A DNA stretch of 64,000 nt from an uncultured Poribacteria bacterium. Lineage in GTDB: Bacteria > Poribacteria > WGA-4E > WGA-3G. Position 1 is the stretch's first letter. Each line of letters starts with the position of its first letter. Location of the stretch: contig OX638352.1 in NCBI GenBank assembly GCA_951813545.1, positions 4,736,835 through 4,800,834 of the forward strand, in the 5' to 3' direction. Under the pieces are notes generated by a model. That model searched no databases, had not been told where the DNA came from, and was given only the letters and a program-made list of their open reading frames with translations. Positions 1-64,000 of this stretch are shown here, one piece after another. Made by a program: the position numbers and the translations under genes.

Positions 1-101
1 CCACCGGTGTTTCATAATTGTAATTGTAATACATTTTTAACACCTTGTCAAGAAAATAGACGAGATTTCCAACCGCACCGAGAACTGGAAGATTCTCCTC
101 C

Positions 102-836
102 TCAATACTGCCAATCTTCATGTGCCAAGGGGGCGCGATTGAGTTCATCGCGATAGGCGCGCCATTGTGGTAGAAACCCGTCCATCAGTGCATGAAACCG
201 ATCGTTATGCCTACGCTCCAGGAGATGCACCATCTCATGCACCAAGATATACACCAGACATAATTCCGGCTTCTTTGCGAGTTCGAGATTGAGCCAGATA
301 CGTTTTGCTTCAATATTGCAAGACCCCCAGAGCGTTTTCATCTTCTTAATCCGTACTTCATTGACCGATACGCCTATTTTCGCCTCCCATTTCTCAAGGA
401 GCGGTGGTAGCTGCGCCCGGAGATGCTGGCGATACCAGCGATGCATCACCGCCTCCCGTGTGTCCCGATCGGAGCTGGGACGGACACTGAGCGCGATCTT
501 TGTGTTGTTGGGTAGCCAGACCTTCGGTGGAACGTCGCGTTCTATGACATCGAGTCGGTAGCGTCGTCCTGAAAGATAGTGGCTCTCGCCTGTTACGAAC
601 TCACGTTGCGATTGCCGATCCTGCTTTGTGAAGTTTGCCTGTTGCCGTTGGATCCAGCCGAGCCGTGAAATGACTGCCATCCGAACGGCGGTGTCGTCAA
701 ATGCTAAAGGTGCTGCTACCCGTACCCGACCGCTCGGTGGATAGACCCCGATGTGTAGGTTCTTGATGTCCTTGCGGATGACCTCTACGGTGATCCCGCG
801 GATGTTGATGTGGGACCTGTCGGTTTTAGTAGTCAT
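102..836 (-). CDS. M48-family / YgjP-like (DUF45) zinc metallopeptidase, commonly linked to type I R-M operons
   Basis: 244-aa ORF with an HExxH motif (VHEMVHL). It overlaps the hsdR stop codon on the same strand. Confidence 0.65.
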   Translation of the reverse strand: MTTKTDRSHINIRGITVEVIRKDIKNLHIGVYPPSGRVRVAAPLAFDDTAVRMAVISRLGWIQRQQANFTKQDRQSQREFVTGESHYLSGRRYRLDVIERDVPPKVWLPNNTKIALSVRPSSDRDTREAVMHRWYRQHLRAQLPPLLEKWEAKIGVSVNEVRIKKMKTLWGSCNIEAKRIWLNLELAKKPELCLVYILVHEMVHLLERRHNDRFHALMDGFLPQWRAYRDELNRAPLAHEDWQY

Positions 837-3800
837 TCTGATTCATCACAAGCTGAAAGATGGCATTGATGTTAAGGTCATCGTAATCACTGAATTCTTC
901 ATCAATCAACCTCGCAATGGCATTACGGACCTCGCGTCGCCTGAACCTGTTGTTTCTCCAGTCGGCTCTTCTCGTTCTGCGGACGGTGTCATCAATTGCA
1001 CGTGCTACCGTCTCTCTACTATCTTCGGGGAGTGTGTCTAAGTTGTCGAAGAGTGCGCGTAATGCGTCTGTATTGATATTGGAGGGGTACCGCTCTTGGT
1101 TTTCTGGCTCGGTGAGCTGCCAGCTGAGTCCTTCGATTTCGGAGAGGTATGCGCGATAATCCAGTCTCTCGTCTCGTCGTCTGCGGATAATGTCATCCAA
1201 CAGACGTGAGATGTGTTCGTAATACCTCGGATTGACCTCAGACCTGTCGACGATGAGCCTACGGATATTGTTTTCTATAGTTGCGGCTGTCGCTGCTTCA
1301 TTGCTGCGAATGCCTTCAGGGAGCAGATCCATCGCTTCAGGACCGTTTTCAACGATCAGTTGGATTAAGGGCGTATCGCCGAGTGTTGAGAGGGTTTCGC
1401 TCTCCTCAGCGCGGATGTATGTATCGATGAGATGCCGCATATCGGGTTCGTATGCCTTCAGGTCGACGTAATCGCCGCTGGCGAGTTTGATCTCTTGGCT
1501 GACGTTTTGGTAGTGCCTGACCTCTTCTTTGATTTCCTGTGCCTCGGCATCGCTATAACCTGCTTCGTTCATTTCGTTGGCGAGGTTGGCGTAAGCCCGC
1601 ACGAATGCGGCTGTGAATTTGTAGAGATTGACGCGTTTCTGCTCGCTGGCTTTGAGTTGTTCGAGATTCCCGTCTTCTCGCGCACAGAAGAAACGGATGT
1701 AAGCGGCGGAATCGCGCGGTGGCTCAACGGGTTCGCACAACGCTTTAACCTTCTCGCGTGTCTCCTCTAAGCGTTCTCTCCCTTTTTCGAGTCTATCCTT
1801 CAACAATCCTTGGACATCCTCGGCATCGAAGTTTTCAAAGGCTTCACCCGTATAGTCGGTAATCGCTTGCTCCAGGGACCGGAAGAGATCTTGATAATCG
1901 ACGATGTAGCCAAATTCCTTGTCCTCCGTGTCGAGGCGATTGACGCGGCAGATGGCTTGGAAAAGCCCGTGATCTTGCATGTGCTTGTCGATGTAGAGAT
2001 AGGTCGCCGGTGGCGCGTCGAAACCCGTGAGGAGCTTATCGACGACAATGAGGAGCTTCATTTCCGCTGGCTGGTTAATAAATTTGTCCTTGGCTTCCCT
2101 CTCAAACTGATCGACTCTATAAATCGCTGTGTTTTCAGGTTCGTCGAAGTAGTCGCCGAGCATCTGGCGGTAGACGTTATATTCTGTTTGTCTGTCGGTG
2201 AGTCCTTCCCCGGTTTCCTCTCTTGCGATGGATTCTGTAGTGGGTCTATAGGAGGTGATGATGGCGCATTTGCCTTTGAGGGGTGTTTCCTGAAAGAGTT
2301 GATAATACCGGCAGGCGGAAAAGATGCTATCGGCGACGAGCATGGCGTTGCCGTTTCCGCTTTTAAGTCTGTCGCGGTTCTCCATGTCAAGGACAATATC
2401 GGCGACGATTTTATCCAAGCGTTCGCGTGAGCTGAGCACATTCTGCATCGTGCTCCACCGCTGTCGGAGCTGTGCTCTTGCGGTGTCGGTGAGTCCCCTG
2501 GTCCTGCTCTCGAACCAGTCGTCGACCTGTTCCTGAGAGGCGAGATCTTGGTTAACGTCGCGTGCCTCGTAACGGAGGTCTAACACGACATCGTCTTCAA
2601 CGGCTTCGTTATACTTGTAGGTGTGGATGTAGGGACCGAAGGTTTCGATGCTGCGTTGCTTGTCGCCTTTCAACAACGGTGTACCTGTGAAACCGATCAG
2701 CATGGCATCAGGGATCAGTTTCTTCATCGCTCTGTGGAGTTTGCCGGATTGGGTGCGGTGGCATTCGTCGACAAAGACGAAAAAATCTCCCCTCGCTTGG
2801 AAGCCGTCGGGTAGATGTTGCTGGATGTCGTCAACGTAGTCGTCATAGCCGTCAATATCGGCATCTTCGTCTGTTATCTCACCTGATCTGCCGAATTTGT
2901 GGACGAGTGAACAGATTAATCGCTCGGCGGTATTCGTGAGGACTTGCAGGAGATGCGCGCCGCTCTGTGTGCGCGTGATGTTTTCGTTGGCACCACTGAA
3001 AACCCCCTCAATTTGTTCGTCGAGTTCGGTGCGGTCAGTGATGATGAGCACGCGTGCACGCGGGTTGGTTTCGAGGATCGATTTTGCGAGCCAGACCATC
3101 GTGAGACTTTTCCCACTGCCCTGGGTGTGCCAGATGATGCCGCCTTCCCTGCGGTCTACGCGTTCTTGCGCTGCTTTCACACCGAAGAATTGGTTGTGTC
3201 GGCAGATTTTCTTGACGTGTCCGTCGAAGACGATGAAGTTGTGTAAGAGATCGAGCATCCGCGCCTTATCGCAGACTTGACTGAGTTCTCGGAGCAGGAA
3301 GCTATCGCCTGCATCGGGGTGGGCATTCGCTTCTTTCCAGCGCAACCAGTGTTTCTCTGGCGTTTTGATGACGCCGTAGTGTAGTCCTTGGCTTTCGCTG
3401 CCCGCCATGACGAGTTGCACGGTGGCGAAAAACCATTCGATGAAGTCTTTGTCTTGGTTGGTAAGGTTCTGGCGGATGCCTGTGGAAACGGAGGTCGTGG
3501 AACGTTTTAGTTCAAGGACGCCGACGGCGATTCCGTTGATGTAGAGGACTAAATCGGGGCGTTTGTTGCCGTACTCGCCTTCGAGGGTCACCTCTTCGGC
3601 GATACTAAAATCGTTATTTTCCGGATTTTTCCAGTCGATCAACTTGACGGTGACCCGGTGTTCACCGGTGCTCGGTTGGACGTTGACACCGTAGCGTAGG
3701 AGTCTGTAGACCTCTCGGTTTGCGTCAATGAGGGTCTTGGTGCCACCGATTGCGGCGGCTTTTTGGAGTGCCTCCACTGCCTTTCTGATGACCTGATCGT

Positions 3801-4158
3801 CGCGCTCTCTGACCCGCAACCAATCGGCAAGCATACGGGTTTCAATGTTGCTATTTCCTTCTCGATCTTGCCAGCGTCCGAGGTAGAGATAGCCGAGTGT
3901 CTCACGGAAGAAGTTGATGACGCGTGCTTGTGTTTGTTTTTCTCTTTCGCCTACGGTGTTCATAGTAGATTTTACAATTAACATTACATCACTGCCCCTG
4001 ATAAGAGGGTAATCTTTGTACCGCAAACTTTCCAGTTCGCGCTCTAAGCCGGTCAATGTTTCTTTATGCCCTCCTGATAAGGGGGTTGGGGGGTTATCCT
4101 GATTCTGACAGAAAACGCGACACACACCAAACACCCTAATCCGCGTCATCAGCGTCAA
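826..4158 (-). CDS. hsdR: Type I restriction enzyme R subunit (HsdR)
   Basis: 1110 aa. Helicase motif I (TQGSGKSLTMV) and DEAD/H-box motif II (VDECHRTQSG). It sits in an operon with hsdS and hsdM. Confidence 0.9.
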   Translation of the reverse strand: MTLMTRIRVFGVCRVFCQNQDNPPTPLSGGHKETLTGLERELESLRYKDYPLIRGSDVMLIVKSTMNTVGEREKQTQARVINFFRETLGYLYLGRWQDREGNSNIETRMLADWLRVRERDDQVIRKAVEALQKAAAIGGTKTLIDANREVYRLLRYGVNVQPSTGEHRVTVKLIDWKNPENNDFSIAEEVTLEGEYGNKRPDLVLYINGIAVGVLELKRSTTSVSTGIRQNLTNQDKDFIEWFFATVQLVMAGSESQGLHYGVIKTPEKHWLRWKEANAHPDAGDSFLLRELSQVCDKARMLDLLHNFIVFDGHVKKICRHNQFFGVKAAQERVDRREGGIIWHTQGSGKSLTMVWLAKSILETNPRARVLIITDRTELDEQIEGVFSGANENITRTQSGAHLLQVLTNTAERLICSLVHKFGRSGEITDEDADIDGYDDYVDDIQQHLPDGFQARGDFFVFVDECHRTQSGKLHRAMKKLIPDAMLIGFTGTPLLKGDKQRSIETFGPYIHTYKYNEAVEDDVVLDLRYEARDVNQDLASQEQVDDWFESRTRGLTDTARAQLRQRWSTMQNVLSSRERLDKIVADIVLDMENRDRLKSGNGNAMLVADSIFSACRYYQLFQETPLKGKCAIITSYRPTTESIAREETGEGLTDRQTEYNVYRQMLGDYFDEPENTAIYRVDQFEREAKDKFINQPAEMKLLIVVDKLLTGFDAPPATYLYIDKHMQDHGLFQAICRVNRLDTEDKEFGYIVDYQDLFRSLEQAITDYTGEAFENFDAEDVQGLLKDRLEKGRERLEETREKVKALCEPVEPPRDSAAYIRFFCAREDGNLEQLKASEQKRVNLYKFTAAFVRAYANLANEMNEAGYSDAEAQEIKEEVRHYQNVSQEIKLASGDYVDLKAYEPDMRHLIDTYIRAEESETLSTLGDTPLIQLIVENGPEAMDLLPEGIRSNEAATAATIENNIRRLIVDRSEVNPRYYEHISRLLDDIIRRRRDERLDYRAYLSEIEGLSWQLTEPENQERYPSNINTDALRALFDNLDTLPEDSRETVARAIDDTVRRTRRADWRNNRFRRREVRNAIARLIDEEFSDYDDLNINAIFQLVMNQNDY

Positions 4159-5374
4159 TCCGCGACTCAGACAACCGCACCCGCCCCGTGAGGAGCTGCT
4201 GCATCATTCCCTGTTTGATGGAAATGGTTTTGTCCCGACGCTGCTCCAACGCCGCAATCTCGGCATCCATATCGGAAAGAATGCGAACGATAGCGTTCTG
4301 TTCTTTGACGCTCGGCATAAGGAAAGTAAAGTTTGCCATGTCCCGTCCATATAAGTGATAGACAGTTGTTCCTGATACAAGTTGCATCACCTGACTATGA
4401 TTTATCTTGATTACGTATGCGAGGAATGTTCCATTGAGGACATCAGCTGGAACGCGAATCACTAAGATATCGCCTCCAAGGATGACATTGGACATTGATA
4501 TACAACTTGCTGTTGCAAGACCATTAGGAGTTACATCCGATCCTGGCATCAGGACATCATTGGAGAGAGAAAGAAAAAACGTTCCTTCTCGATCAGTTCC
4601 ATGTAGAACTTTGGTGATACATTCGTCATAAGTTGTGAATAATTCTCCATAGTGGATACATCGCCTTTTCCCGTCAGGTGATAGGTCCGCTTTCGATAGA
4701 CCTGAGCCTTTAAAAAAAGATGAAATCTCGCCCAATCGCTTCACCTCCCACGCCCCGCTGAACCTAGGCAGGCGCGTCTGACCCGTCAGCAGTTGCTGCA
4801 TGGTGGCTTGCTTGATTGCCTGCTTCTTAGCGATGAGTGCGTCCAAGGCGTTGAGCAACCCATCCACATCCGACAATGCCTCGGCGATGGCGTGTTGTTC
4901 TGAAAGAGGAGGAAGAGGAATCTCAATATTCAGTAGGGTTCCCTTTGTAATTTCCTTAAATGTACTACCACTTGCAAGATCATTTAACTTCTCTTTTATA
5001 TATCTCAAATAGTAGGCGAGAAAGACATTTAATAGCGTCTCATGGCAAATAAAGTTAGCAAACCCTTGATTTGTCGCTATTGGAACGGTAGCGATTGCAG
5101 TTTCGCCAATTGTTGCTCGGCTAGTTAATAAAACTGTTCCCGCTGGTAGTAGTTTTGCAGCACTTTTACCTAATGCTTCTTCTGAAATATGTGTTGCTGT
5201 GTCATCAATGTACAAGGCGGAATCCAAAGCGGTAATGTCAGAAGGGATTGCCCAAGGAATATTGCCTCGAAAATATTTCACCACATCACGCTTTGGTGTT
5301 CCGCCTTTGGCAATCTCTGTTACCTCTCCTAATCTTACTACTTTCCAATGATCCTGTTTTGATTTTGCGCTCAT
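4136..5374 (-). CDS. hsdS: Type I restriction-modification specificity subunit (HsdS)
   Basis: 412 aa with two target-recognition-domain-like halves separated by conserved helical repeats (LLTGQTRLP / LLTGRVRL). It lies between hsdM and hsdR. Confidence 0.8.
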   Translation of the reverse strand: MSAKSKQDHWKVVRLGEVTEIAKGGTPKRDVVKYFRGNIPWAIPSDITALDSALYIDDTATHISEEALGKSAAKLLPAGTVLLTSRATIGETAIATVPIATNQGFANFICHETLLNVFLAYYLRYIKEKLNDLASGSTFKEITKGTLLNIEIPLPPLSEQHAIAEALSDVDGLLNALDALIAKKQAIKQATMQQLLTGQTRLPRFSGAWEVKRLGEISSFFKGSGLSKADLSPDGKRRCIHYGELFTTYDECITKVLHGTDREGTFFLSLSNDVLMPGSDVTPNGLATASCISMSNVILGGDILVIRVPADVLNGTFLAYVIKINHSQVMQLVSGTTVYHLYGRDMANFTFLMPSVKEQNAIVRILSDMDAEIAALEQRRDKTISIKQGMMQQLLTGRVRLSESRIDADDAD

Positions 5375-5429
5375 TAGAGTTCTTCTCCATTGGACTTTAT
5401 GGAAATATGAAAGCGGTAAATTCTTACAC

Positions 5430-7877
5430 TTAGATAGCCCCTATCTTTCTTATATGTTCCAGAACTTTCATGCTATATCCATCCACCTCACGCGACAACG
5501 CTGGCAATGGACTCGCGTAACGCTCCTCTAGTTCTTGGACACGCCCCGTCAGTTCCTGCGTCCCGCGTTGGACTTCACCCTCAATTGCCGATCCGATACT
5601 GGCGAGCCACTTATTCCCAACCACAAGTGTCTTGACTTCGTCCTCAGTAAGCGTCGCATAGCGAGCCAACACCTGTGTATCCAACGCGAGTTGGGCATCT
5701 TTGACTGCCTTGTCCGCTTTCGACTTCATCTCAAGCAGGGATAGGCAGTGTTCAAGGGCATCCTGTTCATCGTCGTTGTCTTGTGTCTCATGTAGCGTTG
5801 TGAGTGCCTTGAGTCGTGCTTTCACACTGCTGGCGGTAATGTTGCCGCTGTCGTTGGTAGCATCGGCGAGCAATCCGTTCTCGCTGGCGTGTTCCTCGAT
5901 GTATTCCTCTAAGGTTTGCACGGCAACTGCCTGTTTCGCTTGCAAGGCTTCAATCGCACCCTGCGCATCTACGAAATAGCGCGCGACGATCAACACCGGT
6001 GGAATCAGATCCATCTTGTATTTGCTTTTTTTGATAACGAGGTCGGGTGTCTCCTTCATCTGCCTATCCTGGATAACCTCACGCGGTTTTGCGGCTTCCA
6101 CCCATCCATCCGTGCCGATGAGATAAACATCGTCCTGCATGACCTCGTCCCAGTAGTCCATGAGTTTCTGATAGACATCATACCGATCAAGTAGAAGCAG
6201 ATCTCTGAAACGGGTGAGGAGGTCTTCCGATAACGTCTCAACGATGTTTCTGGGAACCGTGCCGACATCAATACCGAGCAAGCGTGGTTCGTGTGCCTCG
6301 CGCCATTCGGTAAAGACGGCATCGACGTGATGCTGGTAAACCTTGAATTCGGGATGCGTGAGGATCGTCGTTTTGACATGCTGTGTCTCCACGAGCGGAT
6401 CGCTGTATCCCGGTCTACCGTTGGCTGTGAACAGAGCGTTACGGAGTGTCGGGAAGACCGTCCAATATTTGTCAAGTGCGTCGATATCGGTGTCAGGGAT
6501 GCCTCCGTTGAGGTGTGCGCCGAGGTCGTGGAGATCTTCGGGTTCGCTCGCATCGATATAGCGCGGGATATTGAGATTATAGTCGTTGGCAGGATCGTCA
6601 ATCTCAGAGATGGGTACCATGCGCGAGTAGCACTGCAGTTCTGCGTGCGCATTGAAAACCGATACAATTTTGTGAATATCTTGGGCGCGGAGACGGTTTT
6701 TGTTGCCATCCTTGAGGAACCCTTTGCTGGCGTCTATCATGAAGATACCACTGCGGATGTGAGCGTTCTCTTTGTCAATCACGATAATACAGGCAGGGAT
6801 ACCCGTGCCGTAGAAGAGATTTGCAGGTAGACCGATGATGCCCTTGATATAACGGCGACGGATCAGTTCCCTGCGGATGTCTGCCTCTTTGTTGCCACGG
6901 AAGAGCACACCGTGTGGCAGAATGATCGCGCCTTTGCCTCTGCTTTTCAGGGACGCAACGAAGTGGAGTAAGAAGGCGTAATCGCCATTTTTCGCTGGCG
7001 GGGTACCGTATTCAAAGCGGTCGTAGGTGTCGTTACCGGGATCAGAGTCGAATCCGTTGGTCCAGGCTTTATCGGAGAATGGCGGGTTGGCGACAGCGAA
7101 ATCGAAGGTTTGGAGCCTGTCATCGTCCGTGAAAGCGGGTGCGACAAGCGTGTTACCGTGCTTTATGTCCGCACCGGCGTTGTCATGGAGGATCATGTTC
7201 ATGGACGCCAGGGCGAAGGTGGCATTGTCCTTTTCCTGTCCGTAAATACTCAACCCGTCCGGTGCTTCGTCGTCGGTTCGCAGTAGGAGTGAACCCGAAC
7301 CGCACGTCGGGTCATAGATCGTTTTATCCCGCCGGGTATCGGGACCGATACCGATCACTTTCGCCATGACGCGCGAGACTTCCGCGGGCGTGTAAAATTG
7401 TCCTTTGCTTTTGCCGGATTCAGTGGCGAAGTGGCGCATGAGGTATTCGTAAGCGTCACCTAAGAGGTCGTCGCCTTCCACTCGGTTGGCTCGGAAATCG
7501 AGGCTCTCAAAGATGGCGACCAGTTTCGAGAGCCGATCCTGCATTTCTTTGCCTCTGCCGAGTTTGCTGTCGTCGTTGAAATCAGCCTGATCGATGATGC
7601 CTTTGAGATCATTATTTTCTTCCGCGAGTCTCCCGATGATCTTGTTGATTTTGTCGCCGATCTCCTTGTCGCCGAGGCATGCAACCATATCCGCGAATCC
7701 GCCGCCTTCCGGAACAACGATTTCTGTGTAGTGATTATTGTCGGCTTTGTCGGAGACGTATTTCATGAAAAGGAGCGTTAGGATGTAGTCTTTGTATTGC
7801 GAGGCATCCATCCCGCCGCGGAGTTCGTCGCAGCTTTGCCACAGCGAAGCGTAAAGTTGCGATTTCTTTATTGCCAT
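5430..7877 (-). CDS. hsdM: Type I R-M N6-adenine DNA methyltransferase (HsdM), long form with a ~300-aa C-terminal extension
   Basis: N-terminal HsdM_N-like region, a GSGS SAM-binding motif and an NPPF catalytic motif (VANPPFSDKAW). At 815 aa it is longer than the ~500-aa canonical form. Confidence 0.88.
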   Translation of the reverse strand: MAIKKSQLYASLWQSCDELRGGMDASQYKDYILTLLFMKYVSDKADNNHYTEIVVPEGGGFADMVACLGDKEIGDKINKIIGRLAEENNDLKGIIDQADFNDDSKLGRGKEMQDRLSKLVAIFESLDFRANRVEGDDLLGDAYEYLMRHFATESGKSKGQFYTPAEVSRVMAKVIGIGPDTRRDKTIYDPTCGSGSLLLRTDDEAPDGLSIYGQEKDNATFALASMNMILHDNAGADIKHGNTLVAPAFTDDDRLQTFDFAVANPPFSDKAWTNGFDSDPGNDTYDRFEYGTPPAKNGDYAFLLHFVASLKSRGKGAIILPHGVLFRGNKEADIRRELIRRRYIKGIIGLPANLFYGTGIPACIIVIDKENAHIRSGIFMIDASKGFLKDGNKNRLRAQDIHKIVSVFNAHAELQCYSRMVPISEIDDPANDYNLNIPRYIDASEPEDLHDLGAHLNGGIPDTDIDALDKYWTVFPTLRNALFTANGRPGYSDPLVETQHVKTTILTHPEFKVYQHHVDAVFTEWREAHEPRLLGIDVGTVPRNIVETLSEDLLTRFRDLLLLDRYDVYQKLMDYWDEVMQDDVYLIGTDGWVEAAKPREVIQDRQMKETPDLVIKKSKYKMDLIPPVLIVARYFVDAQGAIEALQAKQAVAVQTLEEYIEEHASENGLLADATNDSGNITASSVKARLKALTTLHETQDNDDEQDALEHCLSLLEMKSKADKAVKDAQLALDTQVLARYATLTEDEVKTLVVGNKWLASIGSAIEGEVQRGTQELTGRVQELEERYASPLPALSREVDGYSMKVLEHIRKIGAI

Positions 7878-8107
7878 ACCTGAATCCTTTCTTGTGATAT
7901 TGACAGCAATATACCAAAGGCGGCCGATTAAGTCAACAGGTTCCTGCTTTATACCGGAGCCGTTCAGTTTTTAGTTTTTTGTCGGTTATACGGGGAACTA
8001 AGTTGAAATCGGAGTGTTTTGCTTGGGTGTTTCTGCGGATTTCCGCCCCTCTTACAGAACGCGGAGGGCGAGGTTCCAAACCTCGTCAGCGGCAAGCAAG
8101 TGCCGAG

Positions 8108-8144
8108 ATGAGAAAGAAATAGGGCGGGCACGGAACCCGCCCCT
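8108..8144 (-). terminator. Rho-independent terminator downstream of the KamA-like gene
   Basis: GC hairpin AGGGCGGGCACGGAACCCGCCCCT (8121..8144), followed on the minus strand by the T-rich tract ATTTCTTTCT. Confidence 0.5.
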
Positions 8145-8169
8145 ACAATAGATATAGATTTTCCTGAAT

Positions 8170-9225
8170 CTACCAATCCTCATCAAAGAACGGTGTGCTT
8201 GGGTAACTGTAGACGTTGCCCTCGTAATTGCGGAGTTGAATTTCATCATCGTCGAAGGTGACAACTGGATCGGGGATCAGTGCGATTTTTCCACCACCAC
8301 CGGGAGCATCGACGACATAATGCGGCACACCAAGCCCAGATATGTGTCCACGCAACGCTTCGACAATGTCTAATCCCGTCTTTACTGCTGTTCGGAAATG
8401 GTCGGTTCCTACGACGAGATCTGCTTGATAGATGTAGTAGGGCTTAACCCGGATTCGTAACAACCCTTTCATTAGTTCCACCATTACAGCGGGATCGTCG
8501 TTCACACCTTTCAGGAGGACGGTCTGATTACCGAGCGGTATGCCTGCATCGGCTAACATGCCACATGCCTTTTCAGTCTCAGGTGTGATTTCGCGTGGAT
8601 GGTTGAAGTGGGTGTTGATGTAAAAAGGGTGGTTCCGTTTCAAAATTGCACACAACTCTGGGGTAATGCGTTGGGGCAACGTTACTGGGACGCGTGAACC
8701 GATTCGGATGATTTCTAAATGTTCAATTGCCCGTAATCCGCCGACAATCATCTCGATTTTTTTATCCGTTAGCATGAGCGGATCGCCACCTGAGATAATG
8801 ACATCACGGATCTCTGAATGTGCTTGGATGTAGGCAAGCCCTCTCTCAATGTTATTTTCAGAGATCGAATGCGGGTCGCCAACTTTCCGTTTGCGGGTAC
8901 AGAAGCGACAATAGATTGGGCACATATAGTTGACATAAAAGAGTGCCCGATCTGGGTATCGGTGCGTAACGTTTGGTACTTCGCTATCGTCTTCTTCGTG
9001 GAGTGGGTCCTCTACACCGGTGCTAATCAACTCTTTTGGGTCGGGAACGACCTGTTTCCAAATCGCGTCGCCCGGTTTTTCTATGAGACTAAGATAATAC
9101 GGGTTGATGCGGATCGGAAATTCTTTATGAATGCGCCGCATCTCTTCTAAGTCAACATCAAATGCAGCGGCAAGTTTTTCTGGCGTGTTGACAGTATCTC
9201 TAACAAGACGTTTCCATTCTTCCAT
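8170..9225 (-). CDS. KamA-family radical SAM protein (lysine 2,3-aminomutase / EpmB-like)
   Basis: 351 aa. CxxxCxxC cluster CPIYCRFCTRKRKVG, typical of the KamA family. Confidence 0.75.
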   Translation of the reverse strand: MEEWKRLVRDTVNTPEKLAAAFDVDLEEMRRIHKEFPIRINPYYLSLIEKPGDAIWKQVVPDPKELISTGVEDPLHEEDDSEVPNVTHRYPDRALFYVNYMCPIYCRFCTRKRKVGDPHSISENNIERGLAYIQAHSEIRDVIISGGDPLMLTDKKIEMIVGGLRAIEHLEIIRIGSRVPVTLPQRITPELCAILKRNHPFYINTHFNHPREITPETEKACGMLADAGIPLGNQTVLLKGVNDDPAVMVELMKGLLRIRVKPYYIYQADLVVGTDHFRTAVKTGLDIVEALRGHISGLGVPHYVVDAPGGGGKIALIPDPVVTFDDDEIQLRNYEGNVYSYPSTPFFDEDW

Positions 9226-9318
9226 CGATTATGTCCATCCTTTCCAAATTTCCGCTGTTATGCTTGTTGCTCCGTAGGCGCGGTGCAACGTGAGAAACTC
9301 GTGAGCACTGCTTTGTTT

Positions 9319-9435
9319 TATAGTAAAGCCCATAATTATCTATCCATCAACCAAAGGGCGAGGATACAATCCTCGCCAGCGGTGGTGAGGGTTTTTTGTT
9401 TCCCAAATGTTAACTTATTTTCAGACTTTACTATA
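9319..9435. mobile_element. MITE-like ~117-bp element, copy A
   Basis: 11-bp terminal inverted repeats (TATAGTAAAG ... CTTTACTATA). Internal perfect 9-bp GC hairpin GGCGAGGAT-ACA-ATCCTCGCC followed by a T-run. It is near-identical to the copy at 44346..44463. Confidence 0.45.
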
Positions 9436-9466
9436 AGACTGTGGTGCGCGGAATTGATGAGATGTG

Positions 9467-10000
9467 CTACGGTGCTTCCGTGTAGTTCTCAATTGTTACC
9501 TTGTTCATTACATCACGTTCGCGTAGGGCATCTACTACATCCATTCCTTCAATAACCTTTCCGAATGTGGTATAGCTGCCGTTAAGATGTGCGTAAGGGC
9601 TTGGATCTGAACTGATACAGATATAAAACTGGCTTCCAGCGGAGTCAGGGTTCTGTGTCCGTGCCATAGCGACGACACCTTTTTCATGAGCTGGCATCTT
9701 TTCACGAAGGTCGGGGTCTTGGAATTCTCCCGGAATTGTCCATCCCGGTCCGCCTCTACCTGTCCCTTGTGGGTCGCCCCCTTGAATAACAAAACCGGGG
9801 ACATGCCGGTGAAAAATCACGCCATCATAATATCCGGTTTGGATCAACTGCGCGAAGTTTGCCACTGTGGCTGGAGCGGCTTCCGGATAAAGTTCAATAA
9901 TAATGTTTCCTTTTTCGGTTTCAATCGTTACATTGGGTAATTGATCAGTATTGCATGAGACAATCGCCGCGAAACACGCGCCTAATAAGCTAAATCGCAT
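9467..10000 (-). CDS. Peptidyl-prolyl cis-trans isomerase, cyclophilin type (PpiB-like), lipoprotein/secreted
   Basis: 177 aa. N-terminal signal with Cys (LLGACFAAIVSC). Cyclophilin motifs HRHVPGFVIQGGDP and FGKVIEGMDVV. Confidence 0.85.
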   Translation of the reverse strand: MRFSLLGACFAAIVSCNTDQLPNVTIETEKGNIIIELYPEAAPATVANFAQLIQTGYYDGVIFHRHVPGFVIQGGDPQGTGRGGPGWTIPGEFQDPDLREKMPAHEKGVVAMARTQNPDSAGSQFYICISSDPSPYAHLNGSYTTFGKVIEGMDVVDALRERDVMNKVTIENYTEAP

Positions 10001-10451
10001 AGATTTTGGTGTGAAAATTTGTGAATCTTCACGAATTCCTTTTTGGGTTTATCTTAATGTCACAAGGTTTACGCGAAATTAATTTTGTTCAGTAAATTCT
10101 CAACGTCAGCCTTATGTGGATTATATCAGAAATCTTCGAGGAGCGTCCTCATTCATACATAAATTCAGAAATGACGCTCTTAGCCAAGGCAAAAAGTTGA
10201 TATACATTATACACTTATTTGTGCGTGAAGTCAAGCAAAATTTTGAAGGCACTCTGTTTTCAGGTTTCTGTAAACCTCGCGTTTTTTGAAGAAAAGTAAA
10301 GCGATTAGCAATAATCATAACGAATTGAGTTGACATTATAAAATTCATTATATTGCCCAGGGAACCTGTATTCCAAAACAGGGTGTTTCTGACTCCGGGA
10401 GAATTCGCCTTGACGCTGCAAGTTTGGACATGGTACCCTATTAATTAGGAG

Positions 10452-11597
10452 GTGGTTGCAGTGCCAAACATCTCGATGGAAAATCAGAAAACACGCGAAT
10501 TATTTGCGACGCTGAAGTTGCTGTCACCAGGTACTTATCTGAGGGAAGGTATTGATTATATCATCCAAGGCAAAACGGGCGGACTCATTGTGATTGGTGA
10601 TACGCCAGAGATCCTGGATTTGACAGAAGGTGGCTTCCGGATTAATTGCCCATATACACCGACACGCTTATATGAGTTATCAAAAATGGATGGCGCAATT
10701 ATACTTTCTGAAGATATAAAGCGCATCGTGCGTGCCAATGTGACGCTGCGAACAAGCTCCTCTGTTCCTTCTACTGAGACAGGACTTCGCCATCGCTCGG
10801 CGGATAAGTTTGCTAAAGAGATTGAGCATATCGTTCTTGCTGTATCACAGAGTCGTAATACTCTCACCTTGTATCTCAAAAATCAGCATTATATCTTCCG
10901 GGAATGTCCGACGTTGCTTTCCGGTGCGAACCAAACAATGCTTGCACTCACACAGCACCTCAAGGCACTGCAAAGTGCCATTGCGATTCTCAATTGGGCA
11001 GAGTTACGTGGGAATGCCACCTTAGCGGATGTTATCACTGCTATCCAATTGTGTGAACGGGTTCGCCGCGCTGAGCGGGAGCTGATCCGCTACAGAATTG
11101 AACTGGGGACGCAGGCGGAATCGCTACAACACATTCCCGAACTTACAACCGAGATTGAAAGTGGACTTCTGATTACAAAAGATTACTATCATGAAAGTCT
11201 GCGCGACGCATCTGAAGCGTTTAAGAAGATTCTGGGACTTGACGCAAACAGTCTCGCAAGTCAGGGTAATATTAGTGAAGCTTTGGGATATCCAAGTGAT
11301 ATTCCGAACACTTTTGATGTTCTTAAACCGCGTGGCTACCGGATGTTGAGTCAAGTGCCTTGCATTCCATTCACTACAATTGAAAACATCGTTCACAAGT
11401 TCAAAACGTTGGACGAAATTTACACAGCTGCTGTTGACGAACTTCAGGCGGTTGATGGGGTAGGAAAGGCGGAAGCAGCAACTATCAAAGACACACTCGC
11501 ACAAATGAAAACAACGAGTGTCCATCCTCATGTTCTTGCTTTGTCAGTGCCAAATGGTGAAAAGAGAAACCAACCCTTGAAGGATTGTGTTTTTTAG
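10452..11597 (+). CDS. disA: DNA integrity scanning protein DisA (diadenylate cyclase DAC domain plus C-terminal HhH)
   Basis: 381 aa. DAC motifs DGAIIL and GLRHRSA. C-terminal helix-hairpin-helix (LQAVDGVGKAEAATIKD). Confidence 0.7.
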   Translation: MVAVPNISMENQKTRELFATLKLLSPGTYLREGIDYIIQGKTGGLIVIGDTPEILDLTEGGFRINCPYTPTRLYELSKMDGAIILSEDIKRIVRANVTLRTSSSVPSTETGLRHRSADKFAKEIEHIVLAVSQSRNTLTLYLKNQHYIFRECPTLLSGANQTMLALTQHLKALQSAIAILNWAELRGNATLADVITAIQLCERVRRAERELIRYRIELGTQAESLQHIPELTTEIESGLLITKDYYHESLRDASEAFKKILGLDANSLASQGNISEALGYPSDIPNTFDVLKPRGYRMLSQVPCIPFTTIENIVHKFKTLDEIYTAAVDELQAVDGVGKAEAATIKDTLAQMKTTSVHPHVLALSVPNGEKRNQPLKDCVF

Positions 11598-11715
11598 AAA
11601 CTCGTAACAAATCGGAGACACGCGGCGCACGTCTATTTTCGTGTATTGTGGTGTTTCCGCTTAGAAACTTCAGAAGAAGGACAACGTAATCCTTCTTCTC
11701 CCTTACATTATAGCG

Positions 11716-13116
11716 ATGCTATACAGAGAAAAAATTGACAATTCGACTGGAACCATGCACACACAAACAGATAAAAGGAGTCAGAAAATGAAAGGGTTCA
11801 TCGCTTTATCGCGGAAGGGCAATATTGCACTGGGTAGAATTCTACTCATCGCTCTGATTCTCGCTGCGTTCGGTTTGACAGGATGCGGTGGGAAACTCGG
11901 AAAGATTGAAACATCGACGGTTGACACGGCGATTGCGGACGCTGACACGGCGATTGCAGCAGCACAAGCCGTTGATGCACCTTCGCTTGCGTCCGATTTG
12001 TTTGAAGCCGCGAAAGCCAATCTTGAAGCTGCCAGAACAGCACTCACGGAAAAAAGAGGCAACGATGCACTTCGCCTTGCATATCAAGCGACTGCTGATG
12101 CTACAGTCGCAAGAATGAATTCCGTCAACACCACCAAAAACTCGGAATTGAATGCGTCTATACTTCAGAGGGAAGCTGAGGCAGAAGCACTTCGCCATAC
12201 GCTCGGAAATAAAGAGCGGAAACTCGCAAGGGTTGAATCTGAAATTAAGGACATTCACAAAGAGGAAGAGCAACTGAACCAGAAAGTTCGGAACCTCCAG
12301 AAAGATAACCGTCAGTTGAGAAATTCACGGGAAACTTTTGGAAAACAGGTGGCGCAGCTTTCTGAAACTTTGGAAGAAATTCAGGGACGTGCCCAACGTG
12401 CAGAAGTCGAGATCGGTAATTACGGCAAGGAGATTGCAGCACTCCGCCGGAAACTCGAAGTCGCCGAAAGACGGGTGAAAGAAGAAGGGCATCAGAAACG
12501 AGCGGTTGTTTCTGAAATAGATTCTCTGAGGAGGCAACTCCGCGAACAAGCACAAATCTATACTGAGAAACTCGCTCAGGCAAATCAGCAGAGCTCAGAC
12601 GCGGTGCATGCAGAATATCTCAAACAGAAGGCACAAGAGGCGCGCTCCTTTGTTGACAGTCAACCGCCACTTCACCCTGCTAAAACAGGACGTATTTCTC
12701 TCTCTGCAGAACAGATCGCAACTGGTAAGGCTGCGCTTGGTAATTGGGAACGCGCATGGCATGCGAAAAACCTCAGCGGACATCTTGCGTATTATGAACC
12801 CAATGTTATTGCCGACAAGGTCGTGATCCGCGAAAGCAAAGAGCAGCGGAGCAAAATTGATCTGCAGCAATTGGAATCCGAACTTCATCAAATGAGTGCT
12901 AACGGTTGGGGCAAAGCGAAAACTGACACCGAGGTTGAAGGTGAAAGCGTCATAGGTATCCACCGGCTGACCCAATTGGCTACGCCCGCAGCAGACGAAA
13001 ACGCTACGGCACTCTACAATATCTGGATTCGTGAAGTTTGGATGCATCAAGTCGGTAACGACTGGAAAATCCATCATGAAATCTGGCAAATCTATGAGAA
13101 CGTGCCGAATTTCTAA
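11716..13116 (+). CDS. Lipoprotein with a long coiled coil and a C-terminal NTF2/SnoaL(DUF4440)-like domain
   Basis: Lipobox-like LTGCGG. An approximately 250-aa E/K/R/Q-rich coiled coil. C-terminal W-x2-AW...Y..Y pattern, paralogous to the domains of the next gene, with conserved C-termini WKIHHEIWQIYENVPNF and WRIYSETWSRYEDVPDF. Confidence 0.5.
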   Translation: MLYREKIDNSTGTMHTQTDKRSQKMKGFIALSRKGNIALGRILLIALILAAFGLTGCGGKLGKIETSTVDTAIADADTAIAAAQAVDAPSLASDLFEAAKANLEAARTALTEKRGNDALRLAYQATADATVARMNSVNTTKNSELNASILQREAEAEALRHTLGNKERKLARVESEIKDIHKEEEQLNQKVRNLQKDNRQLRNSRETFGKQVAQLSETLEEIQGRAQRAEVEIGNYGKEIAALRRKLEVAERRVKEEGHQKRAVVSEIDSLRRQLREQAQIYTEKLAQANQQSSDAVHAEYLKQKAQEARSFVDSQPPLHPAKTGRISLSAEQIATGKAALGNWERAWHAKNLSGHLAYYEPNVIADKVVIRESKEQRSKIDLQQLESELHQMSANGWGKAKTDTEVEGESVIGIHRLTQLATPAADENATALYNIWIREVWMHQVGNDWKIHHEIWQIYENVPNF

Positions 13117-13149
13117 GCACCAATCTCAACCAAGAACGGAGGTTAAATT

Positions 13150-14556
13150 GTGAACGACGCACAGAACCGGCAAGACAGCCAAAAGAAATTCACTATGCCC
13201 CGGAGTTTGATTTGGGGTGGTGCCGTTGCGGCAATCGTTATCGCTTTTGTATTATTTCTTGTGGTCTTCATGAGTTCCACTGAGATGCCTGCTGCCTTTT
13301 TAGCGAAATGGAAAAGTTCGCTTGAAACTGGTGATGTTAAAAGATATGAATCACTCTGGGTGAAAAGTGCGCGACAGCGCGCCAGTAGCGGTTATCAAGA
13401 TACAGCGAGACTCCTTAGAGATAAAGTAGACATCGAGGTTAACCTTGGAGGTGCTAGCCAACCGTACCGAGTGCCACGTTACACGAATCGTTTCCGGATT
13501 GAAGCGATTCCACTCATTGTCTCTTTCCCCGGCGAAACGCAACAGCAGATGCGAAATCTCGTCATTGAAAAGAGGGGTATTATCCAACAACGGTGGAAAA
13601 TTGTCATGGATGAGATAGTTGGCAGCGAATTGACCGCGACACTTCCAACTTCTGATTTCACACAGGAGACCGAAATTTCAGAACAGCCAAACAGCCCTGT
13701 AGTTCCGTTGGTTATGGCTTGGAAAGGCGCAGTAGAATCCCAAGATTTAAAGCAGTATACCGACTTGTGGGATAAATCCGCCCGAAAAAAGCGAGCAGCA
13801 AGTTTTGGACGTGCCACGGAACTGATGTCGCAAATCCATGTAATAGATCTCGCTGGAGCTATGTACACCGCTGTCCCACGGCATAAAAACCGGCACGTGG
13901 TTGACAACATTCACGTAACTCTGCAAGATGGCGGCGATATTATTGAGACACACATCCGCACACTTACTATTGAGAAAAAAGGGTTTTTCAGAAGAAAATG
14001 GAAACTCATTAACGATCAGATTGGTGTCGTGTCTGATTCTATTGCTCTTGCATCAGATGTATCAGGCGCAGACACTGTCTCCGGTGAGGAGTCGGGTGGT
14101 GCTTTCGATGGAAACGCCCCACTTGATACACACCTCAAAGTGAGGCAGGTCTTAGGGAAATGGCAGACAGCTTGGGAAGAGAAGGACCTGCAAACTTACA
14201 TGTCCATCTATTCAGAGAGATCTCGAATTACCCGTGTCAATGTGCGTGGTGGAAAGGAAACTAAGGTTCATCTCTCGAAAGGGCAGCTCCGCAGCAAGAT
14301 GAGAAAACTGAATACCATGTACGCTGATATCCAGGTCTCCATCTCTAATTTACAGGTTAACGGAGATCGGGCAGTGGCAGATGTCAAGTTTTTACAAAAA
14401 TTCAGTGGTACACCTGCGAGCGGTAGCCGTCCCGCCTACTCCGATTACGGCACCAAAAAGCTGAATCTCATGGTAGATCCGGCAGATGGACATTGGCGAA
14501 TCTACTCCGAGACATGGAGCCGCTACGAGGATGTACCTGATTTTCCAAAGATGTAG
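13150..14556 (+). CDS. Membrane-anchored protein with three tandem NTF2/SnoaL-like repeats
   Basis: N-terminal TM helix (GGAVAAIVIAFVLFLVVFM). Three repeats of the W-x3-(L/W)-x4-D(V/L)-x2-Y-x2-(L/I)(W/Y) pattern. Paralogous to the C-terminal domain of 11716..13116. Confidence 0.5.
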   Translation: MNDAQNRQDSQKKFTMPRSLIWGGAVAAIVIAFVLFLVVFMSSTEMPAAFLAKWKSSLETGDVKRYESLWVKSARQRASSGYQDTARLLRDKVDIEVNLGGASQPYRVPRYTNRFRIEAIPLIVSFPGETQQQMRNLVIEKRGIIQQRWKIVMDEIVGSELTATLPTSDFTQETEISEQPNSPVVPLVMAWKGAVESQDLKQYTDLWDKSARKKRAASFGRATELMSQIHVIDLAGAMYTAVPRHKNRHVVDNIHVTLQDGGDIIETHIRTLTIEKKGFFRRKWKLINDQIGVVSDSIALASDVSGADTVSGEESGGAFDGNAPLDTHLKVRQVLGKWQTAWEEKDLQTYMSIYSERSRITRVNVRGGKETKVHLSKGQLRSKMRKLNTMYADIQVSISNLQVNGDRAVADVKFLQKFSGTPASGSRPAYSDYGTKKLNLMVDPADGHWRIYSETWSRYEDVPDFPKM

Positions 14557-14574
14557 TCATGTGAACATTTTGCG

Positions 14575-14608
14575 GTTGGCGCGCTTGCAAGGCGCGCCAA
14601 CTTGTATT
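14575..14608 (+). terminator. Rho-independent terminator after 13150..14556
   Basis: Perfect 10-bp stem GTTGGCGCGC / GCGCGCCAAC with a 7-nt loop, followed by TTGTATT. Confidence 0.55.
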
Positions 14609-14622
14609 AAAGATAACCGAAC

Positions 14623-15039
14623 ATGTCCACCGAGTACCGAACCAAGCGTAGAATCGAGTTTACTGATACCGATATGGCAGGTATCGTCCATTTTACGCGA
14701 TTTTTTGTCTTTATGGAGACTGCGGAGCATGAATTCCTCCGCAGTTTAGGGACGAGCGTTGCCACCGAATGGAACGGCGATAAAATCGGATGGCCCCGAC
14801 TTGCTGCCTCTTGCGAATATTTAAGCCCGCTCCGGTTTGAAGACGAGGTGGATATTCATCTTGTGGTCTCCAAAAAAGGGACGAAATCGCTTACCTATCA
14901 ATTCCACTTCACACATCACGGAGAGGACATCGCACGTGGGCAACTCACAACAGTCTGTTGTGTGACAAATCCGGGTGAAAAACTACGTGCAATTCCTATC
15001 CCCGATTTCATTGCTAACCAGATACACTGTTCACCGTAG
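14623..15039 (+). CDS. Acyl-CoA thioesterase, hotdog fold (YbgC/FadM 4HBT family)
   Basis: 138 aa. N-terminal IEFTDTDMAGIVHFTRFFVFME, typical of 4HBT thioesterases. Confidence 0.8.
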   Translation: MSTEYRTKRRIEFTDTDMAGIVHFTRFFVFMETAEHEFLRSLGTSVATEWNGDKIGWPRLAASCEYLSPLRFEDEVDIHLVVSKKGTKSLTYQFHFTHHGEDIARGQLTTVCCVTNPGEKLRAIPIPDFIANQIHCSP

Positions 15040-15080
15040 ATGAGCCTTCCCACCTCACCTCACAGGAGATTACGAAGATC

Positions 15081-15776
15081 ATGAGACAATCGCTTACTGG
15101 CACTTTCTCGCTTAAAGTATCCAATCTATCTAAAGACTTCGGGACAGTTCAGGTATTACGAGATATTTCATTTGACTTCACAGACGATGTATCTGTCGCT
15201 ATCACCGGTCCCTCCGGCTCCGGTAAAAGTACACTTTTACATATCATTGGCACTTTAGAGAAACCCTCTAACGGACAGGTTAGGATTAACAACACGGATC
15301 CGTTTGCGCTTTCTGAACCTGAATTGGCACGATATCGGAATTCCGTGATAGGGTTTGTGTTTCAGGACCATCACTTGCTCCCGCAATATTCCGTGCTTGA
15401 AAATGTCCTCGTGCCTACACTCGCCTTTAAACAGGAACCTGACGCTACCGAACGGGCGCATGAACTCCTTGATCGGGTCGGGCTTACGGATCGTATATGG
15501 CATCGACCTGCTGAGCTTTCAGGTGGCGAACGGCAACGCGTCGCTATCGCGCGTGCACTTATCAACCAACCGGATATTCTCCTTTGCGATGAGCCGACAG
15601 GTAACCTCGATACTGCTACTACTGAAACTATCGCCAACCTGCTCTTTGAACTACATCAAGCCGAAAAAAACATATTGATTGTCGTTACACATAATCTTAC
15701 GCTCGCTTTGCGTTTTCAGGAACACCTCCAGCTTGTGGAAGGCAGGTGCAGCATCGAGGGCAATTCCGAATCGTAA
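15081..15776 (+). CDS. ABC transporter ATP-binding protein (LolD/MacB-type)
   Basis: Walker [10 protein letters not shown]. Signature [15 protein letters not shown]. Walker [13 protein letters not shown]. Confidence 0.85.
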
Positions 15777-15864
15777 TGTGAAAAAGAGTATTAAAGAGAT
15801 ATTAGCAAACCGATAAAGGAGGTTTGCGGTCTGAACCAAAGAGCGTTTAGAACCAATTTTTTCA

Positions 15865-18800
15865 ATGTGCTTGCGTCAATTTAAAAAATCCTTTAGATAC
15901 TTTTGGCAAATACATCTTACTGTTGCACTCTGTACTGCTGTAGCAACAGGCGTACTTGCTGGCGCATTAATTGTCGGGGATTCCGTGCGTGGGAGTCTAC
16001 GGAGTCTCACAACTGAACGACTCGGCACAATTCAACATGCCCTCCTCGCAGACCACTTTTTTCAACCCAACCTATTAAATCGACAGGATAAGGTATCAGC
16101 GATTCTATTGAATGGGACAATCGTTGCACCACAGAAGCAGACGCGGGCATCAAAGGTGAACATCCTCGGTATAACGGAAAGTTTCTTTACGTTCTGGGAT
16201 GCGGACACTGCGCCAAATCTAAACAAAGCAGCTGGACAACCCTTCAATGCGATTGTCATTAACGAGGCACTCCAAAGTGAACTGAACGCCCAAGTCGGCG
16301 ATACGCTTCTGGTGAATATACCGCAAGTGGCTGACATCCATCCAGAATTCATCCTCGGTGAGCGCGATGCGTCTGAGGCTATCCAAAGCCTTCGTTTGGT
16401 TATCGGCGACGTTGTTCCCGCTGAAAACGTCGGTAGATTCAGTTTGCGAGTACATCAAAGCCTTCCGCTAAATGCCTTTATCGCACTTCCAGTTTTACAA
16501 AAAGCACTTGGACAGGAAAATAAAGTAAACGCCCTTTTTACAAAGCAAACGGCTCCGATTTCATCTGACGAGCTTGTATTAACGCTTGAAGCACTCGGAT
16601 TGAATATTCAGGAGCATGAAACCCATTTCGATCTCCAAAGTCAAGAGTATCTTCTTAAGCCGATCTTTTCAGAGGCTGCGTTGACGGTTGCAGTGCGGAA
16701 CCAGATTCCAACCTTTTCGACGCTCACCTATCTCGCGAATACGATTTCTGCGAATGGCAAAACCGTTCCATACTCCACAATTGTTGCACTCCCGACTGAC
16801 CAAGGAACGTTTGCGGAATATCTCGACAGGCACGTGACTGAAACAGATATGTGGGCGTATGGACAGGCATACGATCAGGAAATCAAACGGCGAGAACCGG
16901 AAATCTCTGAAGAAAATAAAAAACTGGACGAAAAGATAGACAGAATAACAAAAGAAGTGAACACGTTAGCGGAAACAGGGTCGAAACTGAGCAAAACAGA
17001 ATACAAGCAACGACTCGACGAAGCTGATATTGCCTCGACAGAAGTTCAAAACGCATTAAAAGCACATCGCGCTCGGAGGAAGCCTGGTGAGATCGTCCTG
17101 AATACATGGACGGCAGCGGATCTTGGGGTGAAAGTCGGCGACGGAATCAATATCACATATTATCGTGTCGGGGCGAGTGAGGAATACATCATAGAAACGG
17201 CATCTTTTCTGCTGAAGGGAATTCTACCGATTGAAGGCATCGCTGCGGATAGAGGTATCATCCCCACCTTTCCCGGTATCCATAATACTGCCGATATGTC
17301 CGAATGGGAATCGCCTTTTCCAATTGATTACGCCCTTATTCGCGACAAGGACGAGGCGTATTGGGATGAATACGGTGCGACACCGAAAGCGTTTATCTCG
17401 CTGGAAACCGGTCAGCGGTTGTGGCAGAATCGATTCGGCACCCTCACAAGTATTCGGATGACCACCGCACCGGACACAGACATTCGTGAAACGCTCACCC
17501 GTTTTGAAACCGAATTCCTCAAAAAGATTCAGCCAGAGGAGGTTGGATTTCAATTCTTATCGCTTCAGGCAGATGGACTTCAAGCCTCTACGGGCGCGAC
17601 GGACTTCGGGATGCTCTTTGGCAGTCTGAGTGCCTTTATCATTATTGCGGTTGCCTTGCTGGTGGGGATGCTTTTCCGAATCGGTGTAGAGCAAAGATCG
17701 CGTGAAATAGGTATCCTACAGGCTATTGGTTACCCGCTTGTCAAGATCCGCCGTCGTTTCCTATATGAGGGGGGCATCATCGCTGGTATCGGTAGTCTCA
17801 TCGGGTGTCTGCTCGCTGTAGGTTACGCACAGCTGATGATATTTGGGCTACAGACGTGGTGGTTGCCTGCCATTGGGACTCCGTTTATGGAACTTCACGC
17901 CAGTCCGTGGAGTCTACTGAGTGGCGTGCTTATCTCACTGGCTGTTGTGATGATTTCTATCCGTGTGACTGTCCACAAATTGGGGAAAACTTCGGTTGTA
18001 TCGCTCCTCGCCGGTGGAACCGATTTTGTTGATGCAACGACAACAAGCAAGCCCAAAACTCGGAAAGCAGGACCCTTTCTCTTTTTTGTCGCCTTGGTTG
18101 GTATAGGTGTAGGCATATTAGTGGGGAATCCTATAGTTCGTTTGCTATGTGTTGCACTTACTATTATTGCTATAGGGGCGGAGGCATTCGATAGATGGTT
18201 AAAATCACAGAATGCATCAAAACGGTTGAGTAGGATGCGATTTGCCGTCAAAAATGCTGGGCGGCAGCCCGGACGGAGCACAACCTGTGTTATAACAGTC
18301 GGGATCGCGTGCTGTATCATCGTCGCTGTAGGCGCGAATCGACACGACGCACCGCCAGAGACAGAATATGCTTTTGTTGCTGAGTCCTCGCTCCCGTTAC
18401 ATCACAGCCTCAATACACCGGACGGCAGATTTGAACTCGGCTTTTCTGAGAACGCCTCCGAACTCCTCAGTGCGTCAGAAATAATTCCGTTTCGTGTTTT
18501 GCCGGGCGAAGATGTGAGCTGCCTCAACCTCTATCAGCCCCAGAAACCACAAATTTTGGGTGCCTCTGACACCATGTTAGATGAATTCCCTTGGCGCAAA
18601 CTCAAACTAAAACTCAGCGAAATCGGTAGAGTCCTTGCTATCGGGGACGAGAAGTCGCTTCGTTGGATTTTACACCATGACCCGAAAGACGATTTTCTCG
18701 TCCAAGATGAATTTGGAAAAGCACTCCGTCTCGAACTTGAGACGGTTGAGAACAGCATTTTCCAAAGCCAATTGATTATCTCTGAGTCGAATTTCACGAA

Positions 18801-19338
18801 ATACTTTCCGAGCCAAAGCGGATACCAGTTTTTTCTCATCAAAACGCCGCCCGCGCTGCGGGAGGAAACCGCACAGATTTTAGAGAAAACACTGAGTGAT
18901 TACGGGTTTGATCTTACGTCAGCAGCGGCGCGGTTGGCAAGTTATCGAGCGGTTGAAAACACCTATATTTCCACTTTCCAGAGTCTTGGTGGTTTAGGGG
19001 TGCTCCTCGGTACATTCGGGCTGGCACTGGTACTGTTTAGGAATATCATTGAGCGTCGCGGGGAATTGGCGACCCTACGCGCCTTCGGTTTCCAACGACG
19101 ATTACTCTCGCGGATGTTGTTTCTTGAAAACTGCTTTCTTCTTGTAATCGGGATGTTCATCGGAATTGCCGCTGGGCTTGCCGCAATTCTCGCTTCGCAA
19201 GGACATCTCCCTTCCTTTCCATGGTTTTCCCTCACAATTACCTTGCTTTTCATCTTCGGTTTTGGTATAATTGCAAATGCAGTTGCTGTTGCCGTGGCAC
19301 TCCGAAGTCCGCTCCTGTCAACGCTTAAATCGGAGTAA
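15865..19338 (+). CDS. ABC transporter permease, FtsX-like (MacB/LolE family), duplicated domains
   Basis: 1157 aa. Two FtsX-type four-helix membrane domains (around residues 580-700 and 1040-1150), each preceded by a large periplasmic domain. It is immediately downstream of the LolD-like ATPase. Confidence 0.8.
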   Translation: MCLRQFKKSFRYFWQIHLTVALCTAVATGVLAGALIVGDSVRGSLRSLTTERLGTIQHALLADHFFQPNLLNRQDKVSAILLNGTIVAPQKQTRASKVNILGITESFFTFWDADTAPNLNKAAGQPFNAIVINEALQSELNAQVGDTLLVNIPQVADIHPEFILGERDASEAIQSLRLVIGDVVPAENVGRFSLRVHQSLPLNAFIALPVLQKALGQENKVNALFTKQTAPISSDELVLTLEALGLNIQEHETHFDLQSQEYLLKPIFSEAALTVAVRNQIPTFSTLTYLANTISANGKTVPYSTIVALPTDQGTFAEYLDRHVTETDMWAYGQAYDQEIKRREPEISEENKKLDEKIDRITKEVNTLAETGSKLSKTEYKQRLDEADIASTEVQNALKAHRARRKPGEIVLNTWTAADLGVKVGDGINITYYRVGASEEYIIETASFLLKGILPIEGIAADRGIIPTFPGIHNTADMSEWESPFPIDYALIRDKDEAYWDEYGATPKAFISLETGQRLWQNRFGTLTSIRMTTAPDTDIRETLTRFETEFLKKIQPEEVGFQFLSLQADGLQASTGATDFGMLFGSLSAFIIIAVALLVGMLFRIGVEQRSREIGILQAIGYPLVKIRRRFLYEGGIIAGIGSLIGCLLAVGYAQLMIFGLQTWWLPAIGTPFMELHASPWSLLSGVLISLAVVMISIRVTVHKLGKTSVVSLLAGGTDFVDATTTSKPKTRKAGPFLFFVALVGIGVGILVGNPIVRLLCVALTIIAIGAEAFDRWLKSQNASKRLSRMRFAVKNAGRQPGRSTTCVITVGIACCIIVAVGANRHDAPPETEYAFVAESSLPLHHSLNTPDGRFELGFSENASELLSASEIIPFRVLPGEDVSCLNLYQPQKPQILGASDTMLDEFPWRKLKLKLSEIGRVLAIGDEKSLRWILHHDPKDDFLVQDEFGKALRLELETVENSIFQSQLIISESNFTKYFPSQSGYQFFLIKTPPALREETAQILEKTLSDYGFDLTSAAARLASYRAVENTYISTFQSLGGLGVLLGTFGLALVLFRNIIERRGELATLRAFGFQRRLLSRMLFLENCFLLVIGMFIGIAAGLAAILASQGHLPSFPWFSLTITLLFIFGFGIIANAVAVAVALRSPLLSTLKSE

Positions 19339-19427
19339 AATCTCTGTATACGTGTTTTTTAGCGTAGGTAAACTCTCAAACCTGTTTGTTTGAAGTCTTG
19401 CTGCGTGAGGTTTCCAATTAGGGACAC

Positions 19428-20045
19428 ATGATGCATCCTATTACATTCAGAACTGCGCCTCATATCATCTGTGCAGCGATGCTCGTTTCCTGCTTTTTGA
19501 TGCAGAGCGGGTGTTCCAGTGATTCAGACCCAAATACGCCAAGCGCACTGGGGCACATGGAACGCGGATGGAGTGCCTACGAGTCGGGTAACTATGCGCA
19601 AGCATTGCTCAATTTTGAGCGGGCGATCAACTTTGATGAGGAACTTGCCGATGCGCACAACGGAGTGGGATGGAGTCATCTCAGCCTATCGCTGAATCCG
19701 CCGTTGGCACAGGAGGCATTCCAAAACGCCGTACAACTTGATGCCTCAAATGCGGACGCATGGGTTGGGCTAGCGAACGTACTCTACTTACGGCACAAAG
19801 ATGCCAAAGATGCCACTGATTTCAGGTCTGCTATCCGAGCGATTGATAACGCCTTACAGGGGGACGCGCAATACCTCTTTCGGCATGACTATCATTCCAA
19901 TGCGGAACTCTATGCGCTTAAGGCGGCGTGCTACTATTATATCGGTGAGAACCAATCCGCGAGGCAGGAGGCTAACAAGGCACTCCAAATTGATACGACA
20001 AATAGGACTGCTATTGTCCTACAAAATCTACTGAAGGAAGAATAG
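19428..20045 (+). CDS. TPR-repeat lipoprotein
   Basis: Signal plus lipobox (LMQSGCSS). TPR-like repeats (YAQALLNFERAINFDEELADAHNGVGW...). Confidence 0.6.
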   Translation: MMHPITFRTAPHIICAAMLVSCFLMQSGCSSDSDPNTPSALGHMERGWSAYESGNYAQALLNFERAINFDEELADAHNGVGWSHLSLSLNPPLAQEAFQNAVQLDASNADAWVGLANVLYLRHKDAKDATDFRSAIRAIDNALQGDAQYLFRHDYHSNAELYALKAACYYYIGENQSARQEANKALQIDTTNRTAIVLQNLLKEE

Positions 20046-20129
20046 CATCCGCATTTCTTGCTTTCAAATCACCCAATTTTCACATTTCTATCTTCATTAT
20101 CTCAAATTTTGAATTTAGGAGAAAAGAGT

Positions 20130-21023
20130 ATGTCTCAAAACGTTATTACATCTACACAATTAACTAACTTAACCCCGGCGCACAGCGGTAAAGTGCGCGA
20201 TCTCTATGACCTCGGTGATGAACTCCTGATCATCTCCACGGATCGGATTTCTGCCTTTGATGTCGTTTTACCAAACGGTATCCCAGATAAAGGTAGCGTT
20301 TTAACCGGTTTGTCCAAATTCTGGTTTAACTACACCGAATCTGTCGCCGAAAATCACCTTATTACGACTGAGGTTGAAGATTACCCCGATACGTTACACC
20401 CCGATGCGGAACTCTTAAAAGGACGCTCTATGCTCGTTCACAAAGCGGATCGGGTTGATATTGAGTGCGTTGTCCGTGGTTATCTCGCAGGATCTGGCTG
20501 GTCCTCATACCAGAAGACAGGCGAAATCTGTGGGCAGAAACTTCCCGATGGGCTACGCGAATCTGAACGGCTCCCTGAGCTTCTATTCACGCCCACAACC
20601 AAAGCTGAACACGGTGCGCATGACGAACCGATCTCTATTGAAGAGATGAAGAACCAAGTCGGTGGCGAACTTACAGATCGATTGATTGATGCCAGTTTCG
20701 AGCTTTTCAAAGCTGCGAGTCAGCACGCGGAAAGTGCCGGTATTATCCTCTGTGATACCAAGTTTGAGTTCGGGCAACGCGATGGCAAACTGATTGTTAT
20801 TGATGAAGTCTTTACACCTGATTCATCTCGCTTCTGGCCCGCTGATCTTTACGAACCCGGTAAGCCTCAGCAGAGTTTCGATAAGCAGTTCGTACGGGAT
20901 TATCTCTCTGAAATTCGTTGGAACAAAGAACCCCCCGCGCCTGAGTTACCAGAGACGGTTATCTCCAAAACGAGTGAGAAGTACCGCGAGGCGTATCGTC
21001 TCATCGTTGGTGAAGAGTTGTAG
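20130..21023 (+). CDS. purC: Phosphoribosylaminoimidazole-succinocarboxamide synthase (SAICAR synthetase)
   Basis: SGKVRDLYDLGDELLIISTDRISAFDVVLPNGIPDKG. Start refined to ATG 20130, which is preceded by a GGAG RBS. The ORF-track start at 20058 is an upstream extension. Confidence 0.85.
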   Translation: MSQNVITSTQLTNLTPAHSGKVRDLYDLGDELLIISTDRISAFDVVLPNGIPDKGSVLTGLSKFWFNYTESVAENHLITTEVEDYPDTLHPDAELLKGRSMLVHKADRVDIECVVRGYLAGSGWSSYQKTGEICGQKLPDGLRESERLPELLFTPTTKAEHGAHDEPISIEEMKNQVGGELTDRLIDASFELFKAASQHAESAGIILCDTKFEFGQRDGKLIVIDEVFTPDSSRFWPADLYEPGKPQQSFDKQFVRDYLSEIRWNKEPPAPELPETVISKTSEKYREAYRLIVGEEL

Positions 21024-21068
21024 AATCGGACTGCGTTCACGATTTCCGTTAGACCGAGGAGATGACGG

Positions 21069-22256
21069 ATGGCAAGCCCACTTGACGGTATAAAGGTTTT
21101 GGACCTCACGCGTGTTCTCGCCGGTCCGTATACAACCATGCTCCTTGGCGATCTTGGGGCAGAGGTCATCAAGGTTGAGCAGCCCGGTACGGGGGACGAA
21201 TCTCGCAATTTTGGTCCCTTTAAAAACGGGTTCAGTCTCTATTTCATGAGTGTGAATCGCGGAAAACGGAGCGTGACGCTCGACCTTAAAACCGAACGTG
21301 GGCATGCAATCTTCAAGCAGTTGTTGGAGCACGCTGACATCCTCGTCGAGAATTTCCGTCCGGGAACGATGAAAAATTTTGGCTTGGATTACGAGACACT
21401 GAAAACGGAGCATCCATCGCTCATTTATGCAGCGTGTTCCGGCTTTGGACAGACCGGTCCCTATGCACAGCAAGGCGCGTACGACATGATTATCCAAGGC
21501 ATGGGGGGTATCATCAGCATTACCGGTGAACCGGAAGGACCCCCAGTGCGTGTCGGCACCTCTATCAGCGACATCACCGCTGCCCTCTTCACCACGATCG
21601 GCATCCTCTCCGCACTGCATCATCGCAACCAAACAGGGAAGGGACAGTTTGTCGATGTCGCTATGTTGGACAGTCTTGTTGCTGTCTTGGAGAACGCCGT
21701 TGTCCGATATTTCGCTACTGGTGAGGCACCCAAACCCCTTGGTGCAAGACATCCAGCGATTACACCCTTTGAAGCGTTTGCATCTGCGGATGGACACGTT
21801 ATTATTGCGCTTGGAAATGATACACTCTGGGCAAAGTTCTGTGAACATGTTGGTCGGCAGGAACTCATCTCAGATGAACGGTTCCAGACGAACGCAGACC
21901 GAACAGAAAATCATAGTGATTTGTTTCCTATCCTCTCGGAGATTATGTCGCAACGGACGACTGATGATTGGATTGATTCGCTTGGAAATATCGGTGTGCC
22001 GTGCGGTCCTATCAATACGATGGATAAGGTCGTCAGTCACCCACAGGTGCAAGCACGCGAGATGATTACACGCGTTGCACACCACATCACAGGTGAAGTA
22101 GAGGTGCCGGGGGTGCCGATTAAACTTTCAGAAACGCCTGGAAACGTGGACGCACCTGCACCGAGTCTCGGTGAACATACAACTGAGATTCTAACCGATG
22201 TGTTAAAAATGGATCCAGATGAAGTGGAAAAGTTAAGGCGAGACGGAGTTGTTTAA
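21069..22256 (+). CDS. CoA-transferase family III (CaiB/BaiF) protein
   Basis: N-terminal LDGIKVLDLTRVLAGPYTTMLLGDLGAEVIKVE, typical of CaiB/BaiF; 395 aa. Confidence 0.85.
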   Translation: MASPLDGIKVLDLTRVLAGPYTTMLLGDLGAEVIKVEQPGTGDESRNFGPFKNGFSLYFMSVNRGKRSVTLDLKTERGHAIFKQLLEHADILVENFRPGTMKNFGLDYETLKTEHPSLIYAACSGFGQTGPYAQQGAYDMIIQGMGGIISITGEPEGPPVRVGTSISDITAALFTTIGILSALHHRNQTGKGQFVDVAMLDSLVAVLENAVVRYFATGEAPKPLGARHPAITPFEAFASADGHVIIALGNDTLWAKFCEHVGRQELISDERFQTNADRTENHSDLFPILSEIMSQRTTDDWIDSLGNIGVPCGPINTMDKVVSHPQVQAREMITRVAHHITGEVEVPGVPIKLSETPGNVDAPAPSLGEHTTEILTDVLKMDPDEVEKLRRDGVV

Positions 22257-22423
22257 TTATACCTTGCGGATAAGTATCGCTTGCTTGGGTATTGGTGTTC
22301 TACGTGTTCGAGTCGCCTGCGCCGTTTTTGCTGGCTTGGTTTAAGTTCATTCTTTACAAGAAACCTGCGTGTAATGGAGCGCAGTCCAGGTGCCCATAAA
22401 TTAAAAACCTGAAAGGAGTTCGC

Positions 22424-24691
22424 ATGTCAGATAAAACCGCAGAAACGTTACATGGAACAACCGCTTTGACGTTAGAAGGCGATCTTGCTGCACAGATGGT
22501 TGAGGTTCTTGACGGTTATGTTACCGACGCGGTGGCGAATTCCGTCGAGAAACGGGAAACGTTGTGGCATCGCGATTATAGTTCTCATGAGGCGTATACT
22601 GAGTCTGTAGAATCGAACCGCGCACGGCTTAGGAAACAGATCGGGTGCTTCGATCCGCGTCTGCCAATTGAGGAACTCGCTTACGTCGCTACTACAAAAG
22701 CCGCCGTGCAGATCACAGAGGATGAGAATTACACCGTATCTCGCGTTCGTTGGCAGGTTTTCGATGAGGTGGAAGGTGAGGGGCTTTTATTGGAGCCGAT
22801 GCACAACGTGCCGGTTATTGCCCAAGTCGTTGCCCTACCCGATGCTGATTGGACACCGGAAATGGTAGCAGGGATAACAGATGCGTTGCCACCGAGTGCT
22901 CAGTTTGCAAGGCGTTTGGCAAGAGCAGGGTGTCGCGTCGTTGTTCCACTCCTCATTAACCGTGACGATACCTATTCGGGCAATTCAACCATCGGTGCAA
23001 TGACGAACCAACCACATCGTGAATTCATCTATCGGATGGCGTATCAGCTCGGTAGGCATATCATCGGGTATGAGGTGCAAAAGGTGTTGTCGTTGGTGGA
23101 CTGGATGGCTTCCGCTGAAGCACCAATCGGTGTTATCGGCTACGGTGAAGGTGGGTTGATTGCCCTTCATAGTGCAGCGGTTGATACACGGATTCAAGCC
23201 GCGGCTGTCAGTGGATATTTCCAATCGCGGCAAGAGGTATGGCGAGAACCGATCTACCGGAACGTTTGGGGGCTGCTACACGAATTTGGCGATGCTGAAG
23301 TTGCGAGCCTCATTGCTCCACGTTTATTGATTATTGAAGCAAGTCGTGGACCTGAAGTTGCCGGTCCGCCAGCGGTTCGTGATGGACGTGGCGGTGCTGC
23401 ACCGGGACAACTCGTGTCCCCACCCGTCGATTCTGTTGAGACGGAATTCGACCGTGCACACGATTACTATCATCAGCTCGGCAATGAAGATGCTTTGCAC
23501 CTTGTCTCTCCGGCAGATGGATTGCCGGGTTCCGAAGAAACATTAGCAACTCTTCTTACCGGACTCGGTGTTGAAGATGCGCGCGTTGATGGATATCGTC
23601 CTCTTTCATCACGTAGCATTGACGATTTTGATTACGAGGCGAGGCAGAAACGGCAGTTTACGCAATTGGTGAATCAGACGCAACGTTTCTTGCGGGAAGC
23701 AGCATCGCGGCGGCAAGAATTTTTCTGGAACAAGACCGATACCTCTTCGCTTACAAAGTGGGAAGAAACATGTACAGATGCCAAAGCCTATTTCTGGGAC
23801 GAAGTTATCGGTAGATGTCCGGCACCCGATGTGCCTGCTAATCCGAGGACAAGGCTCATCTATGACGAACCTCGATGGAAAGGCTATGAGGTCGTCCTTG
23901 ATGTGTGGGACGGTGTTTTCGCTTATGGTATCTTGCTGCTCCCAAATGATCTCCAACCGGGCGAACAGCGTCCTGTTGTCGTCTGTCAGCACGGTTTAGA
24001 AGGGAGACCACAGGATACTGCGGATCCGAAAATAGAATCGGTTTATCACTCTTACGCCGCAAGTTTGGCGGACAGAGGGTTTATCACCTATGCACCACAG
24101 AATCCGTATATCGGTGTTGATGCCTTCCGCGTCATTCAACGCAAAGCAAATCCGATAAAGTGGTCGCTCTTTTCGTTGATTATTCGTCAGCATGAACGGA
24201 CGCTCGACTGGCTCGCGGAGCAACCTTTCGTCGATGCGGATCGAATCGGTTTTTATGGGTTATCTTATGGCGGTAAAACGGCAATGCGCGTCCCGGCGGT
24301 GCTTGAAAGATACGCCTGCTCAATTTGTTCCGCCGATTTCAACGAATGGATCGTCAAAAATGCGACGTTTGACTCTCGCTACAGCTATATGTTCACCGGT
24401 GAGTATGAGATGCCGGAGTTCGATTTGGGGAATACATTCAACTACGGCGAGATGGCGGGATTGATTGCGCCGCGTCCGTTCATGGTGGAACGTGGGCATG
24501 ACGACGGTGTTGCGCCCGATGAATGGGTTGCGCATGAATTCGCTGTCGTCCGGCGGCTTTACGTTCGACTGGGGATCGCTGATAGAACGGAGATCGAGTT
24601 CTTTGATGGAGGGCACCAGATTAATTCTGCGGAGACGTTCCGGTTCCTGCATCGGCATCTCAATTGGCCCGAACCTTCTTCTTCTGTCTGA
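22424..24691 (+). CDS. Tandem alpha/beta-hydrolase-like protein (dienelactone hydrolase / acetyl-xylan-esterase-like C-terminal domain)
   Basis: 755 aa. C-terminal half has a GxSxG nucleophile elbow (GLSYGG) with downstream D and H. The N-terminal half has a degenerate GYGEGG, so it looks like a pseudo-esterase domain. Confidence 0.5.
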   Translation: MSDKTAETLHGTTALTLEGDLAAQMVEVLDGYVTDAVANSVEKRETLWHRDYSSHEAYTESVESNRARLRKQIGCFDPRLPIEELAYVATTKAAVQITEDENYTVSRVRWQVFDEVEGEGLLLEPMHNVPVIAQVVALPDADWTPEMVAGITDALPPSAQFARRLARAGCRVVVPLLINRDDTYSGNSTIGAMTNQPHREFIYRMAYQLGRHIIGYEVQKVLSLVDWMASAEAPIGVIGYGEGGLIALHSAAVDTRIQAAAVSGYFQSRQEVWREPIYRNVWGLLHEFGDAEVASLIAPRLLIIEASRGPEVAGPPAVRDGRGGAAPGQLVSPPVDSVETEFDRAHDYYHQLGNEDALHLVSPADGLPGSEETLATLLTGLGVEDARVDGYRPLSSRSIDDFDYEARQKRQFTQLVNQTQRFLREAASRRQEFFWNKTDTSSLTKWEETCTDAKAYFWDEVIGRCPAPDVPANPRTRLIYDEPRWKGYEVVLDVWDGVFAYGILLLPNDLQPGEQRPVVVCQHGLEGRPQDTADPKIESVYHSYAASLADRGFITYAPQNPYIGVDAFRVIQRKANPIKWSLFSLIIRQHERTLDWLAEQPFVDADRIGFYGLSYGGKTAMRVPAVLERYACSICSADFNEWIVKNATFDSRYSYMFTGEYEMPEFDLGNTFNYGEMAGLIAPRPFMVERGHDDGVAPDEWVAHEFAVVRRLYVRLGIADRTEIEFFDGGHQINSAETFRFLHRHLNWPEPSSSV

Positions 24692-24813
24692 ACCAGGATT
24701 TACAAGATTCACAGATTTTCAGGATTACGTTGGTGTCCCGTTTTTTACTAAGAAGGCGGAAACGGATACCTACTGACTACTGATAACTGACTGCTGATAC
24801 CTATTAAAAAAAT

Positions 24814-25866
24814 ATGCTTTATTCTATCATTGTCAGCGCGGGGTTAGAGACCATCGCGCGCGAGGAGTTATCAGAACGCTTTGCGGACACAGGACATCTG
24901 AAGATCCTGGAACGTAAACCGCAACGAATCCTCTTTCAGTATACGGGTAACCCGCGTGAATTGTTATCACTACGAACAGCCGAGCATCTCTTTCTCGTTC
25001 TAAAGCGGATGCCGAAGATGACCCGTTCACGCAGCTCGTTGGCGGCGTTGAGTGGTTCGCTCTCACGCATGGGTTTCAAAGAGGTGTTTGCGTGCTGTCG
25101 GCAGGCGGGCATTAGCGTGCGGAGACGGGTGCCGTTTCGGGTGACAAGTCGGCTGTCCGGAAAACGTAACTTCCGACGATTGGACCTGCAACGCGTAATT
25201 GAGCGTGCTTTATCGGAACGGGGATGGTATTTGGCATCGTCTAACGCTGCACTGGATGTTTGGGCAGAGGTGCATGGCGACGATGGTTATATCAGCCTCA
25301 AACTTTCCGCAAACGATATGGCGCAGCGTCCGTATAAACAAGCACATATCCCTGCATCGCTCAAACCGACGTTGGCTTATAGCATGGTGCGTCTCTCGCG
25401 ACCCCATCCAGACGATGTCTTTTTAGATGCGATGTGTGGTGCTGGTACGATCCTCTTGGAACGTGCGTTTATTGGTCGCTACCGTTACCTCATCGGTGGT
25501 GATGTCTCCACTGAAGCGTTAGATGCGACCGTGACGAATTTCGGTAGGAAACATCAACCGCGCCAATTTTTTCATTGGGATGCGCGAACTTTGCCGTTAC
25601 GATCAAACACTGTTGATAAGATCGTCTGTAATCTTCCGTTCGGTGAGACAATAGGGAATGTCCCTCAACTTACGAATCTATATCGGCACTGCCTCAAAGA
25701 GTATGCGCGCGTCCTCAATCCGAGGGGGAGGATGGTGCTGCTCACTTCACAAGACACGCTTTTCAATAGCGAACTGAAACAGCGACGTTCTCTTAGGACA
25801 ACACAACAACTGACAGTGGATGTGCGTGGGATGCGGGCAAAGATGTATGTTGTTCGTTTCGCGTAG
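24814..25866 (+). CDS. THUMP-domain class I SAM-dependent RNA methyltransferase (RlmL/Trm14-like)
   Basis: Motif I DAMCGAGTILLE and motif IV CNLPFGE; N-terminal THUMP-like region. Confidence 0.7.
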   Translation: MLYSIIVSAGLETIAREELSERFADTGHLKILERKPQRILFQYTGNPRELLSLRTAEHLFLVLKRMPKMTRSRSSLAALSGSLSRMGFKEVFACCRQAGISVRRRVPFRVTSRLSGKRNFRRLDLQRVIERALSERGWYLASSNAALDVWAEVHGDDGYISLKLSANDMAQRPYKQAHIPASLKPTLAYSMVRLSRPHPDDVFLDAMCGAGTILLERAFIGRYRYLIGGDVSTEALDATVTNFGRKHQPRQFFHWDARTLPLRSNTVDKIVCNLPFGETIGNVPQLTNLYRHCLKEYARVLNPRGRMVLLTSQDTLFNSELKQRRSLRTTQQLTVDVRGMRAKMYVVRFA

Positions 25867-26139
25867 CGCGTTTGCATAACACATAGGTTGGGTTGAACGG
25901 GGTTGAGAAATACGGTGCTAAGTTCTCAAATGCACCTGAAATTCAATATCGCATCGTCTCTCATCAAGGACCTAGTGAAACTCAACTCCGTATTATCATA
26001 TCCCAGAGAAAGCATTGGGTTTCACTACATATCCTTGGAATGGTGAATGTATAGACCAAGTATCAGTTTTTTTGAACGGTTAGCACTCTAGTACTATCCG
26101 TTCAACCCAACCTACAATGACTTTCAATGAGAAATAATG

Positions 26140-26175
26140 AAAAAAGGCGGGGTTAGAAACCCCGCCAGTAAAAAA
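26140..26175 (-). terminator. Rho-independent terminator after the Gfo/Idh gene at 26209..27294
   Basis: GGCGGGGTT-AGA-AACCCCGCC hairpin (26146..26166), flanked on the minus strand by TTTTTTC. Confidence 0.6.
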
Positions 26176-26208
26176 CACATTATCACCCGTGTCGTTTTCT
26201 AACCGCTT

Positions 26209-27294
26209 CTAAATCTCAGGCACTCTCACCGCAATCTCTTTACCGGCTGCATGCGAACGGAAAATACCGTCCATAATCACGTTCGTGAGAAGCACACCCT
26301 CCGGCGGTATTGGGGACGGAGCATCCGCTTTAACCGCTTCACGGAACGCTGTCATCTGGGCTGCCCAGTTATCTTCTTGTGGGAATCCTGAGAACTGGAT
26401 CGTCGTCATCCCTTCCGGTGGGTTTGGTTCCGCTGTTAATCCCTCGGATTCGACAAACTTTTTGAGATCACCATCATACGCATCGGCATAGACAACCGGT
26501 CCATTCAATGAGAAACCCGCTTTCGTCCCAAGATGGAAGTTGCCACCGAGGGAGTCCTGATGCACTGCCCAAGAGATTTTGAACACCATCACACCACCAT
26601 TTTCAAACCGCACCCACGCCGCACCGAACTCCTCAACATCCATGATACCACGGAACCTCGGATCCTGCTGCGAGATGTAATCCTCAGTGATAGCGGAGAC
26701 ACGCACTGGTTTTGGATACCCCATCGCATACAGCGAAGCATGCATATTATAGACACCGATATCGACGGTTGCACCAGCACCTGCTGTCTTCTTATAGATG
26801 AACGTATGTCCTGGGTTCCCGCGCCGCCTGCACCCTGCAGATTCAGAGTAGTAGATATCGCCGAATAACCCGGCATCAAACGCCTTTCTTATGAATTGGA
26901 GTCTCGGGCTAAATGTCGGATTGAGACCGATTTGTAAGATTTTGCCCGATGCTTTCGCCGCTCGGGTCATCGCGGTCGCATCTGGAAGTGTCGCCGCCAT
27001 CGGTTTTTCACAGAGGACGTGTTTACCGGCGTTCAATGCTGCCACTGTCGGTCGCCGATGCCCCTGATTGTAAGTGCAGACACTCACTGCATCAAGTTCG
27101 TCCATTTCGAGCATCTTGTTGTAGCTTGAAAAAGCGTTCTGTTTCGGGACACCCCACTCTTTAGCGGCTTGATTTGCCTTACTTTTGATGATGTCACAGA
27201 CCGCAATGATCTCAAAACCGCCTACTTTCTCGTAGGTGCTCTGGTGCGCACGTGAAATGCCACCTGTACCAATAATACCAACCTTGACAGTCAT
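26209..27294 (-). CDS. Gfo/Idh/MocA-family NAD(P)-dependent oxidoreductase
   Basis: N-terminal Rossmann VGIIGTGGISRAH; 361 aa. Confidence 0.85.
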   Translation of the reverse strand: MTVKVGIIGTGGISRAHQSTYEKVGGFEIIAVCDIIKSKANQAAKEWGVPKQNAFSSYNKMLEMDELDAVSVCTYNQGHRRPTVAALNAGKHVLCEKPMAATLPDATAMTRAAKASGKILQIGLNPTFSPRLQFIRKAFDAGLFGDIYYSESAGCRRRGNPGHTFIYKKTAGAGATVDIGVYNMHASLYAMGYPKPVRVSAITEDYISQQDPRFRGIMDVEEFGAAWVRFENGGVMVFKISWAVHQDSLGGNFHLGTKAGFSLNGPVVYADAYDGDLKKFVESEGLTAEPNPPEGMTTIQFSGFPQEDNWAAQMTAFREAVKADAPSPIPPEGVLLTNVIMDGIFRSHAAGKEIAVRVPEI

Positions 27295-27342
27295 AGTGTT
27301 CTCTCCTTATAACAAATCTTGTATAGAAACAGACGCGATTCG

Positions 27343-28428
27343 CTAAATTTCCGGCACTCTCACCGCAACCTCTTTTCCAGTCTCATGCGAACGGAATATG
27401 CCTTCCATAATTACATTTGTGAGAAGTACACCTTCGGGAGGTATCGGCGATGGTGCATCTGCCTTAACGGCTTCACGGAACGCGGTCATCTGTGCTTCCC
27501 AGACATTGACCGCTGGGAATCCTGAGAACCGGATCGTCGTCATTCCATCCGGCGGGTTCGGCTCTGCTGTCAATCCTTCCGATTTAACCAGTTTCTTGAG
27601 GTCATCCGTATAGGCATCGGCATAGACGACTGGTCCATCCAAGGAGATACCCATTTCTTTACCGAGACAGAAACTGGGACCGAGCGAATCCTGATGAATC
27701 GCCCAAGAGATTTTGAACACCATCACGCCACCGTCTTCAAACCGCACCCACGCGACACCGAACTCTTCAACATCCATAATCCCTCGAAATTGTGGATCTT
27801 GCTGCGAGATGTAGTCTTCAGTAATAGCAGAGACACGCACGGGTTTTGGATACCCCATCGCATACAGCGAGTTGTGCATATTGTAGACACCGATGTCTAC
27901 AATCGCACCAGCGCCCGCCGTCTTTTTGTAGATGAACGTGCGTCCCGGATTTCCACGCCGTCTGCCACCTGAAGACTCGGAGTAGTAGATGTCGCCGAGC
28001 AGTCCTTCATCGATTACCTTCTTCGCAAATTGGAGTCCCGGATTAAACGTGCTGTGGATACCGATCTGCAGGATTTTGCCCGACGCTTTTGCTGCCCGGA
28101 CCATCGCGGTCGCATCTGGGAGCGTCGCTGCCATCGGTTTCTCACAGAAGACATGTTTGCCAGCATTCAACGCTGCCACTGTCGGTCGCCGGTGTCCTTG
28201 GTTGTAAGTACAAACACTCACCGTGTCGATTTCGTCCATCTCAAGCATCTTGTTGTAACTGGTGAAGACGTGCTTTCTCGGTACACCCCACTGATCGGCG
28301 GCTTCGTTTGCCTTGCTTTTGATGATGTCGCAGACTGCAACGATCTCGAAACCGCCTACTGCCGTGTAAGATCGCTGGTGCGCCCGTGAGATACCGCCTG
28401 TACCCACAATACCGACTCGAATCGTCAT
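27343..28428 (-). CDS. Gfo/Idh/MocA-family oxidoreductase, tandem paralog
   Basis: 361 aa, co-linear with 26209..27294 and about 80-85% identical by eye. It carries the same motifs. Confidence 0.85.
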   Translation of the reverse strand: MTIRVGIVGTGGISRAHQRSYTAVGGFEIVAVCDIIKSKANEAADQWGVPRKHVFTSYNKMLEMDEIDTVSVCTYNQGHRRPTVAALNAGKHVFCEKPMAATLPDATAMVRAAKASGKILQIGIHSTFNPGLQFAKKVIDEGLLGDIYYSESSGGRRRGNPGRTFIYKKTAGAGAIVDIGVYNMHNSLYAMGYPKPVRVSAITEDYISQQDPQFRGIMDVEEFGVAWVRFEDGGVMVFKISWAIHQDSLGPSFCLGKEMGISLDGPVVYADAYTDDLKKLVKSEGLTAEPNPPDGMTTIRFSGFPAVNVWEAQMTAFREAVKADAPSPIPPEGVLLTNVIMEGIFRSHETGKEVAVRVPEI

Positions 28429-28556
28429 GTTACTATCTCCTCATGTGTAGAATAGAATTGCTATACGAGTTTAGACGAAATCGGTTTGTAATGCAAGGGG
28501 AAAATGTGATATACTTCAAGGTACATATTCTATATGCTGACAGAAAGGAGAACATC

Positions 28557-29276
28557 GTGAGTATTGATACAGATAAAAGACGACTTTCACAAGTACAGAC
28601 CCCACAAAATATGCGCGGCAATCTGAGCCCGGAACATATATTTAATCAGCTTTATGATGATTTACAAAACGCGAGTCAAGCACAACTGGGTTGGCAGTGG
28701 TTGTTACCATTGCGTTCTGCTGACGTACATCATTTACAATCCTTGGGAATCCCTGCTACTAACGCACAGCAAGATTTTGATGGTTTGGTGCTAAGCCTTG
28801 CCAAGATACTCATTGATTCTCTGAATGAAGAGTCACTGAAAAAGTTGATTCCTTGTGAGAAATGGGAAGCATTTAAAGATAAAAGAGGCATTGCCCTGCT
28901 TGAAGCTGCCTTATCTTTGAATGAACTTAAAGGTGCTGATGTTCACGTTGCCTTTCTACGGAAACTCCAGAGTTTTCGCGCAAGTGGGAGTGTTCATCAG
29001 AAAGAACACAACTATTTAAAAGTCGCTAAGTATTTTGACTTTGGAAGCCAGAGTCCACGGAATGTTTTTGCCAATATACTAAACAGTGCCTCAGATACAC
29101 TGGATTACTTCATTGCTCTTGTAAATAGTGGACGCATACGTGACATTTTTGAAAAGAACCAAATAGCGATCGGATATGCTGGTTTTAGCGATATGATTGG
29201 TATTGCAGATTTTGGCACATCTGATGCCTCTGTCAACCACGACGAAGCCATCTACGAATTACAATCGAAATCATGA
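28557..29276 (+). CDS. Hypothetical protein, upstream partner of the PIN-domain gene
   Basis: Start refined to GTG 28557, preceded by an AAAGGAG RBS. The ORF-track start at 28386 would overlap the divergent gene. Its stop overlaps the PIN gene start (ATGA). No recognisable domain. Confidence 0.45.
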   Translation: MSIDTDKRRLSQVQTPQNMRGNLSPEHIFNQLYDDLQNASQAQLGWQWLLPLRSADVHHLQSLGIPATNAQQDFDGLVLSLAKILIDSLNEESLKKLIPCEKWEAFKDKRGIALLEAALSLNELKGADVHVAFLRKLQSFRASGSVHQKEHNYLKVAKYFDFGSQSPRNVFANILNSASDTLDYFIALVNSGRIRDIFEKNQIAIGYAGFSDMIGIADFGTSDASVNHDEAIYELQSKS

Positions 29277-29683
29277 TTTTTGTTGATACTGGTGGTTGGA
29301 TCGCTATTTTAAATAGGAGAGATCAACACCATCAAGAAGCTGTGGCGATATTCAACAAACTGCAACAGCAGCACATGCGTCTCCTAACTACAGATTATGT
29401 AATTGATGAAACCGTTACTCGTCTCAGATACGACACTAACCACTCACTGGCAGTCATGTTCTTAAACCGTATCGAACTACTTGTGGAAACAGGTGTTTTA
29501 ATCATTGCAGAAATTGATAAGGACATGTTTGAGAAAGCAATAGCACTTTTTCGTCAGTATGACTCGGCACGGTTATCTTTTACGGATTGCACAAGTTTTG
29601 TAGTGTGTCACGAGAATAACATCCGCGAGGCTTTTGCATTTGATCAGCATTTCCCAATAATGGGAATTAACTTGCGCCGATAA
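29273..29683 (+). CDS. PIN-domain ribonuclease (VapC-like toxin)
   Basis: 136 aa. MIFVDTGGWIAI places the first acidic residue. TDYVIDETVT and SFTDCTSF supply further conserved D/E/D residues. Confidence 0.7.
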   Translation: MIFVDTGGWIAILNRRDQHHQEAVAIFNKLQQQHMRLLTTDYVIDETVTRLRYDTNHSLAVMFLNRIELLVETGVLIIAEIDKDMFEKAIALFRQYDSARLSFTDCTSFVVCHENNIREAFAFDQHFPIMGINLRR

Positions 29684-29817
29684 TCTGCCTCGCTTCCCAT
29701 TATCACTTCACCAGTTATTCTATTTTCTTTTAAATTAAACCTAAATTTTGGATAATTTTGGCGATATTTATGTGGTCTTCTCATGCATATCTTGTGAACC
29801 ATTGGAATCATGCCAGA

Positions 29818-30771
29818 CTATCGCCTCAAAATTTCCTCACGATGCCATGCCAAAGCATCTTGAGCAGGATAGAATTCGTCGTGCTCCGGCAGTAGTATCG
29901 GCTTATCGCGCAAGGTCGTTAGCGTCCACTCTGTAGGTCCACGCTCCAACATAAGTTCTGAAACAATAACCTTGTAGTTTCTATCGACGGAAATTAAGCC
30001 TCTATCAAAAGACCAGTGATGCAGTTGACAAAGGGAAATCCCATTCCGCACATCGTTATTTCCTGAAACCTTGAACGGAATGATATGGGCAGCTTCAGTT
30101 ATACTTTCGCCGTCCAGTGTTAGAACATACAATTGACAAACTGCACAGGTATAGTTGTAGATTCTCATGATTGCTCGGCGGAAACCAGCAGTCCGAATTG
30201 GCTTTTCTGTTTTGATTTGTGCCAACGGTTGTAAGGATGAAAATGTGTGTTTAACTTGCCGTAGTAGTGAACGTCTGTACTTATCAATCTGTTGTTTTTC
30301 AGTTATTAGGCTTTCAATTACTTGCTTAAAATCTGCGAAATAGGTATTGACAAGGGTTTGACGGATTACCTCTCTATCATGAGTATCAGTAAGTAAAAGA
30401 AATAATTCATCATCAAAACTCGCGTACGCAATCACCTCACGAATACGAGAAGCCGTTTTAAGTTGAGATGCAACGCCTAATGCTGTTTCATATCCAGGGT
30501 TTGGGTGGAGATGCCAGAATCCTTCGCTCTTTAAATGGAAAAATGGCATGGCAATATTAGGTTTCCTATCCGTTAGCTTAGACCAATATTTCAGAAAAGC
30601 CTCCGCCAACTCCGGGGAAAGGACTATTTTATTTTCGGGAATCTGTCCTTGTTCAATGCGTTCAATAACTGCTAACAGCAGGAGAGGTTTATTAGGTGCT
30701 GCGCCACGTGCTCTATCTATTCGCAATTTCTCCATCTTTCGGATATATTTTTGGAGGATGTTGGTAGACAT
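29818..30771 (-). CDS. HNH endonuclease with an uncharacterised N-terminal domain (candidate restriction/defence nuclease)
   Basis: C-terminal HNH motif HIIPFKVSGNNDVRNGISLCQLHHWSFD. The N-terminal ~200 aa (APNKPLLLLAVIERIEQG ... SEGFWHLHP) were not assigned to a family. Confidence 0.65.
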   Translation of the reverse strand: MSTNILQKYIRKMEKLRIDRARGAAPNKPLLLLAVIERIEQGQIPENKIVLSPELAEAFLKYWSKLTDRKPNIAMPFFHLKSEGFWHLHPNPGYETALGVASQLKTASRIREVIAYASFDDELFLLLTDTHDREVIRQTLVNTYFADFKQVIESLITEKQQIDKYRRSLLRQVKHTFSSLQPLAQIKTEKPIRTAGFRRAIMRIYNYTCAVCQLYVLTLDGESITEAAHIIPFKVSGNNDVRNGISLCQLHHWSFDRGLISVDRNYKVIVSELMLERGPTEWTLTTLRDKPILLPEHDEFYPAQDALAWHREEILRR

Positions 30772-30950
30772 TTTTTTTCGTGATACCCTCTGGTGTTTGG
30801 CAGAGAAATTTCGTAAAAATTAACTGTTCTCTAATACAGAATTTTATCATATATCACGAAAAAGTCAATTTTTGTTTGAAGAAGTAAGATAGACGGTATT
30901 AACCGATGCCCACAGGCAAAACGAAGTTCTATAATCCAGTTAAGTTTTTC

Positions 30951-30979
30951 TTGACATTTCTGTTTAACCGTGTTATGCT
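30951..30979 (+). promoter_or_regulatory. Sigma70-like promoter upstream of the FGE/CCP cluster
   Basis: TTGACA (30951..30956), a 17-bp spacer, then TATGCT (30974..30979). It lies about 70 bp upstream of the ATG at 31047. Confidence 0.45.
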
Positions 30980-31046
30980 GAATCAGACGATGCAGGTTAG
31001 ATAACATTACAATCGATTTGAAATTGCAGGCGAGGAGGAAAGGAAA

Positions 31047-31844
31047 ATGAAAAGGGTATTTTGTTTTGCTTGTGCCTTGGTGCTAATTTTCACAGGGCAC
31101 ACATTTGGACAGGATGTCGCTGTTTTTTATGACGCAGCGGTTGAAAATGGTGGCGGCTTAGCCGTTCCGAACCCGAAGCAGTTAGCAGAAATGATGGTAG
31201 AGGAGCTTGAGGCAAAAAAACTAACTGCTGAAATTGTGGATAGCGACGAGTTAGCGGAGTATATGAAGGCGAACCCCAAGGGTATCTATATCATCACGCA
31301 AGGGAATACCCCTGGCACGATATTTAAAAAAGAAGGCAAGAAAGACCTTGTTTATACATGGCTAAGAGAAGGCGGGATCGGCGGATTCATCGGCGATTAC
31401 GCGTTCTACTATTATTGGGATAAGGGAGCGCGTGTTACTGCTGCCGGTGCCGGGCAACAAAGCGTGTTTGGTGCTACAATCACAAACGGCACAGTCTCGC
31501 AAGTCAGCCCAACGGATCTTGGGAAGGAGCTCATCCCTTCTCTCAAGAAGTGGAGTTCAAATCGCGCATCAGGTCTTGCTGTTTTGAAGCAAAACGATTT
31601 TGAGTATGAAAGTTATGCCGATGACGGTGTAAACGCAGATCCAATCGCTTACCGCACAAAAGACATGGAGGGATGGTTTATCAACTTCCATACTTCATGT
31701 TGTGGAACAGTCATACCACCGAATGATCAGATCGCTACCGAGTACGCAGAACTGATTTCAAATCGTTTTGCAACTGCAAAAGCAGTAGATCCAACTGGTA
31801 AAGTGAGTGTCGTCTGGGGACGGCTCAAAAAATCACGACAGTAG
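31047..31844 (+). CDS. Secreted protein of unknown family, paralog 1 of 3
   Basis: Signal peptide MKRVFCFACALVLIFTGHTFGQ. Shares VA(I/V)F, (E/Y)GG, DY(I/A)FY and C-terminal D-P-x-G-K-x-x-V-x-W-G-x-(L/I)-K motifs with 35391..36197 and 36303..37124. Confidence 0.5.
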   Translation: MKRVFCFACALVLIFTGHTFGQDVAVFYDAAVENGGGLAVPNPKQLAEMMVEELEAKKLTAEIVDSDELAEYMKANPKGIYIITQGNTPGTIFKKEGKKDLVYTWLREGGIGGFIGDYAFYYYWDKGARVTAAGAGQQSVFGATITNGTVSQVSPTDLGKELIPSLKKWSSNRASGLAVLKQNDFEYESYADDGVNADPIAYRTKDMEGWFINFHTSCCGTVIPPNDQIATEYAELISNRFATAKAVDPTGKVSVVWGRLKKSRQ

Positions 31845-31969
31845 CACCTCGTCATTGGAACTATTTGTTAACCTGTAGCCCCAATCCCCATATTGGGGCT
31901 ACAACCAATTTGTACCGACAGAAACTGTGATGACGGAATACCGACCGTTGACAGTTTAGACCATACACC

Positions 31970-32839
31970 ATGCCACGAAAAATTATGTTCCTCCCACTAT
32001 TAACTAACTTTGGTATCAAAGCAACAGTGAAACATTGCGCCATCTTATGTTTCTTTATTGGCTTAAGCGTTAACCTGACTTCATGCGGTGACGATGAGAG
32101 TCCAGAGGAGCTGACGGATTCGCAAACATCTCTGGAGGCTTCCGACACCCGAATTGATGTTGAAGAGATGGTTTTGATTCCAGCAGGAGAGGTTCGGCTC
32201 GGCACGGATAGCAAGACCAACTTGACGTTCGGAACAGAAGCCGACCTTCGGACAGTTTTTGTCGCAGCGTTCCACATCGATAAATATGAGGTTACAAACA
32301 AACAGTACGCAAAATTCCTCTTGGAGACTGGACATCGGAAACCGAAGTTCTGGGATGATCCAAGGTTGAACACTCCAGATCAACCGGTTGTGGGAGTCAA
32401 TTGGGAAGACGCTGAGGCTTACGCTGTATGGGCTGGCAAACGGCTACCTACCGCGAGTGAATGGGAGAAGGCGGCGCGTGGTATAGATGGTAGACTTTAT
32501 CCGTGGGGAAATGATTATGATGCGACGCGCGGCAATTTCGACGATGGTGGAAGGATGGACGGTAGCACGGATGGCTATGCAATGACTTCTGCACCTATCG
32601 GGAATTTTATAGAGGGTATAAGTCCGTATGGACTCCATGATATGGCAGGAAATGTTTGGGAATGGATAATGGAAGACCCAGGACAGTCGAAAGCGACAGA
32701 TGAGAAAACCTATGCAATTCGTGGGGGATCATGGACGAACGGCGCGGGGGATACACGAACAACGGTCGCTTATATCTACCCAGCACAATGTAGCGATCAT
32801 AGCAGTTCCGTTGGATTCCGTTGTGCAAGGACACCTTAA
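31970..32839 (+). CDS. Formylglycine-generating enzyme (FGE/SUMF1) family protein, lipoprotein
   Basis: GVNWEDAEAYAVWAGKRLPTASEWEKAARG and RGGSW motifs. N-terminal signal with Cys (NLTSCGDD). Confidence 0.8.
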   Translation: MPRKIMFLPLLTNFGIKATVKHCAILCFFIGLSVNLTSCGDDESPEELTDSQTSLEASDTRIDVEEMVLIPAGEVRLGTDSKTNLTFGTEADLRTVFVAAFHIDKYEVTNKQYAKFLLETGHRKPKFWDDPRLNTPDQPVVGVNWEDAEAYAVWAGKRLPTASEWEKAARGIDGRLYPWGNDYDATRGNFDDGGRMDGSTDGYAMTSAPIGNFIEGISPYGLHDMAGNVWEWIMEDPGQSKATDEKTYAIRGGSWTNGAGDTRTTVAYIYPAQCSDHSSSVGFRCARTP

Positions 32840-32948
32840 ACCTCTGATGCAATCTTTCATAGTAGTAGACGCACGCTGCGTGCACTAACAGAGCAATTAA
32901 AAATCGACGAATGTGGTTACTGAACTGAATTCCTAAAAGATAACACTT

Positions 32949-33857
32949 ATGCGAGATACATTGAAATCCGTAATCTGTTTCCTGATGTTGTTAGGCGTGA
33001 TCCTGATGGGTTGTGGCAGTGATGAACAGATGCTGGTTGAAGAAGAAACGGAAGAAATTCAAATCATTGAGATGCCAGTGGTAGAAGTCGTACCTGAACC
33101 GATACCGATAGACGTACCAGCAGGTATGGTATACGTCCCCACTGGGGAATTTATCATGGGCAGCGATCCGGATGTTGATCCAATGACGGATGCGCTCGAT
33201 GAACTCCCGCAGCACAAGGTGTTTTTGGATGCCTATTTTATTGATAAACATGAAGTGTCGAACGCCGACTACACCAAATTTGTTGAAGCCACCGGACACC
33301 GGAATTCAATCTTCTGGGATAACCCGAAGTTTAATCACCCTGACCAGCCGGTTGTGGGTGTGACCTGGGGCGATGCAGCCGCTTATGCAGCGTGGGTTGG
33401 GAAACGCCTGCCTACTGAAGCGGAATGGGAGAAGGCAGCACGCGGCACCGACGCACGCATTTGGCCCTGGGGCAATGAATTCGATCCGACGAAATGCAAC
33501 TTCGATGATGAGGGAAAATTTGACGGACATCTTGACGGTTTTGCGATGGCAGCACCGGTAGAGAGTTTCGAGGGGGGTGCGAGTCCGTATGGTGCATTCA
33601 ACATGGCAGGGAATGTCGCAGAATGGGTTGCAGATTGGTTTGACGCAGAATACTACGCTGTCAGTCCTGCGGAAAACCCGAAAGGTCCTCCAACGAGTGG
33701 GATGGGGAAAAAATCGTGGCGGGGTGCAAGTTGGTTCGCCGGTCCAGATCAGATGCGGTGTGCATTCCGAGAATATGACGACATTGTCGCGAGTGGACAG
33801 ATAATCGGATTTCGGTGCGCGAAAGATGCGATGCAAGATGCACCGAGAGTCGAGTGA
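32949..33857 (+). CDS. Formylglycine-generating enzyme (FGE/SUMF1) family protein, lipoprotein, tandem paralog
   Basis: GVTWGDAAAYAAWVGKRLPTEAEWEKAARG and WRGASW motifs. Lipobox LMGCGSD. Confidence 0.8.
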   Translation: MRDTLKSVICFLMLLGVILMGCGSDEQMLVEEETEEIQIIEMPVVEVVPEPIPIDVPAGMVYVPTGEFIMGSDPDVDPMTDALDELPQHKVFLDAYFIDKHEVSNADYTKFVEATGHRNSIFWDNPKFNHPDQPVVGVTWGDAAAYAAWVGKRLPTEAEWEKAARGTDARIWPWGNEFDPTKCNFDDEGKFDGHLDGFAMAAPVESFEGGASPYGAFNMAGNVAEWVADWFDAEYYAVSPAENPKGPPTSGMGKKSWRGASWFAGPDQMRCAFREYDDIVASGQIIGFRCAKDAMQDAPRVE

Positions 33858-33896
33858 ACCAACCAGCCCCTTAGCCAGCCGACCTAAATCGAGAAC

Positions 33897-35186
33897 TTGA
33901 CTTTACAATTTGGGAATATTAATTTGATGATGCGTTTCATAACGATTTGGATAATATCCAGCTGCGCGTTATTGCTCTTCGGGTGCGGTGAGGAAGAACT
34001 TCCAGAAATGACAGCGATGCCTGAAGAAAAGGATGATATATTCACGGAACGCGAGTGGGCGGTTATTCAACGTTTATCTCCGCTGCCTGACACACCACCG
34101 CCTAACCCTACGAATCGTGTTGCCGATAATCCAGATGCCGCTCGGTTAGGGCAAATGTTTTTCTTCGACGAGCGATTTTCAAAGGACGGAACGGTTGCTT
34201 GTGCAACATGCCATTCACCATTTCATGGGTTCGCTGATGTTGAGGCGACTTCATTGGGCGCGGGGAGAGGAACGAGAAACGCACCAACACTGCTCAATGC
34301 TGCCTATAACAAATGGCAGTTTTGGGACGGTCGCGCAGATACACTGTGGTCGCAAGCACTAAGTGCGCTTGAAGGTGAGGTGGAACAAGCCGGCACAAGA
34401 CTCCAGTATGCACATCTCATCAATAAGCACTATGAAGTCGATTATGAAACCGTATTCGGTGCACTTCCGGATCTTGAGGATGCAACACGTTTCCCACTTG
34501 ATGGAAAACCGGGAGACTCAGATTTCGATAACATGTCCGAAGCGGACCGGCGAGCGGTTAACACCGTCTTTGCAAATATCGGTAAGGCAATTGAGGCTTA
34601 CGAACGTCTCTTGATTAGCCGGAATGCACCGTTTGACCGGTATGTAGCAGGCGAGGCAGAGGCGATCACACTTGAAGCGAAGCGTGGGTTAAAAACATTC
34701 ATCGGTAAAGGTGTTTGTATCCTCTGTCACGATACGCCAACTTTTACAGACAACGATTTCCATAATTTGGGTATCCCGCAAGGTGCGTTGCCAGAGGACA
34801 CTGGGCGTTATGCCGGAATCTCTTTGCTCTTAGCAGATCCGTTTAACGGTGGCGGCATCTATAGTGATAATACCGCAGTTCCTACACGGATTTTAAACTT
34901 TTTGGAGCCAATACCGCAACATCAAGGTGAGTTCAAGACACCAACGCTTCGTAATGTGGCACTAACGGCACCCTACTTTCATACGGGTGAATTTCCGACG
35001 CTCGAATCCGTTATTGAATTCAATAATGTCGGTGGCACGGGTGGTAATTTTGCCGGTAGACGAGAAGGGACACTGGAACCGCTTCATCTCAATCAACAGG
35101 AAAAAGAAGATTTGGTCGAGTTTTTAGAAACATTGACAGGCGAATTACCGTCTACCCATTTGTTAAGGAAGCCCGCTCTGCCATAG
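33897..35186 (+). CDS. Di-haem cytochrome c peroxidase (CCP/MauG family)
   Basis: Two CxxCH haem-binding motifs (CATCHSP, CILCHDT). N-terminal signal with Cys. Conserved CCP block PTLRNVALTAPYFHTGEFPTLE. Confidence 0.85.
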   Translation: MTLQFGNINLMMRFITIWIISSCALLLFGCGEEELPEMTAMPEEKDDIFTEREWAVIQRLSPLPDTPPPNPTNRVADNPDAARLGQMFFFDERFSKDGTVACATCHSPFHGFADVEATSLGAGRGTRNAPTLLNAAYNKWQFWDGRADTLWSQALSALEGEVEQAGTRLQYAHLINKHYEVDYETVFGALPDLEDATRFPLDGKPGDSDFDNMSEADRRAVNTVFANIGKAIEAYERLLISRNAPFDRYVAGEAEAITLEAKRGLKTFIGKGVCILCHDTPTFTDNDFHNLGIPQGALPEDTGRYAGISLLLADPFNGGGIYSDNTAVPTRILNFLEPIPQHQGEFKTPTLRNVALTAPYFHTGEFPTLESVIEFNNVGGTGGNFAGRREGTLEPLHLNQQEKEDLVEFLETLTGELPSTHLLRKPALP

Positions 35187-35390
35187 ACACAATCAGGAAC
35201 GTGATTCTGAAACTTAGGGCTGCTGGGGAAATAAATTAATTTGACTTCAATTAAGGAATCGGGTATAATAACTGAGTTAGGGATATAGACAATTCTTCGT
35301 TTTTTGGAAAAATTATGGAATTCAGTCTGTGAATGCTCTAATAGTATGAGACGAGAGCATTCACTTTGCCGATTAACAAGAGGAAATTAC

Positions 35391-36197
35391 GTGAAAAAAT
35401 TGATAATCATTGCCATGTTTATAATGTGCTACTTCGCTTTGCCGAGCATCGGTATATCTGCTCCGATGGGAGAGGTGGCAATCTTTACAGAGCAAGCCGG
35501 ATGGATGGGGCAGCCTACTGCCGTTGAGGAAGGGAAGGAAATGCTAAACATGCTCAAAACCCCGGCGGATGTTGTGGTATTAACCGATAAAGAGATTGGC
35601 AAATGGGCAGAGGACCACACCGATAATGGCGTTTCTGATATTATCGTAACATTCGGTTGGTTCCCGACAACCTTATATACCCCCGGTAATGTTGATCCTG
35701 ACGGTTCAATCGCTGAAGAATTCCTTGAAGGCGGAAATGTTTTCCTTAATACTGCGGATTATATTTTCTACGTCACACAAGGCGGCGGTGCCAACGGTGA
35801 ACAGGGCTTGAAGAATATGATGGATATCAACGCCGATATGTGGTCCGATGGTACAGCTATCAAACCCACTAATGATGGTAAGAAGTATACCCCTACCCTT
35901 AAAGCCTTTACCTCAGCGCGGACTTTCAAGGAAAAACAGATTGTTGATCCTTGGGAAGTTGAGGTAGTTTTTGGTGATAATGGGGCAGGATTCTTGGATC
36001 CCGCGATTGTCCATGATACCGAAACCGACGGTCGTATCGGAATTGCCTATCAAGTACCAGGTGACGATGGGCTCCCACGGGGCGAACTTTTCACCGAAAT
36101 GATTGATAACTACCTGTTTGAAGTGCTCGGTCCCCAATCAGTTGACCCAAATCAAAAGGTTGCTACGACCTGGGGACATCTTAAATCAAGTTTTTAA
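35391..36197 (+). CDS. Secreted protein of unknown family, paralog 2 of 3
   Basis: Start refined to GTG 35391, after an AAGAGGA RBS. Signal peptide KKLIIIAMFIMCYFALPSIGISA. Long stretches shared with 36303..37124 (FGWFPTTLYTPGN, ADYIFYVT(Q/E)GGGANGE, NADMW(S/G)DGTAI, KYTPTL). Confidence 0.5.
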   Translation: MKKLIIIAMFIMCYFALPSIGISAPMGEVAIFTEQAGWMGQPTAVEEGKEMLNMLKTPADVVVLTDKEIGKWAEDHTDNGVSDIIVTFGWFPTTLYTPGNVDPDGSIAEEFLEGGNVFLNTADYIFYVTQGGGANGEQGLKNMMDINADMWSDGTAIKPTNDGKKYTPTLKAFTSARTFKEKQIVDPWEVEVVFGDNGAGFLDPAIVHDTETDGRIGIAYQVPGDDGLPRGELFTEMIDNYLFEVLGPQSVDPNQKVATTWGHLKSSF

Positions 36198-36302
36198 CCC
36201 ACTATTGTTGGAAACCACTATAGTAACTCAGGTTCTATAACCTATTGCTCCAGCAATATCTTTAGTATAGTTGGAGCAAACTCAAAAAGAAAGGAAAAAC
36301 TA

Positions 36303-37124
36303 ATGACACGCAGTGTATTAACACTATTTGTAGTTCTGTTAATGGTTACATGTACTATTTCAAGTTGGGCTTTAGGTGATGTCGCTATCTTCAGCGAAAA
36401 TACTGGCTGGATTTCCAAAGAAAACGCGGATATTCAACGCGCTATAGTCTTTGACAACCTTAAAGGCACTGTTGGTTCCGTTGGTGACATTGTTTATGCA
36501 ACCGATGCAGAAATCGGGCCGTGGGCAGAAGAACGCATTGATGACGGCAAGGCAGATATCCTCATCATTTTTGGTTGGTTCCCAACAACCCTCTATACCC
36601 CGGGAAACTCGCAGGTAGATGACTCCATCGCCGAACGATTCCTCTACGGTGGAAATATCATCCTCAATTGCGCCGATTATATCTTCTACGTTACTGAAGG
36701 TGGTGGTGCTAATGGTGAAAACGGTTTGAAGACCATCATCAACATCAACGCCGATATGTGGGGCGACGGGACAGCGATTACGCCGACAGCCGATGGCGAA
36801 AAGTATACGCCAACACTTGAAGCGTATACTTCCAATAGACCTTTCAAAAGTGAACAGATCGTTGATCCCTGGAGCGTTGAAGCCGCTTTCGGTGATAACG
36901 GTGCTGGATTCTTTGACCCTGGTATTATCAAATTGAACGATAGTAGCGGACGGGTCGGTATCTGCATGCAAGAAGGAAATAACGGTGAATTGCCACGCGG
37001 ACAGATACTTATCGAAATGATTGATTTCATTTCACAACAACCTGATGTGGCTGGTGCGACGACACCTGTTGAACCAACTGGGAAAGCAGCTGTTATTTGG
37101 GGCAATATCAAAGCCACACGTTAG
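36303..37124 (+). CDS. Secreted protein of unknown family, paralog 3 of 3
   Basis: Signal peptide. About 55-60% identical by eye to paralog 2. Conserved C-terminus VIWGNIKATR. Confidence 0.5.
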   Translation: MTRSVLTLFVVLLMVTCTISSWALGDVAIFSENTGWISKENADIQRAIVFDNLKGTVGSVGDIVYATDAEIGPWAEERIDDGKADILIIFGWFPTTLYTPGNSQVDDSIAERFLYGGNIILNCADYIFYVTEGGGANGENGLKTIININADMWGDGTAITPTADGEKYTPTLEAYTSNRPFKSEQIVDPWSVEAAFGDNGAGFFDPGIIKLNDSSGRVGICMQEGNNGELPRGQILIEMIDFISQQPDVAGATTPVEPTGKAAVIWGNIKATR

Positions 37125-37436
37125 TCTGACCGTAAAGCCAAAACATTCCGCTCTTATGTTCTCGCCTTTAAGGTGCGAATATAAGAGCGTTTTTTATGGA
37201 TGAATAGCATCTGCCTATAGTGCTCAAGAATGGCAAATCAAGTCGGGAATCGGAGTTCCCTCCTACGGGTGTGTAAATATTTTGGCAGCGTTCCCTTATA
37301 GAGCGGTTTTACGCCGACAGCCCCTCGTCAACGTACATAGCACTCCGCTGGAGTGCTATGTAAACAAACCGGTCCTATCAAAAAAATTAAGGAAACCGTG
37401 ACAAAAACTTTACACACTTCCCTCCTACAGAGGTTC

Positions 37437-37465
37437 TTGACAAGCCGCCGCAAATTCTGTATAAT
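37437..37465 (+). promoter_or_regulatory. Consensus sigma70 promoter for the 37490 operon
   Basis: Perfect TTGACA (37437..37442), a 17-bp spacer, then perfect TATAAT (37460..37465). GGAGG follows at 37476..37480, then a TTG start at 37490. Confidence 0.55.
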
Positions 37466-37489
37466 AGATAAGCGTGGAGGAAATATACT

Positions 37490-37963
37490 TTGAAACAGAT
37501 TATCACACACGCAGACCCAGACCTCGATGCTATTGTCAGCGCATGGATCGCTCAAGATTTTCTTTTCCGACAGACCGCATCAGAGGTACTGTTTGTGAGT
37601 CGCAAAGTACCCGAAAGGCTTATGTTACATGCCGACTGTGTGGTAGATGTTGGGAACACATATTCTCCTGAGAATTACCGGTTCGATCACAAGCCTCCGG
37701 CATTTCGGAATAGAAATGGCACCTGTGCAACTCGGCTTATCTGGGAATATCTGATCAATATTGGTGTTGATGTCGCGTATCTTGAGCCTTTGGTACAGAT
37801 AACATATCAAGGGGATACACACCGGAATTCGGAGGCACTTAAACAGAGCCGAATCGATGGACCACATGCCGAATTAGCCAGACTCAAAGCAGAATATAAA
37901 GAGACGACAGAGGTCTATCGAGAGATGGTTCTCTGGCTGAGGAGTTATACAAAAAACTTATGA
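37490..37963 (+). CDS. Small hypothetical protein with DHH-phosphoesterase-like N-terminal motifs
   Basis: 157 aa. HADPDLDAIVSAW resembles DHH motif I. VVDVG and FDHK are possible motifs II/III. It is far shorter than canonical DHH proteins. TTG start with a GGAGG RBS. Its stop overlaps the next gene start. Confidence 0.4.
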   Translation: MKQIITHADPDLDAIVSAWIAQDFLFRQTASEVLFVSRKVPERLMLHADCVVDVGNTYSPENYRFDHKPPAFRNRNGTCATRLIWEYLINIGVDVAYLEPLVQITYQGDTHRNSEALKQSRIDGPHAELARLKAEYKETTEVYREMVLWLRSYTKNL

Positions 37964-39270
37964 AGCAGCTTACATGTTTATTTATTGCCCTATTTGCTAT
38001 AGCAGTCGTGCAGGCGCAATTCGCAAGTGCCGATGAATGGCACCAGTGGCGTGGTGAAAACCGGGAAGGCGTTTGGAACGAAACAGGTATCATCGAAAAA
38101 TTTGAAGGTGAGGAGATTCCACTTCGGTGGCGCGTTCCTATCGGAAGTGGCTATAGCGGACCGAGTGTTGCTGATGGACGCGTGTACGTCACAGACAGGC
38201 TCACAAAGCCAAAACAGGTTGAACGCGTTCACTGCTTCGATTGGGAAACAGGCGAATCACTCTGGTCTTACACCTACGATTGTGTCTATAAAATAGACTA
38301 TACAGCGGGACCGCGTGCAAATGTTACCATTCATGATGGACTCGCTTACGCTTTAGGGTCGATGGGACATCTACACTGTTTCGATGCCGTTACTGGAGAC
38401 ATCATCTGGAAAAGAGATCTCAATGCCGAATATAACATTAATATGCCGATTTGGGGCATCGCGTGCGCACCTATTGTTGAGGGTGAAAACCTGATCGTTC
38501 AAATCGGCGGAAAGCCGAACGCTTGTATCGTTGCATTTGATCGGAAAACGGGTGAGGAGAAGTGGAAAGCGTTAGACGACAACGCCTCTTATTCGGCACC
38601 GATTGTCATTACGCAAGCGGGTGAACGCGTCTTAATTTGCTGGACGGGTGCTAACATCACCGGACTTAATCCGCAAACTGGAAAAGTACACTGGCTTTAT
38701 CCGTTTCCACCGGAAAGTTTTGAGATCGCTATTGCGACACCTATTTTCAATCAGAATGAATTGTTTGTCACAGAATTCCGTCAAGGATCTCTTCTCCTGA
38801 AGCTGCCACCGGATAAGTTGGCTGCAGAACTCGGCTGGCACCGTAAGGGAAAAAACGAACAGAATACCGACGCCCTTCAGACGACAATGGCGACACCTGT
38901 CCGTTTGGGGGATTACATCTATGGGGTGGATAGTTATGGAGAACTCCGCTGTTTAGATGCAGGAAACGGGGATCGGATTTGGGAAGACCTCACCGCTGTG
39001 CGGAAAGCACGCTGGAGCAATATCCATTTCGTCAGTCATCCAGTGGCATCGGATAACAGAGTATGGATGTTTAACGAACATGGCGAACTTCTCATCACGG
39101 AACTCTCTCCCGACGGACTAAATATTATCAGTCGCGCCAAACTAATCGAACCGACGCGCGACCAATTGAACCGAAGGGGCGGCGTTACGTGGGCGCATCC
39201 TGCGTTTGCCTATAAGCACGTCTTCGCACGAAACGACAAAGAACTCGTTTGTGCCAATTTAGAAAAATAG
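37960..39270 (+). CDS. PQQ-like beta-propeller repeat protein (BamB-like fold), secreted
   Basis: Signal peptide. WHQWRGENREGVWNE N-terminus and repeated hydrophobic-W/G-x-D propeller blades. Confidence 0.7.
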   Translation: MKQLTCLFIALFAIAVVQAQFASADEWHQWRGENREGVWNETGIIEKFEGEEIPLRWRVPIGSGYSGPSVADGRVYVTDRLTKPKQVERVHCFDWETGESLWSYTYDCVYKIDYTAGPRANVTIHDGLAYALGSMGHLHCFDAVTGDIIWKRDLNAEYNINMPIWGIACAPIVEGENLIVQIGGKPNACIVAFDRKTGEEKWKALDDNASYSAPIVITQAGERVLICWTGANITGLNPQTGKVHWLYPFPPESFEIAIATPIFNQNELFVTEFRQGSLLLKLPPDKLAAELGWHRKGKNEQNTDALQTTMATPVRLGDYIYGVDSYGELRCLDAGNGDRIWEDLTAVRKARWSNIHFVSHPVASDNRVWMFNEHGELLITELSPDGLNIISRAKLIEPTRDQLNRRGGVTWAHPAFAYKHVFARNDKELVCANLEK

Positions 39271-39888
39271 TGGGTTTCTTCTTTTTAGCCAAAGATCGAG
39301 AGCCTGAAACGAAGTGAAAGGGTTTTTGCTTGGGGGTTTCTTCAGATCTACGTAAAAGAATGTTAAATCCCAAACTATACTAACCGAACCACAAGGAATA
39401 ATTAAGAATAGCGGGTTTCTTTTTTTTACCCAAAGATCGTGAGCCTGAAACGAAGTGGAGGGCGGATCTACGTAAAAGAACGTTAAATCCCAAACCATAC
39501 TAACCGAACCGCAAGGAACAATTAAGAATAGCGGGTTTCTTCTTTTTAGCCAAAGATCGCGAGCCTGAAACGAAGTGGAGGGCGGATCTACGTAAAAGAA
39601 CGTTAAATCCCAAACCATACTAACCGAACCGCAAGGAACAATTAAGAATAGCGGGTTTCTTCTTTTTAGCCAAAGATCGCGAGCCTGAAACGAAGTGGAG
39701 GGCGGATCTACGTAAAAGAACGTTAAATCCCAAACCATACTAACCGAACCGCAAGGAATAATTAAGAATAGCGGGTTTCTTCTTTTTAGCCAAAGATCGC
39801 GAGCCTGAAACGAAGTGGAGGGCGGATCTACGTAAAAGAACGTTAAATCCCAAACTATACTAACCGAACCGCAAGGAATAATTAAAAT
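39269..39888. repeat. Tandem repeat, 5 units of ~120 bp (first unit 141 bp), filling the whole PQQ-M16 intergenic region
   Basis: Unit AGCGGGTTTCTTCTTTTTAGCCAAAGATCGCGAGCCTGAAACGAAGTGGAGGGCGGATCTACGTAAAAGAACGTTAAATCCCAAACCATACTAACCGAACCGCAAGGAACAATTAAGAAT. Unit boundaries at 39410, 39530, 39650 and 39770. Units 3 and 4 are identical. The array ends 1 nt before the ATG at 39889. Confidence 0.9.
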
Positions 39889-42882
39889 ATGGAAACAACT
39901 CGGACACCAGAGGTAAACTTACGTCCCGGCGAACAACTTCACGGCTTTGAGGTGAAAGCCGTTACACCGATCGACGAATTGCGAGCAGTGACAATTGAAT
40001 TGGCACACCAACATAGCGGTGCCCGCCTGCTACATCTCTATACAAACGATACGGAAAATCTCTTCTCCATTAATTTCCCGACCCCGCCATCAGACGATAC
40101 CGGCGTACCCCATATTCTTGAACATGCTGTTTTGGCAGGCTCACACAAATTTCCGGTTAAAGAGCCCTTCTTTGAAATGATTAAAATGAGCATGGCAACA
40201 TTTATTAACGCCATGACAAGTGCCGATTTTACATGCTATCCGGTATCAAGCAACGTAAAAAAAGACCTTTTCAACTTGGCAGAAGTTTACTTTGACGCGG
40301 TCTTCCATCCACTACTGACCGAAAATACTTTCAAGCGTGAAGGACATCATCTCGCACCCGTCGATCCGGATGACCCTACAGGCGATTTAAAGATAACGGG
40401 TATCGTCTATAATGAGATGAAAGGCGCATTCTCAGATCCTGAAGCTCGGTTATATCGATCAATGACATGTCAACTCCTTCCAGATACGCTTTACGCATGT
40501 GAATCCGGCGGCGATCCAGATGCCATTCCGGATTTGACCTACGCGCAGCTCAAAGGATTTCATGAAACCTATTATCACCCAAGCAACGGCTATTTCGTTC
40601 TGTACGGGGACATTCCGACGAGCGACTATCTCACGTTCCTCGCCGATAAGTTAGATAAAATCCCAAAGAATGCTGCGAGTGCCTCTCTACGACCGCTAAG
40701 CCCGGAGGTCACACACCAACCGAAGTGGGATGCGCCACGGGCTGTAACGGATACCTACCCTGTCGGCGCAGATGAAGCACTCACAGAAAAAACATATATG
40801 ATGCTCAGTTGGTACATCGGAGAAGCGACCAAACCGGAAGCAGTTGTTTTAGGACGCATTTTGAGCCTTATACTGCTTGGCAATGAAGCCGCACCGCTCC
40901 GTAAAGCGATAATCGATTCCAAACTCGGTGCAGACCTCATCTATTCCGGTGCCAGTTCCATCGGACCCGCAGCTACTTTTCACGTTTCCCTCAAAGGGAG
41001 CGAAGTCGATCGCGTTGAAGCCTTCACACAACTCGTCACCGATACCCTAACAGCGATTGCGAATTCAGAGATTAATAACGAAAAGGTGGAAGCAGCGTTC
41101 CAACAAGCGACATACTATTACCAAGAAGTCGCTTCAATGTTCCCGCTCCGCATGCTCTACCGTGTCATTGAAGGCTGGATATATGAAAAAGATTCGGACA
41201 CCTTCCTAAAGATGGGAAAAACGCTGACTGATGTTCGTCAGCAGTGGCTGGAAAATCCATCAATTTTCAACGACTTCATCCGCGAGCATCTCATTGAGAA
41301 TCCACATCGTCTGACAAGTGTGTTGTCTCCTGATCAGGACATGCAGGCGAAAATGGATGCTGAACTCGCCGAACGGATGAAAGAGACACGGACACAACTC
41401 ACTGATGAAGAGGTACGGCAAATCGCCGCTGATGCTGCGGAACTCGAACGCCTCAACGGCGTCCCCAATTCGCCGGAAGCACTCGCAAATCTGCCACAAC
41501 TCCAAGTCAGCGATCTTCCCGATAAACCGAAACATTTTCCGAGAACAGTCGAAAATGTCGGTGGTCGGGATCTGCTCCGCAGCGATGTTTTTGCCAATGG
41601 TGTTAACTACCTTGTGCTCAACTTCAATTTACACGGGTTACCACAGCACCTCTGGACCTATCTACCCAGATATGCTGACGCTATTAGCAAACTCGGTGCC
41701 GCTGATATGAGTTATGAAGAGATGGCACAGCGGACATCTGCCGTCACCGGTGGTATTGGATGCTCACCGTGGTTTTCTACACACACACTCGATGCCAATC
41801 GTTCCATGCAGAGTATATCCTTTCACCTCAAAGCACTCGATGGGAAAATGGATGCCGCGCTCGATGTCTTGCACGATTTACTGTTTGCTGTGAACCCACG
41901 CGATACGGAACGCCTCCGGGACGTACTGGTTCAAGCGGTTGCAGAATATCAGACAGAAATGATCCACGACGGCTCAAGTACTGCGGTTCATCACGCTTCA
42001 CGTGGACTTTCGTCGAATGCGCATCTCGCCGAAATCATCTATGGTCTACCCCAACTCCGCAACAGCGAAACGCTCTTCAACGATTTTGACGAACTTCATA
42101 CCGACCTTATGGGTCATATAGAAGGAGTTCGCGATTTCCTGCTAACCCGTGAACGGGTGACCGCCAGCTTCACCGGTTCGGATACCGCTTTTGAAACGAC
42201 GCGAACCAAACTCGGTGAGTGGCTTGACGCGATGCGGAACGAGCCTGTTATTTCAGAACCGATTGCGTTCCAGCAGTTTGATACACCACCGAGAGAGGGA
42301 TTAGCCGGTCCCATTCAGATTGCGCATTGTGCGCATGTAATGCCGGCACCGCACTACTCCGATCCGGATTCAACGCTGCTGACGATCGGGGCGCATCTCA
42401 TTCGACTGGATTACATACTGAGTGAAATCCGCTTTAAAGGCAACGCTTATGGTGCCAGATTCAGCTATAGTCCTTATGACGCAGTCCTGTGTCAATCCTC
42501 GTATCGCGACCCACACGTCGCACGCACGATCAACGTCTTCGAGCAAACCGTTGATTACGTTAAACAGGTGGAATGGACACAAACAGACATAGACCGCGCG
42601 ATTATTGCTACGGCAAAAGATGGTGAGAAACCGATGCGTCCAGGTTTAGCTGCGAGAGAGGCACTGAGTCAACATCTTGTGGGGCAGACGCGCGAGATGC
42701 GAGAGGAACGCTACGCGCAACTCCGACGTGCCACCCCTGCTGAGGTGAAACGCGCGCTCCTTCAACTTTTAGAGGGAAACCGAGATAAAGCCGCGGTGTG
42801 TGCCGTTTCCAGTCGTGAAAAACTGGAAGCCGCAAACAGTGAATTAGCACAACCGCTTGTCATTGAGGATATTTTATCCTAA
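39889..42882 (+). CDS. M16C-family zinc metallopeptidase (PreP/pitrilysin-like)
   Basis: 997 aa. Inverted zinc motif HILEHAVLAGS (HxxEH) and downstream NEMKG glutamate. Length is typical of M16C. Confidence 0.8.
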   Translation: METTRTPEVNLRPGEQLHGFEVKAVTPIDELRAVTIELAHQHSGARLLHLYTNDTENLFSINFPTPPSDDTGVPHILEHAVLAGSHKFPVKEPFFEMIKMSMATFINAMTSADFTCYPVSSNVKKDLFNLAEVYFDAVFHPLLTENTFKREGHHLAPVDPDDPTGDLKITGIVYNEMKGAFSDPEARLYRSMTCQLLPDTLYACESGGDPDAIPDLTYAQLKGFHETYYHPSNGYFVLYGDIPTSDYLTFLADKLDKIPKNAASASLRPLSPEVTHQPKWDAPRAVTDTYPVGADEALTEKTYMMLSWYIGEATKPEAVVLGRILSLILLGNEAAPLRKAIIDSKLGADLIYSGASSIGPAATFHVSLKGSEVDRVEAFTQLVTDTLTAIANSEINNEKVEAAFQQATYYYQEVASMFPLRMLYRVIEGWIYEKDSDTFLKMGKTLTDVRQQWLENPSIFNDFIREHLIENPHRLTSVLSPDQDMQAKMDAELAERMKETRTQLTDEEVRQIAADAAELERLNGVPNSPEALANLPQLQVSDLPDKPKHFPRTVENVGGRDLLRSDVFANGVNYLVLNFNLHGLPQHLWTYLPRYADAISKLGAADMSYEEMAQRTSAVTGGIGCSPWFSTHTLDANRSMQSISFHLKALDGKMDAALDVLHDLLFAVNPRDTERLRDVLVQAVAEYQTEMIHDGSSTAVHHASRGLSSNAHLAEIIYGLPQLRNSETLFNDFDELHTDLMGHIEGVRDFLLTRERVTASFTGSDTAFETTRTKLGEWLDAMRNEPVISEPIAFQQFDTPPREGLAGPIQIAHCAHVMPAPHYSDPDSTLLTIGAHLIRLDYILSEIRFKGNAYGARFSYSPYDAVLCQSSYRDPHVARTINVFEQTVDYVKQVEWTQTDIDRAIIATAKDGEKPMRPGLAAREALSQHLVGQTREMREERYAQLRRATPAEVKRALLQLLEGNRDKAAVCAVSSREKLEAANSELAQPLVIEDILS

Positions 42883-42991
42883 CCTTGTTGCAGGCATGAT
42901 CTCTTTGTGCATAGACGCGCCTGCAAAGTACAACTGAAAGAAAAGGTAATTATAGAAATCCACGCTTACAACGAACACGAGAGGAATTAAA

Positions 42992-44344
42992 ATGATAAAA
43001 AAAATCGCAATTTTGACAATCTGTATCTTTGCTTTAGTGGCGGTTGCAACAATGGCATCACAGCCGGTCGGTTTTGAGAAGAACTGGCATCATTGGCGCG
43101 GACCGCATGCTACGGGTGCCGCAGCCGAAGCCAATCCGCCTACTACATGGAGCGAAACCGAGAACGTCCGCTGGAAAGTGGCTATCCCCGGCACGGGACA
43201 TGCCGCTCCAATTATCTGGGAGGACAAGATCTTCATCCAGACAGCAGTTAAGGGTGAAGCTGCCAAAGCGGAAGCCGAAGAATCAGATGATGATAATCCG
43301 TTCGGTGGCTTCTTTCAACAAAGGCGTGGGCGAGATGCAATTGAAAACTCTTATAAGTTTGACCTTCTCGCTATCAATCGAAATGACGGCAGTATTCTCT
43401 GGCAGAAGACACTGCGAGAGATAAACCCACATGAAGGCACACATCAAGATGCTACGTTCGCTTCAAACTCGCCGGTCACCGACGGTGAGCACATCTATGC
43501 CTATTTTGGTTCACGCGGGCTTTACTGTGTAGATATGATGGGCAATGTGAAGTGGGAAAAGGACATCGGCACGATGTATAAACGGAATACCTTCGGTGAA
43601 GGGAGTTCGCCTGTTCTTCACGGAAACACGCTTGTTATTGTACAGGACCATGAAGGTGATTCCTTTATCACGGCTCTTGACAAACGGACAGGCGATGTCT
43701 TGTGGAAGACCGCTCGCGATGAAAGAACGACTTGGTTTTCACCTATCGTTGTTGAACAGAATGGAAAAGCGCAGGTAATTACGACAGGCACCAATCGTGT
43801 TCGTAGTTACGATTTGGAGACTGGCGAACTTTTATGGGATGGCGACGGATTGACTGCGAATAGTATTCCTTCCCCTGTTGCTGCTGATGGGTTCGTTTAC
43901 CTGATGAGTGGCTTCCGGGGCAGTGAATTGCTGGCAGTTCAACTTGAAAAGGCGATGGGTGATATTACCGATTCCAGTGCCGTTGTCTGGGAACATAATC
44001 GTGATACACCCTATGTTCCTTCACCCCTCCTCTATGGGAATACACTCTATTTCTTGAAAAGCAATGATGGTATCCTCACTGCCTTCAATGTTGAGACAGG
44101 ACAAGCATATTATGGACCAGTACGGTTACAAGGCGTTTCTGGTGTCTACGCTTCAATTGTTGGGGCATCAGATCGCATCTACATCGCCGGACGGAACGGG
44201 ACGATCAACGTTCTCCAACACGGTCCCGAATTTAGTGTCATAGCGGAAAACACTCTGGATGATAGTTTCAACGCATCGCCCGCGATTGTCGGTTCAGAGT
44301 TATATCTCCGTGGCGGTCAGTATCTTTACTGCATTGCAGAGTAA
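42992..44344 (+). CDS. PQQ-like beta-propeller repeat protein, paralog
   Basis: Signal peptide. NWHHWRGPHATGAA N-terminus. Architecture parallels 37960..39270. Confidence 0.7.
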   Translation: MIKKIAILTICIFALVAVATMASQPVGFEKNWHHWRGPHATGAAAEANPPTTWSETENVRWKVAIPGTGHAAPIIWEDKIFIQTAVKGEAAKAEAEESDDDNPFGGFFQQRRGRDAIENSYKFDLLAINRNDGSILWQKTLREINPHEGTHQDATFASNSPVTDGEHIYAYFGSRGLYCVDMMGNVKWEKDIGTMYKRNTFGEGSSPVLHGNTLVIVQDHEGDSFITALDKRTGDVLWKTARDERTTWFSPIVVEQNGKAQVITTGTNRVRSYDLETGELLWDGDGLTANSIPSPVAADGFVYLMSGFRGSELLAVQLEKAMGDITDSSAVVWEHNRDTPYVPSPLLYGNTLYFLKSNDGILTAFNVETGQAYYGPVRLQGVSGVYASIVGASDRIYIAGRNGTINVLQHGPEFSVIAENTLDDSFNASPAIVGSELYLRGGQYLYCIAE

Positions 44345-44345
44345 T

Positions 44346-44463
44346 TATAGTAAAACCTACAATTAATTAGACATTGTAGAAGGGCGAGGATACAATCCTC
44401 GCCAGCGGTGGTGCGGTGTTTTGTGTTTTCCAAAGTGCCCTCTTATTTTCGGGTTTTACTATA
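44346..44463. mobile_element. MITE-like ~118-bp element, copy B
   Basis: Perfect 11-bp TIRs TATAGTAAAAC (44346..44356) and GTTTTACTATA (44453..44463). Same internal hairpin GGCGAGGATACAATCCTCGCC and following AGCGGTGGTG..GTTTT tract as copy A. It is inserted 1 nt after the stop codon at 44342..44344. Confidence 0.45.
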
Positions 44464-44469
44464 GTTATC

Positions 44470-44556
44470 AGTCGTCAGTTGTCAGTTATCAGTTACAAGA
44501 GAACTTTGTTAAACGAAAATCTCTTAACTGAAGACTGACAACTGACAGCCAATTAT
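44470..44556. repeat. Long imperfect inverted repeat (ACTGAC-type motifs) between convergent genes
   Basis: Arms TCAGTCGTCAGTTGTCAGTTATCAGTTA and TAACTGAAGACTGACAACTGACAG around a ~35-nt loop. A related CTGACTACTGATAACTGACTGCTGATA tract lies at 24773..24800. Confidence 0.4.
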
Positions 44557-45303
44557 CTAATATGTTGCTCTTCCACCGCTGACATCGTAGCACTGTCCCG
44601 TCACAAAGCTTGCCTCATCCGATGCCAAGAAATTCACGACCGCAGCAACTTCCTCTGGTTTCCCAACGCGTCCCAACGGAATCTTACCCACCATATAATC
44701 GATGGTTGATTGTGCCATACCTTCCAATATCGGTGTTTCGATGACCGCTGGAGACACTGCATTCACGCGGATGTTATAGTCCGTTACCTCTTTGGCGAGT
44801 GCCTTCGTTAGGCAGATAACCCCTGCTTTAGATACAGAATACGGGATGAGTGTCGGATTTCCCTCCTTGCCAGCGATTGAGGCGATGTTCACAATCCTGC
44901 CATAGTCCTGTGCGATCATGGGAGCGATCACCGCCTTACAACAGAGAAAAACACCTGTCAGGTTTACGCCTATCACGGTGTCCCAATCCGATTCTTCTAA
45001 GTCTGTCAATGGAAGCGTGCGTCCTGCAATTCCAGCGTTGTTGACGAGAATATCAACACGGCCGAAGGTGGAAATAACATTTTCGACAGCAGCGTTGACA
45101 TCGGTGGATACCGAAACATCTGCCTGAACGGGCAGTGCTTTGCGTCCCGTAGATTCAATCTCCTGCGCGACCGCTTCAGCTGCTGCTGCATTTAAATCCA
45201 TAATGGCGACATTCGCGCCTGCGTTCGCAAGTCTGATAGCAATCGCTTTACCGATACCCTGCCCCGCGCCTGTCACAATCGCAATTTTATCCGTTAGATT
45301 CAT
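44557..45303 (-). CDS. SDR-family oxidoreductase (FabG-like 3-oxoacyl reductase)
   Basis: Start refined to ATG 45303, with an AGGAGGG RBS 6 nt upstream. TGAGQGIGKAIAIRLANAGANV Rossmann motif. NNAG and catalytic SxnYxxxK (SKAGV) motifs. Confidence 0.85.
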   Translation of the reverse strand: MNLTDKIAIVTGAGQGIGKAIAIRLANAGANVAIMDLNAAAAEAVAQEIESTGRKALPVQADVSVSTDVNAAVENVISTFGRVDILVNNAGIAGRTLPLTDLEESDWDTVIGVNLTGVFLCCKAVIAPMIAQDYGRIVNIASIAGKEGNPTLIPYSVSKAGVICLTKALAKEVTDYNIRVNAVSPAVIETPILEGMAQSTIDYMVGKIPLGRVGKPEEVAAVVNFLASDEASFVTGQCYDVSGGRATY

Positions 45304-45859
45304 TAAAATCCCTCCTGAGTTCCAAAAAATCGTCCAGTTCAACGCCGAACGCGTCCGCGATCCGATTGATGTAGCTGAAAAAGCCAACGACCTCCACGAT
45401 AGCGAAGAGTGCTTCGTCGGTGAGTCCGTAGCTGCGAAGGTGTTCAAGGTCTGCTGGTGTAACAGTAGATGCTGCTTCTGTTACTTTAACGGCAAATTCA
45501 AGGATCGCTTTTGTGGTTTCGTCAATATCAGCCTTGTGAAAGTCAGTTACAATCTGGGCAATCTGCCCATCTGTGAGTTGTGCCCGCAACTCATCAGCAT
45601 GTGCGATTATTCAGTAGTGGCATTCGTTCACTTTCGAGACAACAGTTGCAATCATTTCACGCTGCATTCGGCTCAACGGGGAGTCCTCGTCAAACATTAT
45701 CGCTATGTAGAGTTCAATGAAAGGACGCATGCTTTTTGGTCGTACGCTGAGGAGTCTGACGATATTGTAAACTTGTCCCGCCCGCGCAATTGCCGCGTCG
45801 TATTCTTCTTTCACGATACCGGTTGCTTCGGCTTCGTCTACAGTGCGAATCCACGCCAT
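45287..45859 (-). CDS. AhpD/carboxymuconolactone-decarboxylase-family peroxidase-related protein with an in-frame TGA (candidate selenocysteine) at 45611..45613
   Basis: The ORF-track ORFs 45611..45859 and 45287..45589 are in the same frame and separated only by TGA. Read-through gives SKVNECHY-[TGA]-IIAHADE, which matches the AhpD catalytic N-x-C-x-x-C-x-x-x-H motif with TGA in place of the second Cys. Without read-through, the downstream half needs a TTG start and has no RBS. Confidence 0.6.
45571..45597 (-). other. Candidate bacterial SECIS-like hairpin 13 nt downstream of the in-frame UGA
   Basis: On the mRNA, CUGAUGAGUUG-CGGGCA-CAACUCACAG forms a 10-bp stem with a single U bulge and a 6-nt G-rich apical loop. 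Confidence 0.35.
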
Positions 45860-45862
45860 TTT

Positions 45863-47092
45863 TTACTCTCCAATTACGACACCGTATTCACCGACAACTG
45901 CGCCTTTGTGTCCGGTCTGGTAGTGTAGGTGTCTTTCACCGACGATAGGTTGTGTGCTTTGTACTTCTACTGTGCCGCGAACTTTCCCCATCGCTCCTTC
46001 ATCCATATCAACACAGCAGAACGGTTTAATTTGGCGATGCACTTGCTGCTTAATGTCCCCTTGTCGGTTGCGGACGATAACGTTGACAAAAGCATCTGCT
46101 TCTCCAACGTTAAGAAATCGGAACCAGTCCCAGGCACCCCCGGCAATTTCAGGGAAAAAGAGCCGGAGCCCAACTTGTCCTCCCTCAACCGATGCACCGG
46201 GTAGATCGATAATGGCTGTCCCACTATGCATGTGTCGTTCCGCGACAACCGGTTGATCGCTGCGTACCTCTACGGAGGATTTCACTTTAATGTCATCCAT
46301 AGGTGGTGTCCAGCACTCAAAAGGTCTCAGTTGATCGCGTTTTTTTGTCCACGTTGCTTGCGCATTGTCATCTTTACGTGCGATCATCGTTACTTCTGCA
46401 TCTTCTCTCCCGACGTTGACGATTACAACCCAATCTTGCCATGCAGGTCCGACTTCTGGCAAAAAGAGTGTGCGCGGCGCATCCGAAATCAACTGCCCAA
46501 ATTGCCCAACGGATGTCTTCCCTCCCTGATAGTGGAGATGGCGCTCTCCCACAATCGGTTGTGAACTTTGCATCTCAACCGTGCCGGTGACGTTCCCCAT
46601 AACACCTTCGTTGAGATCCCAACAGCAGAGGGGCTCAATAACGTGGTGTCGTTGCCTGATTACATCGCCGTTTCTGTTTCGGACGGTAATGTTGACGTGC
46701 GCATCCGCTTCACCGACGTTTAGGACCCGAAACCAATCGTGGGCACCGGAGACCAGTTCCGGAAAGAAGAGCCGCTGCCCGACTGTTCCATATTCCTCCG
46801 CTGCACCAATGAAATCAAGCACGTTCGTGTCCTTGTGCATGTGCCGTTCCGCCACAATCGGTTGATCTGCAGTGAACTGCATTGAGGAGTTCTCTTTAAT
46901 CTCTTCGACGTTCGGTATCCAGGACTCGAAGGAGCTTATTGTTTTCTCCGCAGACCAAGTCGGTTGTCCGTTACGGGCATGTCTCGCTATCGCAGTTACA
47001 CGGGTATCTTCAGGTCCCACATTCGTAACTTGGACCCAGTCTTGCCATTGGGGTCCCACTTCTGGAAAATAAAGGGTTGTTGCTCCTGGCAT
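45863..47092 (-). CDS. Hypothetical protein made of four tandem ~100-aa repeats of an unrecognised domain
   Basis: Each repeat carries LF(F/L)PE(V/L/I)..G..DW..(V/F)LNVGE.DA.V, (E/K)P(L/F)(C/E)C(W/V)D and Q(P)(I/V)(V)(G/A)ERH(L/M)H motifs. No signal peptide. 4-bp gap to the downstream AhpD-like gene. Confidence 0.5.
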   Translation of the reverse strand: MPGATTLYFPEVGPQWQDWVQVTNVGPEDTRVTAIARHARNGQPTWSAEKTISSFESWIPNVEEIKENSSMQFTADQPIVAERHMHKDTNVLDFIGAAEEYGTVGQRLFFPELVSGAHDWFRVLNVGEADAHVNITVRNRNGDVIRQRHHVIEPLCCWDLNEGVMGNVTGTVEMQSSQPIVGERHLHYQGGKTSVGQFGQLISDAPRTLFLPEVGPAWQDWVVIVNVGREDAEVTMIARKDDNAQATWTKKRDQLRPFECWTPPMDDIKVKSSVEVRSDQPVVAERHMHSGTAIIDLPGASVEGGQVGLRLFFPEIAGGAWDWFRFLNVGEADAFVNVIVRNRQGDIKQQVHRQIKPFCCVDMDEGAMGKVRGTVEVQSTQPIVGERHLHYQTGHKGAVVGEYGVVIGE

Positions 47093-47299
47093 TGGTGCCT
47101 CCTATTTAAAGCCTTTTTTATACCGATATATACTCGCAACGTGTGATTACGAGAAAATTAAGAACGTCATAATGAATATTGCTGTTACTATTTTAACTTG
47201 CACTTATTTATATTTTCCACTATAATTTCGGTCAATGCCATTTAGTTCACACCCAGCCATTCAGTTATCAGTTTTCTACCCGTTTTGTGTCGGGTGTCG

Positions 47300-47580
47300 T
47301 GGTTTGGGGATCCCTTCTACAGAAGGGATCGGGAATTGGAGTTCCTTCCTACAGAAGAGTCGGGAATCGGAGTTCCCTCCTACAGAAGAGTCGGGAATCG
47401 GAGTTCCCTCCTACAGAAGGGATCGGGAATTGGAGTTCCTTCCTACAGAAGAGTCGGGAATCGGAGTTCCCTCCTACAGAAGAGTCGGGAATCGGAGTTC
47501 CTTCCTACAGAAGAGTCGGGAATCGGAGTTCCCTCCTACAGAAGAGTCGGGAATCGGAGTTCCCTCCTACAGAAGAGATG
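47300..47580. repeat. Tandem array of about nine 31-bp repeats in a divergent promoter region
   Basis: Unit GGGAATCGGAGTTCCCTCCTACAGAAGAGTC, with variants GGGAATTGGAGTTCCTTCCTACAGAAGGGATC. Each unit has an internal dyad GGGAA-N6-TTCCC. A solo copy lies at 37241..37266. Confidence 0.85.
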
Positions 47581-47605
47581 GCTTTCATAATTTGAGGAGA
47601 AAACA

Positions 47606-47893
47606 ATGGCTGCGAAAAAACTTTCAGACGCTGAAATTCAGGAAAACCTTGAACAACTCAACGGTTGGACAGTGGAAGACGGTAAACTGCACAAGGAATA
47701 TCAGTTTGACACCTTTGTTACAGCCTTCGGTTTTATGACACAACTCGCCCTAATCGCGGAATCCATGAATCACCACCCCGAATGGTTTAACGTCTATAAC
47801 CGTGTGACAATTGATTTGATGACACACGATGCAGGTGGCATCAGTGAATTGGATTTTCAATGGGCAAAGCACGCGGATTCGATTAGTGGATAA
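47606..47893 (+). CDS. Pterin-4a-carbinolamine dehydratase (PCD/DCoH)
   Basis: 95 aa. EYQFDTFVTAFGFMTQLALIAESMNHHPEW is the classical PCD core. Confidence 0.85.
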   Translation: MAAKKLSDAEIQENLEQLNGWTVEDGKLHKEYQFDTFVTAFGFMTQLALIAESMNHHPEWFNVYNRVTIDLMTHDAGGISELDFQWAKHADSISG

Positions 47894-47941
47894 ACCGGTT
47901 TCTTGTAGATGGGGACGACATAATCCGCACTGGAGAGACGC

Positions 47942-48889
47942 ATGGATAAACTGAAAGTCTTAATTGGAAGTCGACAGGCACCAGAAATTGAGGGTATGCT
48001 GTCGGATGTCCCACCGGGTGTTGAGGTACGCTTTTTGCCACACGGTGAATCCTTGCGCGAACATATTGCTGACGTTGACATTTTGTTTGGACACCTTGGC
48101 GAAGATGCAATACCGGAAGCGACTGCGCTGCGTTGGGTGCACCAACCACACGCCGGTGTTGAAGGATTTATGTATCCTGCTTTCAAAGCGAGCGAGGTTA
48201 TACTCACCAACTGTCGTGGCTTGTACGGCACACAGATTGCAGAACACGCCTTCGCCCTACTTTTGTCCATCACCCGACGGATTCCTGACCAATTAGAATT
48301 TATGAAGACAAAGCATTGGGAGCGCGTTCCGTGTGTTGAAGTAGCGGGTATGACAATGGGCATCCTCGGATTAGGGGGCATCGGACGGGCGATTGCAGCA
48401 CGCGCACAGACGTTTGAATTTAATGTTATTGCTGCTGATGTAGAGCCGATTGACAAACCTGATACCGTGTCGGAACTCTTCGGTTTGGATGAATTAATGG
48501 CGTTTCTGGCGAAGTCGAACATCCTCATGGTATGTTGTCCGAGCACGCCTGAAACACATAAACTTCTATCACACGCACAGTTCAATCAGATGCCTGATGC
48601 CAGTTATGTCGTGAACGTCAGTCGTGGCAAGGTGATTGACGAAGAGGCGTTGATAGAAGCACTTCAGCGAGCGAAATTAGCAGGTGCGGGGTTGGACGTA
48701 ACGTATACGGAACCGTGTCCACCGGAAAGCCCGTTGTGGGAACAGCAGAATGTGATTTTAACTTCGCACAGCGCAGGTTCTTCGCAGCACATTCGGAGGC
48801 GTGCCATGCAACTTTTTATTGATAATCTGCATCTCTACGTGGAAGGTAAGCCTTTAGTCAATGTCGTTGATAAACAGAAGGGATACTAA
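47942..48889 (+). CDS. D-isomer-specific 2-hydroxyacid dehydrogenase family protein
   Basis: NAD-binding GILGLGGIGRAIAARA. Catalytic R/E/H context (NVSRG...HSAGSS). Confidence 0.8.
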   Translation: MDKLKVLIGSRQAPEIEGMLSDVPPGVEVRFLPHGESLREHIADVDILFGHLGEDAIPEATALRWVHQPHAGVEGFMYPAFKASEVILTNCRGLYGTQIAEHAFALLLSITRRIPDQLEFMKTKHWERVPCVEVAGMTMGILGLGGIGRAIAARAQTFEFNVIAADVEPIDKPDTVSELFGLDELMAFLAKSNILMVCCPSTPETHKLLSHAQFNQMPDASYVVNVSRGKVIDEEALIEALQRAKLAGAGLDVTYTEPCPPESPLWEQQNVILTSHSAGSSQHIRRRAMQLFIDNLHLYVEGKPLVNVVDKQKGY

Positions 48890-48914
48890 ATCACAACACA
48901 GAAATGGAGAGAAA

Positions 48915-49988
48915 ATGAGTCAGAAAACATATCGCGCCGCTGCCATCGGACATACCGGTGCCGGCAACTTTGGACATGGACTCCATACCCCATATAAAGA
49001 TATAGAGAACGTCGAATTTATCGCTGTCTCTGATCCGGATGAGGCTGGCAGAGAGAAGGCGGCAGCAGAAGCAGGAGCCTCGCGCAGCTACACCGATTAT
49101 CGGGATATGCTTGAGAAAGAGACGCTTGATCTTGTGAGTGTCTGCCCCCGCTGGACCTCGGAACATGTCGCTATGATAACCGCCTGTCTTGAGGCGGGAT
49201 GCAGCGTCTATTCCGAGAAACCGATGACGAGTACACTCGCAGACGGTGATAAGATTGTTGAGACAGCGGAAGCGCACGGTGTAAAGGTTGCTGTGGCGCA
49301 TCAGGCGGTCTATCTTCCTGCAACACACGCCATCAAGCAGATGCTTGACGATGGGAAAATTGGCACTATCCAAGCCATCTATGCCAGTGGTAAGCAAGAT
49401 AGGCGCGGCGGTGGTGAGGATATGATTGTCCTTGGCACGCACACGTTTAATATGATGCGTTTCTTCGTGGGTGATGTCGCATGGATGCAGTCACACGTCA
49501 CAACAAACGGCAAAGAGATTGCGTACGGTGACGACCATGAACCGACAGAACCTGTTGGACCGGTCGCGGGTGATTGCATTAACAGTTACTTCGCTTTCAA
49601 AAGCGGTGTCTCTGGATTTTTTCAGTCCCGGAGAGATCAGGCTGGCTCCGGCAGATACGGCATGGAAATTGTCGGTAGTGAAGGGACTTTCTCGCTCCGC
49701 GGTGATGTTGCGAACCGACTGATGGTCTATCCCTATCCGGTACTGGTGCCTGCAAATTCAGACCAAGAATGGGAAGCGATCGACTTAGACCAAACGCCTT
49801 TCTCCAGCGGCAATGAACTTGCTATCCGAGACCTTATCGACGCGATTGAGAATGACCGGAAACCGATTTCTGCTGCTGAAGACGCTGTCGCTGCATTAGA
49901 GATGATTCTCGGTGCTTATGAATCTCAATTGTCTGGCGGACGTGTCCCCTTCCCGATTGCGAACCGCGAGCACCCGTTAAGCAGATAA
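48915..49988 (+). CDS. Gfo/Idh/MocA-family oxidoreductase
   Basis: Start refined to ATG 48915, with a GGAGAG RBS. AAAIGHTGAGNFGHG Rossmann motif. The GFO_IDH_MocA C-terminal region follows. Confidence 0.8.
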   Translation: MSQKTYRAAAIGHTGAGNFGHGLHTPYKDIENVEFIAVSDPDEAGREKAAAEAGASRSYTDYRDMLEKETLDLVSVCPRWTSEHVAMITACLEAGCSVYSEKPMTSTLADGDKIVETAEAHGVKVAVAHQAVYLPATHAIKQMLDDGKIGTIQAIYASGKQDRRGGGEDMIVLGTHTFNMMRFFVGDVAWMQSHVTTNGKEIAYGDDHEPTEPVGPVAGDCINSYFAFKSGVSGFFQSRRDQAGSGRYGMEIVGSEGTFSLRGDVANRLMVYPYPVLVPANSDQEWEAIDLDQTPFSSGNELAIRDLIDAIENDRKPISAAEDAVAALEMILGAYESQLSGGRVPFPIANREHPLSR

Positions 49989-50005
49989 CCCTACATCCCT
50001 CCGTT

Positions 50006-50026
50006 GGCGGGGTTTTTAACCCCGCC
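50006..50026. terminator. GC hairpin between convergent genes; weak terminator
   Basis: GGCGGGGTT-TTT-AACCCCGCC. The stem is identical to the terminator at 26146..26166. There is no strong T-run on either side. Confidence 0.4.
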
Positions 50027-50091
50027 ATTCCAAGAACACCTTAATCGAAAACTAAAATATGTAGAGCGAGGTCTCCGTGCCTCGCGACTTC

Positions 50092-50808
50092 CTATGCCGG
50101 TATCATTTTCCGAACGCCATTTTCATAGCGGACCTGATAATCGGTACCCGGCACGTCCATTGCCCGGACGGCAAGCTCGCCGAATGTAATCAGTGGCTCA
50201 GAAAGTAGTAGCAGTTCATCGAGCGATTCGGTCGGTGTTTTGTCCGTTGTGTCCAGCACAATTTTGCGTCCACTCTGCGTAAACAGAGATTTGTCGATCT
50301 CCTCCTGAAACAGGCGATTAAGCGTCGGAATATCGGCTTCCTTGATAATCTGGTATTCGTGCGGATCTGTTTTCATCCGTTCCTTAATTGCCGCGTCACT
50401 GGCGGTGACGTGGATCATCACGACATCCGGCAATCGTGCTTCGATAACCTGCGTTTCATAGCCGCGCTGTGCATTGACGTGGTATCTGGGGTAATATGTG
50501 CTTTCTGGGTCATCCCCATAGAAGGACGAGTAAACGAGTTCCTCAATGTGCCACCCTGCGATCATAGTATTCGGATAGTTTTTTATCACCTCAACGTGAT
50601 ACTGGAGCTGCATCCTTTGCATCCGTTCTTTCACGTCGTCCGGGAAATTTATGTACGCCGCTCTTGATTCTGGGCTGAGCGTTGAATCAGGAATCGTGAA
50701 GTGATCATCAACGTGAACCCTCAATTTCCGATGCTGGTAATAGCCAGTTAATAGGTTAACTAATGTCGATTTTCCTGCATATTCGATACCGACAAAAATA
50801 CATCTCAT
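50092..50808 (-). CDS. P-loop NTPase, (deoxy)nucleoside/nucleotide-kinase-like
   Basis: Start refined to ATG 50808. The ORF-track N-terminal extension to 51258 overlaps a plus-strand gene and looks non-coding. Walker A IFVGIEYAGKSTLVNLL resembles dNK/dTMP-kinase P-loops. 238 aa. Confidence 0.5.
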   Translation of the reverse strand: MRCIFVGIEYAGKSTLVNLLTGYYQHRKLRVHVDDHFTIPDSTLSPESRAAYINFPDDVKERMQRMQLQYHVEVIKNYPNTMIAGWHIEELVYSSFYGDDPESTYYPRYHVNAQRGYETQVIEARLPDVVMIHVTASDAAIKERMKTDPHEYQIIKEADIPTLNRLFQEEIDKSLFTQSGRKIVLDTTDKTPTESLDELLLLSEPLITFGELAVRAMDVPGTDYQVRYENGVRKMIPA

Positions 50809-50985
50809 GAAAAAGACCTCGCTATTGAATAGATAGATGGACAACTTACTACACACTATGTTATATGTATCACGAAAGTAGAAAAATGTCAAATATCTAT
50901 TCCAATTTTTCGGTCGTCTTGACAATCGGACATTTGCAAGGTATAATAACTTTAATCTCAACGGCTTTAATACACGGAGGCACAG

Positions 50986-51255
50986 ATGGAAAAAAATCAG
51001 ACCGTCAAAATCCAAAATCCGGAATACGGAGACATCTATACTGCCCACATCGAAAAAAATGGTGCAGGGTGGATAGGACAGATACAAGAGGTTCCCGAAG
51101 TGCAGTGTGAAGGAAGCACGCCGGAAGCACTGCTCGAAATTCTCAAAACCGAACTCCACGAAGTCCTCATAGCTCGTGCTGATGCCTGGGATAAACAGAT
51201 CGAGGAAGATATAAAAGCCGGGCGACTCGATCATCTTTTGGCACCTGTTGGGTAG
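50986..51255 (+). CDS. HicB-like (UPF0150) antitoxin-fold protein with a C-terminal addiction-module-like tail
   Basis: GGAGG RBS 6 nt upstream. YTAHIEKNGAGWIGQIQEVPEVQCEGSTPEALLEILKTELHEVL matches the HicB/UPF0150 fold pattern. No HicA partner is adjacent. Confidence 0.5.
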   Translation: MEKNQTVKIQNPEYGDIYTAHIEKNGAGWIGQIQEVPEVQCEGSTPEALLEILKTELHEVLIARADAWDKQIEEDIKAGRLDHLLAPVG

Positions 51256-51393
51256 CAAGAGTCGGCATTAACTACCGAACCCTAGCACGCGAAGAAGATG
51301 GGATTCTCGTCTGGTTTTGGATTGGGAAACACGACGAATACATGCGATGCATCTAATAATAAAATTTTCCAAAACACCCCAAAATAACATACC

Positions 51394-52386
51394 ATGTTAA
51401 CAATCGGCAATCTCAATATCCCAGATTTTCCACTATTGCTCGCACCGATGGAAGATGTGAGCGACCCGCCTTTCCGCGCAGTCTGCAAAGAAAACGGCGC
51501 GGATCTCATGTACACCGAATTCATCTCCTCCGAGGCACTTATTCGTGACGCTGCGCCGAGTGTTGCCAAACTGGATATTTTTGAAGCCGAAAGACCCATC
51601 GGCATCCAAATCTTTGGGCACGACATCGATTCGATGCGCGCCTCTGTCGAGATCACCGAAAAGGTCCAACCTAACATCATCGACATTAACTATGGGTGCC
51701 CTGTCAAGAAAGTTACATGCAAAGGGGCAGGTGCCGGTATCCTACAAGACATACCGAAAATGGTGAAAATGACTACCGAAATGGTCAAAGCCACGCAGTT
51801 GCCCGTCACCGTCAAAACCCGTCTCGGCTGGGACGATAAAACAAAATACATTGTTGAGGTCGCCGAGCGGTTACAGGATGTCGGTATACAGGCTATCGCT
51901 ATTCACGGCAGAACTCGCCGACAGATGTATAAGGGGGACGCGGATTGGACGCTCATCGGTAAGATTAAGGATAATCCGCGCATAACTATCCCTGTCTTTG
52001 GCAACGGTGATGTTGATAGTCCTCAGAAAGCGGCAGAGATGCGGCGGCAATACGGTGTTGACGGCATTATGATCGGGCGCGCCGCGATTGGTTACCCGTG
52101 GATTTTCAATGAGATAAAACACTATTTCGCAACCGGTGAACTGCTTCCGTCCCCTTCAATAGATGAACGAATTGCTGTTTTCAGAAAACATCTTGATTTT
52201 TCCATAAAATGGAAGGGCTTAAAACTCGGGCTCGTTGAGATGCGCCGACACTATAGCAACTATTTTAAGGGCATCCCACACGTCAAACCCTTTCGCTATC
52301 GCCTCGTCACATGCGATAGTTACGACGGTGTTTTAGACATTGTGGCAGAACTCCGTGCGCATGCTTTGATGTTAGCTGCTGCATAG
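51394..52386 (+). CDS. dus: tRNA-dihydrouridine synthase
   Basis: LLLAPMEDVSDPPFRAVCKENGADLMYTEFISSEAL. FMN-binding TIM-barrel motifs (KVTCKGAGAG, HGRTR). Confidence 0.85.
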   Translation: MLTIGNLNIPDFPLLLAPMEDVSDPPFRAVCKENGADLMYTEFISSEALIRDAAPSVAKLDIFEAERPIGIQIFGHDIDSMRASVEITEKVQPNIIDINYGCPVKKVTCKGAGAGILQDIPKMVKMTTEMVKATQLPVTVKTRLGWDDKTKYIVEVAERLQDVGIQAIAIHGRTRRQMYKGDADWTLIGKIKDNPRITIPVFGNGDVDSPQKAAEMRRQYGVDGIMIGRAAIGYPWIFNEIKHYFATGELLPSPSIDERIAVFRKHLDFSIKWKGLKLGLVEMRRHYSNYFKGIPHVKPFRYRLVTCDSYDGVLDIVAELRAHALMLAAA

Positions 52387-52455
52387 CTGGAAGTCGGGCT
52401 TCGGAAATCCTTTCTACAGGAAAACTGAATCCTCCGAAGCAGCAGACAAAAACAC

Positions 52456-52484
52456 TTGACTTGAAAGCCACATGATATTATCAT
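52456..52484 (+). promoter_or_regulatory. Candidate sigma70 promoter for dapF-dapA
   Basis: TTGACT, a 17-bp spacer, then TATCAT, about 40 bp upstream of the dapF ATG. Confidence 0.35.
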
Positions 52485-52520
52485 ATATCAAAACTATATC
52501 TCTGCAGTAAAGGACCTGGA

Positions 52521-53345
52521 ATGGAAAAAATACCCTTTATGAAACTCAGCGGTGCAGGCAACGACTTCGTCATCATTAATAATCTGGCGGAAATCGTTGA
52601 TAGCACCGACACGAATTTTGTGCAAAAACTCTGCCAGCGTCGTATGTCGGTTGGGGCTGATGGTGTGCTTCTTGTTGAAAAAGCGGACGGCGTTGATTTT
52701 CGCATGCGCTATTTCAACGCTGATGGCGGTGAAGTAGAGACGTGTGGAAATGGCGCACGCTGTATTTCCAAGTTCGCTTATCTGAATGGGATCGCGTCTG
52801 AAAAAATGCGGTTTCTGACGAACGCTGGAATTTATGAATCCGAGATAGTGGGTACAAACGTTAAAGTCCGTATGAGCGATCCGACGGACATCCGACTAAA
52901 CGTTCCGCTCCATTTAGACGATGGGATGCATACCGTTGGGTTCGCGAACAGCGGCGTACCGCACGTCGTTTTCTTTGTAGAAGATTTGGAAGAAACAGAG
53001 GTCTTTGACTTAGGACAACAAACGCGTTATCACAACGATTTCAAACCTGATGGTACCAATGCGAATTTTATCCGTGTTCAATCCTCAGGGTTAATTGACA
53101 TCCGGACGTATGAACGTGGTGTTGAAGATGAGACGCTCGCCTGTGGCACAGGATCAATCGCCTCTGCTATTGTCGCTGCGACATTAGGCAAAGTCGTCTC
53201 ACCGGTTTCCGTTAAGACAGCGAGTGGAGTCGTTTTGAAGATTCATTTTGATGTGGAGAATGGCGCAGCGCAAAACGTATACCTTGAAGGCGACGCTCGC
53301 GTTATCTACGTCGGTGAACTCACAACAGACGCATGGGATTATTAA
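52521..53345 (+). CDS. dapF: Diaminopimelate epimerase
   Basis: MKLSGAGNDFVIINN N-terminus. Active-site ETCGNGARC and second catalytic Cys (LACGTGS). Confidence 0.9.
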   Translation: MEKIPFMKLSGAGNDFVIINNLAEIVDSTDTNFVQKLCQRRMSVGADGVLLVEKADGVDFRMRYFNADGGEVETCGNGARCISKFAYLNGIASEKMRFLTNAGIYESEIVGTNVKVRMSDPTDIRLNVPLHLDDGMHTVGFANSGVPHVVFFVEDLEETEVFDLGQQTRYHNDFKPDGTNANFIRVQSSGLIDIRTYERGVEDETLACGTGSIASAIVAATLGKVVSPVSVKTASGVVLKIHFDVENGAAQNVYLEGDARVIYVGELTTDAWDY

Positions 53346-53393
53346 AAGTAGCACGCACACGCCGTTGTGCCGTAGCCAGCAAGGAGGGTTTAC

Positions 53394-54269
53394 ATGTTTC
53401 AAGGCTCTTATGTTGCACTGGTCACACCATTTAAGGACGATGAATCGCTTGACGAAGCGAAACTCAAGGAACTGATTCAATTTCAGCTTGACGGCGGCAC
53501 ACATGGCATCGTCCCGTGTGGCACAACAGGTGAATCTCCTGCGCTGTCTGAGGCTGAACACGATAGGGTGATAGAACTCACAGTTGAGACTGTGAGTGGA
53601 CAGGTGCCTGTTATTGCGGGCACGGGTTCCAACTCGACGACACGCACCTTGCGCGCGACAGAACACGCTAAAGTCGCTGGTGCGGATGCCGCCCTGATTG
53701 TCACCCCCTATTACAACAAACCGACCCAAGAAGGGTTATATGCCCACTACATGAAAATCGCCGACACGGTGGACATCCCGATCGTTGTCTATAACGTTCC
53801 GGGACGGTGTGGGACTGACATCCTTTCACCTACCATCGCAAGGCTTGCAGAGCACCCAAACATCGTTGCACTTAAGGAAGCAACAGGTGAACTGAAACGC
53901 GCCAGCGAAGTCATCAACTTATGTCCCGATGACTTTGTTGTGCTTTCCGGCGATGATGTCAATACCCTACCGATTATGGCTGTCGGTGGTAAAGGTGTGA
54001 TTTCGGTTGTGGCGAACATCGCACCCGCAGATGTTGCGGAGATGTGTAATGCGTTCCACGCGGGGAATCTTGAACTCGCCCGCAAACTTCACTATAAAAC
54101 GTTGCCGCTGGCGGTTGACCTCTTTATTGAGACGAACCCAATTCCTGCGAAAACCGCGCTCCAGTTGATGGGCAAACTCAACGGGAAATTGCGACTGCCG
54201 CTTGTCCCGATGGTTCCCGCGAACCTTGAGTCCTTACGCAATACACTTTCGGAAACGGGTTTGATTTAG
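53394..54269 (+). CDS. dapA: 4-hydroxy-tetrahydrodipicolinate synthase
   Basis: VALVTPFKDDESLD ... GTHGIVPCGTTGESPALSEAEH. Schiff-base lysine context (ALKEATG). Confidence 0.9.
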   Translation: MFQGSYVALVTPFKDDESLDEAKLKELIQFQLDGGTHGIVPCGTTGESPALSEAEHDRVIELTVETVSGQVPVIAGTGSNSTTRTLRATEHAKVAGADAALIVTPYYNKPTQEGLYAHYMKIADTVDIPIVVYNVPGRCGTDILSPTIARLAEHPNIVALKEATGELKRASEVINLCPDDFVVLSGDDVNTLPIMAVGGKGVISVVANIAPADVAEMCNAFHAGNLELARKLHYKTLPLAVDLFIETNPIPAKTALQLMGKLNGKLRLPLVPMVPANLESLRNTLSETGLI

Positions 54270-54289
54270 TGAAAAAAGTGGAAGGTGCG

Positions 54290-54757
54290 ATGTTCCAATC
54301 GCTCCTTCTTCTTTTAATTGGGGGCATCAAAATGTCTGACGGTTCTATGGAACACATCCAAAACCGTGTGAATTCTGACCTGCGTCGTCAGTTTCGCTCT
54401 TTTCGTGGTTTTATAAAGAAACCTAAAAAGTCATGGTCTGCCGCTACCTTAAAGTGGTTTTCACTCTACAGCATTGGGATTTTGGCGGGCATGTGGGCTT
54501 TTATTCTTGACTGGACTAAACTGGAGCCGTGGATCGGATTCGTCGTGATTTCAGGAGTGATAGCGATTATTGTTGTGCCTATTCTATTCGTAGAGAACGC
54601 GCGTCTAATTGGTAAACCTCACAATGGACAACCCCGAATCAACAGCTATATCAATACCCTCATATTCATTGGGCTTGCTGTTGGGACCGCATTAGTAGGC
54701 TGGTTCGCAGGAACATCAGCGAGGCAGTTCATAGAGATTGTTACGTCCAGCCCGTAG
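54290..54757 (+). CDS. Small integral membrane protein (hypothetical)
   Basis: Three to four predicted TM helices. Start placed at ATG 54290, with a GGAAGG RBS. The GTG at 54269 is an alternative start. Confidence 0.4.
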   Translation: MFQSLLLLLIGGIKMSDGSMEHIQNRVNSDLRRQFRSFRGFIKKPKKSWSAATLKWFSLYSIGILAGMWAFILDWTKLEPWIGFVVISGVIAIIVVPILFVENARLIGKPHNGQPRINSYINTLIFIGLAVGTALVGWFAGTSARQFIEIVTSSP

Positions 54758-54802
54758 AATAATTGATCTTGTGAAATCCAACGAAAAGAATGGAGTCTAC
54801 TC

Positions 54803-55822
54803 ATGAGTGATTGGCAGTGGAAAAATCAAATAAAAAAGCGTGATGGTTATGTTTGTCGTCGATGTGGATTTGACAAAAATTTGCATGTCCATCACATTTT
54901 GCCTAAAGACAAATATCCTTACGAACAGGATTATCCTCCGAACGGACTTACGCTTTGTGGAAATTGTCATTCACTCCTGAAGGACAAAGAAGAGCAAACT
55001 GATCTCCGAGGGTTCTTCCCAGATGACCAAGAAATTGATGAACAACTAAAATATTTAAGCGAAAATGTGTCAATGAATGAAAGTCAGCGGGTACTTCTTG
55101 AAGGGAAAGAGGCACAAAGAATAAATAGGTCGGTGAAGTGTGAATTTCGATTAGGAAAGAAAAGATCCAAGCAGAAACAGTATGAATTAGCAATTTTTGC
55201 TTATGATAATGTTATCCATTTAAAATCAGATTTCGTTGAAGCGTACTATTATCGGGGAAAAGCAAAATATGAACTGAAACGGTATAAAGCTGCAATTTAT
55301 GATTATGACAACGCACTCCGGCTAAGACCTGATAATGTCAGTGTTTACTTCAATCGGGGTTTGGCGAAGTACGCCCTTGGACAATATAAGTCTGTGATTA
55401 CCGACTACAACATGGTCATCCGATTCACTCCGGATAATGTCAGTGCTTACTTCAATCGGGGTTTGGCGAAGTACAAATTAGGGCGACATGATACTGCGAT
55501 TATTGACTTTGACGAGGCGATTTCCCTCAAACCTGATTTTGCAAAAGCCTACTACTATCGCGGAAAAGCGAAGTATAAACAAGAATCACATGACGCTGCT
55601 ATTACTGACTTTGACGAAGTGATTCGTCTCAACACAGATTTTGCTGAAGCCTACCACTATCGTGGACTAGGGAAGTGCAAATTGGGGCAACATGATGCTG
55701 CTATAACCGACTATGATACCGCTAACAGACTCAACCCTGAAATCTGTTATTATGTCTTGCTTCAGAAGATATTCGGTTTGGATAGCTCTGTTATAAGGGA
55801 ACTTGCAGGCAATCCCAGTTAA
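54803..55822 (+). CDS. HNH endonuclease domain fused to about seven TPR repeats
   Basis: N-terminal CRRCGFDKNLHVHHILPKD...NGLTLCGNCH (HNH with a zinc ribbon). Repeated AYYYRGKAKYELKRYKAAIYDYDNALRLRPD-type TPR units. Confidence 0.65.
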   Translation: MSDWQWKNQIKKRDGYVCRRCGFDKNLHVHHILPKDKYPYEQDYPPNGLTLCGNCHSLLKDKEEQTDLRGFFPDDQEIDEQLKYLSENVSMNESQRVLLEGKEAQRINRSVKCEFRLGKKRSKQKQYELAIFAYDNVIHLKSDFVEAYYYRGKAKYELKRYKAAIYDYDNALRLRPDNVSVYFNRGLAKYALGQYKSVITDYNMVIRFTPDNVSAYFNRGLAKYKLGRHDTAIIDFDEAISLKPDFAKAYYYRGKAKYKQESHDAAITDFDEVIRLNTDFAEAYHYRGLGKCKLGQHDAAITDYDTANRLNPEICYYVLLQKIFGLDSSVIRELAGNPS

Positions 55823-55868
55823 TGCCTTTATACCGTGATATTCTCCGCCAGAGAAAGGTTATGCCGTA

Positions 55869-56474
55869 ATGAGTTATAGCAATTTCACGCTGGAATCAGC
55901 GTTAGCGACGTTTCAACTGGAAAAGGTTGAATCTGCAGGTACCTTTTCTAAGATAGAGCCGATCACTCCAAGTGACTATCTCACAACCGGATTGGCGAAA
56001 AAGGTAGCTCTGGCAGCTGCCATTGGAACCGAGAAAGCACGCTCCGAGCTAATTGTTGCCGACGTCCTTGTTGAACTCCGGGAAAAGTTTGAATACCGTA
56101 TTAGTTTCTTTTCAGGAATTGATTTTAATGTTGATCCTGAAAAAGACTTAACAGGGATTTGTGATTTTTTGGTAAGTCTGTCACCAGGACAACTTTTTTT
56201 AGAAGCACCTCTCATCATTCTTGTTGAGGCGAAGAAGGACGACCCGAAACTCGGTCTGGGGCAATGTGTTGCCGAGATGCTCGCTGCCCAACGTTTTAAT
56301 GCTGAAAAAGGGAATGACCTCCCTGCCGTTTACGGTGCTACCACGACAGGCACAGAGTGGCAGTTCCTCAAATTGGCGGGAAAGAACCTACAAATTGATA
56401 TGGAAATTTATCCGATTCAGCAGTGTGACAAAATTCTCGGTATCCTTTCCAGCATGGTAAACCAAGAGGCGTGA
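55869..56474 (+). CDS. Hypothetical protein with a PD-(D/E)xK nuclease-like core
   Basis: ICDFLVSL (Asp) then IILVEAKKD (E-x-K), with spacing typical of the restriction-endonuclease-like fold; 201 aa. Confidence 0.4.
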   Translation: MSYSNFTLESALATFQLEKVESAGTFSKIEPITPSDYLTTGLAKKVALAAAIGTEKARSELIVADVLVELREKFEYRISFFSGIDFNVDPEKDLTGICDFLVSLSPGQLFLEAPLIILVEAKKDDPKLGLGQCVAEMLAAQRFNAEKGNDLPAVYGATTTGTEWQFLKLAGKNLQIDMEIYPIQQCDKILGILSSMVNQEA

Positions 56475-56501
56475 AGGACATCCCTACCGCGAATCTCGTA
56501 C

Positions 56502-57821
56502 TTACCGCCTATAATCTGCTGGCAACAGTCGATGCACAGTATCAATCACTAACTGCTCGACACCGGTGGCAAATCGCGTCGGTGGACCAAAATAAAGCAT
56601 CGCACCGCCCCCTTCATAGCCGCCTTCGGCTAACACACGTTCCGACGGGATATAGCACGGAAACGCGTTCGCATACGCACCTACCCACAGCCTTTCAACA
56701 TCCAATTCGCGCTTCAGGCGCAGTGAATAATCAACCACGACTTCACTCGCAAGGAAAACAACGGCGAGTTCATCACCGAAACTCCACGCTTGTACGGGAT
56801 AGGAGAGTTCCGTTTGTATGGGTTGTCCTTTCTGTAAACGTTCGAGGTGTTTCTGGGCATGATAGGCATCCGAACCACCTCCTGCAACTCGTGCCTCCCA
56901 TTCTTCACGGGTCGGTAGTGTATCAAACGGCAGATTAACTCTTTCAAACGCGCCGGTCGGGACCTTGGAGATTGGCTTGGTATCTCTCTTCAGCATCTGT
57001 TGAATTTCCTTTGAAAGTGCTTCCCCGTGTGTTTTCGCATAGGCAAGGCGAGTACTAAAGACTTCTTCTTGTCCATCCGGCATCGGCATCATCCGTGATT
57101 CGGGGTTCGCATCGGCACCACATCCGATTGTGATTAAAGCGGTTACACCGGGAAGTGCGTCTTGGATTGCGTCTTGTGCGTATCCTGCCCAGTCGCCACA
57201 GATGTGGTTGTCTGTGCCAGCCAACGTTGTACAGTGGCAGGCGTAACTTGCCCACACGGCGCGTAATGTACCGTCTAAACCTGCGACCTGCATACACGGC
57301 AACGAGTGATCTACCGGTCCACCTTCGGTTCGCCGATTTTTGGCGAATCCGAGTTCACCGATACTCCATGTCAACCGGGACGGTTCCCGATTCGCGAGTG
57401 CTTCCAGTGCGACGGCTTCCATCCAATCAGTGATTTGATTGGTATAGTGCTCAATCGTTTCCTGTTGTTCTGAGGGGATATCCGAGCTGAATAAAAATGG
57501 TGCAGCGTTTGTTAGACAGGGCGCGCTATGCGTGTGTGTGAAACATGCTGCAAAGTGGGCGCGGGAGATCCCCGTTTTCTGCTTGATTCGGCGCGACACC
57601 TCTTCGGTTAGTTCATCCGGTAAACCGCAATTTTCGACTGTCACTAAAACAACAGGATCATCTGCATCGCTGCCGATAGCGAGTGCCTTCGACCATATCC
57701 GCTGGATAATACCGTCAGATTCTGCGCGACGGCTTCCGTAACCGCTGAGCCGAATCGGATAATCTGGCGTAATATCTACTTCGGCGACACCAATCTGAAT
57801 AACACTATTTTTATCTGCCAT
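56502..57821 (-). CDS. Neutral/alkaline ceramidase-like hydrolase (N-terminal domain family)
   Basis: N-terminal IGVAEVDITPDYPIRLSGYG resembles the ceramidase GxAxxDITP start; 439 aa. Confidence 0.5.
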   Translation of the reverse strand: MADKNSVIQIGVAEVDITPDYPIRLSGYGSRRAESDGIIQRIWSKALAIGSDADDPVVLVTVENCGLPDELTEEVSRRIKQKTGISRAHFAACFTHTHSAPCLTNAAPFLFSSDIPSEQQETIEHYTNQITDWMEAVALEALANREPSRLTWSIGELGFAKNRRTEGGPVDHSLPCMQVAGLDGTLRAVWASYACHCTTLAGTDNHICGDWAGYAQDAIQDALPGVTALITIGCGADANPESRMMPMPDGQEEVFSTRLAYAKTHGEALSKEIQQMLKRDTKPISKVPTGAFERVNLPFDTLPTREEWEARVAGGGSDAYHAQKHLERLQKGQPIQTELSYPVQAWSFGDELAVVFLASEVVVDYSLRLKRELDVERLWVGAYANAFPCYIPSERVLAEGGYEGGGAMLYFGPPTRFATGVEQLVIDTVHRLLPADYRR

Positions 57822-57840
57822 ATCGAGTTACCTCCGTGAA

Positions 57841-59004
57841 TTAGAATCGTAGAGTGAACGCGAATAGATGTTTGTTTGATTCATCGGTGAAATTTTCGAT
57901 GTCTGTAGCGTATTCCAAATATGTGGTACCAAGCCTTAGACCGACACCAAGGTAGAGATGAAAGTCTGAATTCGCTCGTCCGGCACCGGCTCGGAGTGCC
58001 ACGGTTTTTGGAGCTGCTCCTGTCCACGTTTTGTGTAATTCACCGCCAATAGCAAAACCAATTCCTCCTTGCCCTATGTCCCGCCAGAGATCTGTCGCTA
58101 CTGTAACCCATTGCAGGGGTTCATAAGCAGCGCCGATGCCGAGGCGGAATGGGAAGGGTTCCACCAAATCTGCGCGCAGGACGTTTTCAAAAAGGATACC
58201 GATCTGCAGCGGTGGGTTCATCTGCGCTGCGTCGAACCAAATCTCTCTTTGAAAACCGATATCCAGTTCTAATCGGTTGACTGTTCTCTCAAGTGTCGGC
58301 TGTCGTTCGTGGACAATCTCCCGAATCCGATCCCCAAATTGCAATTCGTCAACGATTGCCTCAATCAGTTCTTCGGGGATTTCTACGTCTACTTCAGGTC
58401 CGTGGCGTGCAGCTAAATTTAAAGTCGAGATTGCCGTGCCTCGGTCTACAACTTGCCGCACCCATCTCAAACGCGCACCGGCTGCTGATTTTCCGAATTT
58501 GTGACTGAATCCTGTTATCCAACTTCCTTCTTGGAGCAGATTGTAGTCCGTGAATAGATCCGTTGTGGCGGTAAATTGACGAGAGTTTCGGTTATATTCG
58601 GCATAGGTTCGGTCAAATGTAAAGTTCACAAAATTCGAGGATCTCGCGGCATAGCCGACACTTATGCCCCATTTACCGAACGCGGATGAATAATAGAGTG
58701 CCGGTGAAACGTCTATGTTGACTTCAGCGACGAATTGTGTCGTTCCGTGTTTCGGTAATTCTGACCAGTGGATATTCTCAGCCGCAATGCCGAGCGCGAG
58801 GTTATGGTGTTTAACGTACACGAGCGAGGCAGGGTTCCCAAATACACCGGCATCATCTGTAAGCGTTGCGATACGGGTGCCGCCCATCCCAGTAATGCGG
58901 AGCATCTCGTTTGCTGTGCTGGATGATGGTATGATTGCGGCTAAGATACAAAATGCCAAAGAAGTGGTGAAGTATCGACATCTCGTTCTATTGTGAATCC
59001 ACAC
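57841..59004 (-). CDS. Outer-membrane beta-barrel protein (PorV/PorQ-like features, uncertain)
   Basis: Signal peptide. Alternating beta-strand pattern. C-terminal aromatic residue (…FTLRF). Confidence 0.45.
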   Translation of the reverse strand: MWIHNRTRCRYFTTSLAFCILAAIIPSSSTANEMLRITGMGGTRIATLTDDAGVFGNPASLVYVKHHNLALGIAAENIHWSELPKHGTTQFVAEVNIDVSPALYYSSAFGKWGISVGYAARSSNFVNFTFDRTYAEYNRNSRQFTATTDLFTDYNLLQEGSWITGFSHKFGKSAAGARLRWVRQVVDRGTAISTLNLAARHGPEVDVEIPEELIEAIVDELQFGDRIREIVHERQPTLERTVNRLELDIGFQREIWFDAAQMNPPLQIGILFENVLRADLVEPFPFRLGIGAAYEPLQWVTVATDLWRDIGQGGIGFAIGGELHKTWTGAAPKTVALRAGAGRANSDFHLYLGVGLRLGTTYLEYATDIENFTDESNKHLFAFTLRF

Positions 59005-59911
59005 TCATCACCTCAGCGAAAATGTCTTCCAGCGAATATTTCACCTCGCGTAATTGACGGAGTTGGACACGGGTATCATAAGCGAGTTTGAAGAAGAAAT
59101 TTGTATCTGTCTGCGACAGACTTCCGGACGTAACTCGGAGGCGTTTATCTGGACGTAGTTCAACCTGATAGTTGTGGCGTTCTAAAGCTGCAATGTAAGA
59201 TTCGCTGTCACCCACAATCTTTAGGTCGAAGGATTGTCCTTTGTTGTCTTTGAGTGCTTCTATCTGCCCGTGAATGGCAACGCTGCCGTGTGAAAGGGCA
59301 ACGATCTCTTGACATGCGAACTCCACATCGGGAAGTAGATGCGAGGACAAAATTACATTGATGCCTTTATCCGTTGCAATGTCTTTGACGAGTTCCAGCA
59401 TCTCCTCCCTGCCACTCGTATCCATCCCATTCGTTGGTTCGTCAAGGAGTAGCAACTTTGGATCGTGCGCCAGTGCTTGTGCTAACTTCACGCGCTGTTT
59501 CATACCGACTGAGTAGCCGTCTATGTTCCGATAACGCTCTTCATCCAAACCGACGTAATAAAGCACCTCATGTGCGCGTTGTAGGGCATCGCGTTTCGGC
59601 ATTCCACAGAGTTCCCCCGCATAAGAGACAAGCTGAACAGCATTCATACCCTGAATTAAACATTCATCTTCCGGCATGTACCCGATCTGTTTCCGAATCT
59701 CCAATGGATCTGTTTGCACATCCAGCCCGAACACGGCGGCTGTGCCTTGATTCGGTTGGACGAAGCCGAGCAGTGTTTTTAGCAAGGTGCTTTTTCCTGC
59801 CCCATTAGGCCCGAGTAAACCGACAGCACCGCCTTGTACCTCCAATGAGAGGTTATCCAGTGCAGTCGTTGTACCGAAAAAGAGTGAGACGTTTTTTATT
59901 TCAATAAGCAT
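58988..59911 (-). CDS. ABC transporter ATP-binding protein (ABC-2 type)
   Basis: Walker A GLLGPNGAGKSTL. Signature GMKQRVKLAQAL. Walker B LLLLDEPTNGMD. Confidence 0.8.
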   Translation of the reverse strand: MLIEIKNVSLFFGTTTALDNLSLEVQGGAVGLLGPNGAGKSTLLKTLLGFVQPNQGTAAVFGLDVQTDPLEIRKQIGYMPEDECLIQGMNAVQLVSYAGELCGMPKRDALQRAHEVLYYVGLDEERYRNIDGYSVGMKQRVKLAQALAHDPKLLLLDEPTNGMDTSGREEMLELVKDIATDKGINVILSSHLLPDVEFACQEIVALSHGSVAIHGQIEALKDNKGQSFDLKIVGDSESYIAALERHNYQVELRPDKRLRVTSGSLSQTDTNFFFKLAYDTRVQLRQLREVKYSLEDIFAEVMSVDSQ

Positions 59912-60047
59912 TTTAATTATGGTAGATTTTAGAATTACTTGTACACTTTGTATCGGCGAGGTTACAAATCTCGCTTACCGAGGGTGAAAGTGTCTCTCAC
60001 TTTACCGCGAAAGCCGTTTTCGGACATCGGACGAAAACGAATGAGGA

Positions 60048-61121
60048 TTAACAATTAAAAATTCGTTTTACGCGTGTACCTATCTGTGTTAAGATTTCAT
60101 ACGAGATTGTTCCAGCACGGTGCGCAACTTCATCGACAGTGATTTCTGCGTCCCCTTGTTTTCCTATCAGTACCACTTCATCACCGACGGATACATTATC
60201 TGAGGGGTCAAGTCGCACTACGCTTACATCCATGCAAACCCTTCCGGTAATTGGGCGGCGTGCTCCACCAATCAATACTTCGCCACTGTTGGAAAGCGCG
60301 CACGGATAGCCATCGCCGTAGCCTATCTGAACCATCGCTACGCGGGTTTGATGCCGTGCCTTATAAGTCAATCCGTAACTTACGCCTTCCGCTTCTGAGA
60401 TAGAACCTATCCAACCGACGTGTGTCTTCCATGTAAGTGCCGGTTTTAATAGGATAGGTTTTTCAGTCGCAGGGTAAACCCCGTATAGGCTCAAACCGGG
60501 ACGGACGCCATCGAAATAGGACTCAGGGACTGAAAGTGCCGCGGCACTGTTTGCCGCGTGAACCATCTTTCCATCAACATTCGCAAGGATAGACGCAAAC
60601 CGCTTTAATTGAACAGAAACAAAACTTTTATCTGCCTCATCCGCAGTAGCGAGATGTGTAAACAGTCCCTCAACCTCAAGCCGATGCAGCGTTTTCAGTT
60701 TGCTGAAAAACGTCATCGCTTCTGTATAGTACACACCGCTCCGGTTCATACCGGTGTTGATGTTGACATGCACCTTTGTAGAAGCAACCTCGTTCAATGC
60801 CTTTGAAAACTCCCAATCACCTATCGTTGGTGTCAATCCATATTCAAGTATTGGTGCTGCCTGCGTAGGTAAAGAACTAAACAGAACCAGAATCGGTTTG
60901 TGAATATCCGCTTGACGTAGTGCAATCCCTTCCTCAACCGTTGCAACTGCAAACATATCAGCGGTTGCGTCCAATACCTCTGCAACACGGACTGCACCGT
61001 GCCCGTAGGCATCCGCTTTTATAACTGCTATTAGTTTTTTGCCGGTATGCTTCTTGATGGCTTCAGCATTTTGTTGGATTGCCTGTAGATCGATTTCTGT
61101 GTATGTTCGGAGGTAATGCAT
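60048..61121 (-). CDS. alr: Alanine racemase
   Basis: PLP-lysine motif AVIKADAYGHGAV. Start taken at the internal Met (MHYLRTYTEIDL); coordinate is +/-1 nt. Confidence 0.85.
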   Translation of the reverse strand: MHYLRTYTEIDLQAIQQNAEAIKKHTGKKLIAVIKADAYGHGAVRVAEVLDATADMFAVATVEEGIALRQADIHKPILVLFSSLPTQAAPILEYGLTPTIGDWEFSKALNEVASTKVHVNINTGMNRSGVYYTEAMTFFSKLKTLHRLEVEGLFTHLATADEADKSFVSVQLKRFASILANVDGKMVHAANSAAALSVPESYFDGVRPGLSLYGVYPATEKPILLKPALTWKTHVGWIGSISEAEGVSYGLTYKARHQTRVAMVQIGYGDGYPCALSNSGEVLIGGARRPITGRVCMDVSVVRLDPSDNVSVGDEVVLIGKQGDAEITVDEVAHRAGTISYEILTQIGTRVKRIFNC

Positions 61122-61202
61122 GTCGTCTTTTAACCTTGTGGTGTCAACAGAAAAATTATACCACAACCAACACAAATTTGCGAGGATTTTCACGTAGAAA
61201 CG

Positions 61203-61991
61203 CTATTGCGCATTCTGCTTTTTGGAGGTTGTGGCACCACCTTGAAACCACAAGAACAGCAGAATAAACACGATTGAATTCGCCAATAGCATTGTTGAGA
61301 TGGCGTTGATTTTTGGCGTGATACCGAATTTCAGTAGCGAATAGATGTGCACAGACAGGGTCGTATAACCGACACCAGCGGTGAAGAATGTGATGACAAA
61401 GTCGTCTATGGAAAGCGTGAAGGCAAGCAGCGCTCCTCCGATAATTCCCGAAGCAATGAGCGGAAGTGTTATCCGCCAAAACGTCTGCCATTCATTCGCC
61501 CCAAGGTCGCGAGCTGCCTCCTCTAACGTATTATCATAGCCTTGTAGGCGCGCCCGCACGACAATGGTGACGTACGCGATATTAAAAACGCCGTGTGCAA
61601 TAATCACAGTGATTAAGCCTAAGGGAATACGGACTTGCACATAGAAAGTCAATAGCGCAATTGCCAATACGATGTCTGGAATGATAATCGGGAGGTAAAG
61701 GTACCGCACGAGGGCAGTTCGGAAACGGAACCGGTATCGCTCTATAGCGAGCGCAGCTGCTGTTCCGATAACGGTAGCGATGACGGTGGCAACGCCTGCT
61801 ACCATAAGGCTGTTTCTACAGGCGCGCCATAGTGCTTCATCTTCAAACAGTTTCGCATACCAACCGAATGTGAATCCTTCCCAAACGGAGATTTGCTCGC
61901 CGCTGTTGAATGAGAATATCACAACGGCTAAGATCGGAACGTAGAGGAAAAGAAAAACTAATCCTATGTTAACTTCAAGAATCCGTTTCAT
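61203..61991 (-). CDS. ABC transporter permease (PotC-like, spermidine/putrescine type)
   Basis: Six TM helices. EAA-like loop EAARDLGANEWQTFWRITLPL. Confidence 0.75.
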   Translation of the reverse strand: MKRILEVNIGLVFLFLYVPILAVVIFSFNSGEQISVWEGFTFGWYAKLFEDEALWRACRNSLMVAGVATVIATVIGTAAALAIERYRFRFRTALVRYLYLPIIIPDIVLAIALLTFYVQVRIPLGLITVIIAHGVFNIAYVTIVVRARLQGYDNTLEEAARDLGANEWQTFWRITLPLIASGIIGGALLAFTLSIDDFVITFFTAGVGYTTLSVHIYSLLKFGITPKINAISTMLLANSIVFILLFLWFQGGATTSKKQNAQ

Positions 61992-62000
61992 TTTTTAATT

Positions 62001-62129
62001 TTGCCCTAACGGGAGCTGTCAGGTTGCCTTAGGTAGTAGGCAATGCATTCAAGAATCCGCTTTCGCCTTCGGCTACAGGCCTTGGCTGAGTTTTTGTTTG
62101 CCCTAACTGGAGTTGTCAGGTTGCCTTAG
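62001..62129. repeat. Pair of 32-bp direct repeats in the potC/potB intergenic region
   Basis: TTGCCCTAACGGGAGCTGTCAGGTTGCCTTAG at 62001..62032 and TTGCCCTAACTGGAGTTGTCAGGTTGCCTTAG at 62098..62129. The palindrome TTGCCT-AGGTAGT-AGGCAA lies between them. Confidence 0.8.
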
Positions 62130-62964
62130 ACTCATCCTGTTGTAAGGCACGGAAGTACAGTACGGTACTGACCAGAACTATCCCCATGAGCATGAATGAG
62201 AGTGAAGAGCCGAAGGGCCAATCTCGCGCTGTTTTGAATTGCCGTTCAATAACATTACCGATATAGCTCACTTTTCCACCGCCGAGGAGGTCCGGCGTTA
62301 GGAACGCACCCACCGTCGGGATAAAAACTAACATGGATCCAGCGAGGATACCGGGGAGGCTGAGCGGCACGGTTACGTGCCAAAATGCACGTCGGGGTGA
62401 TGCGCCTAAATCTTGAGCGGCTTCAAGCAAGGACATATCTAATTGTTCCAACGCTGCATACAGTGGGAGTATCATAAAAGGTAGGTATCCGTAAACGAGT
62501 CCTATTTGCACGGCGAACGGCGTGTTTAGCAGTTCTAATGGACTCCAGTTAGGGAATACGGATCCCAAGAGACTGTTTAGGAGTCCTTCTGTGCGTAAAA
62601 TCAGTATCCATGCATAGGTTCGGATAAGGAAGTTCGTCCAGAATGGGACGACGACGAGTAGTAGTAAAATGCTTCGGTGTTTTGGTTTATAGCGTGCCAG
62701 ATAGTAGGCGAACGGATAACCAAGTAATAGGCAGATCGCGGTGCAAACTAACGCCGTTGACGCTGATCGCCAGAGGATACCGAGATATAGTCCATCAAAC
62801 AGGCGTTGGTAGTTTTCGAGTGTGAAGTTCCATTGGACTCCGCCATAAGTTCCGCGTTCCAGAAAGCTATAAATGAAGACGGATACAAGCGGGAGCAGGA
62901 AGAAACAAACAAGCCAGAATACAACGGGAAAGAGGAGTATCAAGAGGTGGTAATTACGACGCAT
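62116..62964 (-). CDS. ABC transporter permease (PotB-like)
   Basis: EAA loop EAAQDLGASPRRAFWHVTVPL. Start taken at the internal Met (MRRNYHLLILLF), because the ORF-track start overlaps the upstream gene. Confidence 0.7.
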   Translation of the reverse strand: MRRNYHLLILLFPVVFWLVCFFLLPLVSVFIYSFLERGTYGGVQWNFTLENYQRLFDGLYLGILWRSASTALVCTAICLLLGYPFAYYLARYKPKHRSILLLLVVVPFWTNFLIRTYAWILILRTEGLLNSLLGSVFPNWSPLELLNTPFAVQIGLVYGYLPFMILPLYAALEQLDMSLLEAAQDLGASPRRAFWHVTVPLSLPGILAGSMLVFIPTVGAFLTPDLLGGGKVSYIGNVIERQFKTARDWPFGSSLSFMLMGIVLVSTVLYFRALQQDESKAT

Positions 62965-62980
62965 ATTTGTTTTGGAAACG

Positions 62981-63496
62981 CTAGCTACTGTTATCACAGA
63001 TAGAATCAACGTGGACTCCATGATTTGCAAGTGCGGTATTAAATTCCTTCCAACCACTATCGTCTGCTATTAGAATCGGTGCCTCTTGTTCAGAATCGCT
63101 CTGATAGGCAAGGACAACCGCAACAAACTTTCTATCCTTCTTGTGAAAGTTTTTTAATGATGCATCATCGTTAGGAAACTCTTCAAAATCGGTACCATTT
63201 CCAGCCAACGGGGTAATATGTACCATAATAACCTTTTCTTGTTCTCCTTTCCGCCACATTCTTCTCACCAACTCTTGCCAGAACCGATCTCCAAACCCAC
63301 GTCCCTTTTCGTTTAAGTTATTCCTGTACTCTTGAATTATTCGCTTCTTATCATCAAGTAGCACTTTCTCAGAACCTCTGAGAATCTGAGCAAGTCGTGC
63401 TTGACATCGAATGACACATTCTTCGGTTGTCTGTGGAGCCGCTTCCGTCCCATTTGCGATAACCAACACGTTCGTATCAATTATGACTGCGTCCAT
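62981..63496 (-). CDS. Hypothetical small protein; possible TOPRIM-like partner of the upstream ATPase
   Basis: ATG at 63496 overlaps the upstream TGA (TGATG). An acidic residue sits near the N-terminus (VIANGTE) and an ILIADDSGW D-x-D-like motif near the C-terminus. Assignment is weak. Confidence 0.35.
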   Translation of the reverse strand: MDAVIIDTNVLVIANGTEAAPQTTEECVIRCQARLAQILRGSEKVLLDDKKRIIQEYRNNLNEKGRGFGDRFWQELVRRMWRKGEQEKVIMVHITPLAGNGTDFEEFPNDDASLKNFHKKDRKFVAVVLAYQSDSEQEAPILIADDSGWKEFNTALANHGVHVDSICDNSS

Positions 63497-64000
63497 CAAT
63501 CCTCCGGATTCTGCTCTTTCATCCGTTTAGCTTGTGCATCAGTCATGGCAAATAAGTCCCCCATCACTTCACCAAAGAAATTTTCCGGCCAGTTTTTAAT
63601 GTTACCGAGTTCATCAATTTCCAGGGTCGTAATACTAGAAACTCCATTCTCATTTTCGCAGAAATAGAGTGCTGTGTCATTCGCACAAATCTTTTCTTCC
63701 GCAATCCGCAGTTGTAAGCGGGTCAATAGATGTTCGCTGTGGCTCTCTACCAGAATCTGAAGTTTACGTTCGGTGACAACCTCTATCAGCAGGTCTGCGA
63801 GTTGGGATTGAACCTTCGGATGGAGATGGATACCGGGTTGTTCCAGAATCAGGGTTGAACCCGCTGGAGCATAGTAGCAAAGCACTAAGACCGGCAAAAA
63901 TTGCGATAATCCGTATCCCATATCCGCTAATGTTACTTTTGTCCCACTTCCATTCTTTTGGATGCGAACGTCGTAATTTTTTTCACTCCGCGAGCCAGTT
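63496..64000 (-). CDS. OLD/SMC-like ABC ATPase (AAA_21/DUF3696-like), C-terminal fragment; N-terminus lies beyond the window
   Basis: Walker B / D-loop region LILEQPGIHLHP and H-loop ILVESHSEHLL. The ORF continues to the window edge. Confidence 0.55.
   Translation of the reverse strand, partial: TGSRSEKNYDVRIQKNGSGTKVTLADMGYGLSQFLPVLVLCYYAPAGSTLILEQPGIHLHPKVQSQLADLLIEVVTERKLQILVESHSEHLLTRLQLRIAEEKICANDTALYFCENENGVSSITTLEIDELGNIKNWPENFFGEVMGDLFAMTDAQAKRMKEQNPED

Follow-up and report, generated by a model that had tools for sequence, protein, structure and literature searches.

Downstream of dapA in an uncultured Poribacteria bacterium, three co-oriented genes encode a small membrane protein, an HNH nuclease module joined to a TPR array (HNH-TPR), and a 201-aa PD-(D/E)xK-type protein, and the question is whether they work together or are only neighbors. 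The initial annotation of the window, by which we mean the whole 64-kb stretch of DNA analyzed here, read them as one defense or abortive-infection cassette inserted at this position. We instead favor, with a probability of about 60%, the reading that the interval between dapA and a convergent ceramidase-like gene is an old Poribacteria accessory islet made up of independent single-gene modules and not one system (Table 1).

Table 1. Features of the dapA-ceramidase interval, in positions of the window
Feature	Coordinates	Strand	Evidence or remark
dapA (dihydrodipicolinate synthase)	53394..54269	+	Conserved left boundary of the variable slot; Pfam DHDPS, E 2.9e-96
Variable islet segment (membrane gene and HNH-TPR gene)	54269..55850		Missing from empty-site relatives (blastn)
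Small membrane protein gene, 155 aa	54290..54757	+	ORF and hydropathy
Predicted HNH nuclease module of HNH-TPR, aa 1-95	54803..55087	+	Pfam HNH/HNH_2; PHROG; alignment
Variable linker between HNH and TPRs, aa 96-125	55088..55177	+	Most divergent part of the alignment
TPR array of HNH-TPR, aa about 126-339	55178..55822	+	TPR_11 and TPR_1 matches
Predicted standalone PD-(D/E)xK nuclease, 201 aa, "site A" ortholog of a multicopy family	55869..56474	+	PADLOC PD_DExK, AF2, Foldseek
Neutral/alkaline ceramidase-like gene, convergent	56502..57821	-	Conserved right boundary; Pfam Ceramidase_alk, E 5.9e-15

The list of open reading frames (ORFs) contains the three genes at the coordinates first proposed, with 45 bp between the membrane gene and the HNH-TPR gene (54803..55822, 339 aa) and 46 bp between the latter and the 201-aa gene. 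The claimed overlap of the membrane gene with the dapA stop codon (54267-54269) holds only for its mechanical ORF start, a GTG at 54269 giving 162 aa; the 155-aa version from the ATG at 54290, which has a GGAAGG 4 nt ahead of it, starts 20 nt after the stop. GC content is 0.37 to 0.43 over 54750-56250 versus about 0.50 to 0.53 in the flanks, and GC3 is 0.32 in the HNH part versus 0.55 in dapA. As marks of an integration site, no tRNA, Rfam family, or CRISPR array is found in the 64-kb window, which also contains no cas gene, and at the site itself terminal repeats, tRNA genes, and integrase genes are all missing. Between 53300 and 56700, sequences resembling promoters and terminators occur no more often than in shuffled DNA.

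With respect to related genomes, we compared the slot in 12 close relatives, the window included, whose DapA proteins are 94 to 98% identical, whose core flanks are 86 to 98% identical, and in which the ceramidase-like gene is syntenic and 82 to 92% identical. We observe that the slot is a mosaic, with HNH-TPR present in some genomes and HicAB, an LRR protein (L010), a hydrolase, or nothing in the rest, and with a distance from dapA to the 201-aa gene that ranges from 144 bp (empty) up to 1.6 kb. DNA homology to the empty-site genomes ends at the dapA stop (54268) and restarts about 15 nt before the 201-aa gene; by blastn, the stretch from 54269 to about 55851-55869 has no homology to the empty sites of L009, L012, L014, and L016, nor to L001, L010, L011, and L017, which hold other cargo. 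The locus downstream of dapA does vary between close relatives, but the 201-aa gene is intact and syntenic beside the ceramidase gene in 10 of the 12 genomes. HicAB lies directly upstream of either HNH-TPR or the 201-aa gene in relatives, in agreement with a neighborhood of the defense or toxin-antitoxin type.

The two nuclease genes are adjacent and co-oriented, with gaps of 30 to 46 bp, in the window and in L088, which keeps HicA-HicB as well, and probably in three or four more genomes. At site A, L001, L009-L012, L014, L016, and L017 have the 201-aa gene but no HNH-TPR, and the family to which this gene belongs also occurs without HNH-TPR at no fewer than eight other conserved sites. Conversely, HNH-TPR is found without the 201-aa gene in L008, with only a remnant of it in L006/L007, and in unrelated contexts in L089-L091 and L099. 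The idea of one co-functional cassette does not survive this comparison, since each gene is found without the others across genomes and contexts. Furthermore, dS is 0.67 to 0.85 for HNH-TPR and 0.67 to 1.03 for the 201-aa gene, as in the flanking core genes (0.42 to 1.6), which argues against a recent insertion and for old residents with repeated losses. On a neighbor-joining tree of the flank genes, which is without support values, the HNH-TPR carriers are scattered, and this together with the flank-like dS again points to old presence plus losses.

For the 201-aa protein, the D...E-x-K nuclease fold first read from its letters is upheld by profile, motif, and predicted structure. The PADLOC profile PDLC01472 ("PD_DExK") matches it with an E value of 7.7e-49 (aa 54-199 to positions 2-142 of 146), and an AF2 model built from a 74-sequence alignment that includes cyanobacterial members has a pLDDT of 95.2 and an alpha-beta-beta-beta-alpha-beta core. 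This model replaced an earlier one whose alignment was shallow (27 sequences with identities of 80% or more) and which had a pLDDT of 75, a mis-folded core, and nothing significant in Foldseek. The best non-ribosomal structural matches of the new model are the nuclease domains of DrdV (7lo5, E 3e-3) and BpuSI (3s1s, E 0.026), both modest at a TM of 0.42 to 0.45. In the model, strand 97-103 carries D99, strand 114-120 ends at E120-x-K122, and helix 55-73 begins with the acidic residue E55; across 155 copies of the family, conservation is 100% for D99, 98% for E120, 99% for K122, and 100% for Q141, with E55 within the same range of 98 to 100%. We found no Pfam or NCBIfam match for the window's protein itself and no relative among PDB sequences by sequence and profile searches; other members match PDDEXK_12 (4.5e-4) and HSDR_N_2 (1.1e-3) weakly, and UniRef lists one under the name "Type I restriction enzyme R protein N-terminal domain". 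Membership in Uma2 or Cas4 was considered and rejected, as neither profile matched. Of the two findings that the initial annotation took to speak against its reading, conserved synteny with dapA and a failed nuclease assignment, the first applies to the 201-aa gene, but its PD-(D/E)xK assignment holds up both by profile and by fold.

The family comprises 1,922 clusters at 50% identity, with a patchy phyletic spread dominated by Poribacteria and cyanobacteria. In Poribacteria, we observe head-to-tail arrays of two to eight diverged, catalytically intact paralogs at conserved sites that include neighbors of dnaK, trpA, nuoN (nuoLMN), and pyrR; positions directly downstream of dnaK, trpA, nuoN, and dapA, on the same strand, are constant across species. 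Sites hold one to eight copies, and 154 of 155 same-strand copies are intact. Within arrays, median identity is 70% and the median gap between copies 30 bp, and 93 of 98 copies have their nearest relative in a different genome, with about 30 distinct paralog groups overall. Scattered through the arrays are toxin-antitoxin genes (BrnT/BrnA-like, PIN, and DUF433-type), TnpB, and HsdR; genes of these three kinds, together with housekeeping genes, recur as neighbors at 79 Poribacteria loci, and WD40, LRR, and cadherin proteins are found in related islets. Cyanobacterial members occur in toxin-antitoxin islets and on 20 plasmids, and a Trichormus member interrupts an ABC-transporter operon between its permease and ATPase genes, with HicAB following two genes later. 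No CRISPR-cas genes lie near the family at the loci examined in detail (Poribacteria and two cyanobacterial contexts). Omega is 0.07 to 0.11 for the 201-aa gene versus 0.02 to 0.08 for core genes, and surface segments (aa 11-50, 71-80, 121-130, and 171-180) vary between paralogs while the active site is fixed. The strong purifying selection on these paralogs and their fixed sites beside housekeeping genes are also compatible with a role in the cell outside genome conflict.

HNH-TPR opens directly with its HNH module, for which Pfam PF01844 gives an E value of 1.1e-5 over aa 18-59 (26.0 bits versus a gathering score of 21.4) and PHROG HNH families a best E value of 2.4e-11; a conserved post-HNH segment (aa 58-85) also belongs to this module. 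The beta-beta-alpha-Me motif has its catalytic His (H30/H31), its Asn (N47), and its metal-binding His (H56), and it is flanked by the CxxC...CxxC zinc-ribbon pairs C18/C21 and C52/C55. C18, C21, H30, H31, N47, C52, and C55 do not vary among 29 homologs, and at least 90% of these keep H56; this invariance of catalytic and zinc residues extends to homologs of 38% identity. The zinc-ribbon HNH-TPR fusion of the initial annotation is thus confirmed, but its count of about seven repeats is lowered to six clear ones, perhaps with a degenerate seventh, because six stretches each match TPR_1 (E 1e-39) and TPR_11 (E 6e-43). A 102-bp DNA periodicity at 55466-55716 mirrors the repeats, whose number differs among aligned homologs. 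Omega for the whole gene is 0.23 to 0.27 versus 0.02 to 0.08 in core genes, with 0.09 to 0.23 in the HNH module, 0.32 to 0.58 in the linker, and 0.24 to 0.27 in the TPR array. Neither Pfam, NCBIfam, nor PADLOC detects an NTPase, and just 30 residues separate the HNH module from the TPRs; the sequence shows no evident signal peptide, nor a domain for secretion or delivery, and no conserved immunity gene adjoins HNH-TPR across the loci examined. The family was found solely in Poribacteria-type assemblies, and our literature searches turned up no account of an HNH-TPR fusion from Poribacteria. Distant homologs adjoin AbiJ-like genes, ATPase genes of the OLD/AriA/PtuA type, or DDE transposase genes, which suggests that HNH-TPR is an autonomous conflict-type gene.

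The membrane protein has TM helices at aa 82-100 and 123-141 and a weaker third at about 55-75 by hydropathy. The one related protein found is encoded in L006, a duplicated version of 209 aa that is 28 to 43% identical; blastn finds no DNA homolog at the dapA-ceramidase site of any relative, a metagenome scan gave no close relatives, and PADLOC, PHROG, and NCBIfam gave no match. The Pfam domain YLATT (PF20303), with three TMs, was rejected as an assignment, since its E value of 0.0064 and 16.8 bits stay below the gathering threshold of 26.7, and it is kept as a lead only.

PADLOC matched no system model beyond weak similarity of the HNH module to PtuB (E 8.1e-7) and PDC-M01B (E 1.1e-6). The PtuB likeness covers the HNH module and the following helix region (aa 9-125 to positions 24-141 of 227), and its 27 bits, from the HNH region only, are at a level comparable to generic HNH matches; one distant HNH-TPR homolog (L091) does lie 40 bp downstream of a 655-aa ATPase of the OLD/AriA/GajA/PtuA type. 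However, no PtuA-type ATPase adjoins HNH-TPR in the window (from dus to the ABC gene), L006, L008, or L088, and PtuB lacks a TPR array, so that an identity with Septu PtuB was rejected for want of a PtuA gene and for its weak score. HNH-TPR has in common with STAND/NLR-like antiviral proteins such as Avs and bNACHT, whose TPR arrays are sensors, that a nuclease effector stands at the N terminus and the TPRs come behind it; it differs from them by the missing NTPase (STAND) module between the two and by its far smaller size. In the same organisms, near-identical TPR arrays stand behind trypsin-like protease, TIR, FRG, and HSDR_N domains, a pattern of effector swapping for which the evidence is soft, because consensus-like TPRs inflate similarity between unrelated TPR proteins.

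The 201-aa protein matches over nearly its whole length the "PD-DExK" family, which was described as cluster 45 of type III CRISPR-associated accessory proteins, with 9 members annotated just as "possible nuclease" with a PD-(D/E)xK motif and without a functional test (Shah et al. 2018, PMC6546367), and which was carried into PADLOC as PDLC01472. Unlike that CRISPR-associated cluster, the family of the window has no cas adjacency at the loci examined, numbers about 1,900 clusters, and forms tandem arrays. The best analogy for its genomic behavior is Uma2 (DUF820, PF05685), another standalone PD-(D/E)xK family of ~190 to 200 aa that is multicopy in cyanobacteria among toxin-antitoxin genes and shares islets and plasmids with the 201-aa family; the two are separate families, since neither the window protein nor 47 other members match PF05685 at E values up to 1. 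The type IIG/IIL restriction enzymes DrdV and BpuSI, whose nuclease domains match the fold, are about 10% identical in sequence, and the 201-aa protein has no fused or adjacent methyltransferase or specificity domain. HicAB, the occupant of the same slot in relatives, is missing from the window and has no sequence relationship to the three genes.

We propose that the islet likely held HicA-HicB, HNH-TPR, and the 201-aa nuclease ancestrally, as in L088, that lineages lost different pieces of it, and that the genome of the window would have exchanged HicAB for the small membrane-protein gene, probably a lineage-specific passenger. The 201-aa protein is predicted from sequence and model to be a metal-dependent nuclease of the PD-(D/E)xK type, from a large family of standalone proteins, possibly acting as a homodimer by analogy with other small restriction-fold enzymes. 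Because Poribacteria keep many paralogs in operon-like tandem arrays, the family most likely represents a set of nucleases with differing target specificities, whose genes would act singly in genome conflict of the defense or addiction type. HNH-TPR, with its conserved HNH active site and fast-evolving TPR array, would be an autonomous nuclease, gated or targeted by repeats that bind a ligand, either protein or peptide; this putative sensor-effector logic would do without an NTPase. Where the two nuclease genes are adjacent, as in the window and L088, they may be co-transcribed and cooperate. A bolder extension, which we consider rather doubtful, would see in Poribacteria, and less densely in filamentous cyanobacteria, a germline-like repertoire (some 30 paralog groups or more, in operon-like arrays of as many as eight at fixed chromosomal sites). 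Its members would share one active site, differ in their specificity surfaces, and together serve as an innate, methyltransferase-free, multi-specificity restriction battery, with HNH-TPR as a minimal single-chain sensor-effector immune protein whose TPRs would directly recognize a protein of the invader and need no STAND NTPase.

Other readings explain part of these observations. That all three genes form a single defense or abortive-infection cassette agrees with their shared orientation and short gaps, a GC content below that of the flanks, the adjacency of the two nuclease genes in L088, and slot contents that differ between relatives, but we consider it very improbable: the three genes do not co-occur, the membrane gene being confined to this genome, either nuclease gene is found without the other (the 201-aa gene in at least eight site-A genomes and about 70 other loci, HNH-TPR in L008, L089-L091, and L099), dS resembles that of the flanks, and a PADLOC system match is absent. 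A similarly slim chance is given to the nuclease genes being selfish elements of the homing or addiction type, persisting in or beside essential operons without benefit to the host. The Trichormus member inside a transporter operon, the Poribacteria copies at the 3' ends of housekeeping operons, the neighboring toxin-antitoxin pairs, and an HNH core resembling phage and plasmid HNH endonucleases would all suit such elements. Against them, neither terminal repeats nor a tRNA or an integrase mark the site in the window, the paralogs have cross-species positional orthologs with flank-like dS, which implies little recent movement, and it is difficult to see why some 30 distinct paralog groups would be under strong purifying selection if they had no function.

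That selection brings up the reading of the 201-aa proteins as housekeeping paralogs, enzymes of cellular DNA or RNA processing or repair, with which an omega similar to that of neighboring core genes, fixed same-strand positions after dnaK, trpA, nuoN, and dapA, and almost all copies being intact are compatible. We regard it as unlikely given copy numbers of 1 to 8 per site, outright loss in some genomes (L008, with a remnant in L006), arrays mixed with toxin-antitoxin genes, TnpB, and HsdR, cyanobacterial members in toxin-antitoxin islets and on plasmids, and the patchy phyletic distribution. For HNH-TPR, the alternative to an intracellular antiphage protein is an "eukaryote-like repeat" protein through which the sponge symbiont interacts with its host, or else a DNase toxin that is delivered. 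Among sponge symbionts, TPR proteins belong to the hallmark "eukaryote-like" classes, and the array may accordingly act in contacts with the host; HNH DNases act as toxins in colicins. The restriction of the family to Poribacteria-type assemblies, the fast-evolving array, the LRR protein in the same slot of L010, and the WD40, LRR, and cadherin proteins in related islets are in line with this, but it has little probability in our view, with neither a signal peptide nor a domain for secretion or delivery evident, no conserved adjacent immunity gene, and toxin-antitoxin, Abi, and ATPase genes, not secretion genes, as neighbors.

Independent modules in an old islet remain our preferred reading, and the locus illustrates that two nuclease folds adjoining in one genome are no evidence of a system, as comparative synteny splits the apparent cassette into its modules. 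The 201-aa PD-(D/E)xK family, which has no Pfam entry and was known before as a 9-member CRISPR-accessory cluster, now has thousands of members and is a candidate new class of solo nuclease defense or addiction genes, maintained in tandem arrays in sponge symbionts. HNH-TPR, with invariant catalytic residues and fast-evolving repeats, is a candidate sensor-coupled nuclease of compact architecture. The locus further shows how accessory islets between core operons decay and refill in uncultivated symbionts.

We find the three ORFs where the initial annotation placed them, between dapA and a ceramidase-like gene. Names carried by homologs place the organism in Candidatus Poribacteria, a sponge symbiont. 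GC content is 0.37-0.43 across window positions 54750-56250 versus ~0.50-0.53 in the flanks, with GC3 values of 0.32 for the HNH part and 0.40 for the TPR part of the HNH-TPR gene, 0.43 for the 201-aa gene and 0.55 for dapA. No tRNA, no CRISPR array and no Rfam family at gathering score was found in the 64-kb window.

Coordinates of the ORFs and flanking genes in the window, and of five tandem arrays of the 201-aa family in related loci
Feature	Locus	Position	Strand	Remarks
dapA, left neighbor of the three ORFs	Window	53394..54269	+	Pfam DHDPS, E 2.9e-96
Membrane-protein ORF	Window	54290..54757	+	155 aa; mechanical ORF starts at GTG 54269
HNH-TPR ORF	Window	54803..55822	+	339 aa
201-aa ORF	Window	55869..56474	+	201 aa; 46 bp past the HNH-TPR gene
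Ceramidase-like gene, right neighbor, convergent	Window	56502..57821	-	Assigned with Pfam
Array	L079	4778-9494
Array	L038	4715-8603
Array	L040	4314-9904
Array	L035	6003-9222
Array	L073	5453-8603

The three genes had been proposed as a plausible defense or abortive-infection cassette inserted after the dapF-dapA unit. The locus was compared with that in 11 other genomes with very similar core flanks (amino acid identities of 94-98% for DapA, 79-96% for DapF and 82-92% for the ceramidase). The slot holds the membrane gene, HNH-TPR and the 201-aa gene in the window; HicA, HicB, HNH-TPR and the 201-aa gene in L088; HicA, HicB and the 201-aa gene in L001 and L017; an LRR protein and the 201-aa gene in L010; an alpha/beta-hydrolase and the 201-aa gene in L011; and the 201-aa gene only, 144-300 bp past dapA, in L009, L012, L014 and L016. 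L008 carries HicB, HNH-TPR, a 70-aa ORF and a 400-aa ORF without the 201-aa gene, and L006 carries a 145-aa ORF, a HicB fragment, HNH-TPR, a 107-aa ORF, a remnant of the 201-aa gene and a duplicated membrane protein. Aligned with the empty-site genomes, the window loses DNA homology at the dapA stop (54268) and regains it 0-18 nt upstream of the start codon of the 201-aa gene, and none of the compared loci has DNA homologous to the membrane-gene segment (54269-54745). Slot contents and homology limits thus show that the 201-aa gene is the resident of the slot, that HNH-TPR is a facultative occupant and that the membrane gene is private to the window genome. What stands of the cassette proposal is a variable islet with conflict-type content, but not a three-gene functional unit.

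In L006, the unannotated 107-aa ORF (7284-7607, opposite strand, no PADLOC match) lies beside what is left of the 201-aa gene, a C-terminal remnant of 33 aa (7794-7892); the two are direct evidence of islet decay. Other variation was seen around the locus. In L009, an extra, very distant 201-aa-family ORF (5127-5702, 28% identical) sits between dus and dapF in an otherwise conserved dus-dapF-dapA run, and L001 has insertions of a Tn5-type transposase and of a TnpA-TnpB pair of the IS200/IS605 type (9332-12386) just past the ceramidase gene and a 387-aa gene. TnpB genes (cluster c48) are found repeatedly in the vicinity of 201-aa loci, several of which have one nearby. Upstream of dus in the window, an 89-aa ORF (50986-51255, + strand; GC dip to 0.40 at 50500-51250) resembles a HicB/UPF0150-like antitoxin by eye and occurs at the same place in L001, L008, L009, L012 and L014 as one or two tandem copies (56-89% identical); the neighborhood would then have a further small spot of variability. 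The window also contains a 120-bp tandem repeat (39345-39889, 4.6 copies, 97% identical) whose end is the exact start of a 997-aa ORF (39889..42882, + strand), and a repeat with a 31-bp (or 94-bp) unit in 8.5 copies (47311-47577) within ORF 47235..47738 (+ strand), which is either a repetitive protein or a noncoding array miscalled as an ORF.

With respect to the history of the slot, dS values of HNH-TPR (0.67-0.85) and the 201-aa gene (0.67-1.03) are the same as those of dapA, dapF and the ceramidase (0.42-1.6), indicating that both codiverged with the locus. HNH-TPR carriers are scattered on a neighbor-joining tree of the flanking genes (without support values). The slot is most simply explained by an old arrangement of HicAB, HNH-TPR and the 201-aa gene followed by repeated losses, not by a recent cassette insertion. 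Omega is 0.07-0.11 for the 201-aa gene, 0.02-0.08 for core genes and 0.23-0.27 for HNH-TPR (HNH 0.09-0.23, linker 0.32-0.58, TPR 0.24-0.27).

HNH-TPR has an above-threshold Pfam HNH match (aa 18-59, E 1.1e-5; best PHROG HNH family, E 2.4e-11) and six Pfam TPR stretches (TPR_11, E 6e-43). Weak PADLOC matches are confined to the HNH domain (PtuB, E 8.1e-7; PDC-M01B, E 1.1e-6), and no model of the whole architecture exists in any profile library searched. In an alignment of full-length homologs (29 sequences, identity as low as 38%), C18, C21, H30, H31, N47, C52 and C55 are invariant and H56 nearly so, indicating that the active site is maintained; aa 58-85, just past the motif, are also strongly conserved, and the linker (aa 96-125) and TPR array are variable, repeat number included. 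A database search returned ~30 HNH-TPR proteins of full length (348-437 aa), all of which seem to come from Poribacteria-type assemblies, and many proteins with very similar TPR arrays behind trypsin-like protease, TIR, FRG or HSDR_N domains. This looks like effector swapping, with the caveat that consensus-like TPRs inflate similarity. Proteins of ~500 aa among those returned (P0141-P0240), for example P0162, P0156, P0150 and P0235, carry a trypsin-like protease, TIR_2, FRG or HSDR_N domain ahead of arrays 40-55% identical to that of the window, and the same communities may harbor a class of "effector-TPR" proteins.

Distant HNH-TPR homologs (39-46% identity) adjoin an AbiJ-like gene (L089/L090) or a DDE transposase (L099), or, in L091, follow a 655-aa OLD/AriA/GajA/PtuA-type ATPase after a gap of 40 bp, in surroundings that include a transposase, ParA and an integrase. 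These neighbors are of defense or mobile-element type, with no constant partner found among these contexts. From architecture and context, we infer that HNH-TPR may be an autonomous conflict-type nuclease; our best guess is a separate, self-contained enzyme whose repeat array would bind a ligand and gate or direct the HNH domain. The membrane protein would be a passenger. Of its hydrophobic helices two are strong and a third is weaker, and a plausible Shine-Dalgarno motif precedes ATG 54290. The protein's match to YLATT three-TM (Pfam) is below threshold, PADLOC and PHROG give no defense link, a metagenome search gave no close relatives, and the sole relative found is a 209-aa ORF in L006 in which the module is present twice (28-43% identity).

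The 201-aa protein has no match in Pfam, NCBIfam or PHROGs and no relative among PDB sequences. It matches PADLOC PDLC01472, "PD_DExK, CAS-associated" (E 7.7e-49), which derives from the nine-member cluster 45 of Shah et al. 2018, a "possible nuclease" by annotation only (PMC6546367). An AF2 model built on 74 sequences, which replaced a poor shallow-alignment model, shows an alpha-beta-beta-beta-alpha-beta core (pLDDT 95.2, pTM 0.92). In it, the second core strand bears D99, the third has E120-x-K122 at its end, and the preceding helix begins with E55. Significant Foldseek matches (E <1e-3) are to a mitoribosomal protein chain, known by entry name only, which we take to be mL37, described with a restriction-endonuclease-like fold; the DrdV (E 3e-3) and BpuSI (E 0.026) nuclease domains rank next. 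Searched individually, some members of the family match PDDEXK_12 (E 4.5e-4) or HSDR_N_2 (E 1.1e-3), one is labeled "Type I restriction enzyme R protein N-terminal domain" in UniRef, and weak viral-library matches are mostly to PD-(D/E)xK, Cas4 and YqaJ nucleases. These results bear out the original PD-(D/E)xK assignment.

The family comprises 1,922 clusters at 50% identity, nearly all standalone proteins of ~200 aa, and is abundant in filamentous cyanobacteria (annotated "hypothetical"). It occurs on 20 cyanobacterial plasmids, with no member in the phage collections searched. In Trichormus variabilis (L092), a member (7001-7597) sits inside a branched-chain amino acid-type ABC transporter operon, flanked by the permease and ATPase genes (50- and 33-bp gaps), with HicA-HicB after the ATPase gene, two genes downstream of the member; a second cyanobacterial member lies within a dense toxin-antitoxin islet with Uma2 genes. 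CRISPR-cas was not found near the loci examined in detail, so the "CAS-associated" label is unsupported there.

A scan of species-representative genomes gave 79 loci, all in Poribacteria and several per chromosome, with 155 near-full-length copies, all on the same strand, head to tail, of which 154 are intact. Conservation reaches 100% at D99, Q141 and N144 and 98-99% at E55, E120 and K122, and most of the variability falls in aa 11-50, 71-80, 121-130 and 171-180. Tandem arrays contain two to eight genes with a median gap of 30 bp (eight in L079, one partial; six in L038); the five tabulated loci and ~40 others of L025-L087 hold intact paralogs ~60-75% identical with gaps of 15-50 bp, and one chromosome (CATQHZ020000001.1) has at least 13 copies in the parts examined (L062, L078 and L079). 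On the basis of flanking genes, the arrays fall at eight or more conserved sites in the chromosome; those named by sequence reading lie downstream of dnaK, trpA, nuoLMN and dapA and upstream of pyrR-pyrC. Mixed in with the arrays are toxin-antitoxin genes of BrnT/BrnA-like, PIN and DUF433 types, a WD40-trypsin protein, TnpB and HsdR. Copies after nuoN (L005/L019) share one 80%-identity cluster with those after dapA, reflecting either movement between sites or reciprocal paralog loss. Members of one array are ~70% identical, and 93 of the 98 arrayed copies have their nearest relative in another genome (median identity, 90.5%), indicating that the arrays are old, maintained sets of diverged paralogs and not recent duplications.

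Our best guess is that each 201-aa protein would be a metal-dependent nuclease with a fixed catalytic center and paralog-specific surfaces, the arrays probably giving a range of specificities in genome conflict. For the genes of this locus, HNH-TPR included, a housekeeping role, a role in host interaction or a selfish nature of the elements are possible alternatives to a conflict function. In genomic behavior the closest analogy is the Uma2 family, although the 201-aa family is not a member of it. Maintained tandem arrays of an uncharacterized PD-(D/E)xK family without a Pfam entry, which lie outside the framing of the initial annotation, are the most interesting lead from this locus.
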